Below are positions 1-64,000 of a DNA stretch of 64,000 bases, piece by piece. Every line of letters starts with the position of its first letter. Position 1 is the first letter of the stretch. The position numbers and the translations under genes are program-made. The stretch lies in NCBI GenBank assembly GCA_965153455.1, contig OZ234493.1, forward strand, positions 17,288,213 through 17,352,212. The letters are read 5' to 3'. The notes below the pieces were generated by a model. It was not told the DNA's origin and ran no database searches. It saw only the letters and a program-made list of their open reading frames with translations. The DNA is from Sphagnum compactum (Eukaryota).

Positions 1-690
1 TTCTTTTCAACCTCTGAGCCGCATCATCAGAATCCATTTGCATCGTGATTTGGGCCTCAGTACCTCAGGCCAAGTTCCAGAAGGTGTGCTAGGTGAGCTC
101 AACCGAATTTCCAACTCCACAGCAGCTGAATCTGAATAGATCCTTTTGGGTGTTTTTGCAATCTTCCAGTGCAGCGCTTTCCACCACTCTCAGAGGGTTT
201 AGGCTCAGCAAGTCCGAATTTTTGTTGAATCCTTCTTTTGGGTTGTGATCGATTTCTAAGAGTCTGTTGTTATTGTGGTCACAAAAAAAAGCTTTTATAA
301 CATTCTGATCCATTTTTACATTTGCATCGTGATTTGGGCTTGCATTCGTCTTCTTATTTTTGTTGTTGCACTCACCAGGAAGCTAGTTAAAGAGTGTTTG
401 ATTCGTGCATTCAGTCGGGGGGTTTGTTTTCACACTCCACTCCCCTACAATTTGTACAGGCAAAAAATTTGGTCAAGTTTTTTTGGACATCTTGCAAGCA
501 GGAATTTAGCAATCAAGATGCTTCATTTAACACTAGGAATGTCTCTATTACAGAAACTTCAAGTCAATTTTCTCAATCAATCTTTTGTCTTCCTTTTTTC
601 CAGCTCGGGATAAGTGCTTTATGGAATCGTACGTCTAGTCATTGCGGTAATTTGCGCCTTCTATCTCCCCTTTCGACTTTTTTCACCTGC
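1..690 (+). repeat. Segmental duplicate of ~20153-21327 (LRR-kinase fragment region) with an internal deletion
   Basis: 1-35 matches 20153-20187, and 56-690 matches 20689-21327 at high identity. Confidence 0.9.
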
Positions 691-3600
691 TACAGGAGGA
701 AGAAGGAGAAGAAGAAGAAGAAGCTGCACAAACAGGAACAAATACCTCAATATGCTAATCTTGGACCCACCTCAGGCTGTGGCAGATTCCGAAACTTTGG
801 TCTGTCATTGCATTAGAGTAGAAGGCCACCACTCAATAGAGCCCTGGGTGAGCCTCCTCTCTGACCAGGACAAGCCTTGCCAGTAGTTGCCTGTCTGGTA
901 TAGTGGCTTTCTCTTCCATGGCCATCACCAGGCCTTCATCGACACGGAACAGGATCACATAAGGATGAGGAAGACTAATTCTGGTGAGTATCCATAACTG
1001 CTTGAATAGGTATATGCATAATTTTTGAGCGAGAATATCTTGTTGCTCGGATTACTGGTAAACTATTGGATGGAAGGTCAGAACAATTTTGGGAAAATTG
1101 ACAATCCAAAAAACTTTTGGGACTCCTAAAAGCCCTTATTTTATTCAAGATACAGACAGCTATGAGGTCACCAGCTTGGTCACTGACATCATTCAGGTCG
1201 GTGCCCGGTAGTGTGATCTTCCGACCACCTGTCTTTGCAAATGTACCCCCACCACCCCTTTGCAAACCTGTCGGACTATTTCCTGGTAAGCATCCTAGAT
1301 ATATGGAGTTCCACACAACACCAACTATTTGCACCTGCAACCATACCCCTACCGCGAACCAAAATAATGTATTACCCATGGCTGGGATGGAGAGTATTCC
1401 AGAGAAAATCGTTGTGCTATCTTTGCGTCCATATATTGCAGTGGAAAGACAGTCCACCACCCTGGTACACAGTAGTTTATATCCCCGACCAGAGGATTGC
1501 TTCACCAGGGTCCCACTTACCGCACAGAGTTACGGTGATCTGGATCCAGAGGAGGAAACAATCGACCTGGCTCACAGTAGTAGGCTATCCTCGGGATGCA
1601 TAGAACACGAGCTCAAATCCCAGGACCACTACCAATGGGTCTCAGGCACTTTTCAAATTTTCCATTTCCTGCTCCCAGAAGCAAGTTCATTAACCCACAT
1701 TTGAAGGTTCACACGACCATTTTTGAAGCACAAAAAGTACTTCATGTCTCTGAAGAATGCTGAGAGAAAAAGGAATTTATATGAGCGCTCCATCATTACC
1801 TGAGATGGGTTTAGGGTGAGCAAGCCGTGCCAGAACTGTGTCCTCGATTACTTCCAGGAGTTGCTTTTGCTGCAGCAAACAAGCACCGGCACATTGTCAG
1901 ATGTCATCGACCTTGACACCGCATACGGGAGCCGTGAAAACAGAAAGCGAAAGCACGGGAAGGCACATCACGAGCGCGACATACGCTTTAATTGTCGGCA
2001 GAATCCAACATATTTTTGCACGACGTTGGATTCTGCCGTAAGAACATATTCTCCCTTTTTTTAGGCTGCCCAAAAAAGGCGCTCGCAGCTATTTTTTTGC
2101 GACGCGGCCTCAAAGGTGGGCGCAAAAACCACGGGGAGCATCATGGAGCTCGACTCGGAAATGCTCCCACTTGTACGGATTCGAAGAAGGACAGAAAGAA
2201 AAACAACGGGACCGGAGGAGCCCAGAAGAAGGGGAAGGGTTTAGGGTTTACAAAAAGGGGAAGAACCACCGAGTTAACAAACTCGAAACAAAGAGGGTTT
2301 AGGCTAGCCCAACGGATCCTGGCTCCAACTGGATGGACCCCACAGAGACACCGGGTTGAGTCCTACGGAACATGAGCGACAACAAGTCAATCGAGCGATC
2401 CTCCAGTGACATCCACCTCGGACCACCAGGTTTAGCTCCAGGTTGGCCATGAGCCCTACCAGAAGCAAATTATTTTGTGTTTACACCTTGATTACGTAAC
2501 AACCTGGATGAATCATACATTTGGTGAAGTTCCAGAAATTGATCGGGGAACGAGGGAGTGAGAGCCTACTAAACCATCGTCAAAACTAAGTCCATGCACC
2601 GGATAGCCCATCAAGGGAAGATTCTTCAGCCCATATTCATATGCACGCCCTTCCCAAGCCTGCTACAGACTTAAAACAAAAAAAAGTCCTGCCATCAATC
2701 TTGATTCTCCTTCAAACGTTGACGAAGGAAATGGCCATGGGGATAGTGGTACATGATTTGAGCACCAAATCTGTATTTCTTCTGCTGACAAATGTCGTCT
2801 AGCACACATTAAGAGAGCTTATTTTCGTACTTGCCATGTAGCCTTATCGACGGAGACTTTGGCATGCCTGCTCAAAGATCACGTATGCTAGAGATAACGG
2901 TGTTGTTTTCGCCTTCGCATTATAGTGGACGAGGGTGTAATCCATGTCATATCCAACAGTAGTGATCGTACGCAAACTTGGTGTACGGCTGCAAAGAAAT
3001 TCCTCGTGATGGTCTTCCATGCGGGTACTGTTTCTGCATACAATAGCAAAAGTCGTCTCTGAGCATCACTCGAATGCACCTGCTTTTCAGCACCCCAATC
3101 GATTATCACCAGTCTCTCCTGTTTCCTCCTTTCTTTGTTGTTTAGTGCAGACCAGGACCCCTTGCTGATAGAGGATCCCTGGGATCTGAGAGATCAAGTA
3201 TAGCTTGATAAGAGCACCAAAGTGCTTACCGAAATTTGTAGCTTCTGTAGATATGCCTCTGCCTGCCGTGTTCTCATTGTTGCAATCTCTGTACCGGAGT
3301 CCAATCCCTCATTCTCTAAAGCCATCAAAAGAGAGGGGGTTTAGGAGTATCAAGAGAAACATAACAGCATATATGGTGTAAGTATTGCAGTAGGAACGGA
3401 AAAACAAGTCTGATGGCACGAAGACTATGCGTCGATGGAAGGATGAGCTAGCCCAGAGTCAGGACCGGACCGGGAAAGCAGGTGCTATGAACGTAGCATG
3501 CAAAGGAACATCTCTCACCAAAGCTTCGAAATAATCTGATCCGTAGAAGTTTTGACTTGGGTTTCGATCGGGGGTTGTCAGTTGCTGCTGCTTCTGCAAA

Positions 3601-4724
3601 GATTGGATCCCAGATAGCCTCGTCTTGGGGATCATATGTTACTTGCCTCTTTTTCCATGCGTCTTTCTCTTGCTCCCACGCATCTTTTGTGCACACCCAC
3701 CTACCAACCAGGGTAAGACACCAGAAAGAGAACTAACAATTGCATGCGAAGTCCTTAATTTGAACTTGCTGTAACACAGAGTTTCTAATTCCGACAGACT
3801 TCTTGCAGCATTAAACATGTACAGCACAAGTTCGGTGGATGTCATACTAATACCCAAGATTGTTGCAGAAGAATCCAGATCACGACGGGCCAAGAGGACT
3901 CCGTTCATAACTCTCCATCGCATATACAGCTCTTTCAGAGTTACCAGAACCGGGAGTACGAGAGAGAAATGCATTCACCAACCTTATGTGCTTGCAGGGA
4001 GAAAATCAGTGAAGAAGATGTAGTGAATTTTAGTACCAGGAGCACCCCCTCTTCGGGGAACAAGGGCTCCATTCGTAACGATCGGGCCTCCCTCGTCTTG
4101 CCGATTTTGCAGGGACGGTTGCGAGCTGGGTAGATGCAACATCTGTCTGGTTGATGCATCGGCTTCTGGCCCATAATATCCTATAAAAATGCTTCTACAC
4201 CAACAGCAGGAACATTAGATTTGTTCCTCGTATGAAGATCATCAGGTGCTAATGAATGAACAGTGCTTTAAGTTCCTTCACCCCCATGTTTTTTCCACCT
4301 TTTGGATAAACCGGTGTAGATACGTATCTCCATCGGAAGCAATAAGGTCATGTTACGAAAGAGGTTCATGCTAAAAGAAACAAAAAGACATTGTGTCTGC
4401 TGACAGATTGTAAGTTCCGGTGTCGCTGGACTCCGAAGGAGCTGTAGTCTCTTTGAAAAGAGGCCTTTTTTTAACCATTAACAAGGCCAATTTAGTTGCT
4501 TGCAGGGTAGCTACAAGCCCACCACTTGAATAAAAGATGAGAGGCTCTAAAGACTTCACATGGGATCCGAATTTATTCTCTTCAGGATGTACCGGCCTGT
4601 TAGCATCTGGCATGTCCTGATCGTCTTCGGAATATTGTTCATGTTGCCAAAGGGAGCATCGAACCAGGTCCTGAGAGGATGTAACAAATTCCAAAGGACA
4701 CTCAGTCGGTGAGTTCATCGCATT

Positions 4725-4935
4725 TCACGGGGTGTAGTTTCACTGTACGGAGCACCAGTGTGGGCTGCAGATTTGAGAGCAGGAGCTGCTCTAGTCCTGG
4801 CAGGTATGGCAGCTGAGGGGACCCCGCACGTGGAAGGAGCAAGTCACGTTGACCGGGGCTACGAGAAATTAGATCACAAGTCGCATCTTCGCGGTGCATG
4901 AATTCGGAGCATTGCCTTGCCTACCATTTGACTCG
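4725..4935 (+). pseudogene. murA: MurA (UDP-N-acetylglucosamine enolpyruvyl transferase) C-terminal fragment
   Basis: Manual translation gives SLYGAPVWAADLRAGAALVLAGMAAEGTPHVEGASHVDRGYEKLDHK, matching the MurA C-terminal motifs DLRAGAALVLAG and HxDRGYE. A TGA follows at 4899 and no upstream exons are visible. Confidence 0.8.
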
Positions 4936-5339
4936 ACCATGTAGTACTCTGACGTTGAGGGGGAGGACGTAATTTTTGGGGTAAAGATATAATAAGGGTG
5001 GGGGGGAGGGGTTTAGGGGAATAATAAGGAAAGACATAGAAGGAAGGGACAAAAAGGGCGAAGAGTAAAAGAGTATAACATAAAGGGAAAAAGAATTAAA
5101 AAGGTGTAGCAAAATTTGCACGGAGGGAGAAATTATGGAAAAGATTTTGACAAAAGCGAAGAGGTTTAAGAGAAGCGAGAGAAAGGGAAACTTAAAGGTT
5201 ACAAAAGGTAGAAGCGACGTGAGAAAATATTTTGAACGTTAAAAAAGCAAAGGGATAAATATAGAAATAATATAAGCGGGGCAAAAGCAAAAAGATAGAT
5301 TGACTTAAGAGGGGGGAAGGGAAAGGATGCGAATGAGGA

Positions 5340-7000
5340 AAAGCGAATTAAAGGTCGGTAAGCGGGAGAAAGCGATGGTTTAGGGTTGTAAGCGGGAGAA
5401 AGCGGGGTAAAGCGTGATAAGCGGGAGAAAGCGGGGTAAAACGCGATAAGCGACAGAGGGCGAGGTAAAGCGTGGTAAGCGGGATAAAGCGCGGTAAGCG
5501 GGATAAAGAGCGGTAAGCGGGATAAAGCGACGTAAAGCGCGAAAGCAGAAGAAAGCAGGGTAAAGCGCGATAAGCCCAAGAAAGCGAGGTAAAGCGCGGT
5601 AAGCGGCAGAAAGTGCGATAAAACGCAATAAGCGGGAGAAAGCAAAATAAAACGTGGTAAGCGTGAGAAAGCGAGGTAAAACGCGGTAAGCGGGAGAAAA
5701 CGGGGTAAAGCGCGGTAAGTGGGATAAAGCGCGGTAAGCGAGAGAAAGCGACGTAAAGCGCAAAAGTAGAAGAAAGCAGGGTAAAGCGTGATAAATGGGG
5801 AGAAAGCGGGGTAAAGCGCAGTAAGCGACATAAAGCACAATAAAATGTAGTAAGCGGGAGAAAGCAGGGTAAAGCGTGATAAGCGGGAGAAAGCGAGGTA
5901 AAGCGCGGTAAGCGGGATAAAATGCGGTAAGCGGGATAAAGTGCGGTAAGCGGGATAAAGTGCGATAAGCGAGAGAAAGCGGCGTAAAGCGCGGAAGCAG
6001 AAGAAAGGAGGGTAAAGCGCGATAAGCAAGAGAAAGCGGGGTAAAGCGCAGTAAACGGCATAAAGCGCAATAAAACGTAGTAAGCGGGAGAAAGCAAGGT
6101 AAAGCATGGTAAGCGAGAGAAAGCGAGGTAAAGCGCGGTAAGCGGCACAAAGTGCGGTAAAGCGTGGTGAGCGGGATAAAGCGCGGTAAGCGGAATAAGT
6201 GGGAGAAAGCGGGAGAAAGTGCGGTAAAGCGACAGAAAGCGCAATAAGCGGAAAAAAGCAGGGTAAAGCGTGATAAGCAGGAAAAAGTGGGGTAAAGCAC
6301 AGTGAGCGAGAGATAGTGCGATAAAGCGAAAAAAGTGGGGTTTAGCGGGGTAAATCGGGGTAAAGCGCGGTAAGGAAGATAAAGCACGGTAAGCGGGGAA
6401 AAGTGGCGTAAAGCGCGATAAGTGGGAAAGTAGGCGGTGAAGCGTAGTAAGCGGGGAAAAGCGGCGTAAAGCGCGATAAGTGGGAAAGGAGGAGGTGAAG
6501 CGTAGTAAGCGGGAGAAAACGCGATAAGTGGGAAAGGAGGAGGTGAAGCGTAGTAAGCGGGGTAAAGCGCGATAAGTGGGATAAAGCGCGGTAAGCGAGA
6601 GAAAGCGGCGTAAAGCGCAGAAGTAGAAGAAAGCAGGGTAAAGCGTGATAAATGGGAGAAAGCGGGGTAAAGCGCAGTAAGCGACATAAAGCACAATAAA
6701 ATGTAGTAAGCGGAAGAAAGCAGGGTAAAGCGTGATAAGCGAGAGAAAGCGAGGTAAAGCGCGGTAAGCGGGATAAAATGCGGTAAGCGAGATAAAGTGT
6801 GATAAGCGAGAGAAAGCGGCGTAAAGCATGGAAGCAGAAGAAAGGAGGGTAAAGCGCGATAAGCAACAGAAAGCGGGGGTAAAGTGCAGTAAGCGGCATA
6901 AAGCGCAATAAAACGTAGTAAGCGAGAGAAAGCAAGGTAAAGCATGGTAAGCGAGAGAAAGCGGGGTAAAGCGCGGTAAGCGGCACAAAGTGCGGTAAAG
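5340..7000. repeat. Degenerate purine-rich minisatellite built from GTAAAGCGCG / GTAAGCGGG / AGAAAGCGGG blocks
   Basis: ~1.65 kb of 9-10 nt sub-units with strong A/G skew on +. It produces the long low-complexity minus-strand ORFs. Confidence 0.9.
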
Positions 7001-7006
7001 CCTATC

Positions 7007-7561
7007 TTAGTGTTCGGAGCATTACGAGTGTAATGCCGGGGGCTGGGGGCTGTTTGACCAGAGAAAATACACAGGAGTGCCGGGCTGTTTTCGCGCGATG
7101 CCGGGCTGTTTTTGTTGACTTTTTTCACTTTTAGTTACTTTTAGTTACTTTTTTTACTGGTCGTAAGTTTTGTAAGTTACTTTTTACTGGTGAAAGGGGT
7201 AAGTTTTGTTACTTTTTTTACTACTCGTAAGTTTAGGAAATTACTTTTTACTGTGGAGAAGGGGCAGGGTTTATATTGGGTTGATTGTGCGAGGGGGGGG
7301 GTTTAGGGGTGCACCTTGATGCATTTTTTTAATTTTTTTTTTTACAGTTGAGGGGGAGGGGGAAATGGGTACCCCTAGATATATGGGTTTAGGGGTGGAA
7401 GGAGGACGGGGATATGGGTACATTTAAGGTCCCTTTTTAAGATATATATTTGTTGTGTTTGGATGGATGACGGGCAGATGAAAAGATGGATGACGCGACG
7501 GACGAATGGATGGAAAGCTTCATCTCGTCCACGACGTCGTTTACTATATAAGAATATAAGA
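7007..7561 (-). mobile_element. Non-autonomous Helitron-like element
   Basis: Minus strand starts A|TCTTATATTCTTATATAGTAAA and ends with hairpin GCATTAC-ACTC-GTAATGC followed by CTAA (CTRR). Copies at 27029-27582 and 48824-49398. Confidence 0.6.
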
Positions 7562-8254
7562 TCCCCATTTCTTTATCTTTTTTTTGTTTCGGTCTTAGGG
7601 TTTCTTTGTGTTTTTTGCATTCCTTTTCTTTTTTAATTTTTTTTCAAAAAGGTTTTCTAAATAATAATTAGAAAGTGAAATTTCATTTCCACAGAATGAA
7701 AAAGATTACTAATATTTTTTCTGATGATTCTTTTTTTCCTTTTTATTTATTTATTTATTTTTCATTTTTCAATTTCTCAGGCTATTTTGTTTTATTTTCG
7801 AATAGCCTTGTTCTTCAATAATAACCACAAAACGAGAAATAATTTATGAAGCGTAAGTGTTTTTTGATCGTTGTTTTTATCTCTCCGCAGATTTGAACGC
7901 AAGCTTGCAAGGTTCATGCCCGCCGCAACGATCACAGCACACACGATAGGAAGGCCGAGAATACGACTTGAAGCAGCCAGGGTTCCGGCTGTATTAAGCC
8001 AGGGGTGCGACGAGAACAAAGACGATAAGAAAGGAAAAACAAAACTCGATGGATCGAGCCCAGGGTAAAGAGCCGAAGGAACTCGTGCATGATTTCGGTA
8101 GTGGGCTACTTCTTCCTCGGTGTTATGCGAGCCCAAGAGTTCAGCCACCAGATTGCCCAAACAAACATCAACGGAGATAAGCAACGAGAAGTAGTTCGAG
8201 TCAATGCCAGTCACATTCAGTTTGCGAGGAATGACTCGAGGTCATCGGTTTGAT

Positions 8255-8725
8255 CCTTAAGGTATGATCCGAGCATCATGGGCATAATGCCGGGGGCTGG
8301 GGGCTGTTTGACCAGGTTTTATACAGCATGGTGCCGGGCTGTTTTAGCATGGTGCCGGGCTGTTTTTGTTGACTTTAGTTACTTTTAGTTACTTTTTTTT
8401 ACTGGTGGTAAGTTTTGACAGTTACTTTTTACTGGGTTTAGGGGTAAGAGATGTTACTTTTTGTTACTTTTTGTTACTGGCTGTAATTTTAGGGAAATTA
8501 CTTTATACTGTGGAGACGGGGGAAAGGGTGCACCTTGACTATTTTCTTTTTTTGTTTACTGTTGAGGGGGAGGGGGGTGGAGGTGTATGTTTTTTTTTTT
8601 TGGCCTTCATTTGACATGTGGAAGGAGGAAGGGAAAGGGATACATATATATATATATTTTTTTTTATTTTTTTTATTTTTTTTTTAATATTGTTTTTTGA
8701 TTGTGGAGTGGGTAGGGACAAGACA
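8255..8725 (-). mobile_element. Truncated member of the same hairpin-terminated repeat family
   Basis: Absent from the paralogous site at ~28275; similarity breaks after ...TTTGATCCT. It has the same GGGGCTGGGGGCTGTTTGACC and TTTTGTTACTTT internal motifs. Confidence 0.55.
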
Positions 8726-8875
8726 GGGGGTCAAATTTTGGAATTTGGTGTTCCTAAATGAATGCATTCCTTACGATTCCTTCAAGTTCCCACCTAATGG
8801 CCAATGGCTTTTTGGTATGTTCCCTATGTTCCCAATAACATCACCCTTTCTGTTATAGGTTTTGACCCCAAGTTC

Positions 8876-10163
8876 CTTAAGGTATGATCCGGGCATTACG
8901 AGTGTAATGCCGGTGGCTGGTGGCTGTTTGACCAGGAAAAAAACAAAGCGATGCCTGGCTGTTCTAGTGTAATGCCTGGCTGTATTTGTTGACCTTTTTC
9001 ACTTTTTGTTACTTTTTGTTACTTTTTTTATTGGTCGTAAATTTTGTAAGTTACTTTTTACTGGTGAAAGGGGTAAGGTTTGTTACTTTTTGTTACTTTT
9101 TGTTACTGCTTGTAACTTTGATAAATTACTTTTTATTGGGCCAAGAGGGCCAGGGTTTATATTTTATTCATTGTGTGAGGGGGGGGGAAAGGGTGCACCT
9201 TGATTTTTTTCTTTCATTTTTTTGACTGTTGAGGGGGAGGGAGGGGGGGTGGAGGTTGATGTTTTTATTTTCCCCTTCATTGGAAATGTGGAAGGAGGAG
9301 GGGGGAAAGGGGTTAATTTAAGGGCTCTGGAAATGTTTTTTTCATTGTGGAGAGGCTAGGGAGGGGAAGGGGGTAATTTTTTTTACAAATTCATTATGGG
9401 ACGGGGGAAAGGGTGCACTGGGGGAAAGGGTGCACCTTGATTTTTTTCTTCTTTTGTTTCACTGTTGAGGGGGAGGGGGGTGGAGGGTAATGTTATTTTT
9501 TTGCCTTCATTTGACATGTGGAAGGAGGAAGGGAAAGGGATGATTTTTTTTTTAAATTTTGTTTTTTCATTGTGGAGTGGCTAGGGACAGGGGGAACATG
9601 AAAGGGTTTTTTTTTTTAATATGTTGAAGGGGGATGGGAGGGAGTTTTTTTTCTATGTTGAAAAGGGATGAGAGGGGGGTTTTCTTTTTACAAGTTCATA
9701 GGGGGGGGGGGGGTTAGGGTTGGTTTAATTAATTAAATCTGAGCTAAAATAAAATAAACTTAATTAAGTAGGTAGTTGATTTTCATGTAATTGATCATAA
9801 AAATATAGTTATCCATAGATGAACGAAATGTGACCATGTCATATGAAACGTTTTTTTAAATGAATTTTTAAAAATATCTAAAATGAGTTGCACATGGGTA
9901 ATATCATGTCACGCGGAGCCCAAGTCAGGTATTGACCCCCGGAAAAAAAAACACCAAAAAAAACTTCGGGCAGCAAGTAAATAAGTAATTGTTTTTGGGT
10001 TGAAAAATAAAGGGTTGTTTAGGGCAGATGACAAGAATTAAGCCCATTACTTAAGCAAGTTAATAAGTAATTGTTTTAGTTTTGAGTTGAAAATAAAGGG
10101 TTGTTTAGGGCAGATGACAAGAATTAAAAGATTACTTAAGCAAGTTAATAAGTATGGTCGTGA
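8876..10163 (-). mobile_element. ~1.3-kb non-autonomous Helitron-like element
   Basis: Minus-strand 5' end TCACGACCATAC is shared exactly with the copies ending at 19004 and starting at 46230. The 3' end has hairpin GGCATTAC/GTAATGCC ~15 nt before the terminus. An internal ~85-bp tandem duplication lies at 9975-10150. Confidence 0.55.
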
Positions 10164-12700
10164 CTATCTATCAGCATGCACCTTTGAAAGGAAAGCTAAA
10201 AAATTGCTGTCCTGGACAAAACATTCGGTGATTATATCTGAGTGGATTGGTTGGTAGAGAGGATAAATGCGAGTAAGGCAATAAGATAGTGCCTGAAAGT
10301 TGGGAAAATGGTCTGCAAATAAGTCAAATATTGCATCTTTCTGTAATCCCCGTCCAGTTGCAGTACGCAGCCAAATGCTAAGATCAGTATCAACGAACGC
10401 CAAGTGAAAAACCCTGCACAAGAGCAAGACGGAACCAGAATTTAGAACTCACGATTGTACACCGGAAATCTACGGATGATCTCAATGAGCTTCAAATTTT
10501 CGGTAAGTAATACAACCACAGCACAACATTGGAGGCTCCGATGCTTCTTGCCTCATGAACGTATCAACCTTATGAATGCACGGACAGCAACAATTTATGC
10601 ACTTGGATTTGGCTCTTTAAGGTGAAAGGGATGCCTCCATACAAAACCACTAAAAATGTGAACCCGTGTTCGACAACGGTAATGATTTTTATCATACCCG
10701 GTAAATACGTCAGACTGTGAGGGGCTGTTCGGTGAATCGGTCTCAGTGCTGCCGCGGCCTGCTGCTGATTACCTGACGTGAAACGCTCTGCGAATGTGAC
10801 CTCCACCTTCCCCATAAGTCAGAAGTCCACATTTTTTCCAGTTCATATATCATACAGGTTTCAAATGTTCTTCCTAGCTGTCGACCAATTCAGACCAGTC
10901 CTTCTATCAGCGGTCTCAATAGTTGCAGAATTGACCTTGCAGATCAGGAACAAGAGTCGTCAACCTTCTCGGAGGAATTGATGTCAGCACGATCCACATG
11001 ATGCATATAGCTTTGAGCTATAAACAAACCGGTGACCTGCACCAACCCCCAGCAACTGTCGTATGAAAAGAGCACCCGACCACTCCAAAGTAGTCGAAAC
11101 ACTCGTAACCGAGAAACAAATCTCATTGCAACTATTGTGAGCAAAAGTTGTGAAAAACGCATCGTCCATTTCGAGAAACTCATCCTCCCAGGCTTGCAGC
11201 ACAAGAAGAAAACTCCGAGAAAGACGAGCCGTCGGCTAAAACGTAGACACTGTGCATGCTCCGAATACTCAAAATCTATCTCTGTTCGTGTTGCCAAAGC
11301 AAGGTGTCCAGAACTTTGGTCTAAGTTGGAGGAGGATAAACGGTGACTTTCCGAAACTGTTGTGCTTTCAATAGGATCATGATATCCAAGATATGAGATC
11401 AACAAGGCCGGAAGAAGTCAAACAACCCTCTCATATTTCTGTAATATTTTTGCAAAAGCAGCCATGTTCAAGGAGCTGCCACAATATCCCCGCAATGATT
11501 GTCAGGGTTCTGGACTGGGTTCATTCACAAGGGAGATGCACGTTAGGATGGCAGGATGAGCGATCTCCTAGAACGAGTGTAAGCAGGAGAGAAACAAGGA
11601 GTTAACAGCCAGTCGAGATGCATGCCTCCAGACACACGCAACAATCAAGCGAAGTAAATTTGATTGCAGCAACAACTTGAAGCGACAAGGGCCCAAAGAG
11701 TAGATCGCAACATATCAGGTCAGCATAAAAACAAAGATAGGACAAAGAAAACACGTGAACATCCGCTCGACAGGTCAGAGCACCGAAGAACTGTGAAATA
11801 GAAGAAGAAAATGACAAGTGGCTACAAATAGGAAGAGAAAAGATGAGAGTACCCAAGGCCAGAGTCTCGAGCACTTTGAGCCTCAAAGGTAGAAAATGTA
11901 CGAAACCTGAAGCTCTTCAGCATACCAAGCCCTCGGTAGAAGTCGATGAATGCCACCCGCAGCACGTCTGCAGCACTTGGAACCTTCTTTCGGCCGAAGG
12001 CAATGTCTTCTTGTCCTATACAGTCGGTCATCAATCTTTTTGACTGACAAAACACATCCTCCCATAGCATCTCGGAGATTGCTGAGATCATTGCCACAGG
12101 GGCAGACCGAGGTAGGCTCCATCTAATTTGGGATCCATACATAGAAGCTCTTGTGAGCGAGGAGAGTCCCTGCAGCAACTTCCGAAGGAATCAAACCTGC
12201 GTCGGATCCAAAAGCAAGCTCCCAGGAATCCACGGTTCTTCTCCTCCACGGCACACCGGTTAGAGATGTTGCTGCAAGGGTTGCCTTCGCTATTGAATCA
12301 ATCGGCTCATCATTCGTATCAAGGTAACCTGACTCCGGCAGGCTTGCACAGGAGTTCCCTGCATCCGTACAATATGAGACACGATGTCAAAGTATGCTGG
12401 ATTTATGAGGAGAATGTCTTAAAAGCTTATATGTGGCGTGCAATTTCCAGATCAGGGTGCTGTACCCAAAGAAGTTGTGGTCAGACATCCTGGTAAAATT
12501 AATTTCGACGCTACCAATTCATTCAGAACGTTGCATCATCAGGCACCGAAGCACTCCCGTGCAATGTGAAAAGGGAGAGAGCATTCACCACAATCATCGA
12601 GTACCACACTTCAGCCTGCAACTGTAGATTCTCAAGCACCCGGTCCAGGCTACGTAGCACCCACCGAGTTCGCCGTACGATCACCTCTACACGTGGAACC
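10164..12700 (-). pseudogene. PHO1: PHO1-family (SPX-EXS phosphate exporter) pseudogene, copy 1, lacking the EXS exon seen in copy 2
   Basis: ISAISEMLWEDV...RKKVPSAADVLRVAFIDFYRGLGMLKSF (SPX C-terminus) and MGKVEVTFAERFTSGNQQQAAAALRP match PHO1. The copy is frame-disrupted and has a ~37-bp deletion near 10819 relative to copy 2. Confidence 0.75.
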
Positions 12701-13238
12701 AACATCAGGAGCAGCCTAGAAAAAATTAGACTCACGGTATCCTTCCAGATACATCGTGAAACCTCGGACCGCACAAAGACACGCAAAAATGTACTCCTTC
12801 GCATGGACATTGGCAGCGGAGGGACCGCAAACCTCTCGTGCATGACACCAACAGAGCCCAAAAGAAAAAACCGGCGAGCACTTTATCAACGCCCTCCTTC
12901 TACACGAAGCTCTTAAACATGATCTACATCTCTCCATATTATCAACCCATGATCGCTCAGATATTGCATGCCGGCGATGGTTTGCAGGTTTCGGGAATCT
13001 GGCAGTCCGATGCATGAAAAGTATAACGCCAAGTCTACTGACGCGCGACAAAATTATGTACGAGAATTGGCATCTGCGACCATCGACGGTTGCAATCCGG
13101 TCACGCATTCTACGGATGGTGGAATTCACGTCCACAACGGATGGACGTTCGAATAAAGATCAGAGGCTCGGAAGACTTAATATTGGATCCGAATTTATTC
13201 TCTTCGTGATGTAGCAGCCTGTTAGCATCCGACACCTC

Positions 13239-14280
13239 CTATACATATGATCTGCGCACTACGCTCGCAGTGCGCGGGGCTGGGGGCTGTTTGACCACCA
13301 AAAAAGCACCGCAGTGCGGGGCTGTTTTACCGTAGTGCGGGGCTGTTTTCGTTGACCTTTTTCACTTTTTGTTACTTTTTGTTACTTTTTTTACTGGTCA
13401 TAACTTTTATAAGTTACTTTTTACTGCTGAAATAGAGGTAAAGTTTGTTACTTTTTTAAACTTTTTTTATTACTTGTAACTTTCATAAATTACTTTTTAC
13501 TGGGCCAGGAAGGCCAGGGTTTATATTTTATTCATTGTGCGAGGGGGGAAAGGGGTGCACACCTCGATTTTTTTCCTTCTTTTTTTTTTAGTTTTAAGGG
13601 GGGAGGGTGTGGAGGTTAATGTTTTCTTTTTCGTATACATATGAAAAGGTGGAAGGAGGAGGGGGGAAAGGGGTACATTTAAGGTAATTTGGAAATGTTT
13701 TTCTTTCATTGTGGAGAGGCTAGGGAGGGGAAGGGGGTACTGTTTTATACAAAATCATTGTGGGACGGGGGAAAGGGTGCACCGGGGGAAAGGGTGCAAG
13801 TTGATTTTTTTTATTCTGTTTTTTATTGTTGAGGGGGAGGGGGGTGGGGGTCAATGTTTTTTTTCCCCTATATATATATGAAAAGGTGGAAGGAGGAGGA
13901 GGGAAAGGGGTACATTGGGTTTTTTTGGAAATGTTTTATTCATTGTGGAGAGGATAGGGAGGGGTTCACCGGGGGTTTAGGGTTTTTACAAATTCATTAT
14001 GGGACGGGGGAAAGGGTGCACCTTGATTTTTTTTTCTTATTTTTTTTACTGTTGAAGGGGAGGGGGGGGTGGAGGGTAATGTTTTTTTTTTCCTTCATTT
14101 GACATGTGGAAGGAGGAAGGGAAAGGGGTGTCTTTTTCTTTCTTTTTTTAAATGTTGTTTTTTCATCGTGGAGTGGCTAGGGATAGGGGGTCAAGGGTCA
14201 AGGGAGGGGGTGCGCCTTTATTTATTTATTTTGATTTTTTGATGTGTTGAAGAGGAGGGGGCGGAGGTTGAGGTTTTTTT
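13239..14280 (-). mobile_element. Hairpin-terminated G-tract repeat element (Helitron-like family)
   Basis: Begins where similarity to 25860 breaks. Hairpin GCGCACT/AGTGCGC followed by family motifs. Inverted copy at ~49680-50710. Confidence 0.5.
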
Positions 14281-15285
14281 TGGTATTGATTTAGTAAATG
14301 ATAATCAATATTGGACAATATTGATAAACAATGCTACTAAAGAATGTTCCACTAACCCAACTCACAAGGCGCACCTTATATGGTCAAACAAACATACAAC
14401 TCCACTTATGGAATTACAAAACTCATGTAGAGAAGTTGTCATGTACTATAGGGTGCTTGCGTGATGGTTTAGGACATGTTCCACCTTGGTTCAGACCTAT
14501 ACATACAAATCTACTTTTTCACTTTTCGTAATAGTTTCCCCTTGCGTGCAAACAACCTATGCATATGATGTGAGCATTATAATCATAAGGTCGCAAGCTC
14601 AAGGCTGTTTGACCACAAAAAATCCAGTGCAATGCCAAGCTATGCATACGCTGTGCGCACTACGCTCACCCCATGCAGTGCAAGGTTGTATGCTCACAGG
14701 TGGGATGCTGTTTAGGGTTGACTTTTTGTTATTGTTTATAGCTTTTGTAAATTACTTTTTACTTTTGAAAGGGGGCAACGTGTGTTATTTTAGGGTTTTC
14801 TTTTTTATTGTTCAAGGAGAGGGGGTGCACCTATACATATGTTCATCACAAACTTTTTTGTCAAACGTATTGGTATTGATATTGATTTAGTAAATGATAA
14901 TCACTATTGGACAATATTGATAAACAGTGCTACTAAAGAATGTTCCACTAACCCAATTCACAAGGCCCACCTAATATGGTCAAACAAGAATACAGCGGCA
15001 CTTATGGAATTACAACACTTCATGTAGACAACTTCCTGTACCTATAGGGTACCTCTGTGATGGTGTAGGACATATTCCACCTTGGGTCAAACCTATACAT
15101 ATGAATTTTTTTTCCTCACTTTTTGGAATAGTTCTCCCCTGCAGGCAAACAGCCTGTGCATATGATGTGAGCCTTATAATTATAAGGTCGCAAGCTCAAG
15201 GCTGTTTGATCGCAAAAAATCTAGCACAATGCCAAGCTATACATACGCTATGCTCATTACACTCACCCAATGCAGTGCAAGGCTA
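14280..15285 (+). repeat. Two copies of a ~400-bp module also found at ~16670-17000, ~21950-22170, ~28660-28875 and inverted at 49400-49680
   Basis: Repeated GGTATTGATTTAGTAAATGATAATC...TTATGGAATTACAA...GGTTCAAACCT. Confidence 0.75.
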
Positions 15286-17739
15286 AAATCAATGTGGAAG
15301 GGATCAGAAAAACCTGTGGAAGGAGGAAGGGAAAGGGATGATTGTTTTTTCTTAAATTGTTTTTTTCATTGTTGAGTGGCTAGGGACTTGGGGTGAGGGG
15401 TTTTTTTTAATATGTTGAAGGGGGATGGGAGGGGGGTGGAGGTTTATGTATTTTTTTGCTTTCATTTGACGTGTGGAAGGAGGAAGGGAAAGGGATGATT
15501 TAAATTTTTATTTTTTTTCATTGTTTAAATTAAATTTCCCCCGAATGTCATCACTACCATCTACCAAAAAGGTTGTGAAGCCCTTTTAGACAGACGCTTT
15601 AATTAATGTTAGCTTGACCATTTTTTAGACCAAATGCATTTGGAGTTAGATTTTGTGTATGAAACATTGAGGTGCTTGAGCATTGGAGGCCAATGGACCA
15701 ACAAGAAAAAGGGAAGAACCCCAAGTTTGTTTGGGGGGGCCCAGCTCCTAGACTTTTGTTTTTTAACAAACAAGAATGTCGATTATGAAAAAACCAAGAA
15801 GGGTAAGGTTTAAGGGTCAGATTGTAAGCTTCTTGGATTGTCTCCATTCCTTATTTCTTTTTATGGCGGTCTACGATTTTTTCTCCTTCAGATGTCTTCT
15901 GTTTCAAGTCCATCACAAAGTGGGGACCCCTAATTTGTATTGGTGTTATTTAAACACTTTCAGAACACTTCTCAAAATGTCCAAGGTTTTAATGCTTTGT
16001 TCATGTAAAATAGACATTGAAACAATTTAGATTGTAAAGACTTAATTTTGGTATTGTTTAAATAATAAATGATGTAACACCGTATTTACATTGGTTTTTT
16101 GTTGTTTGACATGTTGTATTCACATGTTGTCGATATTGTAATGATATTGCATTAGTATTGTGATTGTATTGGATATGCACTTTTAATTGTAAACGACGCA
16201 ATGTTGTTATAATATGGTTACAAACTCTATTCTTGTATCGATTCTCTATTATATTTATGTTGTCTATATTTTGAAAGGCTTAGTACTCATTTTTTTCCAA
16301 CATCATATTTGCATTGCACATGCTTGGTTGAACGTAAGGGATGTAATGTTACAACAACATAGCTAAAAACTTAATATTCAATATTGACTCGATGTTTTAT
16401 TCTTATTGTTTATGTTACTGTATATATGTCATAATCACACTTTCCCAACATTGTATTTGTATTGTTTTTGTGTTGTTGAAGGTAGGTGATGTAATGTTGC
16501 AACAACACAATTGCAAATTGTATATTCAAGAGTGAATCAATGTTGTATTCATGTTTATTATGATGTTGCAAATGTGTTAGGGGCACAACACAACAAAAGC
16601 ATTTAGAAATTGCATATGCACCATTGGTAGCAAGAGGTACAATATCGCAGCAACATGTTTACAAACTTTGTATTGGTATTGCTTTAGTAAATGATAATCA
16701 ACATTGGATAGTATTGATAAACAGTGCTACTACAGGATGTTCACTGACCCAATTCACAAGGCACTCCTATACATGGTCAAACAAAAGTACAACTCCAGTT
16801 ATGGGTTTAGGGTTCTTCATGTAGACAACTTCCTGTACCTACAAGGTAGCTCTGTGATGGTTTAGAGCATATTCCACCTTGGTTCAAACCTATACATATG
16901 ATCTGTTTTTTTTAACTCCTTCAAACAGCCCCGCACCACGCTCCAACAGCCCATACATATGATTTGTGCATTACACTCATAAGGTCGCAGGCTCAAGGCT
17001 GTTTGACCACAAAAAACCTATACATATGACGAGCTGTTTGAGCGTAGTGCGAAGCTGTTTTTTAAAATCTTTTTTTCACTTTTTGTTACTTTTATTATTA
17101 TTTATAACTTTCATAAATTACTTTTTATTGTTGCGAAGGGCCAGGGTTTGTATTGTATTCATTCTGCGAGGGGGGAAAGGGTGCACCTTGATTTATTTCC
17201 TTTTTTTTTTTTTACTATTGAGGGGGGAGGGGGATGGAGGTTTAGGATTTTTTTCCCCCTTCATTGGAAATGTGGAAGGAGCTCCTGCCCCAATATTTGA
17301 TCCTCAAGAAAAAATATGTAGCTGCATCTGTGCATTAGCTTTTTGCTGGTGAAACAAGTGAGCTCTATGTTGCCTCCTTATGGTTTCTGTTGAAGTCTCA
17401 TTGCACTTTGGTCTCCCTGGTCTTCATTTTTTTTTCGTCTTTATCTCCTTTTTTATATTATTCTTTTCGTCTTCTTACTAGATTTTTTTTTGGGGCCATA
17501 TTTCCCAATTTTACCTCTTCTTTGCTTTGTTTATTTATTTATTTATCATTTATCTTTTTTTTTCCGTATTTTTTTCAATTTGTGCCAATGTCTTTCCTTT
17601 TATTCTTCTATCCTTTCCTTGGTTTCGTAAGAGGCATTGAACGAATAATAATGTACAAGTACATGCAAGCTGGGAATAATATGATTTCTGATGGTTGATT
17701 TCCTCTTCAATTTTACAACCAAGCTCTTCGACACCAACC

Positions 17740-19004
17740 CTAAACATATGATCTTGCCACTACGCCCGCAGGGACGGGGGCTGGGGGCTGTTTGACCACC
17801 AAAAAGGGTGCGTAAGGAAGGGCTGTTTTCGTGTAGTGGGGGGCTGTTTTTGTTGACTTTTTTCACTTTTTGTTACTTTTTGTTATTTTTTTTACTGCTC
17901 GTAACTTTTATAAGTTACTTTTTATTGTTGAAACAGGGATAAGGTTTGTTACTTTTTTACTGTTTGTAACTTTCATAAATTACTTTTTACTGTTGAGAAG
18001 GGCCAGGGTTTATAGGGTTTTCATTGTGCGAGGGGGGGGAACTTAAAAGCGTGCAGGTTGATTTTTTTCCTTTTATTTTTTTTACTGTCGAGGGGGAGGG
18101 GGGTGGAGGTTAACGTTTTTTTTCCCCTAGATATATGAAAAGGTGGAAGGAGGAGGGGGGGGGGAAGGGGTACATTTAGGGTTTCTAGATATGTTTTTTT
18201 CATTGTGGAGTGGCTAGGGAGGGGTTCACCAGGGGTTATTTTTTTTTACAAATTCATCATGGGACGGGGGAAAGGGTGCAGGTTGATTTTTTTAATTTTT
18301 TTTTGTACTGTTGAGGGGGAGGGGGGGGGTGGAGGTTAATGTTTTTTTTGGCCTTCATTTGACATGTGGAAGGAGGAAGGGAAAGGGATGATTTTTTTTT
18401 TTAATTTTTTTTTTTCATTGTGGAGTGGCTAGGGACAGGGGGGAACATGAAAGGGTTTTTTTTTTTATATGTTGAAGGGGGATGGGAGGGAGTTTTTTTT
18501 CTATGTTGAAAGGGATGAGAGGGGGGTTTTCTTTTTACAAGTTCATAGGGGGGGGGTTAGGGTTGGTTTAATTAATTAAATCTGAGCTAAAATAAAATAA
18601 ACTTAATTAAGTAGGTAGTTGATTTTCATGTAATTGATCATAAAAATATAGTTATCCATAGATGAATGAAATGTGACCATGTCATATGAAACGTTTTTTA
18701 AAATGAATTTTCAAAAATATCTAAAATGAGTTGCACATGGGTAATGTCATGTCACGCGGAGCCCAAGTCAGGTATTGACCCCCGGAAAAAAAACACCAAA
18801 AAAAACTTCGGGCAGCAAGTAAATAAGTAATTGTTTTTGGGTTGAAAAATAAAGGGTTGTTTAGGGCAGATGACAAGAATTAAAAGATTACTTAAGCAAG
18901 TTAATAAGTAATTGTTTTAGTTTTGAGTTGAAAATAAAGGGTTGTTTAGGGCAGATGACAAGAATTAAAAGATTACTTAAGCAAGTTAATAAGTATGGTC
19001 GTGA
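17740..19004 (-). mobile_element. ~1.3-kb Helitron-like element, paralog of 8876-10163
   Basis: Same A|TCACGACCATAC 5' end. 18330-19004 is near-identical to 9490-10163. Confidence 0.55.
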
Positions 19005-20503
19005 TAAAGAATAATTTCTTTGGGCAGAAAAAAAATGAATTTCAGCTTTGGGTTGGTAAAATTTTGGAAAGGGGGGGCAGATTATTAAAATAAGTGGACC
19101 CCATCCAAAACAGTGGGCTGTTGGCCCCCAAAAAAACTCATTTGGGCAGTGAATAAAATACTTTTGAGCAATTCTTTAGGCAGAAAATTAAATACTTTGG
19201 AGGAAACCAAAAAATTGGGCAGCGAATCAAATCATTTTGAGCAGATATTGGGCAGAATTTATTTTTCTTTCGAGCAATTATCGGGGCGGTAAATAATACA
19301 CAGGTGAGCAAAAAATTTGGGCAGCGAATAATTTCCTTTTGGCAGAAATATGGGCAGAAATAGAAATACTTTTTGAGCTTTGGGGCCGGGGAAAAAAAAA
19401 GGTGGGGGCGGTTGTGGTAGGGGCAGATGAAAACAACACTAATCAAACACTTGTCAAGGCATTTAAGAATTTTTTTTGAACCTTGGGTTGTTGGCACTAC
19501 AACGCAGCGAGTAAAAAAGCACTTTTGAGCTTCGGCTAGGTTCAACTTGGGAAAATAAAAATGGGCAAAAGGAGGGGTAGTAGGGGCAGATGTTGAAAAT
19601 AAGAACATATTTTCGCGGGCAGGAGGTTGACCCTAGAATCACGCTCTCTTCGTCCGTCGTCTCTTCCGTCGTGCTCAGTCGTCTCCTCTCTCTCTCTCTG
19701 TGAGAAGCAAAGAGACTTTTCGAGACAGAATTTGATCATTGTTTTTTTGCTTTTCCCCTCTTTCTTTTTTGGCGGTTGTGGCGGACGTCGTTTTGTGTTG
19801 TGATCCGGTTCTTTGTTTTTGTGGAGTTTTTGTTCTAGGTGTGAGGAGGAATAGGAGGAGGAAATGGAAAGTTCAGAAACTGCAACATTGTTCTTGGGAG
19901 GAGTTTGTTTTTTTTGGCTTTTGATTTGAAGGCGCTGATAGACTCGCCACTATCCTTTTTCCAATTCTTTGTCGTTTCTTGTGCTGGGCTGCGTGCATTC
20001 TTCTTCTTCCCCCACACGGACTAGTGCTCGAGACCTGTTCACGGTCCAGGTCCGTAGAAAAAATCGATGACAAGGAATCGTTGACGCCTAACCGGCTCCT
20101 TAGTGCGTTGGGTCGGAAGTCTCCGAATCCGGAACGCAGACAGCTCCGGTCGTTCTTCTCAACCTCGGAGCCGCATCATCAGAATCCGAGCGTTTCGATT
20201 TTCTTACAGGGAGGGAAGGCTAGCGGCGATGGATTTTGTCGAGATCGGCTTCGTGGATGTTCTAGACAGGTAGAAGCATCATGAGAGTATAGGAGTTTGA
20301 AGAGGAGAGAATAGACAAAGCCCAGAAAGACATTCCCCCGAAAGGAAAGAATACAGTGGGATGCAAGTCTTCTATGGAGCCATAAGGAGGAGAAAATTAG
20401 CTTCCGTACAAGCAACTTTTGTTTCCTGGCTTCTCAAGTCGACAAATTTTCTTCCTGCAGCACAAGGGAGGTCTGGAATTGGAGGTTTTCTTTACAACAA
20501 GCC

Positions 20504-20900
20504 ATGTTGCTGCTGCTGTCACCGGTGGCCATTTGGCTCGGGGAGGGTGAAGCGCTGTTGGAACTCAAAAATAGTATAGTGAGTGCAAACAAGGGGCTTG
20601 CAAAGTGGGCGGCCATAGACCTCTTTCCTCGCAATCGGACCGGAGTGACATGCACAGGAGACTCAATCACAGCCATCAATCTCTCAGTCTCAGCACCTCA
20701 GGCCAAGTTCCAGAAGGTGTGCTAGGTGAGCTCAACCGAATTTCCAACTCCACAGCAGCTGAATCCGAATAGATCCTTTTGGGTCTTTTTGCAATCTTCC
20801 GGTGCAGCGCTTTCCACCACTCTCAGAGGGTTTAGGCTCAGCAAGTTGGAATTTTTGTTGAATCCTTCTTTTGGGTTGTGATCGATTTCTAAGAGTCTGT
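20504..20900 (+). pseudogene. LRR receptor-like kinase N-terminal fragment (signal peptide, LRRNT, first LRR)
   Basis: LLLLSPVAIWLGEGEALLELKNSI...W...TGVTC...ITAINLS, then frameshifted GQVPEGVLGELNR. Confidence 0.55.
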
Positions 20901-21539
20901 TGTTATTGTGGTCACAAAAAAAAAGCTTTTATAACATTCTGATCCATTTTTACATTTGCGTCGTGATTTGGGCTGGCATTCGTCTTCTTATTTTTGTTGT
21001 TGCACTCACCAGGAAACTAGTTAAAGAGTGTTCGATTCGTGCACTCAGTCGGGGTTTGTTTTCACACTCCACTCCCTACAATTTGTACAGGCAAAAAATT
21101 TGGTCAAGTTTTTTTGGACATCTTGCAAGCAGGAATTTAGCAATCAAGATGCTTCGTTTAACACGAGGAATGTCTCTATTACAGAAACTTCAAGTCAATT
21201 TTCTCAATCAATCTTTTGTCTTCCTTTTTTTCAGCTCGGGATAAGTGCTTTATGGAATCGTACGTCTAGTCGTTGCGGTAATTTGCGCCTTCTATCTCCC
21301 CTTTTGACTTTTTTTACCTGCTACAGGTCTTTTTGATCGTGCGGAGTCTTTCTGGGGGGGTTTGGGCCACTCGGCACTTTGATTCGGTTCAAAACTTTTG
21401 GTTGATCTTGTTGCTTCGTCCTTAGTTTATGCGGTGAAGTGGAAAGTGTCACCTGGAAGGGGGATCCTTCCTTTCGGTCCCACGGATGGTACGTTCTTAG
21501 ATATTCAATTTGGATTTAAAATTTGCCGGTAAAAAAACA

Positions 21540-22495
21540 GGCAAAATATCAGACCACAGCTTGGATAATCCAATTTCTGAGCTTCACTGTACATAGAGAG
21601 TGTGCGGGCAACCCGTAGCATTCAAGCCAGTCTCGTACTAGGAGCACTTGCAGCCACTTTTCCTGCGGTCCAAATATTGCTAGGTGCATATTGCATGCTA
21701 GGTGGGGCATGTGACAGGCAGCACAAGGAAAGTACTTTGTTGAAGATCATCATTTTGCATGTGTAGAGAGAGAGACTACATCCCGCTTCTTCTCAGAGAG
21801 ACGGAGACTAGATATTCCGTAGCGAGTCTATGTCGTATTCATGTGCGTTATGATGTCGTAAATGTGTTATGGGCACATCGCAACAAAAGCTTTCGGAAAT
21901 CGCATATGCACCGTGGGTTGCAAGAGATATGATATCGCAACAACACGTTTATAAACTTTGTGTCCGTATCGATTCAACAAACGATAATCAGTACCGGACA
22001 TCATCCATAAACAGTGCTATCGGAAAATGTTTCCACTGACCCAATTCGCAAGGCGCACCTAATATGGTCAAACAAAAGCACAACTCCAGTTATGGAATTA
22101 CAACGTCCTATACCTAGAGGGTGCCTCTGCGACGGTTTAGAACATATTCCACCTCGGTTCAAACCTCGGCCGTGATTCCCTCGGCAAGCTACATGGTTCA
22201 CGCACCAGCGACCACTTCGTCCAAAAATGAAATCTGGTCTAATTCACAAAATTTCAACATCTGCGTAGAGTCACAATAAAAAGAACATTGCATTTCTTCT
22301 GCAGCAAGCTCCAGGTATCCAAGGAACATGTCAAGAAACATGCCCACGAAGTTCCAAAACATCCATCCGATGACTACTTTGTCTGCTCGGACAAATATAC
22401 TCACCATGATCAAGACTTTCGCTCTCGATATTGATACCGTTCGTTGCCCGTAACGAATTCAACATCGTCCCAAGTATAGGATTTCTGATTTATCC
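21540..22495. repeat. Diverged segmental duplicate of ~28285-29215
   Basis: Collinear similarity, e.g. CACTTCGTCCAAAA...TTCTTCTGCAGCAAGCTCCAG...AACGAATTCAACATCGTCCCAAGTA. Confidence 0.75.
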
Positions 22496-25350
22496 AATAC
22501 GACAGAAGCGGATGCTCGTGCATGAAACAGCATTGAACGGATGCTCAAATGCATCACCACAGCTCCTATAAGCACAGCGGTTAGTGCTGTGCAGACCAGG
22601 AGGACTTCCTCACAGCGAAGTTCGGAACCAGGGGAAAACTCAAAGATGAAGGTGCAGTCGATGCGAACACGCTTCCACATGTATAGGTTCCGTCCATACA
22701 TGTACGTGTGGATAAGCACTAATGCCACCATCGAACCATGCACGCCAAAGGAGAGGAACGTTCGGACTATCTATCAGCACGCACCTTTGAAAGGAAAGCT
22801 AAAAAATTGCCGTCCTAGACAAAACATTCGGTGATTATATCTGAGTGGATCGGTGGGTAGAGAGGATAAATGCGAGCAAGGCAATAGGATAGTGCCTGAA
22901 AGTTGGGAAAAGGGTCTGCAAATAAGTCAAATATTGCATCTTTCTGTAATCCCCGTCTGGTTGCAGTACGCAGCCAAATGCTAAGATCGGTATCAACGAA
23001 TGCCAAGTGAAAAACCCTGCACAAGAGCAAGACGGAACCAGAATTTAGAACTCACGATCGTACACCGGAAATCTACGGATGATCTCAACGAGCTTCAAAT
23101 TTTCCGTAAGTAATACAACCACAGCACAACATGGGAGGCTCCGATGCTTCTTGCCTCACGAACGTATCAACCTTATGAATGCACCGACAGCAACAATTTA
23201 TGCACTTGGATTTGGCTCTTTAAGGTGAAAGGGATGCCTCCATACAAAACCACTAAAAATGTAAACCCGTGTTCGACAACGGTAATGATTTTTATCATAC
23301 CCGGTAAATACGTCAGACGGTGAGGGGCTGTTCGGTGAATGGGTCTCAGTGCTGCCACGGCCTGCTGCTGATTACCTGACGTGTGAAACGCTCTGCGAAT
23401 GTGACCTCCACCTTCCCCATAAGTTGACTTATCTGCCATATCCAAGCAAATCGTACACTTTCAGAAGTCCACATTTTTTCCAGTTCATATATCATACAGG
23501 TTTCAAATGTTCTTCCTAGCTGTCGACCAATTCAGACCAGTCCTTCTATCAGCCGTCTCAATAGTTGCAGAATTGACCTTGCAGATCAGGAACAAGAGTC
23601 GTCAACCTTCTCGGAGGAATTGATGTCAGCACGATCCACATGATGCATATAGCTTTGAGCTATAAACAAACCGGTGACCTGCACCAACCCCCGGCAACTG
23701 TCGTATGAAAAGAGCACCCGACCACTCCAAAGTAGTGGAAACACTCGTAACCGAGAAACAAATCTCATTGCAACTATCGTGAGCAAAAGTTGTGAAAAAC
23801 GCATCGTCCATTCGGAGAAACTCATCCTCCCAGGCTTGCAGCACAAGAAGAAAACTCCGAGAAAGACGAGCCGTCGGCTAAAACGTAGACACTGTGCATG
23901 CTCCGAATACTCAAAATCTATCTCTGTTTGTGTTGCCAAAGCAAGGTGTCCAGAACTTTGGTCTAAGTGGGAGGAGGATAAACGGTGACTTTCCGAAACT
24001 GTTGTGCTTTGAATAGGATCATGATATCCGAGATATGAGATCAACAAGGCCGGAAGAAGTCAAACAACCCTCTCATATTGCTGTAATATTTTTGCAAAAG
24101 CAGCCATGTTCAAGGAGCTGCCACAATATCCCCGCAAGGATTGTCAGGGTTCCGGTCTCGGTTCATTCACAAGGGAGATGCACGTTACGATGGCAGGATG
24201 AGCGATCTCCTAGAAAGAGTGTAAGCAGGAGAGAAACAAGGAGTTAACAGCCAGTCGAGATGCATGCCTCCAGACACACGCAACAATCAAGCGAAGTAAA
24301 TTTGATTGCAGCAACAACTTGAAGCGACAAGGGCCCAAAGAGTAGATCGCAACATATCAGGTCAGCATAAAAACAAAGATAGGACAAAGAAAACACGTGA
24401 ACATCCGCCGGACAGGTCAGAGCACGGAAGAACTGTGAAATAGAAGAAGAAAATGACAAGTGGCTACAAATAGGAAGAGAAAAGATGAGAGTACCCAAGG
24501 CCAGAGTCTCGAGCACTTTGAGCCTCAAAGGTAGAAAATGTATGAAACCTGGAGCTCTTCAGCATACCAAGCCTTCGGTAGAAGTCGAGGAATGCCACCC
24601 GCAGCACGTCTGCAGCACTTGGAACCTTCTTCGGGCCGAAGGCAACGTCTTCTTGTCCTATACAGTCGGTCATCAATCTTTTTGACCGACAAAACACATC
24701 CTCCCATAGCATCTCCGAGATTGCTGAGATCATTGCCACAGGGGCAGACCGAGGTACGCTCCATCTAATTGGGGATCCATACATAGAAGCTCTTGTGAGC
24801 GAGGAGAGTCCCTGCAGCAACTTCCGAAGGAATCAAACCTGCATGGGATCCAAAAGCAAGCTCCCAGGAATCCACGGTTCTTCTCCTCCACGGCACACCG
24901 GTTAGAGATGTTGCTGCAAGGGTGGCCTTCGCTATTGAATCGATCGGCTCATCATTCCTATCAAGGTAACCTGACTGTGGCACGCTTGCACAGGAGTTCC
25001 CTGCATCGGTACAATATGAGACACGATGTCAAAGTATGCTGGATTTATGAGGAGAATGTCTTAAAAGCTTATATGTGGCGTGCAATTTCCAGATCAGGGT
25101 GCCGTACCCAAAGAAGTTGTGGTCAGACATCCTGGTAAAATTAATTTCAATGCTACCAATTCATTCAGAACGTTGCATCATCAGGCACCGAAGCACTCCC
25201 GTGCAACGTGAAAAGGGAGAGAGCATTGACCACAATCATCGAGTACCACACTTCAGCCTGCAACCGTAGATTCTCAAGCACCCGGTCCAGGCTCCGTAGC
25301 ACCCACGGAGTTCGCCGTACGATCACCTCTACACGTGGAACCAACATCAG
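22459..25350 (-). pseudogene. PHO1: PHO1-family pseudogene, copy 2 (SPX and start of the EXS/TM region)
   Basis: ALVLIHTYMYGRNLYMWKRVRIDCTFIFEFSPGSELR matches the PHO1 MYGxNxxxWxxxRINYxFIFEF motif. SPX exon at 24464-24820. 22768-25868 duplicates 10164-13240. Confidence 0.8.
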
Positions 25351-25989
25351 GAGCAGCCTAGAAAAAATTAGACTCACGGTATCGTTCCAGATACATCGTG
25401 AAACCTCGGACCGCACAAAGACACGCAAAAATGTACTCCTTCACAGGGACATTCGCAGCGGAGGGACCGCAAACCTCTCGTGCATCACACCAACAGAGCC
25501 CAAAAGAGAAAACCGGCGAGCACTTTATCAACGCCCTCCTTCTACACGAAGCTCTTAAACACGATCTACATCTCTCCATATTATCAACCCAGGATCGCTC
25601 AGATATTGCATGCCGGCGATGGTTTGCAGGTTTCGGGAATCTGGCAGTCCGATGCATCAAAAGTATAACGCCAAGTCTACTTTATGTACGAGAATGGGCA
25701 TCTGCGACCATCGACGGTTGCAATCCGGTCACGCATTCTACGGATGGTGCAATTCACGTCCACAACCGATGGACGTTCGAATAAAGATCAGAGGCTCGGA
25801 AGACTTAATATTGGATCCGAATTTATTCTCTTCGTGATGTAGCAGCCCGTTAGCATCCGACACCTCCTAATGGTCTTCAGAATATTGTTAATGTTGCCGA
25901 AGGGAATGGGTCTCAGTGCTAAACCCTAAAGGAAGGTGTTAAAGTATAGGATTTAGGGACAAATATTTGTAATTTTGTTAGAAAATAAT

Positions 25990-28276
25990 TTTTGTGCACG
26001 GTTAGAGGGTTTGAGACAAGGGGGATGACGTAATCTTTGGAGTAAAGTTATAATAAGGGGGGGCGGAAGGGGGAAGGGAGAATAACAAGGAAAGACATAA
26101 AAGGAATTGACAGAAAGGGGTGAAAAGTAAAAAAGTATAACATAAAGGTAAGAGAAGTAAAAAGGTTTAGCAAAATTTGGAGAGAGCGGGAAATTATGTA
26201 AAGGATGGGCAAGAGCGAAAAGGTTTAAGAGAAGTGAGGCAAAGGGAAGCGTAAAGGTTAGGAAAGGTAAAAGCGATGCGGGAGAATATTTGAGCGATAA
26301 AAATGCGAAACGATAAATATAGAAAGAATATGGCGAGAGAAAAGTTATAAGGTAGTTTTGCATAAGGAGGGGAGAAAGCAAAAGGATTTGCATAGAGGAG
26401 GATAGAGCAAATAAGCTTAGCACGGGGGTAAAGCATAGTAGTGACATACGAAATAGGAGTATTTTTCGAAGGTGCTGAAAAAGAAGTATTTTCAAGTATT
26501 TTTAAAAAAACATTATAAAAATACAAAGGCTTGAAAATTGACCTTTGTATCAAGTATTTTCAAGTATTAAAAAAAAAGCCCAAAAAAACGTAAAATACGC
26601 GTATGTTTGAATCGAACTGAGAGTATGTCACTACTAGGGGGTAAAGCGCGGTAAAGCGAGAAAAAGCCCGGTAAAACGCGGTAAGCGGGAGGAAGCAACG
26701 TAAAGCGATGTAAAGGGGAGAAAGCGGATAAAGCGCGATAAGCGAGAGAAAGCGGGGTAAAGAGCGGTAAGCGAGAGAAAGCGCGTTAAAGCGTGGTAAG
26801 TGAGAGAAAGCAGGGTAAGCGCGATAAGCAAGATAAAGCCCAAGAAGCAAGGGAAAGCGGCGTAAAGCGTAGTAAGCGGGAGAAAGCGAGGTAAAGCGGA
26901 ATAAGTGGGAGAAAGCGCCATAAAGCGGAATAACTGGGAGAAAGCGGGAGAAAGCGCGATAAAATGACATAAAGCGCAATAAGCGGGAGAAAGCGGGGTA
27001 AAGCGCGATAAGTAGGAAAAAGCCTATCTTAGTAATCGGAGCATTACGAGTGTAATGCCGGGGGCTGGGGGCTGTTTGACCAGAGAAAATACACAGGAGT
27101 GCCGGGCTGTTTTCGCGCGATGCCGGGCTGTTTTTGTTGACTTTTTTCACTTTTAGTTACTTTTAGTTACTTTTTTTACTGGTCGTAAGTTTTGTAAGTT
27201 ACTTTTTACTGGTGAAAGGGGTAAGTTTTGTTACTTTTTTTACTACTCGTAAGTTTTAGGAAATTACTTTTTACTGTGGAGAAGGGGCAGGGTTTATATT
27301 GGGTTGATTGTGCGAGGGGGGGTTTAGGGGTGCACCTTGATGCATTTTTTTAATTTTTTTTTTTACTGTTGAGGGGGAGGGGGGAAATGGGTACCCCTAG
27401 ATATATGGGTTTAGGGTGGAAGGAGGACGGGGATATGGGTACACTTAAGGTCCCTTTTTAAGATATATATTTGTTGTGTTTGGATGGATGACGGGCAGAT
27501 GAGAAGATGGATGACGCGACGGACGGATGGATGGAAAGCTTCATCTCGTCCACGACGTCGTTTACTATATAAGAATATAAGATCCCCATTTCTTTATCTT
27601 TTTTTTGTTTCAGTCTTTCTTTCTTTGTGTTTTTTGCATTCCTTTTCTTTTTCAATTTTTTTTCAAAAAGGTTTTCTAAATAATAATTAGAAAGTGAAAT
27701 TTCATTTCCACAGAACGAAAAAGATCAGTAATATTTTTTTTGATGATTCATTTTTTCCTTTTTATTTATTTATTTATTTTTCATTTTTCAATTTCTCAGG
27801 CTATTTTGTTTTATTTTCGAATAGCCTTGTTCTTCAATAATAACCACAAAATGAGAAATAATTTATGAAGCGTAAGTGTTTTTTTATCGTTGTTTTTATC
27901 TCTCCGCAAATTTGAACGCAGGCTTGCAAGGTTCATGCCCACCGCAACGATCACAGCACACACGATAGGAAGGCCGAGAATACGACTTGAAGCAGCCAGG
28001 GTTCCGGCTGTACTAAGCCAGGGGTGCGACGAGAACAAAGACGATAAGAAAGGAAAAACAAAACTCGATGGATCGAGCCCAGGGTAAAGAGCCCAAGGAA
28101 CTCGTGCATGATTTCGGTAGTGCGCTACTTCTTCCTCGGTGTTATGCGAGCCCAAGAGTTCAGCCACTGGACTGCCTAAACAAACATCAACGGAGATAAG
28201 CAACGAGAAGTAGTTCGAGTCAATGCCAGTCACATTCAGTTTGCGAGGAATGACTCGAGGTCATCGGTTTGATCCT
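25990..28276. repeat. Segmental duplicate of ~4940-8256, with a shorter minisatellite (26640-27020)
   Basis: 27020-28276 is near-identical to 7000-8256. 25990-26430 is a diverged copy of 4940-5350. Confidence 0.85.
27029..27582 (-). mobile_element. Non-autonomous Helitron-like element (copy of 7007-7561)
   Basis: Same A|TC 5' end and hairpin + CTAA 3' end. Confidence 0.6.
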
Positions 28277-29229
28277 CTCTCCATCAGACTCAGCTAAGTT
28301 TCACAGATTATCCCTAGGATTTTAAGTTTCCCAGGGTACGCAACCTTCATTCATTTTAGACACGACTGCATGTTTGTTTCTTCGACGAATCATGTTGCAC
28401 TCGATTGATCACCGTCGCGCAATGCAGATTGCAGCTGTCTACTAACAAGATGTATTGTATTAGGGTTCAAACGACACAATTGCAAATAGGACGTTCCACA
28501 GTAAGTCTATGTCGTATTCACCGTGGAACTTATGGCGTCGTAAACGTGTTATGGGCACATCGCAGCAAAAGCATCCGTAAATTGCCCAGGGCGCACCGTG
28601 GATTGCAAGACATATGACATCGCAACAACATGTAGGGAAAAACTTTGTGTCCGTATCTCAGGTTTAACGAACGATAATCAATACCGAGGGTTACATCATC
28701 CATAAACAGTGCTATCCGTCGGAGAATGTTTCCACTGACCCAATTCACAAGGCGCACCCTAAAACCCGGTCGAACAGAAGCACGACTCATGTTATGGAAT
28801 TACAAAACTTCATGCAGGCAACGTCGGGCACCTAGAGCCTCCGCGACGGTTTAGAACACCTTGGTTCAAACCTCCGCCGCAATTCCCCATGATTGCAAGC
28901 CACATGGTTCACGCACCAACTACCACTTCGTCCAAAATTGAAATTTGGTCTAACTCACAAAGTTTTAACATCTGCGTAGAACATTGCACGATAAAAAAGA
29001 ACATTGCATTTCTTCTGCAGCAAGCTCCAGATATCTGAGGAACATGTGAAGAAACATGCCGACGAATTGAAGTTCCAAAACATCGATCCGATGACTACTT
29101 TGTCTACTCAGACAAATGTCCTATCTTAGTAATCAAGACTTTCGCTCTCGATATGGATACCGTTGCCTGTAACGAATTCAACATCGTCCCAAGTACATGA
29201 TTTCTGATTTATCCTAGGTTTACTGCCAG

Positions 29230-31255
29230 ATCCACCGACTTTGCCAGCTTATGAGCTTCATCACGAATCAATCATGCGACAAAATTTGTTCAGAAGGAAC
29301 CAGTCAGCATAGAGTACGTCACCCATTCGTTAGTCATTTAGACCGACCGACCATCAATTGGTGAAAATATTGCGTGTGAGTCGCAAGGAGCAAACCTTCC
29401 TAAGGGGGTGCAAGGAAGGAGAATGAATCGAACGCCGAACGACCGCCATAGACGTAACACGGGTGGCAACTCTATTGCAATTCATTGAAACCGTGGGACA
29501 CCCCGGAATTGACCCATGAGGAAGTGTTTCCAAGTCCTATACATACGATGATGAGGCAAGATGCGTTGCATTCGGCTGGTCTAGAGCAAAATCTGGTTTG
29601 GAAGTCTTTCGAGCCAAATTTGTTCTTCAGAACGTGAGGATATCCAATTTTGCAACCGACCGACGTAACTGCCACAAGAATGAGGTCAACATCAGCGGAT
29701 GCTTGTGCATGAAACAACATTGAACGGATGCTCAAATGCATCACCGTAGCTCCTATAAGCGCAGTGGTTAGTGCTGTGCAGACTAGGAGGGCTTCCTCAC
29801 AGTGAAGCTCGGAACCACGGGAAAACTCGAAGACGAAGGTGTAGTCCATGCGAGCACGCTTCCGCATGTACAGGTTCCATCCATACATGTACATATGGAT
29901 GAGCACCAGCGCCACCGAGCTGTGCACCCATCAGACCGCGCACGCCAGAGGAGAGGAACGTTCGGACTATCTATCAGCGTCCACCTTCGAAAGGAAAGCT
30001 ACAAATTGCCTTCCTAAACAAAACATTTGGTGATTGTCCCTGAGTGAATTGGTCGGTAGAGAGGATAAATCAACGCGAGTAAGGGAATAAGATAGTGCCT
30101 GAAAGTTAAGAAAATGGTCCGCAAACAAGTCAAATATTTTATCTTTCCGTAATCCCCACCTAGTTGTAGTATGCCGCCAAATTAAATGCTAAGATCAGTA
30201 TCGATGAACGCCCGGTGGAAAACCCTGCGCAAGAGCAAGATGGAACCAGAATTTAGGACTCACAATTGTACACCAGAAATCTACGGCGCATCTCAATGAG
30301 CTTCAAATTTCCCGTAAGTAATACGATCGCAACACAACATTAGAGGCTCTGATGCTTCTCGCCTTATGAATGTATCAACCCCTTTTGCACCGACAACAAC
30401 AATTTATGCACTGGGATTTGGCTCTTTAAGGTGAAAGGGATGCCTCCATACAAAACCACTAAAAATGCAAACCCATGTTCGATGATGGTAATCATTTTTA
30501 TCATACCCGGTAAATACGTCGGACTGTGAGGGGCTATTCGGTGAATTAGTCTCGGTGCTGCCATGGCCTGTTGCTGATTACCGGACGTGAAACGCTCTGC
30601 AAATGTGACCTCTGCCTTCCCCGTAAGTTGACTTACCCGCCATATCCATGCACAATTGGGTACTTTCAGAAATCCACATTTTTCCTAGTTCATATAACAT
30701 ACAGGTTTCAAATCTTCTTCCTGGCCGTTGACTAATTAAGACCGGTCCTTCTATCAGCTGTCTCGGTAGTTGCAGAAATGACCTTGCAGATCATGAACAA
30801 GGGTCGTCAACCTTCTCGGAGGAATTGATGTGAGCACAATCCACATGATGCACATAGCTCAGAGCTATAAACGAATCCAACGACCTGCACCAACCCCCAG
30901 CAATTGTTGTACGAAAAGAGCACCCGACCACTCCAAAGTAGTCGAAACACTCACTCATAACTGAGAAACAAATCTCGTTGTAACTATTGTGAACAAAAGT
31001 CCTGAAAAACACATCGTCCATTCCGAGAAACTCGTCCTCCCAGGCTCGCAGCACGAGAAGAAAACTCCAAGAAAGACAAGCAGTCAGCTGAAATGTAGAC
31101 ACTATGCATGCTCCGAATACTCAAAACCTATCTCTGTTTGTGTTGCCAAAGCAAGGTGTCCAGAACTTCGGTCGAAGTTGGAGGAGGATAAACGGTGACT
31201 TTCTGAAACTGTTCTGCTTTCAATACGATTATGATATCCAAGATATGAGATCAAT
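29230..31255 (-). pseudogene. PHO1: PHO1-family pseudogene, copy 3 (more diverged, interrupted by the 336-bp array)
   Basis: VALVLIHMYMYGWNLYMRKRARMDYTFVFEFSRGSEL. Collinear with 22500-24070. Confidence 0.75.
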
Positions 31256-31289
31256 GTAAACCCTGGGAGAAGTCAAACAACCTTCTCCG

Positions 31290-34200
31290 AGTCCGATATC
31301 CGAATCCGGGTTCAAAACAAGATCCGCAGCTCCAACCCGAACCAAATTTACTCTTGAGTCTCGAAGCATAACTTGAGCCAAACTCAGTGTTGGTTCTAGA
31401 AGCAGAAGTGAAAGGCCGGAGCTTTTGAAAAAACAAAAGTAGTATGGACAAATATACCATAACCTCTCCGAAAAGAATGTCCACAAATAGCTATACAAAA
31501 TCCTCATCCAGCATTTCTCCTGCATTATTCTGGCAGCAATCTGAAGACTCAATAAAGATGTTCACAAGCACTCATGATGCATTAGCGAATCCAAATCATC
31601 CGTAGAGTCCCCATTCAAGCTGCAGTCTGATATCCAAATCCGGGTTGAAAACAAGATCCGCAACTGCAACCCGAACCAAACTTATTCTTGCGTTTAGAAG
31701 TAGAACTCGAACAAAACTTAATGTTCATTCTAGAAGCAGAAGGAAAAAGGCCGGAGCTTTCGAAAAAACAAATGTAGTATGGACAAGTGTACCATAATCT
31801 CTTCACAAAAAATGTCCACAAACAGCTTTACAAAATCTGCACCCTGCATTTCTCTTGCATTATTCTGGCAGCAATCCGAAGACTCAATAAAGATGTTGAC
31901 AAGCACTCATGATACATTACCCAATCCGAAACATCACTAGTGTCCTCATTCAAGCTGCAGTCTGATATCCGAGTCCGGGTTCCAAACAAGATCCGCAACT
32001 GCAACCCGAACCGAACTTAGTCTTGAGTCTAGAGGCAGAACTCGAACCAAACTCAGTGTCGGTGGTAGAAGCAGAAGTCAAAGGCCGGAGCTTTTGAAAA
32101 AACAAATGTAGTATGGACAAGTATACCATAATCTCTCCACAAAAAAATGTGCAGAGACAGCTCTACAAAATCTGCATCCTGCATTTCTCTTGCATTATTC
32201 TGGCAGCAATCTTAAGACTCAATAAAGATGTTGACGAGCACTCATGATACATCAGCGAATCCAAAACATCAGTAGTGTCCTCATTCGAGCTGCAGTCTGA
32301 TATCCGAATCTGGGTTCGAAATAAGATTCGCAGCTGCAACCCGAACCAAATTTACTCTTGAGTCTCGAAGCATAACTGGAGCCAAACTCAGTGTTGGTTC
32401 TAGAAGCAGAAGTGAAAGGCCGGAGCTTTTGAAAAATCAAAAGTAGTACGGACAAGTATACCATAATCTCTCCGCAAAAAATGTCCACAGACATCTCTAC
32501 AAAATCTACATCCTACATTAATTCTCTTGCATTATTCTGGCAGCAATCTGAAGACTCAATAAAGATGTTCACAAGCACTCATGATACATTAGCGAATCCA
32601 AATCATCCGTAGAGTCCCCATTCAAGCTGCAGTCTGATATCCGAATCTGGGTTCCAAACAAGATCCGCAGCTGCAACCTGAACCCAACTTAGTCTTGAGT
32701 CTAGAAGCAGAACTCGAACCAGACTGAGTGTTGGTTCTAGAAGTAGAAGTAAAAGGCCGGAGCTTTTCGAAAAACAAAAGTAGTATGGAAAAAGGGCACC
32801 ATAATCTCTCCACAAAAAAATGTCCACAAACAACTATACAAAATCTCCATCCTGCATTAATTCTCTTGCATTATTCTGGCAGCAATCTGAACACTCAATA
32901 AAGATGTTGACAAGCACTCATGATACACTAGCCAATCCGAAACATCACGAGGGTCCTCATTCAAGCTGCAGTCTGATATGCAAATCCGGGTTCAAAACAA
33001 GATTCGCAGCTACAACCCGAACCCAACATAGTCTTGAGTCTAGAGGCAGAACTCGAACCAAACTCAGTGTTGGTGGTAGAAGCAGAAGTCAAAGGCCGGA
33101 GCTTTTGAAAAAACAAATGTAGTATGGACAAGTATACCATAATCTCTCCACAAAAAATGTCCACAAACAGCTATACAAAATCTGGATCCTGCATTTCTCT
33201 TGCATTATTCTGGCAGCAACCTGAGACTCTATAAAGATGTTGACAAGCACTCATGATACATTAACCAATCCAAAACATCACTAGGGTCCTCATTCGAGCT
33301 GCAGTCTGATATCCGAATCTGGGTTCCAAACAAGATCCGCATCTGCAACGCGAATCGAACTTAGTCTTGAGTCTAGAAGGAGAACTCGAACCAGACTGAG
33401 TGTTGGTTCTAGAAGCAGAAGTAAAAGGCCGGAGCTTTTGAAAAAACAAAAGTAGTATGAAAAAAGTACACCATAATCTCTCCACAAAAAATGTCCACAA
33501 ACAACTATACAAAATCTGCACCCTGCATTAATTCTCTTGCATTATTCTCGCAGCAATCTGAAGACTCAATAAAGATGTTGACAAGCACTCATGATACATT
33601 AGCCAATCCGAAACATCACGAGGGTCCTCATTCAAGCTGCAGTCTGGTATCCAAATCCGGGTTCCAAACAAGATCCGCAGCTGCAACGCGAACCAAACTT
33701 AGTCTTGAATCTAAAGGCAGAACTCGAACCAAACTTAGCGTTGGTTCTAGAAGCAGAAGTCAGAAGGCCAGAGCTTTTGAAAAAACAAATGTAGTATGGA
33801 CAAGTATACCATAACCTCTCCACAAAAAATGTCCACAAACAGCTATACAAAATCTGCATCCTGCATTTCTCTTGCATTATTCTGGCAGCAACCTGAGACT
33901 CAATAAAGATGTTGACAAGCATTCATGATACATTAGCCAATCCAAAAAATCACTAGGGTCCTCATTCGAGCTGCAGTCTGATATCCGAATCCGGGTTCCC
34001 AACAAGATCCGCAGCTGCAACCCAAACCAAACTTAGTCCTGAGCCTAGAGGTAGAACTCGAACCAGACTCAGTGTTGGTTCCAGAAGCAGAAGTAGAAGG
34101 CCGGAGCTTTTGAAAAAACAAAAGTAGTATGGAAAAGTACACCATAATCTCTCCACAAATAATGTCCACAAACAACTGTACAAAATGTGCACCCTGCATG

Positions 34201-35188
34201 AATTCTCTTACATTATTCTCGCAGCAATCTGAAGACTCAATAAAGATGTCGACAAGCACTCATGATACATTAGCCAATCCGAAACATCACTAGGGTCCTC
34301 ATTCAAGCTGCAGTCTGGTATCCAAATCCGGGTTCCAAACAAGATTCGCAGCTGCAACCCGAACCAAACTTAGTCTTGAGTCTAGAGGCAAAACTCGAAC
34401 CAAACTGAGTGTTGGTTCTAGAAGCAGAAGTAAAAGGCCGGAGCTTTTGAAAAAACAAAAGTAATATGGACAAGTATACCATAATCTCTCCACAAAAAAT
34501 GTCCAGGAACAACTATACAAAATCTGCATCCAGCATCCAGCATTTCTCTTGCATTATTCTGGCAGCAATCCGAAGACTCAATAAAGATGTTGACAAGCAC
34601 TCATGATACATTAGCTAATCCAAAACATCGGTAGTGTCCTCATTCGAGCTGCAGTCTGATATCCGAATCCGGGTTCCCAACAAGATCCGCAGCTGCAACC
34701 CGAACCGAACTCAGTCTTGAGTCTAGAGGCAGAACTCAAACGAAACTCAGTGTTGGTGCTAGAAGCAAAAGTCAAAGGCCGGTGCTTTTGAAAAAACAAA
34801 AGTAGTACGGACAAGTATACCATAATCTCTCCGCAAAAAATGTCCACAGACAGCTCTACAAAATCTGCATCCTACATTAATTCTCTTGCATTATTCTGGC
34901 AGCAATCTGAGACTCAATAAACATGTTGACAAGCACTCATGATACATCAGCGAATCCAAAACATCACTAGGGTCCTCATTCGAGCTGCAGTCTGATATCG
35001 GAATCCGGGTTCCAAACAAGGTTTGCAGCTACAACCCGAACCAAACTTAGTCTTGACTCTAGAGGCAAAACTCGAACCAAACTTAGTGTTGGTTCTAGAA
35101 GCAGAAGTAAAAGACCGGAGCTTGTGAAAAAACAAAAGTAGTATGGACAAGTATATCATAATCTCTCCACAAAAAATGTCCACAAACG
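31290..35188. repeat. Subtelomeric tandem array, ~336-bp unit, ~11.6 copies
   Basis: GATATCC(G/A)AATCCGGGTT recurs near 31295, 31628, 31963, 32298, 32635, 32974, 33307, 33645, 33979, 34316, 34656 and 34993. Each unit has an internal 36-bp dimer. Confidence 0.95.
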
Positions 35189-35210
35189 TTCGGTTCGACG
35201 AAGGAGGAAT

Positions 35211-35345
35211 CCTTGCCGGTATGGCAACTGAAGGGACCGCACACATCGCAGGAGTAAGTCGTGTTGGCTGGGGCCGGAGAAATTAGATCACCAGTCGCAT
35301 CTTCTTGGTGCATCGATTCAGAGATTGCCCAGCCTACCATTTGAC
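35211..35345 (+). pseudogene. murA: Second, more decayed MurA C-terminal fragment
   Basis: LAGMATEGTAHIAGVSRVG...EKLDHQSHLLGASIQRLP. DNA is similar to 4797-4931. Confidence 0.65.
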
Positions 35346-35459
35346 CTGACGACGTGGTACTTTCACCTTAAACGAGAACTTTGATTCGTTGCTGGCTCTT
35401 TCCCACCTCGGTGAAATGTGAATGTTTATGTGAGTCGCTCCCTCGAACGTCCAGTTTCA

Positions 35460-37155
35460 ATAGAAAATGACACGTCGAAGTCAATTTCCACCTTTTTGAA
35501 TCAATAGGCTCCTTAAAGGAACGCACTTCAGACAATACTGCTGCTGGTCGTGAAGCCAGCTCATCTTGGGTCCGTACGGTCTACTAATCCTTCGAGAATT
35601 CTGTGAGGCCATCCTATCACAAGTCGAAATTGAAGTTGCATGAGCATTCGTGATCACAACACGAATGACATAACCGGTAATGCCCTTTACAGTGCCAGTT
35701 ATTCTTGTAACATTGACCAGCTTTTTTGAACAGTCAAGCTTGGAGTGCAGATAGAACCTGGAGGTATCGATCTGTAATGAATTGAGGTGAAGTGGAAGTT
35801 TAGCAAACTAGGAGATCGCAAGATATGAGAAAACTTTCGGAACAGAGTAATAGAAGCATCTTCAATTCACTAAGAAAACTCCAGGTACGAAGTGGATGAA
35901 GAAGCTGATACAGTCGTGTAGTTTGCATTTCTTGGTACACGAAAACAAAGTAAAGGGTGCATGCTCTGTGGCGAAAAAAATGTGTCTTGCAATTCAAGTG
36001 CAATCCACTATTTTTTCGGTCTTGCAGCAGAATCTAGCATCCATTGGCGACAACTATACAAATTGTAGATTTTAGGGAAGCAACCTTCAATATTTCCGGT
36101 GGATGTTTTTCAAATTTCTTTTGGAAAATGGCCAATAGAACCTCAGGAGAGACAAGATTTGTACAACACCATTGTTAAGAGAAAAAAACGATCTCTTCGA
36201 ATACACTACTTGAAGGGTGAGCTGATTCCTCTGTCAATCGGGTTTAGGGTCTTAAGGTCGTCAGCTTTGTACTCGCCACTAAAAAATGACATGTTGAAGT
36301 CAATTTCAACCTTTTTGAATCAATAGGCTCCTTCAAGGAACGCACCTCAGACAATGCTGCCGCTGGTCGTGAAGCCAGCTCATCTTTTTGCTGTACGATT
36401 TACTAATTCTTCCAGAATTCTGTGAGGCTATCCTATCACAAGTCAAAATGGAGGTTGCATGAGCATTCGTGGTCACAACACGGTTGTGACATTCTGCGTA
36501 GTTAAGAATAACATAACCGGTAACGCCCGTTACAGTGCCAGTTATTCTGGTAACACTGACCAGCCTTTTTTGAACAGTCAAGTTTGGAGTGCAGATAGAA
36601 CTTGGAGATATCGATCTGTAACGAATTGAGGTGAAGGGGAAGTTTAGCAAACTAGGAGATCGCAAGATATGAGAAAACTCTCGGAATGGAGTCACCGAAG
36701 CATCTACAATTCACTAAGAGAGCTCCAGGTACGAAGTGGATGCAGAAGCTGATACAGTTGTGTAGTTTGCATTTCCTGGTACATGAAAGCAAAGTAGAAG
36801 GTGCATGCTTTGTGGCAAAAAAAATGTGTCTGCAAAATTCAAGTGCAATCCACTGTTTTTCGGTCCTGCAGCTGCGGCATCGTCGGTGAGCATTCCCAAA
36901 AGAATCCAACATGCATTGGCGACAACTCTACAAATTGCAGATTTTAGGGAGGCAACCTTCTATATTTTTGGTGAATGTTTTCAAATTTCTTTTGGAAAAT
37001 GGCCAAAAGAACCTCAGGAGAGAATCCACACGATTTGTACAACATCATTGTTAAGAAAAAGATGATCTTTGAATGCACTCCCTGAATGGTGAGCCGATTC
37101 CTCTGTCAATCGGAAGGTTCTCCGGGTCGTCAGCTTTTTACTCGCCAATAGAAAA
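35460..37155. repeat. Direct tandem duplication of ~820-870 bp, possibly a decayed LRR exon
   Basis: 35463 AAAATGACACGTCGAAGTCAATTT is repeated at 36284. The copies are collinear to 36280 and 37155. Confidence 0.85.
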
Positions 37156-37159
37156 TGAG

Positions 37160-37345
37160 ACATTAGGTATGTACAACAATTGAACGTCAAATATTATTGG
37201 AGTGCTGGGTGCTACTCTTAGTCTTCCGGTTGCAGCAGCCAGTCCAGGTTGGGAAATGCTAGCTGCCATATCAACAATGATCTCGTCATTAGTGCATAAC
37301 CAACAGATATCCACATATTGTAATCCAATTCCCTTCGATTTTTTT
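37160..37345 (-). pseudogene. FKBP-type PPIase fragment (chloroplast FKBP16-like), internally deleted
   Basis: GLQYVDI...GLAAATGRLRVAPSTPIIFDVQLLYIP resembles FKBP GLQYxDI and the C-terminal PRVPPNSPVIFDVxLxYIP. Confidence 0.55.
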
Positions 37346-37527
37346 AATCCGACCTTCTGAGAAGCTCTCGACGTTGTCGCAACCCCACCCAATTTATAGA
37401 CTCTGACGGTTGAACGCTCGTCGACTTCCCGCCGGTGCGCACGAAGCAAGATGTCGACAGCAACCGAAGGAGGCACGAACAATATGCCCGAAGGAGGCTA
37501 CCCGTCATCGGACTTACGATTGCAATC

Positions 37528-40500
37528 CTAAAATCGGCTTCTACATCTGTGGTCCCGCTCCAGCATTCGAATGCATGCATCCGCCAATCGTGCGAAGTTG
37601 GTAACGGACCGGCCGAAGGCCTTCAGTCCCATCCATCGAGCCAACTCTTCGTCGCGAGTGATGTTCGTCAATTCCGGCATGGCCTTGCGCACGTCCGACG
37701 GGTTGCGACGCCAAATGGCCCAAATAAGAATTCGATATCGTTCGCCCCGGATCTGACCCGGGCAATCCACACCGTACCTTCCTTCGTGCAATGGGACGTT
37801 GCCCAACGTTGGCCCGTTGTGTGAAAGGTGGCACTTGGGACAAACGTCGGGTGATTGGGGAATGGAATTACGACAATCCGACCTAGGATGCGGTCCCAGA
37901 CATTTGAAGCATCGACGACCATCCAGCAACAACGGACAATTTTGACTGGGGTGACGCACATTTCCATCACCGCCGTAAACACAGCACAAGAGACAATCGG
38001 GTTCTTCGGGAGCAGCGAATCGACGGAAATTCGTCAGGGCTGCGCGATCCTCGTTCACGAAAGAGGTGAGCGCCGTGCCACGCGCACTAAGCATCGGCAA
38101 TGGTGAGGGGGGTTGCTGCGACACCGCTCGTGATTGCTGCAAACAGTTGTCGCAGGGTTGTGCGACGGGAATCAGGCTGCATCGTTGCGGTTGGCCGTCC
38201 ACAGCCAAATGAAGATGGTAGCGTCGACAATTCTCCGTGTCCGTGATCCAAACGTTGGGCTCGGCGAAGGAGGAATCGAGGTGCAGAGCTTCGGCTCTAG
38301 ATCTCGTGTTCGAAATCACTCTGCTGGTACCTGGTCAGCCGTCACGGGCGAGTCGCCCGGACTCTTGGTGCAAAGCAGCAAAAGATCTGAAAGATCCGCG
38401 ATGAATGACGAGCCGGACCGACGGATAGTTGTACCCGCAGCTGATGACCCCAGTGGCCACCATGACACGCGCTTCGCCTGAGAGCCACGACTGCAATTGC
38501 GCCTTCTTAGCGTCGTCGTCGAGATGGGCGTGAAGGTGAGCGGTCCTCACGCACGCCACGTTGTTGGCCATGGACGCCACTTGCTCGACCGACTCTCGCG
38601 TCAAGCAATACACCATGGCCCTGTCCGTCTCGGAAGAAACGTTGCAATCCCATTCGATGAGCTGTTGAACGATTTCCTCGTCCACGTCGGCCACCTCGTC
38701 GACGACGTACTCGATCAGCGAGCGCACCGTGGACATCCGGATGACGGCGAATCTCGCGGACATCACAATCTTGAGGTCCGTCTCTTCGGAAGGGGAGAGC
38801 GAGGCCGTCAACGCGACGAGCTAGCATCCCACGACCCACAACGGCAAAAGGCGCTTCATGACGGGTCTGAAATCCGACAGCAGCAAATGCGCTTCATCCA
38901 CGACGACACAGTGAAGCTTTTTCAAATGGTTCAACGTATGCGCGAGTTCCACGAACCCGGGATTGGCCGCACGTTCCACCGATACGAACAAGATTGACGG
39001 AGGATCGTCGAATGTGACCGTGTCCGCGCCGTAGGTCGCATGTCGTAAGCCGGCTCGGGTCGCGTCCGCTTCGTGTCCGCGGACTAGGATCGTCAGGGGC
39101 ACCACCACGATGACGGTGCGAGCCGTCACCATCGGCGGGATCATGAACACAGCCGATTTGCCGTGTCCGGTGGGCATGACCACCAAAACATCGACCCTGT
39201 TTTCGAGGACCAACGTCACGGCCAAACCTTGTTCCTTGCACGTCCACTGTGCGTGGCCCAGTCGACGAAGGGCTCGCAGAGAACGCACTTCGTGCGTTTG
39301 ATCCTTGGGCGGTGGCGGCAAGGTCGGTTGAGGGACGGTCTGTGTGACCGAACACACGAGAGATGCGAGGAGAGAGGCGCACTGGGGTTGCGACGAACAA
39401 TGGCCGCCGTCGGGTCGGTCGACACCCACAGGAACCTCGTCGGTCGAATCGCCGGTCGGAGGGTTTCGGACCGGGCTACGGTCGAGTTGCAACAAGCGAT
39501 GCCACGCTTCGGCAGCCAATCTGTACGTGTACATCTGTTGACTGTCCATGAATCTGTGGTCGTTGGAACAATTGGCGTACTGTCGTGCGGCCGTGGTCGA
39601 AGAGTGCCCCGACGTCTCATCGATGGGAAATTCCGTGCAATAACTTTGCTTGATAGCACCACCGAAGTAAGCGGCCAGGTGACGATAATCCGCGATCCCC
39701 AGATCGAGATTTGCGCGCTCGAGGAACGCCGTGGCCACCAAACGGGAAACATCTTCGCCGTCCATGGCGACATCTCGTTCAATGGCCCAAAGGTCCATGT
39801 GTTGTCGGGCTGCGTCAATGTTTCCGCGCAAACCCGCGATGAAGGATTGCACCGGCCTCACTAGCAACATATATTCGATGAAGAGCGAATTGAGTTCCGG
39901 GGGTAGGAAACGGGGTATTAGTTTGACCGGCCGCCCTGCGTTGGCGCCCTTGTGGTATCTCTGGAAGGTCATGATGGTGCCCGCGGACCAATAAAATGTC
40001 CTTTCGGAATGCTCTGTGTTACGAAGGAGGTAGCTCCTGTACTCCTCGCCGCGAGGAGGACCGCCGGCGGTGAAATGCATGAGCAAAAATAACAACGCGT
40101 GCATACGATCCGCCGCCTTAGCCCACATCGCCAAAGCATTTTGATTCCATGCGATGGATCGGTCGCCTTCTGTGCCTTTGACGAAAAGACCTCGGGTACG
40201 CCGATCGCTAAAAAGGTGGATGGCAAGATCTTGTCCGTGACGATGAAATTCGTTACGGGCATCCGACAAGAAAGAATACCCGACTTCGTCTTCGTTCGCC
40301 CTGTCCGCGACGTTACCCTCCGCTATCACCCGGTCGATCCAGGTTGTCTGGAATCCTAGCAACAATTGGTTTCTCATCACCCGATTTGCCTCGCGGAGCA
40401 GTTCGCTGACCAGGTTTCGTAAAGTGTCGATGGTGACGGCTTGACCATCGATCGTGCACGCCATGGGACCGATCCGAACGAGTCTCGGGATGCAGGGTTC

Positions 40501-41043
40501 GTCGCCTGACACCGCCCCCGCGAGGCGCATGGTCTCCCGCAGTCTGCTGAACGGTGTGTCCTTGGCGTTCTCGCGAACGCAAGCGAGCCACTCGTCGGCT
40601 TCACACCACGGGATGGGGGGGTGATCGGGCTGCCACATCGGACGCACCAGCTGCATGAGGATCGTGCATCTCCACCAATACTGGAGAATGGCTATGGGAC
40701 CCGACACGCGTCGAACGTGTTCGAAAGCGAGGTTGTTTGACGAAGGGTCCGACTTCAGGCTGTTCACGATCATGAACCTGATTATCGGACAACCGGTTTG
40801 GAGCCCGTGTTGAACGACCGGACACGTCGGCGGTTTGCAAATGTGGAGCAACACCGTGTGGATGGGAACGAGATCTTCGTCATCCCCATCCGCGTCTCGT
40901 CGACTTCGGATGTGAGAGATGAGATTCTCCAGCGCATCTCCGAGATCCGAATGCAAATCGCCCAGAACGTTGACGAATGGCTCGTCATCCACTGGGGCGC
41001 TGTCCCTGGATCGGACCATCATAGTGAGCAGCTTGGTCATCAA
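37528..41043 (-). pseudogene. Telomere-linked helicase (TLH-like): tyrosine-recombinase-like domain + RecQ-type DEAH helicase + Zn-binding/CCHC C-terminus; 5'-truncated, two in-frame stops
   Basis: ORFs 38821-41043, 38335-38811 and 37528-38319 share one frame (~1171 codons), separated only by TAG (38821-23) and TGA (38335-37). Helicase motifs: MPTGHGKS (I), VVVPLTIL (Ia), DEAH (II), LVALTAS (III), MVYCLTR (IV), VMVATGVISCGYN (V), QESGRLARDG (VI). RecQ Zn motif CRR...C...CDNC and knuckle CFKCLGPHPRSDC follow. Confidence 0.85.
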
Positions 41044-41049
41044 CGTACA

Positions 41050-43537
41050 AGGGTTTAGGGTTTAGGGTTTAGGGTTCAGGGTTTAGGGTTTAGGGTTTAG
41101 GGTTTAGGGTTTAGGGTTTTAGGGTTTAGGGTTTAGGGTTAGGGTTTAGGGTTTAGGGTTTAGGGTTTAGGGTTTAGGGTTTAGGGTTTAGGGTTTAGGG
41201 TTTAGGGTTTAGGGTTTAGGGTTTAGGGTTTAGGGTTTAGGGTTTAGGGTTTAGGGTTTAGGGTTTAGGGTTTAGGGTTTAGGGTTTAGGGTTTAGGGTT
41301 TAGGGTTTAGGGTTTAGGGTTTAGGGTTTAGGGTTTAGGGTTTAGGGTTTAGGGTTTAGGGTTTAGGGTTTAGGGTTTAGGGTTTAGGGTTTAGGGTTTA
41401 GGGTTTAGGGTTTAGGGTTTAGGGTTTAGGGTTTAGGGTTTAGGGTTTAGGGTTTAGGGTTTAGGGTTTAGGGTTTAGGGTTTAGGGTTTAGGGTTTAGG
41501 GTTTAGGGTTTAGGGTTTAGGGTTTAGGGTTTAGGGTTTAGGGTTTAGGGTTTAGGGTTTAGGGTTTAGGGTTTAGGGTTTAGGGTTTAGGGTTTAGGGT
41601 TTAGGGTTTAGGGTTTAGGGTTTAGGGTTTAGGGTTTAGGGTTTAGGGTTTAGGGTTTAGGGTTTAGGGTTTAGGGTTTAGGGTTTAGGGTTTAGGGTTT
41701 AGGGTTTAGGGTTTAGGGTTTAGGGTTTAGGGTTTAGGGTTTAGGGTTTAGGGTTTAGGGTTTAGGGTTTAGGGTTTAGGGTTTAGGGTTTAGGGTTTAG
41801 GGTTTAGGGTTTAGGGTTTAGGGTTTAGGGTTTAGGGTTTAGGGTTTAGGGTTTAGGGTTTAGGGTTTAGGGTTTAGGGTTTAGGGTTTAGGGTTTAGGG
41901 TTTAGGGTTTAGGGTTTAGGGTTTAGGGTTTAGGGTTTAGGGTTTAGGGTTTAGGGTTTAGGGTTTAGGGTTTAGGGTTTAGGGTTTAGGGTTTAGGGTT
42001 TAGGGTTTAGGGTTTAGGGTTTAGGGTTTAGGGTTTAGGGTTTAGGGTTTAGGGTTTAGGGTTTAGGGTTTAGGGTTTAGGGTTTAGGGTTTAGGGTTTA
42101 GGGTTTAGGGTTTAGGGTTTAGGGTTTAGGGTTTAGGGTTTAGGGTTTAGGGTTTAGGGTTTAGGGTTTAGGGTTTAGGGTTTAGGGTTTAGGGTTTAGG
42201 GTTTAGGGTTTAGGGTTTAGGGTTTAGGGTTTAGGGTTTAGGGTTTAGGGTTTAGGGTTTAGGGTTTAGGGTTTAGGGTTTAGGGTTTAGGGTTTAGGGT
42301 TTAGGGTTTAGGGTTTAGGGTTTAGGGTTTAGGGTTTAGGGTTTAGGGTTTAGGGTTTAGGGTTTAGGGTTTAGGGTTTAGGGTTTAGGGTTTAGGGTTT
42401 AGGGTTTAGGGTTTAGGGTTTAGGGTTTAGGGTTTAGGGTTTAGGGTTTAGGGTTTAGGGTTTAGGGTTTAGGGTTTAGGGTTTAGGGTTTAGGGTTTAG
42501 GGTTTAGGGTTTAGGGTTTAGGGTTTAGGGTTTAGGGTTTAGGGTTTAGGGTTTAGGGTTTAGGGTTTAGGGTTTAGGGTTTAGGGTTTAGGGTTTAGGG
42601 TTTAGGGTTTAGGGTTTAGGGTTTAGGGTTTAGGGTTTAGGGTTTAGGGTTTAGGGTTTAGGGTTTAGGGTTTAGGGTTTAGGGTTTAGGGTTTAGGGTT
42701 TAGGGTTTAGGGTTTAGGGTTTAGGGTTTAGGGTTTAGGGTTTAGGGTTTAGGGTTTAGGGTTTAGGGTTTAGGGTTTAGGGTTTAGGGTTTAGGGTTTA
42801 GGGTTTAGGGTTTAGGGTTTAGGGTTTAGGGTTTAGGGTTTAGGGTTTAGGGTTTAGGGTTTAGGGTTTAGGGTTTAGGGTTTAGGGTTTAGGGTTTAGG
42901 GTTTAGGGTTTAGGGTTTAGGGTTTAGGGTTTAGGGTTTAGGGTTTAGGGTTTAGGGTTTAGGGTTTAGGGTTTAGGGTTTAGGGTTTAGGGTTTAGGGT
43001 TTAGGGTTTAGGGTTTAGGGTTTAGGGTTTAGGGTTTAGGGTTTAGGGTTTAGGGTTTAGGGTTTAGGGTTTAGGGTTTAGGGTTTAGGGTTTAGGGTTT
43101 AGGGTTTAGGGTTTAGGGTTTAGGGTTTAGGGTTTAGGGTTTAGGGTTTAGGGTTTAGGGTTTAGGGTTTAGGGTTTAGGGTTTAGGGTTTAGGGTTTAG
43201 GGTTTAGGGTTAGGGTTTAGGGTTTAGGGTTTAGGGTTTAGGGTTTAGGGTTTAGGGTTTAGGGTTTAGGGTTTAGGGTTTAGGGTTTAGGGTTTAGGGT
43301 TTAGGGTTTAGGGTTTAGGGTTTTAGGGTTTAGGGTTTAGGGTTTAGGGTTTAGGGTTTAGGGTTTAGGGTTTAGGGTTTAGGGTTTAGGGTTTAGGGTT
43401 TAGGTTTAGGGTTTAGGGTTTAGGTTTAGGGTTTTAGGTTTGGTTTAGGGTTTAGGGTTTAGGGTTTAGGGTTTAGGTGTTAGGGTTTAGGGTTTAGGGG
43501 TTTAGTGGGTTTTAGGGTTTTAGGGTTTAGGGTTTAG
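41050..43537 (+). repeat. Telomeric array (TTTAGGG)n, ~2.5 kb
   Basis: Near-perfect Arabidopsis-type repeat, G-strand on +. A few variants occur proximally and the last ~150 nt are degenerate. Confidence 0.99.
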
Positions 43538-43737
43538 NNNNNNNNNNNNNNNNNNNNNNNNNNNNNNNNNNNNNNNNNNNNNNNNNNNNNNNNNNNNNNN
43601 NNNNNNNNNNNNNNNNNNNNNNNNNNNNNNNNNNNNNNNNNNNNNNNNNNNNNNNNNNNNNNNNNNNNNNNNNNNNNNNNNNNNNNNNNNNNNNNNNNNN
43701 NNNNNNNNNNNNNNNNNNNNNNNNNNNNNNNNNNNNN
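43538..43737. other. Scaffold gap (200 N)
   Basis: Round-number N run. Confidence 0.99.
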
Positions 43738-46229
43738 GGGAGTGCTTCGGTGCCTGATGATGCAACGTTCTGAATGAATTGGTAGCATCGAAATTAATTT
43801 TACCAGGATGTCTGACCACAACTTCTTTGGGTACAGCACCCTGATCTGGAAATTGCACGCCACATATAAGCTTTTAAGACATTCTCCTCATAAATCCAGC
43901 ATACTTTGACATCGTGTCTCATATTGTACGGATGCAGGGAACTCCTGTGCAAGCCTGCCGGAGTCAGGTTACCTTGATACGAATGATGAGCCGATTGATT
44001 CAATAGCGAAGGCAACCCTTGCAGCAACATCTTTAACCGGTGGGCCGTGGAGGAGAAGAACCGTGGATTCCTGGGAGCTTGCTTTTGGATCCGACGCAGG
44101 TTTGATTCCTTCGGAAGTTGCTGCAGGGACTCTCCTCGCTCACAAGAGCTTCTATGTATGGATCCCAAATTAGATGGAGCCTACCTCGGTCTGCCCCTGT
44201 GGCAATGACCTCAGCAATCTCCGAGATGCTATGGGAGGATGTGTTTTGTCAGTCAAAAAGATTGATGACCGACTGTATAGGACAAGAAGACATTGCCTTC
44301 GGCCGAAAGAAGGTTCCAAGTGCTGCAGACGTGCTGCGGGTGGCATTCATCGACTTCTACCGAGGGCTTGGTATGCTGAAGAGCTTCAGGTTTCGTACAT
44401 TTTCTACCTTTGAGGCTCAAAGTGCTCGAGACTCTGGCCTTGGGTACTCTCATCTTTTCTCTTCCTATTTGTAGCCACTTGTCATTTTCTTCTTCTATTT
44501 CACAGTTCTTCAGTGCTCTGGCTCGAGACTCTGGCCTTGGGTACTCTCATCTTTTCTCTTCCTATTTGTAGCCACTTGTCATTTTCTTCTTCTATTTCAC
44601 AGTTCTTCCGTGCTCTGACCTGTCGAGCGGATGTTCACGTGTTTTCTTTGTCCTATCTTTGTTTTTATGCTGACCTGATATGTTGCGATCTACTCTTTGG
44701 GCCCTTGTCGCTTCAAGTTGTTGCTGCAATCAAATTTACTTCGCTTGATTGTTGCGTGTGTCTGGAGGCATGCATCTCGACTGGCTGTTAACTCCTTGTT
44801 TCTCTCCTGCTTACACTCGTTCTAGGAGATCGCTCATCCTGCCATCCTAACGTGCATCTCCCTTGTGAATGAACCCAGTCCAGAACCCTGACAATCATTG
44901 CGGGGATATTGTGGCAGCTCCTTGAACATGGCTGCTTTTGCAAAAATATTACAGAAATATGAGAGGGTTGTTTGACTTCTTCCGGCCTTGTTGATCTCAT
45001 ATCTTGGATATCATGATCCTATTCAAAGCACAACAGTTTCGGAAAGTCACCGTTTATCCTCCTCCAACTTAGACCAAAGTTCTGGACACCTTGCTTTGGC
45101 AACACGAACAGAGATAGATTTTGAGTATTCGGAGCATGCACAGTGTCTACGTTTTAGCCGACGGCTCGTCTTTCTCGGAGTTTTCTTCTTGTGCTGCAAG
45201 CCTGGGAGGATGAGTTTCTCGAAATGGACGATGCGTTTTTCACAACTTTTGCTCACAATAGTTGCAATGAGATTTGTTTCTCGGTTACGAGTGTTTCGAC
45301 TACTTTGGAGTGGTCGGGTGCTCTTTTCATACGACAGTTGCTGGGGGTTGGTGCAGGTCACCGGTTTGTTTATAGCTCAAAGCTATATGCATCATGTGGA
45401 TCGTGCTGACATCAATTCCTCCGAGAAGGTTGACGACTCTTGTTCCTGATCTGCAAGGTCAATTCTGCAACTATTGAGACCGCTGATAGAAGGACTGGTC
45501 TGAATTGGTCGACAGCTAGGAAGAACATTTGAAACCTGTATGATATATGAACTGGAAAAAATGTGGACTTCTGACTTATGGGGAAGGTGGAGGTCACATT
45601 CGCAGAGCGTTTCACGTCAGGTAATCAGCAGCAGGCCGCGGCAGCACTGAGACCGATTCACCGACCAGCCCCTCACAGTCTGACGTATTTACCGGGTATG
45701 ATAAAAATCATTACCGTTGTCGAACACGGGTTCACATTTTTAGTGGTTTTGTATGGAGGCATCCCTTTCACCTTAAAGAGCCAAATCCAAGTGCATAAAT
45801 TGTTGCTGTCCGTGCATTCATAAGGTTGATACGTTCATGAGGCAAGAAGCATCGGAGCCTCCAATGTTGTGCTGTGGTTGTATTACTTACCGAAAATTTG
45901 AAGCTCATTGAGATCATCCGTAGATTTCCGGTGTACAATCGTGAGTTCTAAATTCTGGTTCCGTCTTGCTCTTGTGCAGGGTTTTTCACTTGGCGTTCGT
46001 TGATACTGATCTTAGCATTTGGCTGCGTACTGCAACTGGACGGGGATTACAGAAAGATGCAATATTTGACTCATTTGCAGACCATTTTCCCAACTTTCAG
46101 GCACTATCTTATTGCCTTACTCGCATTTATCCTCTCTACTAACCAATCCACTCAGATATAATCACCGAATGTTTTGTCCAGGACAGCAATTTTTTAGCTT
46201 TCCTTTCAAAGGTGCATGCTGATAGATAG
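43738..46229 (+). pseudogene. PHO1: PHO1-family pseudogene, copy 4 (inverted near-copy of copy 1)
   Basis: Reverse complement of 10164-12559. It shares copy 1's deletion and has an extra ~97-bp tandem duplication at ~44424-44615. Confidence 0.8.
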
Positions 46230-47506
46230 TCACGACCATACTTATTAACTTGCTTAAGTAATCTTTTAATTCTTGTCATCTGCCCTAAACAACCCTTTAT
46301 TTTCAACTCAAAACTAAAACAATTACTTATTAACTTGCTTAAGTAATCTTTTAATTCTTGTCATCTGCCCTAAACAACCCTTTATTTTTCAACCCAAAAA
46401 CAATTACTTATTTACTTGCTGCCCGAAGTTTTTTTTGGTGTTTTTTTTTCCGGGGGTCAATACCTGACTTGGGCTCCGCGTGACATGACATTACCCATGT
46501 GCAACTCATTTTAGATATTTTTAAAAATTCATTTAAAAAAACGTTTCATATGACATGGTCACATTTCGTTCATCTATGGATAACTATATTTTTATGATCA
46601 ATTACATGAAAATCAACTACCTACTTAATTAAGTTTATTTTATTTTAGCTCAGATTTAATTAATTAAACCAACCCTAACCCCCCCCCCCTATGAACTTGT
46701 AAAAAGAAAACCCCCCTCTCATCCCTTTTCAACATAGAAAAAAAACTCCCTCCCATCCCCCTTCAACATATTAAAAAAAAAAACCCTTTCATGTTCCCCC
46801 TGTCCCTAGCCACTCCACAATGAAAAAACAAAATTTAAAAAAAAAATCATCCTTTTCCCTTCCTCCTTCCACATGTCAAATGAAGGCAAAAAAGAAACAT
46901 TACCGTCCACCCCCTTCCCCCTCAACAGTGAAAAAAGAAGAAAAAAATCAAGGTGCACCCTTTCCCCCGGTGCACCCTTTCCCCCGTCCCATAATGAATT
47001 TGTAAAAAAAATTACCCCCTTCCCCTCCCTAGCCTCTCCACAATGAAAAAAACATTTCCAGAGCCCTTAAATTAACCCCTTTCCCCCCTCCTCCTTCCAC
47101 ATTTCCAATGAAGGGGAAAATAAAAACATCAACCTCCACCCCCCTCCCTCCCTCCCCCTCAACAGTCAAAAAAATGAAAGAAAAAAATCAAGGTGCACCC
47201 TTTCCCCCCCCCTCACACAATGAATAAAATATAAACCCTGGCCCTCTTGGCCCAATAAAAAATAATTTATCAAAGTTACAAGCAATAACAAAAAGTAACA
47301 AACCTTACCCCTTTCATCAGTAAAAAGTAACTTACAAAACTTACGACCAGTAAAAAAAAGTAACAAAAAGTAACAAAAAATGAAAAAGGTCAACAAATAC
47401 AGCCAAGCATTACACTAAAACAGCCAAGCATCGCTTTGTTTTTTTCCTGGTCAAACAGCCACCAGCCACCGGCATTACACTCGTAATGCCCGAATCATAC
47501 CTTAAG
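46230..47506 (+). mobile_element. ~1.3-kb Helitron-like element (inverted copy of 8876-10163)
   Basis: TCACGACC 5' end, and hairpin GGCATTAC-ACTC-GTAATGCC near the 3' end. Confidence 0.55.
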
Positions 47507-47699
47507 GAACTTGGGGTCAAAACCTATAACAGAAAGGGTGATGTTATTGGGAACATAGGGAACATACCAAAAAGCCATTGGCCATTTGGTGGGAACTTGA
47601 AGGAATCGTAAGGAATGCATTCATTTAGGAACACCAAATTCCAAAATTTGACCCCCTGTCTTGTCCCTACCCACTCCACAATCAAAAAACAATATTAAA

Positions 47700-47737
<38 letters not shown>

Positions 47738-48823
47738 TCCCTTCCTCCTTCCACATGTCAAATGAAGGCCAAAAAAAAAAAACATACACCTCCACCCCCC
47801 TCCCCCTCAACAGTAAACAAAAAAAGAAAATAATCAAGGTGCACCCTTTCCCCTGGTGCACCCTTTCCCCCGTCTCCACAGTAAAAAGTAATTTCCCTAA
47901 AATTACAGCCAGTAACAAAAAGTAACAAAAAGTAACATCTCTTACCCCTAAACCCAGTAAAAAGTAACTGTCAAAACTTACCACCAATAAAAAAAGTAAC
48001 TAAAAGTAACTAAAGTCAACAAAAACAGCCCGGCACCATGCTAAAACAGCCCGGCACCATGCTGTATAAAACCTGGTCAAACAGCCCCCAGCCCCCAGCA
48101 TTATGCCCATGATGCTCGGATCATACCTTAAAGATCAAACCGATGACCCCGAGTCATTCCTCGCGAACTGAATGTGACTGGCATTGACTCGAACTACTTC
48201 TCGTTGCTTATCTCCGTTGATGTTTGTTTGGGCAGTCCGGTGGGTGAACTCTTGGGCTCGCATAACACCGAAGAAGAAGTAGCCCACTACCGAAATCGTG
48301 CACGAGTTCCTTGGGCTCTTTACCCGCAGCTGGATCGACCGAGTTTTGTTTTTCCTTTCTTATCCTCTTTGTTCTCGTTGAACCCCTGGCTTAGTACAGC
48401 CGGATCCTTGGCTGCTTCAAGGTCGTCTTCTCGGCCTTCCTATCGTGTGCTGTCATCGTTGCGGCGGGCATGAACCTTGCAAGCCTGCGTTCAAATTTAC
48501 GGAGAGATAAAAACAACGATCGAAAAACACTTACACTTCAGAAATTATTTCTCGTTTTCTGGTTATTGCTGAAGAACAAGGCTATTCGAAAATAAAACAA
48601 AATAGCCTGAGAAACTGAAAAAAAAAAAAAAGGGGGGGGGGAAAGAAAGAATTATCAGAAAAAATATTAGTAATCTTTTTCGTTTTGTGGAAATGAAATC
48701 TCACTTTCTAATTATTATTTAGAAAACCTTTTTGAAAAAAAAATTGAAAAAAGAAAAAGACAAGGAATGCATAAAACACAAAGAAAAAAAGACCCAAACA
48801 AAAAAAAGATAAAGAAATGGGGA

Positions 48824-49398
48824 TCTTATATTCTTATATAGTAAAGGACGTCGTGCACGAAATGAAGCTTTCCATCCATCCGTCCGTCGCATCATCCATC
48901 TTGTCATCTGTCCCGTCATCCATCCAAACACAACAAATATATATCTTAAAAAGGGACCCTAAATGTACCCATTTCCCCGTCCTCTTTCCACCCTAAACCC
49001 ATATATCTAGGCGAAAAAATGTACCCATTTCCCCCCTCCCCCTCAACAGTAAAAAAAAAATTAAAAAAATGCATCAAGGTGCACCCCTAAAACCCCCCCC
49101 CCTCACACAATCAACCCAATATAAACCCTGGGCTTCTCCACAGTAAAAAGTAATTCCTAAAACTTACGAGCAGTAAAAAAAGTAACAAAAAGTAACTAAA
49201 CTTACCCCTTTTAGCAGTAAAAAGTCATTTACAAAACTTACGACCAGTAAAAAAAGTAACTAAAAGTAACTAAAAGTGAAAAAAAGTCAACAAAAATCGC
49301 CCGGCACTGCGCGAAAACCGCCCGGCACTCCTGTGTATTTTCTCTGGTCAAACCGCCCGCCGCCCCCGGCATTACAATCGTAATGCTCCGATTACTAA
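48824..49398 (+). mobile_element. Non-autonomous Helitron-like element (copy of 7007-7561)
   Basis: A|TCTTATATTCTTATATAG 5' end; GCATTAC-AATC-GTAATGC hairpin then CTAA. Confidence 0.6.
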
Positions 49399-50968
49399 GA
49401 TAGGTTGTTTGCACGCAAGGGAAACTGTTACGAAAAGTGAAAAAGTAGATTTGTATGTATAGGTTTGAACCAAGGTGGAACATGTCCTAAACCATCACGC
49501 AAGTACCCTACAGTACATGACAACTTCTCTACATGAGTTTTGTAATTCCATAAGTGGAGTTGTATGTTTGTTTGACCATATAAGGTGCGCCTTGTGAGTT
49601 GGGTTAGTGGAACATTCTTTAGTAGCATTGTTTATCAATATTGTCCAATATTGATTATCATTTACTAAATCAATACCAAAAAAAACCTCAACCTCCGCCC
49701 CCTCTTCTTCAACACATCAAAAAATCAAAATAAATAAATAAAGGCGCACCCCCTCCCTTGACCCTTGACCCCCTATCCCTAGCCACTCCACGATGAAAAA
49801 ACAAAATTTAAAAAAAAAGAAAAAAAGACACCCCTTTCCCTTCCTCCTTCCACATGTCAAATGAAGGAAAAAAAAAACATTACCCTCCACCCCCCCTCCC
49901 CTTCAATAGTAAAAAAAATAAGAAAAAAAAATCAAGGTGCACCCTTTCCCCCGTCCCATAATGAATTTGTAAAAACCCTAAACCCCTGGTGAACCCCTCC
50001 CTATCCTCTCCACAATGAACAAAACATTTCCAGAAAAACCCAATGTACCCCTTTCCCCCCTCCTCCTTCCACCTTTTCATATATATATAGGGGAAAAAAA
50101 ACATTGACCCCCACCCCCCTCCCCTTCAACAATAAAAAACAGAATAAAAAAAATCAACTTGCACCCTTTCCCTCGGTGCACCCTTTCCCCCGTCCCATAA
50201 TGATTTTGTATAAAACAGTACCCCCTTCCCCTCCCTAGCCTCTCCACAATGAAAGAAAAACATTTCCAGATTACCTTAAATGTACCCCTTTCCCCCCTCC
50301 TCCTTCCACCTTTTCATATGTATACGAAAAAGAAAATATTAACCTCCACACCCTCCCCCCTTAAAAGTAAAAAAAAAAGAAGGAAAAAAATCGAGGTGTG
50401 CACCCCTTTCCCCCCTCGCACAATGAATAAAATATAAACCCTGGCCTTCCTGGCCCAGTAAAAAGTAATTTATGAAAGTTACAAGTAGTAAAAAAAGTTT
50501 TAAAAAGTAACAAACTTTACCTCTGTTTCAACAGTAAAAAGTAACTTATAAAAGTTATGAGCAGTAAAAAAAAGTAACAAAAAGTGAAAAAGGTCAACGA
50601 AAACAGCCCTGCACTACGGTAAAACAGCCCCACACTGCGGTGCTTTTTTGGTGGTCAAACAGCCCCCAACCCCGCGCACTGCGAGCGTAGTGCGCAGATC
50701 ATATGTATAGGAATCCATCTCACTTGAGCATTGATTTAGTGTGATTAAATTACATGCATCGAGGTGAGGAGAAGAGAGCTCGCCAACAATTTGGTGACCA
50801 ACGAGCCGACAGAATTATCAATGAGCACCGGGAAAAATCTGGCCCCCATCAACATTGCCTAACCAAACAGCTCAAAAACAATGTTCATGGGGCCTCCCCT
50901 AATAGCCTCAGAAATTATGCATGTGAGTAAGTTTTTATTAAAATAAATTTCTAGATTATTATTCCTTA

Positions 50969-51556
50969 CTAGTGGGTGCCCGTGGCCGATGGCCACCTTG
51001 AAGTCCCCCGTGGGTGCCCGTGACCTTGGGCCACTGTGAAGTTTTATACGTTTTATTTTTTCTTATCTTTTACTCTTTATTTGGCCCCTGCCTTGCCCGC
51101 CCTTTTATTTTTTCTTATCTTTTACTCTTTATTTGGCCCCTGCCCTGCCCGCCCTTTTATTTTTCCTTATCTTTTACTCTTTATTTGGCCCCTGCCTTGC
51201 CCGCCCTTTTATTTTTCCTTATCTTTTATTCTTTATTTGGCCCCTGCCCTTCCCGCACGGCCCTGCCCCCTGCCCTGCAAGACAGATGGACAGACGGACC
51301 CTGCCCTGCCCCCTGCCCCACCCTGCCCTGTCTGGCCGCCCGTTTTTCGAATCCAGTTTTCCGCCGGTCCATTAAAACGCAGAACTATCGTCGGACGCAC
51401 AGACACTGTTGTAATTATATAAAAAAAAAATTCTACTGTCCGCCTAAGACAGTCGCCATTTAATGTAAATTGATGGATGAACGGATGGACGGATGGACGA
51501 TGGGACGAACGGATGGATGGAAAGGATCATTTCATCTCGACGTCTTTTATTATATA
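50969..51556 (-). mobile_element. Non-autonomous Helitron inserted in the first 390-bp repeat unit
   Basis: Canonical 3' end on the minus strand: hairpin GTGGCC-ATC-GGCCAC, 9 nt, CTAG|T. The other end resembles the GGATGG-rich 5' region of 7460-7560. Confidence 0.7.
51062..51250. repeat. 52-bp minisatellite, ~3.6 copies, inside the Helitron
   Basis: CTTATCTTTTA at 51062, 51114, 51166 and 51218. Confidence 0.95.
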
Positions 51557-52460
51557 TTATTCCTTATAAAAATTTCTTTTCCGGCAAATGTGACGACCAA
51601 CCAATAAATGCAATAACATAATTATGAAATTAAGAACAAGACATTCACAGACATTCACATGGCATTTACAGGTCCGACAAAATTCCAGGAATCCATTTTA
51701 GTAGAGCATTGATTTAGTGTGACTAAATTACATGCATCGAGGTTAACAGAAGAGAGCTTGCCAACAATTCGGTGACCAATCAGCCGACCGAATCACCAAC
51801 GAGCACCGAGTAGAACCCGGCCCCCACAAACATTGCCTAACCAAACAGCTCAAAAACAATGTTCATTGGGCCTCCCCGAATAACCTCACAGATTGTGCAT
51901 GTAATCCAGCTTCTCTTGAAATGGATTCCTAGAATTAATCCTTATAAAGAAAAGATCATCCGACGACGATGACAATCAACCAATGAATGCAATAAGATAA
52001 CCATGAGATTGAGAACAAACCTGGAATCATACGCACACACGCATTCCCATGGCATTTACAAGTCCAACAAAATTCCAGGAATCCATTTCAGAAGAGCATC
52101 GATTTAGTGTGACTAAATTACATGCATCGAGGTCAGCAGAAGAGAGCTCGCCAACAATTCGGTGACCAATCAGCTGACCAAATCACCAACGAGCACCGAG
52201 TAGAATCCAGCCCCCACAAACATTGCCTAACCAAACAGCTCAAAAACAATGTTCATGGGGCCTCCCCGAATAACCTCACAGATTGAACATGTAATCCAGC
52301 TCCTCTTGAAATGGATTCCTAGAATTAATCCTTATAAAAACAAGATCATCCGACGACCATGACAACCAACCAATGAATGCAATAAGATAACCATGAGATT
52401 GAGAACAAACCTGGAATCATACCCACACACGCATTCCCATGGCATTTACAAGTCCAACAA

Positions 52461-52716
52461 AATTCCAGGAATCCATTTCAGAAGAGCATCGATTTAGTGT
52501 GACTAAATTACATGCATCGAGGTCAGCAGAAGAGAGCTTGCCAACAATTCGGTGACCAATCAGCTGACCGAATCACCAACGAGCACCGAGTAGAACCCGG
52601 CCCCCACAAACATTGCCTAACCAAACAGCTCAAAAACAATGTTCATGGGGCCTCCCCGAATAACCTCACAGATTGTGCATGTAATCCAGCTTCTCTTGAA
52701 ATGGATTCCTAGAATT
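52461..52716 (-). ncRNA. Candidate structured RNA (~255 nt), one per 390-bp unit; family unknown
   Basis: Nested complementary segments, with mismatches that become G-U pairs only on the minus strand (see findings). Confidence 0.35.
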
Positions 52717-54481
52717 AATCCTTATAAAGAAAAGATCATCCGACGACCATGACAACCAACCAGTGAATGCAATAAGATAACCATGAGATTGAGAACAAAC
52801 CTGAAATCATACGCACACAGACATTCCCATGGCATTTACAGGTCCAATAAAAATCCAGGAATCCATTTCAGCAGAGCATCAATTTAGTGTGACTAAATTA
52901 CATGCATCGAGGTCAGCAGAAGAGAGCTTGCCAACAATTCGGTGACCAATCAGCCGACCGAATCACCAATGAGCACCGAGTAGAACCCGGCCCCCACAAA
53001 CATTGCCTAACCAAACAGCTCAAAAACAATGTTCATGGAGCCTCCCCTAATAACCTCACAGATTGTGCATGTTATCCAGCTTCTTTTGAAATGGATTCCT
53101 AGAATTAATCCTTATAAGAAAAAGATTTTTCCGACAACCATGACAAGGAACTAGCAAATGCAATAAGATAACTATGAGATTAACAAACCAAGAATCATGT
53201 GCACACAAACATTCACACAGCATTTACAAGCATTTATGGACATTTACAAAGACTTCGAAAGACAAAGCAAAGGTCATTGCCACAATGTACTTCTAAGAAC
53301 TCGCGGACTCTCTAGAAAGAACATAAAAGAAAGGGAAGAAGATATAACTCCTCGTCTTGTTTCACAAATACTCACCCGATCTCACAAATGCCGGTACTTC
53401 GGCATTTTAGAACCAGTGCAGCTCGAGGAGAATAAGGTTCACCTTCCTCGACTATTTCGGACACATTGTCCTGCAATACACAAGTATCAAAGACTCCGCG
53501 AAAGAACGCCACCACCTGTTTTCCATCTTGGACTGTAGTCAGAAAGTAATGACTACAAGAGCAACAACACTATCTTGACAACAACTTTTCAGAGCTAACA
53601 CTGCTTCCTGAGGATTGGCATAAGCTAGATTGGAACATGCACATCAACTCTCAGTGAAAGCAGGAACTAGAGGCCACCAACCAACAAGTTTCTGAGATGG
53701 AAGGTTTTCAGAAACTGGGAAGTTTTTTGAGAAGGAGCATGGAGGGTGGAAAGGAAATTTGGGCAAGAAACCTGTGGTGCAAGTTCATGGATTCCTACTT
53801 TCTTAATGCTCTCACCCTTTCCATTGCATTGACGCACTATCAGAAGCAAAACACAAAACAAACCCATGAGCACATTATGAATGTCTAGCTCTATTCTCTC
53901 TAGAAGACTCCGTGAGGGCAACAAGCATGGAAACGGCCAATAACAGAATAAAAACAGGGTTTAGTTCTCAAAGACGACATTAAGAAGTATTAAAACTGGA
54001 GTCACATTGCAATACAGCAGACAGTTTCCAAACTGCAACACTGGTTCACAAGATAACCTGGTCACTCATTCACACAGAAATCCAACCATGTGAACCAAAA
54101 GGCATCAAAAGACAGTGTTTCCCCATCATGGTAGCCATCAACAGACATGGCTTCAGAGTGACTCCTACAGAAAGATATGCAGGGCAAACTTTACAAATAG
54201 ACACACCTTCGCAATGTCCAATCAATTGTCGTCTTTGCATAATACAAGATCTCCTGCACAGGTGCCCATAACAAGCAGACAGAAAGAGGGAGGATGTAGT
54301 TTGTTGCCTATACCAGGCTTACAACCAGACAACCAGAGACAGAGAACAACAACAAGGTTTCATATACAACGAGGGAGAATTGGAAGAGATGGGGTTGCCA
54401 TTGACCAACAAATAAAGGCCTGTTTAATCAAGAAAGATGCAGAAAGGTTGAGGACAGTGATAGGGGAATGTGGGGACTCAC

Positions 54482-54814
54482 TCTGTCCTTCATCCTCCAC
54501 TTGGAAACAACGCCACTCTCCAGCGGCCCAGCCAACGTGACTGGTTCCGCAGCATCATGCCGCAAGTCAGAAAGGTAGAGGTTATGCGGAAAGTGTGGCA
54601 CGCTGGCTGCCGCCTCTACTCCTCCTCCTCCCCAGCGGCGCTGCTCCTCAGCAGTATGTTGTGCCTCCTCCTCCTCCACTCGCCCGGTTCCAGTAAGGTG
54701 GTCGTCCATGAGCTGCTGCGGAATTGACGGCAAGCGCCGTGCGGGACCTAAAGTGCCGCCTGAAATGCTTTCCAGGGAGCGCTGCCTACACAAAACAAAG
54801 TCTCCTAGCGCCAT
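54482..54814 (-). pseudogene. RAPTOR: RAPTOR first coding exon; following RAPTOR exons not found
   Basis: MALGD...PHNLYLSDLRHDAAE...VVSKWRMKDR followed by donor GTGAGT matches the plant RAPTOR N-terminus (MALGD...LCELRHDASE...PKWRLKER). The expected MKTGCVALVLCLN exon was not seen downstream. Confidence 0.75.
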
Positions 54815-57800
54815 TCGCCCCCCGCCACCTCAAACCCCACCATATCCCACTCTAGTTTTTTTGGGTTTGTGTTGGAAACTCAACGCTCTTCTTCCACTGC
54901 CTCCCTCCTTCCACGGCACCTCAGATCGCTATGGAGGCATCCCAGCCGCGCCACGGAGCTGCAACAAAATTTTGAACAAGATGCTCTCTCTCTCTCTCTC
55001 TCCACAGGGGTCTGATCTACAGGGTTTCAGCAAGGTTTGCATGAAAGGAAACTACGGCAGAGGACAAAACATCTGGAGGCCGCCATTGCACAAAAGCAGA
55101 CGGCTCTCGAGGTTCAAACATCTCCACGCTCTAAAATCGTGCTACAGGGACGGGAACAGTTCAACCCTTTTAACAAGGAGTTGTTTCTTGTCCTTTTCAG
55201 CTCTCCATCTTTATCCCCCTTCTTCGTTTCCTTCTTTGTTTGTCTCCTGCTTCTTCTTCTTCTTCTTCTTCGTCTCCTTTGGTCTTACAAAAATCCCACG
55301 CACAGGCGGACAGGCAAGAAGGCAGCTAAACCGAAAGAGGTCTTTCCGGAACAGGAACGAAAAAAACCGAAAAAGACTTCAACAACGAGAAAAGAAACCC
55401 ACAAAACAAAAAGCAGAGAACGTCGAGAAGCCCTACAAAACACATCTACTGTAAACTGTTTGTTTCTTGCAGCAACAGACAGAAGAAACGAACACAAAAA
55501 TATTTCCTCCGTTTTGTTGCGTTCCTTCCTTCCTTCCTCGACTTACATCTGTTTGTTTTTTATTCCTGCATTTCATCGGAGGAGTTTTTGTGGAGCAGTT
55601 TCGGCTTGAACTTCTTCCACGAATGATGATCCGTCCGTCACCAACATCAATAGCAACTCCCGTCCGTCCAACAAAACAGCAAAATATACACACAACGACA
55701 AAGAATTCCTGCCGGACGCCAGTGCACGGTACTGACACAACATAATAGGTGTGGAAGCGGGGGAACTCTGACACCGTAAGCAGGAACTGGAAGAAGATAA
55801 GAAAAAGCCCAGCAGCAAAGAAAAATGCTCAGTAAATAGGTAAACTCTACTGATAATTATTGTTTTTTAAAGTGTAATAAATTCGATTAATTTTGCTACA
55901 AAAAAATCATCGTCGTTTTTCAAACCAAAATGCTGTTAAAATTTCTGATAATTGAATTTTTAATTTTAATAAAATTTACTAACTTACTATTAAAAACTCG
56001 TAGTCTTTTTTCAAACCAATAATTCTGGTAAATTTTTGGACAATTGTATTTCGAAATGTAGTAACTTCACCTAATTTCCAATTAAAAAAACATCATTTTT
56101 CAAACCAGAATTTTGGATGATTGTGTTTTTCGTGTAAAATATGACAATTTTTTCTTTTCTTGAAAAACATTCACCAAATTCTTTACATCACAAAATCTGG
56201 AAAAGAATAAAAACAGCCATAGTAGTTTTTTTTATAAGTTTTTCAAAAGAATCCCTCACGTTTGTATCTTCTGTTTGTAAACCCTAAATTAAATTCTTTT
56301 TCTTTCTGTATTTCTTTCTCTCATTTTTTTTGGATTGGAAAAAAAAGCCACAAAGTTCCACAAGTTTTGAAGTTCCACATCAAACAAACTCAACTAAATT
56401 AAAACTAGATAATTATGTTTACTTGTGTTACTAGACAGTTATGAGTACAGTGAGGTATACATGTACCTTATACTTAATTGGCCAAGTTTATTGAAAGCAG
56501 ACTTTTTCTTGCTGGCCAATACAGCCAGAAAGCGAAAATTAAAAATTAAATAAATTAACTAAAGTTAAAAGTTTTTGTGTCTGGTGGTTCCAGTAAGTTG
56601 CCAAAAATATTATATGTTTTTTTACTATTATCATATTTATCTTGTAATCAAATTAGGCTAAATCCGCCTATGGATGACGGTTAGGTTGGCTATATCACAA
56701 AATTGACCCCAAAAGAAACGTTCGTTTGGGGAAAGAGAAAAAAAAAACCCGTTGGTGGCGCACATTAATAAGCAACATTGTCAGGAAATAAAGAAAGAAA
56801 AGCTAACCCGCACCCGATTAGGGAGCTTCTGTCGAAGTCGGGCTGGCAATTTTTTTTTTTTGGGAAGCACAACAACAGACGTGACCTTACAAGAACGAGC
56901 GCCCACCAGCGCACCGTCCACTGGATGCCCGTTATATACACAGTTGTGGATGAACCTCAAATTGGGTTAACGTTTGGATTCACCTCAGTAACCAATTGTG
57001 TAGGAAATAGCTCTCACACATAGGTAGGTACGTAGGTAGGAAATTACTAGTTGAGTAGATGGTTTATACATGGGAAAGGGTTGTTTTTACTACCTACCTA
57101 ATAACAACCTGCTTGTGGGTTGTTAATAGGTAGGTAGGAAAAAAAAGGGCAACTGAGCTAACTACCATGGTTAGCTGTGGAACTCGAGCCCAACAGAAAA
57201 CTGTTTCTGGAACACTTATCATTCATCCGTCATGCTGCATTGGCAGTTGCTGGTTCACCGTGGCCCCTTGATGTACCTTACTATCTTACTACTTATCCCC
57301 CAGCGAAAGTTACTAAACGAGGTACTAACTGAACCAGGACTCTTGACGGGTGCCGGGTAGCAGGTGATGAGCAGAGGCGGGAAACTTGCAACCCGTTAAC
57401 TTCCCCCGTCCGCGGCCGCGCCCTCGCTCGTGCGGTCCATTTCTGGGCGCATTGACCGATGGACCTGCTTTGTCCGACCGGCATGGCAACAAATTTGTCC
57501 CCATTTGGGCCCACCACACAGGAGCTGACACGTCGTTATTTGGCCTCTCGAATTAGCCATTTGTAGCTGACCTTTTTAGTTGTACGTTCAATTTTATCGC
57601 CCAATGAGAACGCGCCAAGAAGTTGTGCGCCTCCAGATCGAGGAGTCCACCGGACTGGCACCAATGAGAAGGCGGCACCTGAACAAATGGGCTTTTCTTA
57701 GGTCGTTGGTTACTATCTCCCTTGCTGGCTGTGTGTGAAAAGGGATTCAAATAGTTTCGCATTCAATTTGGGTAGGTAAGTGTGCCCTGGAATGGGCACG

Positions 57801-60800
57801 CAATTGACTGGACGGAAAAGTGCGGGGTATCCTGGGATTTCATGGCCTAGGGGGAAAAATGATTTTTAAGGGTGAGGGCCAATCGACCTGCGCCAAATCA
57901 GCAAAACAGACCCCCCTTTGGCGCCATCTTAGATGGGAGGTTGCCCATTCGAAAGGTGTAAAAGGCTGAAAAATCAAAAGCCCGCGAAAAAGTAAACAAA
58001 TACTTACGAGTTCGCACATAGGGAGCACAGAGATGATGAGGGCAAATTTTTTTGAACTGATGGACTGGGGTTAATTATGAACTGCCACTTCGGCTAGTTT
58101 TATTGGCATCACTTTTGGCCATCTCCCATTATTTGGCCCCTTTTCGACCCCATTCACGAATAAATTGCCTTTGTTACACTTGCCAGTTCTTGAGTAGTGC
58201 CGTTTTATGGTAAGTGAATGTGAAACGTGTTAAAATTCGGCATCGAGCAACGTCTAGGGGCTTGGGGGTTGGCAATCAAGCCTTTGCTTCTCATCAAATC
58301 TGGGTAGTTCAAAACGGGCTTTTGGCCAGCTCTTTGTGAGGCCAAATTTGGCTCTTGACCAGATTTGTGACAGGAAAAACCATATTGGTATAGGTCAAAT
58401 GGAAGGGAAAATGTTCCCTCCACCCCCCCCTCTTTCGGGCCTTTGAGCTTTATGACCACTTGACCCTAAACCCTCTTTCTTTTCACTCCCATCCTCTTTT
58501 CTGGTGTTCTGTTGTCATAAAGTTTGGTGGGTTTACATCATTCGTCTATGGACATGGGGAAACCCATCCTATCACCTTTGCTGGACGTGTTCATGTTAGG
58601 AGTTCCCTCTTTAATGGTGATTGTCAATTGAGTTTGCGTCTAATGAATGATACGTTGTCAACGTCAGTAGTGAGAGAGAGATAATTAGATGGATGAATAA
58701 TTTTAAGGTAAGCTTTCATTTATGTGATACTTTTAAGGTAGGTTTTAATACACATGGACCTCCAACATTTATTTTACATGCAAAAGGATATGCTTTGCAT
58801 TTCAGGTCATGCTAGCAAAATATTCAGGAATTCATTGAAGTTGCTCTTGATTTTAAGGACCTTTTTTTGGTAGTAGGTCTTCACTGATATGTAACTTGTT
58901 TCTACCAGGGAAATTTGCAAAGACTCGGAATATAAATATATATTTGAAATGAATTAAAACTGCCCCCTTTTGTGGAAGAGCCCGACCCTCCTTTATGAAG
59001 CTCCCCCGAGGGAGCCGTTGAGGAGGCTCGCGCCACCCAAACCAAAACCGAAGCCCGACGAAACGTTGGAATCTTCCCTGAAGTCATCCCATCTTAGGGC
59101 CTTTGTTCACCCCCCCCCCCCATCCTCTATTCGAGGGAGGTCGTAAAGAAAGTATATTTGAATAAATCTGGGTATGAAATGCTAAAACCCAGCATTTAAT
59201 ACACTAGGTTGGAGGTAATTAGGTTCTTTGATTTTCTGGGAACCGCTTGTGAAGGGTCCCGGGTACTCAAACCTACGCACTAGTTATTTTATTTGAAAAA
59301 GGAGAGAACCGCCCAACACTGGTTTAATATGGAGCACCCAAAAAACACAGATTTCAAGTGGGATCTTTTTTGTAGAACTCAAAATGGAAAAACGAGAAAG
59401 AAGAAGAGACAAAACCCACTTAAGAAATAGAAATGCTTAGCGACAGGTGCATCACCCCAACATCAGGTAAAGTGGTGAAACCCTGCAAAAACTTTATTAA
59501 CAAACACAGAGAAGATTTCGAAATGTACGGTACAAAGGAATAATTAAAAAAGGAAAATGGAGAAGTTCCAGGATGTCAACTTAGTTCAGGTGAAGTAGTT
59601 TTTTTCTTTCGTGGCTCTGTCTCTTTGAGGGAGGAGGGACCACCCAATAATGTACCTAGTTTTCATTTGGTCCCACATTTTCAGGAATGTCCACCACGTG
59701 TCCTAACTTGTGAGACTTCATGGAAACATTTCACCGAACTTGCCATAAGGGACAAGGTAATGTGATTTTGTCTCAATAGGTAGTGTGTAGTTGCAAAGTA
59801 GATTACCAAAAGTGAGCGACTTGGGAGCTGCAAATCTAAAGTACGCACCTACTGGCTAAGTACGCACAAACCATGTAGGTTCAAGTTGCGTACTTAAGCG
59901 GGAGACTACTGTAGGCACAATCTTCTCCAGCCAAGGGGGGGGGCTAAAAATTGATGTGACGTGTAAACTTTTCATTGGCAATGATGTCAACATTCCAACA
60001 ATTCGCATTGGTTCCGCCATCATATTTGGCACCCATTCGGACTTCAAGTCCCTTTCAAATGCAAGCGGATCATACCTTAAGGCCTGGTATACAAAATAAT
60101 ACCAATATGGGCCATGTATCGGTGACCAAAAATAATCTACCCCATATTGGGGTTGTGTATCGACGATGGACATGATCCAGGGGGCATTGGGAAAATGAAA
60201 ATGATCTGCGCAATTGGTGTTTTTCCTGGCAGTTAAAAGTGATATCAATAATGTGTGGATGACCAAAAATAATCCACATCGTCCATGCCTTACCAAAAAA
60301 GGATCCACCCTATGGAGTGAATATAAATCATCTCTTTCGTCCACGGGCGATTGAAAATGATCCACTACATCCACGGATGTTTGGAAATGATCTACCCCAT
60401 CCAATCGGTCGATCGCAATGGTTACCATGTTATCGCGACCGCTGTGCCCTGGAAATTAAAATAGATGAGAAAAGTCAAAACATGCTGGTTTGGTGCAGCA
60501 AAATGGTTTTGGCCGGGCATTCTTGTACATTTTGCTGAGGCTGGTAAAAGGCACAACAAAGCCTCACACCTGCTCTTGATTGGCTAGATAGTTTGATTGG
60601 TCCGGATGGGTCGCTATTAGCACCCATTCCACCCATTTTCAGTGCTAGTTTTATAGGTATTCTTGAAAAAAATTGTAAACAACCAAAACTTGGATGCCAT
60701 AAATATATTTTCAGGGTCACAAACTGAGCACCGCTAGAGATGCCCTTAAATGGAAAATCATAACAAATTTTTATCCCAAAAATGTTGAAGACTGTTAACC

Positions 60801-63071
60801 ACCATTGCAGGATGAACAGCCACAGGATGCATTCTTGGGTTCTAAATAAGCAAAGCTGTATATGATGCCAGCAGACTCGCAGAGCTGGAGGGGAAGAAGA
60901 TCTGCATCTGGCTTGAAGACTGGGTTTTTAAACATTGACTACAGTAGACTACCAATGCGTACCACTTACCGAACAATGAAGTGAAATGTGCTTGGTGGTT
61001 GGTACAAGCCGCCACCGGTTGTACTGCAAGTCTATTGGCCAAGAGTTTGCTTTTTTATCTGAAATTTGGGTTAAGAATGGTGAGCTCTCTATTGCATTTT
61101 CCAAAGCTAATATTGTGGCCACCATTGTTTAATGAATACCCCACCTCATGGGGATCTCCAGAATGCAACAATATGCATATATTGCTAGCGCATGCAGAGC
61201 GTGCCAACAACAATGAAAACTTTGAACAGTAGGCGTTGTCTTTTATTGGAGCAACAACACTCTCATATATATATTTTTGTGCAAATGTTTTTCCTGGATA
61301 AGGCTTATCCAAATTTGATTGTGGGTATTGATGCTCTAGATAGATTACAGCATTGATTTTTATCATTTCTAAACATTACAAGTATCGCTAGTTTTAATAT
61401 TTAGTGGGCTGGGTTTGTCAAGTCCAAATTTAAGATTTTGCAGGTTAAATATATGCACTAAGAGGCCTCAATCAGGGGTTTGGATGAATTAGCACCTGCA
61501 AAGGTACTGTGGTATAAACATTATTGCTTCTAAACATTATAAATACCTGCCTTGGATGAAGGAGCACCAACATTGATGCCATGGTCGAAATTAAAAAAAT
61601 CATTTGAATCGTCTCTAAATATTACAAATATCCCATGATTAGACAAAACCACAGGCTCTGATTCCAAATCTAACATCTCTTGGGTTTTAATTTGGCCACT
61701 AACCTGCCTCACTCAAGAAGCTGAAGGTGACCAACCAGTTGTCAGTGTAGGCCACAAGTTGGCCAGGGTGAACCCGGCACCCATGTTGGTACCTTGACCT
61801 TTTTGAATGAGCCCTCTGAGTGGCCATATTAAGCCCAAAAAAATGTTAAATCTGAACTCGGACACCCTGATTTAGTCTAAGCATGGGATACTTGTAATGT
61901 TTAGAAATAATTTAAATGGACTAGCTTGGGTTCACCCAAAGGCTCTCAAGTCACTGTGTGCTTGTTGGTTGATTGAATATCATTGAAACTACTTAATTGC
62001 TAGATGGGAATTTGGAAAAGTTTCTCAGAGTCCACAATTTTTTTATCTAAACAATCAAGGCTTTGATACTAGTGTTGCCCTGTTATTGGGGAATTTTTTT
62101 AGAATAAATATGTTGGGTACTAATAGAGGGCACAATGACAGGCTATTTCAACCTACATGCCGAATCTCACTAGCAGCAACATTTATTTTGGAAAAAAAAA
62201 AAGGTGAGTTAGAGTTGCGCAATAAGTCCAAGACCATATAATTCACAGGGCTCTTGTGAAAATACCCTCCAATCTCATTTGTATAGTTGAATCCATCAGA
62301 GACATGTCTGTGGACATCAGCTGCAGAAGGCGTCCAGGTGGTGAAGAAGACTTGTGTATGCCAGTGATTTTGCAGCTGCTGCTGGCTTGTTTATCAGAGT
62401 GCCATGTGGCATCATTTCAAACACTTCCAAAGTAAAGATTTATTTCTTTCGTCGCCTTTCTTTCACAGCACTTGAATGATTTTGTCATAATTACATGAAA
62501 AATCCTTAGTTACGTCGACAGTAAAAATATTAATACCTGTCATAATATTGGGCGCTAGGCCTACCTCCACTCCAGGTCCCAGAAGGGACCAACTAGTTGT
62601 TTCCAGCAACTACAAACACAGTGAATGATTGCTAGTCACAGTATGAGACTTGGAAAAAAAAAAACAGTACTGATTTGGGACAGTTCGACTATTTACAGGA
62701 TCTTAACATACTGTTGTTCTCTAACGTTGTAGACCAAGCTGCCCAGAAAACTGAATACTACTTAGCCTACTACATGGGGGGGGGGGGGATAAACAAGGCA
62801 CTAGCAGCAGCAGACATTGACATGGCATTTACATTGACATGGCATTATTTGTCTGAGGTACATAGGGTTCACTTTTCTTTACAAGTTCCTCAAATAGGTC
62901 CAATGGGGGGAGGGCCCCCCAACATTTACTACCATTGTTACTGGCAACTGTCATTTGAGGTGGGCTGTAGCATTTTTACAAAATGGGTGGGCCTAGGTCT
63001 AGATATGGGTTATTTATTTATTTTCATTACAAAAAAGGTCCGAAAAATGGCTAAAAAATCACCCAAGTCAC

Positions 63072-63990
63072 TCCTGCCCACCAAGGATGTTCATTGCTTG
63101 GTTAAACAGGAAAAAACATTTGTGCCATATAAAATTTCCCCCCCTTTTTTTTCATGGGCTTGAATGACCCAACACCCACCGGCGCACAAGCCACAAATCT
63201 TGTTTTAGGGTTCAAGGTGGACAAACTTTTCTCCTGGGGAAATTAAAGAACGGGTCGGAGAAAATGGATAAAACATAATTATCAAAGAGGTATATAATAT
63301 GGATTTGTATGGAAGAACTTTAGCCGTATCACAAAATTAATCAAGAATTATTTTTTAAAGTCTGCTTTATTGGACCCCTCAAATGTTTCGGGTATACATG
63401 TGGACCACCCAAGGATTTTTATTTTTTTGTCTGTTTATGTTTTGTGAATATATTTAATAGGGTATAAATATTTAATGTTGTGCAAGGACATATTTTGTTT
63501 TGGGATCGTAATCATTTGCATCTTTTTAGAGTAGGAGTATTGCAAGATTCCTGCCCACCAAGGATGTTCATTGCTTGATTAAACAGGAAAAAAAAATTCG
63601 TGCCATATAAAATTTCCCCCCTTTTATTTTCCTGGGCGTGAATGACCCAACACCCACCGGCGCAGCAGCCACAAATCTCGTTTTAGGATTCAGGGTGGAC
63701 GAACTTTTCTCCTGGGGAAATTAAAGAATAGCTCGCAGAAAATGGATAAAACAATGCTTATCAAATTGAAAACCTTTACCATCAAAGAGGTATATAATAT
63801 GGATTTGTATGGAGAACCTTGAGCCGTATCACAAAATGAATCAAGAATTGTTTATTGAAGTCCGCTTTATTGGACCCCTCAAATGTTTCGGATATACATG
63901 TGGACCACCCAAGGATTTTTTTTGGGTCTATTTATGTTTTGTGAATACATTTAACAGGGTATCAATATTTAATGTTGTGCAAGGAATATT
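63072..63990. repeat. Direct tandem duplication, 477-bp spacing
   Basis: TCCTGCCCACCAAGGATGTTCATTGCTTG at 63072 and 63549, collinear thereafter. Confidence 0.9.
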
Positions 63991-64000
63991 ATTGGCTACC

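What the first reader, a model, noticed from the sequence alone, without database searches (positions are those of the whole stretch)
37528..41043. Fungal-type telomere-linked RecQ helicase at a plant telomere
Seen: an intronless, GC-rich single frame of ~1170 codons with RecQ motifs I-VI, a RecQ Zn motif and a Cys/His knuckle tail, directly next to (TTTAGGG)n in AT-rich plant subtelomere. Known: telomere-linked helicases (Magnaporthe TLH1, S. pombe tlh1/2, Ustilago UTASa, yeast Y' helicase) are a fungal subtelomere feature, while ordinary plant RecQ genes are intron-rich. Inference: a horizontally acquired or mobile TLH family occupies this plant's chromosome ends, possibly as a recombination-based telomere maintenance or selfish system.
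Basis: partly seen in the sequence, partly recalled or inferred. Interest (0 to 1): 0.85.

Follow-up and report, generated by a model that had tools for sequence, protein, structure and literature searches.

The report
Truncated telomere-linked helicase in a moss
A broken copy of a "telomere-linked helicase" gene, a kind described so far from fungi and one choanoflagellate, lies directly against plant-type telomere repeats in what appears to be peat-moss DNA, and it belongs to a large family of such copies in moss DNA.

Summary
On the minus strand, 41049-37528 is one GC-rich frame of 1170 codons with two in-frame stops. It carries a RecQ-type helicase core, a 4-Cys Zn cluster and Cys/His knuckles, and it abuts a 2.5-kb (TTTAGGG)n array. 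That array ends a contig: a 200-N gap follows it. The copy is a relic. About 410-440 N-terminal codons are cut off exactly at the telomere junction, and both stops are private C>T changes.

It belongs to a multi-copy family. In one metagenome collection, 100 of 132 candidate stretches encode relatives. Named relatives come from Sphagnum jensenii, S. balticum and the liverwort Calypogeia fissa. Fuller copies have the published TLH architecture: N-terminal C2H2/OrsD, a "TLH domain", a RecQ core and a Zn tail. The nearest named relatives outside bryophytes are fungal.

Copies show dN/dS of 0.16-0.36. Old copies decay by C>T at CG and CHG, so the family has long resided in a plant genome and is not contamination.

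Not in the finding: the TLH domain folds as a tyrosine recombinase and keeps an R-K-R-H-Y set, which suggests a recombinase-helicase selfish element.

Not tested: enrichment of copies at telomeres, horizontal transfer versus old inheritance, and read support for the junction.

The parts
41050..43537 (+). (TTTAGGG)n telomere array, about 355 units. The G-strand runs 5'->3' toward the contig end, and the last ~300 bases are more degenerate.
43538..43737 (.). 200-N scaffold gap. The telomere array therefore ends a contig, and 43738-64000 is a separate contig.
37528..41049 (-). 5'-truncated TLH-family pseudogene: 1170 codons from Met at 41040, plus the terminal stop at 37528-37530. Homology to fuller copies starts at 41049.
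39481..40398 (-). 'TLH domain' (residues 215-520) with a tyrosine-recombinase-like fold. The conserved residues are R330, K364, R453, H479 and Y488.
38788..39231 (-). Helicase ATP-binding lobe (Pfam DEAD, residues 604-751), with Walker A at 623-629 and DEAH at 715-718.
38821..38823 (-). In-frame TAG at codon 740. The 12 closest copies have CAG here, so this is a private C>T change at a CHG site.
38338..38658 (-). Helicase C-terminal lobe (Pfam Helicase_C, residues 795-901), with motif VI at 891-901.
38335..38337 (-). In-frame TGA at codon 902. Of the 55 loci that cover this codon, 20 have CGA, 27 CAA and none TGA, so this is a private C>T change at a CpG.
38143..38229 (-). Four-Cys cluster (C938, C954, C963, C966) at the position of the RecQ Zn-binding subdomain, nearly invariant in the family.
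37819..37995 (-). Three Cys/His knuckle-like motifs (residues 1016-1074). No Pfam model matches them.
35208..37527 (-). Non-coding 3' part of the repeated TLH unit, shared with other copies. It holds an internal ~844-bp duplication (35721-35987 and 36565-36831). Homology breaks off at 35208, where other copies continue.
2117..4958 (-). Second, separate fragment of the TLH unit's distal 3' region, in the same orientation. It matches the sequence downstream of TLH in L030, L041, L047, L050 and L064.
31290..35187 (.). 335-bp satellite of 11.6 units that abuts the broken 3' end of the TLH unit. None of the 80 related loci contains it.

Best explanation

The intact family protein has about 1600 residues. 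It reads, N to C: C2H2/OrsD zinc fingers, a tyrosine-recombinase-like 'TLH domain', a RecQ-type SF2 helicase with its Zn cluster, and Cys/His knuckles. It is encoded without introns in a repeated unit of at least ~10 kb.

Shown: this copy lies at a contig-terminal plant telomere and reads away from the end. Its first ~410-440 codons and everything distal are missing, and the break sits exactly at the first telomere repeat. Two private C>T nonsense changes have since hit it.

Inferred history of this copy: the chromosome end eroded or broke inside the gene and telomerase capped it. The orientation, TLH antisense followed by (TTTAGGG)n-3', is the one expected for healing.

Inferred for the family: it is a selfish element that lives in subtelomere-like repeat DNA. 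It persists through functional copies, since the protein is under purifying selection. It spreads either by its own recombinase-plus-helicase chemistry (a phosphotyrosine strand exchange helped by unwinding) or by ectopic recombination between chromosome ends. The host then silences copies and they decay by methyl-cytosine deamination.
For: Truncation: residues 444-843 of the 843-aa ORF of L007 align to window 41049-39850 at 82% identity. The repeats begin at 41050.

Contig-terminal array in the correct orientation.

Private stops.

Family size: 100 of 132 candidate stretches encode relatives. 80 loci were kept, at 58-92% identity.

Architecture: OrsD is found in L007 (E 3e-9) and L012 (E 1.8e-10), and in 18 of 28 aligned relatives. 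C2H2, TLH-domain, helicase and Zn motifs are conserved across 28 sequences. This matches the TLH description in passages of 10.1101/2024.02.27.582403 and 10.1101/2022.03.07.483234.

Recombinase fold: the AF2 model has pLDDT 82 and pTM 0.78. In an all-against-48,161-chain search, 21 of the top 23 rows are by title tyrosine recombinases or integrases, or type IB topoisomerases. The best is 4a8e_A (Z 10.8, rmsd 2.9, 152 aligned), and unrelated rows start below Z 4. R330, K364, R453 and Y488 are invariant and H479 nearly so. 1 of 28 relatives reaches Pfam Phage_integrase at E 3.4e-4.

Selection: dN/dS is 0.16-0.36 against all 19 copies tested.

Residence in a plant genome: GC falls from 0.57 to 0.38 and CpG o/e from 1.3 to 0.26 with divergence. 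In the five most decayed copies tested, C>T is 0.46-0.49 at CG, 0.36-0.41 at CHG and 0.18-0.19 at CHH. Named relatives come from Sphagnum jensenii, S. balticum and Calypogeia fissa. One coded organism holds ~0.6 of the stretch's words in runs of 3 studies.

Repeated unit: the sequence 3' of the ORF is shared by other copies.
Against: - None of the 80 related loci holds an intact full-length frame; the longest is 843 aa. A currently active copy is therefore not shown.
- The unit's ends could not be fixed, and no terminal repeats or target duplications were found. Transposition is not shown.
- Only this one copy is seen at a long telomere array. No genome is held, so enrichment at chromosome ends is untested.
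- The junction could not be checked with reads.
- Recombinase activity is inferred from fold and residues only. The His of the classical HxxR box is not conserved. Catalytically dead folds of this kind exist; Ndc10 appears at Z 4.4-5. Foldseek alone gave no match at E <= 0.001.
- In M. oryzae the 3' end of TLH faces the telomere (passage). Here the 5' end does.
Confidence: 0.55

Rival explanations
1. The family is only a passive passenger of subtelomeric segmental duplication. In this view the gene was acquired or inherited once. It is copied between chromosome ends by ectopic recombination or break-induced replication, and its recombinase-like domain is structural or DNA-binding rather than catalytic.
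For: - The repeated unit is long and mosaic. It includes several kb of shared non-coding 3' sequence, internal duplications and satellites.
- L064 holds several TLH fragments side by side.
- No element termini were found.
- The window's first 31 kb is itself made of large segmental duplications.
- Dead tyrosine-recombinase folds are known; Ndc10 rows appear.
Against: - The full catalytic set R-K-R-H-Y is invariant or nearly so across 28 distant relatives. That is not expected of a merely structural domain.
- dN/dS of 0.16-0.36 shows that the protein itself was kept.
- At least 100 copies with deep subfamilies look more like an element than like a few duplicated ends.
Confidence: 0.25
2. It is a host gene family kept for telomere upkeep. 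In this view it is a back-up, recombination-based pathway that is switched on when telomeres fail, as proposed for the S. pombe tlh genes and yeast Y'-Help1.
For: - It lies next to a telomere.
- The protein is under purifying selection.
- The helicase class includes the telomere-acting enzymes WRN and BLM.
- The idea is discussed for fungal TLH genes (passages).
Against: - All 80 related loci and this copy are broken.
- Old copies carry the decay pattern of silenced repeats.
- M. oryzae ends that lack TLH are propagated normally (passage).
- No expression data could be laid on the sequence.
Confidence: 0.12
3. It is a fungal (endophyte) contaminant wrongly joined to plant DNA, or the telomere junction is a chimeric read.
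For: - The nearest named relatives outside bryophytes are fungal.
- GC is 15 points above the flanks.
Against: - The abutting repeat is TTTAGGG on a 43.5-kb contig, and that contig's other repeats recur beside TLH copies in independent contigs.
- Relatives at 83% identity are annotated on 15.9-Mb and 19.4-Mb Sphagnum contigs.
- Decayed copies show CG and CHG-biased C>T with no CpA excess.
- Runs of 3 studies of one organism hold the stretch.
- The window is only 20-27% identical to the named fungal proteins.
Confidence: 0.03
4. It is a diverged paralogue of the ordinary plant RecQ genes.
For: The helicase core is RecQ-like.
Against: - It has no introns and no RQC or HRDC domain.
- It has a 590-residue N-terminal region shared only with TLH-like proteins.
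- All 51 TLH-like rows stand apart from the 7 canonical RecQ rows.
- None of the named proteins among the 120 listed hits was from a plant. No plant RecQ sequence was available to put in the tree.
Confidence: 0.01

Closest known systems
Fungal telomere-linked helicases: M. oryzae TLH1, S. pombe Tlh1/2, U. maydis UTASa, BcTLH and F. oxysporum TLHs; also the Monosiga brevicollis TLH
   Same: - The domain order given in the papers matches: two N-terminal C2H2 motifs, a ~250-residue TLH domain, a RecQ helicase, and C-terminal Cys/His motifs in some (passages).
- The genes are multi-copy and intronless, and many copies are broken by truncation, stops and transposon insertions.
- One M. oryzae end is likewise truncated inside the TLH frame.
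- A Schizosaccharomyces octosporus protein falls in the same large clade as the window.
   Different: - The host is a bryophyte and the telomere repeat is TTTAGGG.
- In this copy the 5' end faces the telomere. In M. oryzae the 3' end does.
- This gene is GC-rich, whereas the M. graminicola subtelomeric RecQ gene is AT-rich (passage).
- Identity to the named fungal proteins is 20-27%.
- No protein that carries the TLH name was in hand for a direct alignment. The papers' supplementary accession tables were closed.
S. cerevisiae Y' element helicase (Y'-Help1)
   Same: It is a subtelomeric, multi-copy, helicase-encoding repeat next to telomere repeats. Papers discuss it together with TLH genes (passages).
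   Different: It was not compared here. The passage calls it a highly diverged RecQ helicase. Whether it has the TLH domain was not tested.
Tyrosine-recombinase elements of eukaryotes (Cryptons, DIRS-like) and prokaryotic Xer/Cre/phage integrases
   Same: The catalytic-domain fold and an R-K-R-H-Y set are shared. Crypton is named as a tyrosine-recombinase transposon in a passage and reference.
   Different: - This protein is fused to a RecQ helicase and zinc fingers.
- No Pfam recombinase model matches the window copy.
- The His of the HxxR box is not conserved.
- No element ends are defined.
- Searches of the held library found no paper that links TLH genes to tyrosine recombinases.
Canonical RecQ helicases (RecQ, RECQ1, BLM, WRN, RECQ5)
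   Same: The helicase core matches at E 1e-22 to 1e-15 and ~25-32% identity, and there is a four-Cys cluster at the Zn-binding position.
   Different: There is no RQC or HRDC domain, there are extra N- and C-terminal modules, and the protein falls in a separate clade.

Membership tests
Telomere-linked helicase (TLH) family | RecQ-type SF2 helicase core | tested here: met
   Pfam DEAD and Helicase_C match. The best solved relatives are RecQ5, RecQ and BLM. Motifs are located.
Telomere-linked helicase (TLH) family | Conserved 'TLH domain' of ~250 residues just upstream of the helicase | tested here: met
   Residues 215-590 alone find 1717 proteins at E <= 1e-3, many of 1100-1900 aa with the match just before their helicase. 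The domain aligns with named fungal proteins (Penicillium, Fusarium); named fungal proteins (Didymella, Aureobasidium, Parastagonospora) match the A2 family profile and sit in the tree; S. octosporus is named. Caveat: none of these carries the name TLH, and the TLH domain is defined only in passages read.
Telomere-linked helicase (TLH) family | Two N-terminal C2H2 zinc-finger motifs | tested here: not met
   This copy lacks them because it is truncated at the telomere. Fuller family copies have them: L007 and L012 match OrsD and show C2H2 patterns, as do 18 of 28 relatives. The family meets the feature; the window copy does not.
Telomere-linked helicase (TLH) family | Location next to terminal telomere repeats | tested here: met
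   This copy abuts a 2.5-kb contig-terminal (TTTAGGG)n array.
Telomere-linked helicase (TLH) family | Copies concentrated at chromosome ends genome-wide | not testable with these tools
   No genome is held for the window. Short telomere-like repeats lie at or near TLH sequence in 4 of 80 metagenome loci, which is only suggestive.
Canonical (plant) RecQ helicases | RQC and/or HRDC domains after the helicase and Zn subdomain, and grouping with RecQ orthologues | tested here: not met
   Pfam finds no RQC, HRDC or RecQ_Zn_bind in the window copy. It sits in a separate clade from 7 RecQ rows. No plant RecQ rows were available.
Tyrosine recombinase / type IB topoisomerase superfamily | Catalytic-domain fold | tested here: met
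   VIA-align: 21 of the top 23 rows are of this superfamily by title, with best Z 10.8, rmsd 2.9 and 152 aligned residues. The top Foldseek rows are the same kind but weak, at E 0.07-1.
Tyrosine recombinase / type IB topoisomerase superfamily | Conserved Arg, Lys, Arg, His and nucleophilic Tyr | tested here: met
   R330, K364, R453 and Y488 are invariant and H479 is >=90% conserved in 28 sequences. The same columns are conserved in 41 sequences. That these residues occupy the catalytic positions is my reading of motif order. It was not checked by residue-level superposition.
Tyrosine recombinase / type IB topoisomerase superfamily | DNA cleavage through a phosphotyrosine link | not testable with these tools
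   This needs biochemistry.
Crypton-type DNA transposons | A discrete mobile unit with defined ends that encodes the recombinase | tested here: inconclusive
   Shared sequence extends ~2.5 kb 5' and >3.7 kb 3' of the frame, but the ends differ between loci and no termini were found.
Helitrons | Rep (HUH) nuclease fused to a Pif1-type SF1 helicase | tested here: not met
   The helicase is SF2 RecQ-type, and no Rep domain was found in Pfam scans.

The most novel reading that the evidence does not exclude
TLH genes in general are not host helicases. They are the enzyme of an old, eukaryote-wide class of chromosome-end elements that couples a tyrosine recombinase to a RecQ helicase. Bryophytes (Sphagnum and a leafy liverwort) carry a living branch of this class, acquired either before the moss-liverwort split or by transfer from fungi. 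This branch still seeds new copies at plant telomeres.
Probability: 0.3. Interest if true: 0.85.

Novelty: new member of a known kind. Interest (0 to 1): 0.68.

Why it matters
In the papers read here, TLH genes are treated as a feature of fungal subtelomeres, with one choanoflagellate case. One of those papers states that none had been found outside fungi. My searches found no paper reporting them in mosses or other plants.

A resident, selected, multi-copy TLH family in bryophytes widens the range of this gene kind to land plants. It also offers Sphagnum and liverworts as systems in which its role at chromosome ends can be tested against a TTTAGGG/telomerase background.

The fold result bears on all TLH genes. 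If the 'TLH domain' is an active tyrosine recombinase, the long-standing question of why these helicases sit at telomeres gets a concrete and testable answer: they would be recombinase-driven selfish elements. I found no paper in the held library that makes that link.

Tried and rejected
- Whole genome: none is held, so copies could not be plotted against distance from telomeres.
There is no read check of the junction, the stops or expression.
- Rfam on the window: 0 matches.
- Earlier findings of the scan: nothing by place, sequence or words.
- Word-indexed search with the TLH domain alone gave only 5 proteins.
- Foldseek against the PDB gave no match at E <= 0.001.
- Pfam gave nothing for the TLH domain or the C-terminal tail of the window copy.
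- A PDB profile search with A1 was swamped by the helicase part of the longer rows.
- Tree building: the first tree attempt timed out in MAFFT. The 'careful' tree with bootstraps did not finish in two runs, so only quick trees with SH-aLRT support are reported.
- Naming the window's nearest non-bryophyte relatives failed. Of the 20 proteins looked up, only 2 carry an organism name (Calypogeia fissa and S. octosporus). The direction of any transfer therefore stays open.
- Element ends: 5' and 3' limits differ between loci.
- L047's inverted telomere-like arms were followed but not explained. Their 21-nt motif is absent from the window and from the other 79 loci.
- I considered and rejected a Helitron, a canonical RecQ and a contaminant; see the rival explanations.
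- No complex prediction was run.
Full report
**What is there**

On the minus strand, three adjacent stop-to-stop ORFs share one frame: 38821-41061, 38335-38820 and 37528-38334. Read through, they give 1170 residues from the Met at 41040, with stops at codon 740 (TAG, 38821-38823) and codon 902 (TGA, 38335-38337). There are no frameshifts.

The segment has GC 0.57-0.59 against 0.41-0.44 around it. The coding part has GC3 0.667 and CpG o/e 1.27, against 0.81 in the flank.

Pfam finds DEAD (residues 604-751) and Helicase_C (795-901). The best solved relatives are RecQ5, RecQ, BLM, RECQ1 and WRN. Walker A, DEAH, motif VI, a four-Cys cluster (938-966) and three Cys/His knuckle-like motifs (1016-1074) are in place.

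Upstream in the reading direction, the frame runs with no stop into (TTTAGGG)n at 41050-43537: 355 units at 98% matches.

**The telomere is at a contig end**

The window holds 200 N at 43538-43737, right after the array. So 1-43537 is one contig that ends in 2.5 kb of G-strand repeats running 5'->3' toward its end, which is the orientation of a true chromosome end. The stretch 43738-64000 is another contig placed by scaffolding. Its first ~7 kb is an inverted copy, 95-100% identical, of window 7.7-14.5 kb.

**This copy is truncated and dead**

Relatives extend further at the 5' end. The 843-aa frame of locus L007 aligns from its residue 444 to window 41049, and the repeats begin at 41050. About 410-440 N-terminal codons and everything distal are therefore missing, cut exactly at the telomere. 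That is the pattern of a terminal break or erosion capped by telomerase.

Both stops are private C>T changes. At codon 740 the 12 closest copies have CAG. At codon 902, 0 of 55 covering loci have TGA; 20 have CGA and 27 have CAA.

At the 3' side, homology to other copies stops at 35208, next to a 335-bp satellite, while other copies continue. The continuation of that unit is found at window 2117-4958 in the same orientation.

**Family and host**

A scan of one metagenome collection matched 132 stretches, of which 100 encode relatives. 80 loci were kept, at 58-92% identity. None of the 80 has an intact full-length frame; the longest is 843 aa.

Protein clusters that hold the closest relatives include proteins annotated in Sphagnum jensenii (83% identical over 343 aa, on a 15.9-Mb contig) and S. 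balticum (on a 19.4-Mb contig). A 1097-aa protein of the liverwort Calypogeia fissa is 36-41% identical. One coded organism holds ~0.6 of the stretch's sampled words in runs of three studies, and runs labelled moss metagenome hold ~0.4.

The window's copy and its closest relatives have GC ~0.56 and CpG o/e ~1.25. The most diverged copies have GC ~0.38 and CpG o/e 0.26-0.43.

With the window copy taken as the reference, C>T in the five most decayed copies tested is 0.46-0.49 at CG, 0.36-0.41 at CHG and 0.18-0.19 at CHH. CpA shows no excess over CpC (in that call the CG counts were doubled by a script slip, which left the ratios unchanged and was corrected). From general knowledge, this is the decay expected of repeats methylated the plant way, not of fungal RIP.

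Several copies are interrupted at different codons by one and the same foreign terminus.

Together these results make contamination or a mis-join very unlikely. They show long residence in bryophyte genomes.

**Selection**

Against all 19 copies tested, dN/dS is 0.16-0.36, with dS from 0.13 to 0.74. The lineages that gave rise to today's copies therefore carried a working protein.

**What kind of protein**

Fuller copies carry Pfam OrsD (a double C2H2-like module) and plain C2H2 patterns at the N-terminus.

An alignment of 28 relatives shows a fixed order: two CxxC...HxxxxH motifs; a conserved region with GQPAR..E, YHK, YRH and AGHS..TA...Y; the RecQ motifs; a CRR...C...CD.C cluster; and CxxC...H....C knuckles. 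18 of the 28 have OrsD, 3 reach RecQ_Zn_bind and 27 have both helicase domains.

This is the architecture given for TLH proteins in passages of two preprints: two C2H2 motifs, a ~250-residue TLH domain and a RecQ helicase, in several fungi and Monosiga.

Named non-bryophyte relatives are all fungal: Penicillium, Fusarium, Didymella, Aureobasidium, Parastagonospora and Schizosaccharomyces octosporus.

Quick maximum-likelihood trees were built from 58 rows and 663 columns under two models. In both, the 7 canonical RecQ rows sit on one side of a branch (SH-aLRT 100) and all 51 TLH-like rows on the other. The window groups with the Calypogeia protein and four unnamed proteins (98), and with a fifth (99). 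Rows were cut to the matching part. A careful tree with bootstraps did not finish. No plant RecQ and no protein bearing the TLH name could be included.

**The TLH domain is a tyrosine-recombinase fold**

Residues 215-590 alone find 1717 proteins at E <= 1e-3 in 1.84 billion representatives. No Pfam model matches the window copy.

An AlphaFold2 model from a 41-row alignment has pLDDT 82 and pTM 0.78.

Aligned against 48,161 solved chains, 21 of its top 23 matches are by title Xer, Cre, phage, integron or Tn1549 integrases, Flp, or type IB topoisomerases. The best has Z 10.8, rmsd 2.9 and 152 aligned residues, and unrelated rows begin below Z 4. Foldseek ranks the same proteins first but weakly, at E 0.07-1.

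R330, K364, R453 and Y488 are invariant and H479 nearly so. One relative reaches Pfam Phage_integrase at E 3.4e-4. Language-model look-alikes with a family name are Phage_integrase, Integrase_2 and NDC10_II, at scores of 0.83-0.85; these are leads only.

That the five residues are the catalytic ones is my inference from motif order. Activity is untested.

I found no paper in the held library that links TLH genes with tyrosine recombinases. Papers outside that library, and the supplements, were not seen.

**How it most likely works**

Shown: a family protein that combines zinc fingers, a recombinase-like domain with a full catalytic set, and a RecQ helicase; many copies; purifying selection; host-type decay; and one copy cut by a telomere.

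Inferred: the family is a selfish resident of chromosome-end repeat DNA. It renews itself from functional copies. It spreads either through its own strand-exchange-plus-unwinding chemistry or through recombination among ends, and copies are then silenced and eroded. The window's copy is the end state: truncated, capped and hit by two nonsense changes.

Rivals, in order of my odds:
- Passive spread by subtelomeric duplication with a non-catalytic domain (0.25).
- A host telomere back-up gene (0.12).
- A contaminant or chimera (0.03).
- An ordinary RecQ paralogue (0.01).

**Comparison with known TLH genes**

Similarities are the architecture, copy number, frequent broken copies, and truncation of an end inside the frame, as at M. 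oryzae telomere 1.

Differences:
- The host is a bryophyte and the telomere repeat is TTTAGGG.
- The 5' end faces the telomere here, whereas the 3' end does in M. oryzae.
- The GC content is high.
- Identity to the named fungal proteins is only 20-27%.

Whether copies are enriched at ends, and whether bryophytes got the family from fungi, remain open. The window's clade and its sister rows are mostly unnamed: only 2 of the 20 proteins looked up carry an organism name.

**Verdict**

The feature is real. It is a new, plant-borne member of the TLH family, present here as a telomere-capped pseudogene. 'Horizontally acquired', 'occupies chromosome ends' and 'telomere maintenance' are untested.

Noticed in passing
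window 43538-43737 and 43738-50600: A 200-N scaffold gap follows the telomere array, so a telomere-bearing contig end has been placed inside a scaffold. The next contig opens with an inverted copy (95-100% identical, including 1827 nt at 100%) of window 7758-14540. This may be another chromosome end or a second assembly of the same repeats.
   Followed up: partly
window 1-31250: Large segmental duplications: 56-696 recurs at 20689-21327, 7601-7900 at 27620-27919, and 10162-11399 at 22765-24041 and 30184-31251, at 87-99% identity. No ORF of 180 aa or more that looks like a gene lies outside the helicase; those listed are low-complexity minisatellite frames.
   Followed up: no
window 5340-7001 and 26639-26916: G-rich 29/58-bp minisatellite (unit like AAAGCGNGGTAAGCGGGAG) with GC skew ~0.5, present twice.
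   Followed up: no
window 9972-10154, 18814-18995, 46239-46420: 85-bp repeat in ~2.2 tandem units that contains telomere-like TTTAGGG motifs. It occurs three times, once inverted.
   Followed up: no
window 51646-53230: 390-bp tandem repeat of 4.1 units at 93% identity. Weak matches to it lie beside TLH copies in L040 and L076.
   Followed up: no
L065:338-380: About five TTTAGGG units directly abut a TLH copy that starts at codon ~815. The G-strand lies 5' of the sense strand, which is the opposite orientation to the window. It therefore looks like TLH sequence joined beyond a short old telomere tract rather than a healed break.
   Followed up: partly
L040:3400-3440: A 22-bp telomere-like insertion (GGTTTAGGGTTTAGGGTTTGCA) lies inside the reading frame, with TTTGCA present on both sides.
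   Followed up: no
L047:1248-1321 and 8913-8986: Inverted 74-nt arms (92% complementary), each ending in short telomere repeats that point inward, flank 7.6 kb that holds a 5'-truncated TLH copy. The arms belong to a ~60-150-bp tandem repeat. This is unexplained.
   Followed up: partly
L002, L003, L030, L025, L027 (first ~120 nt): One and the same foreign sequence, ending ...GGTTGCGACA, abuts TLH copies at different codons (about 41, 580 and 58). This is most simply read as insertions of another repeat family into TLH copies.
   Followed up: no
L010:1-20: A complete metagenome contig, about 81% identical in DNA to the window copy, starts at codon 2-3 of the window's frame, within 6 nt of the window's truncation point. 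This may be chance or an assembly break at a similar junction.
   Followed up: no
L064 (19.7 kb held): Several TLH 3' fragments lie side by side in both orientations, forming a cluster of TLH-unit pieces.
   Followed up: no
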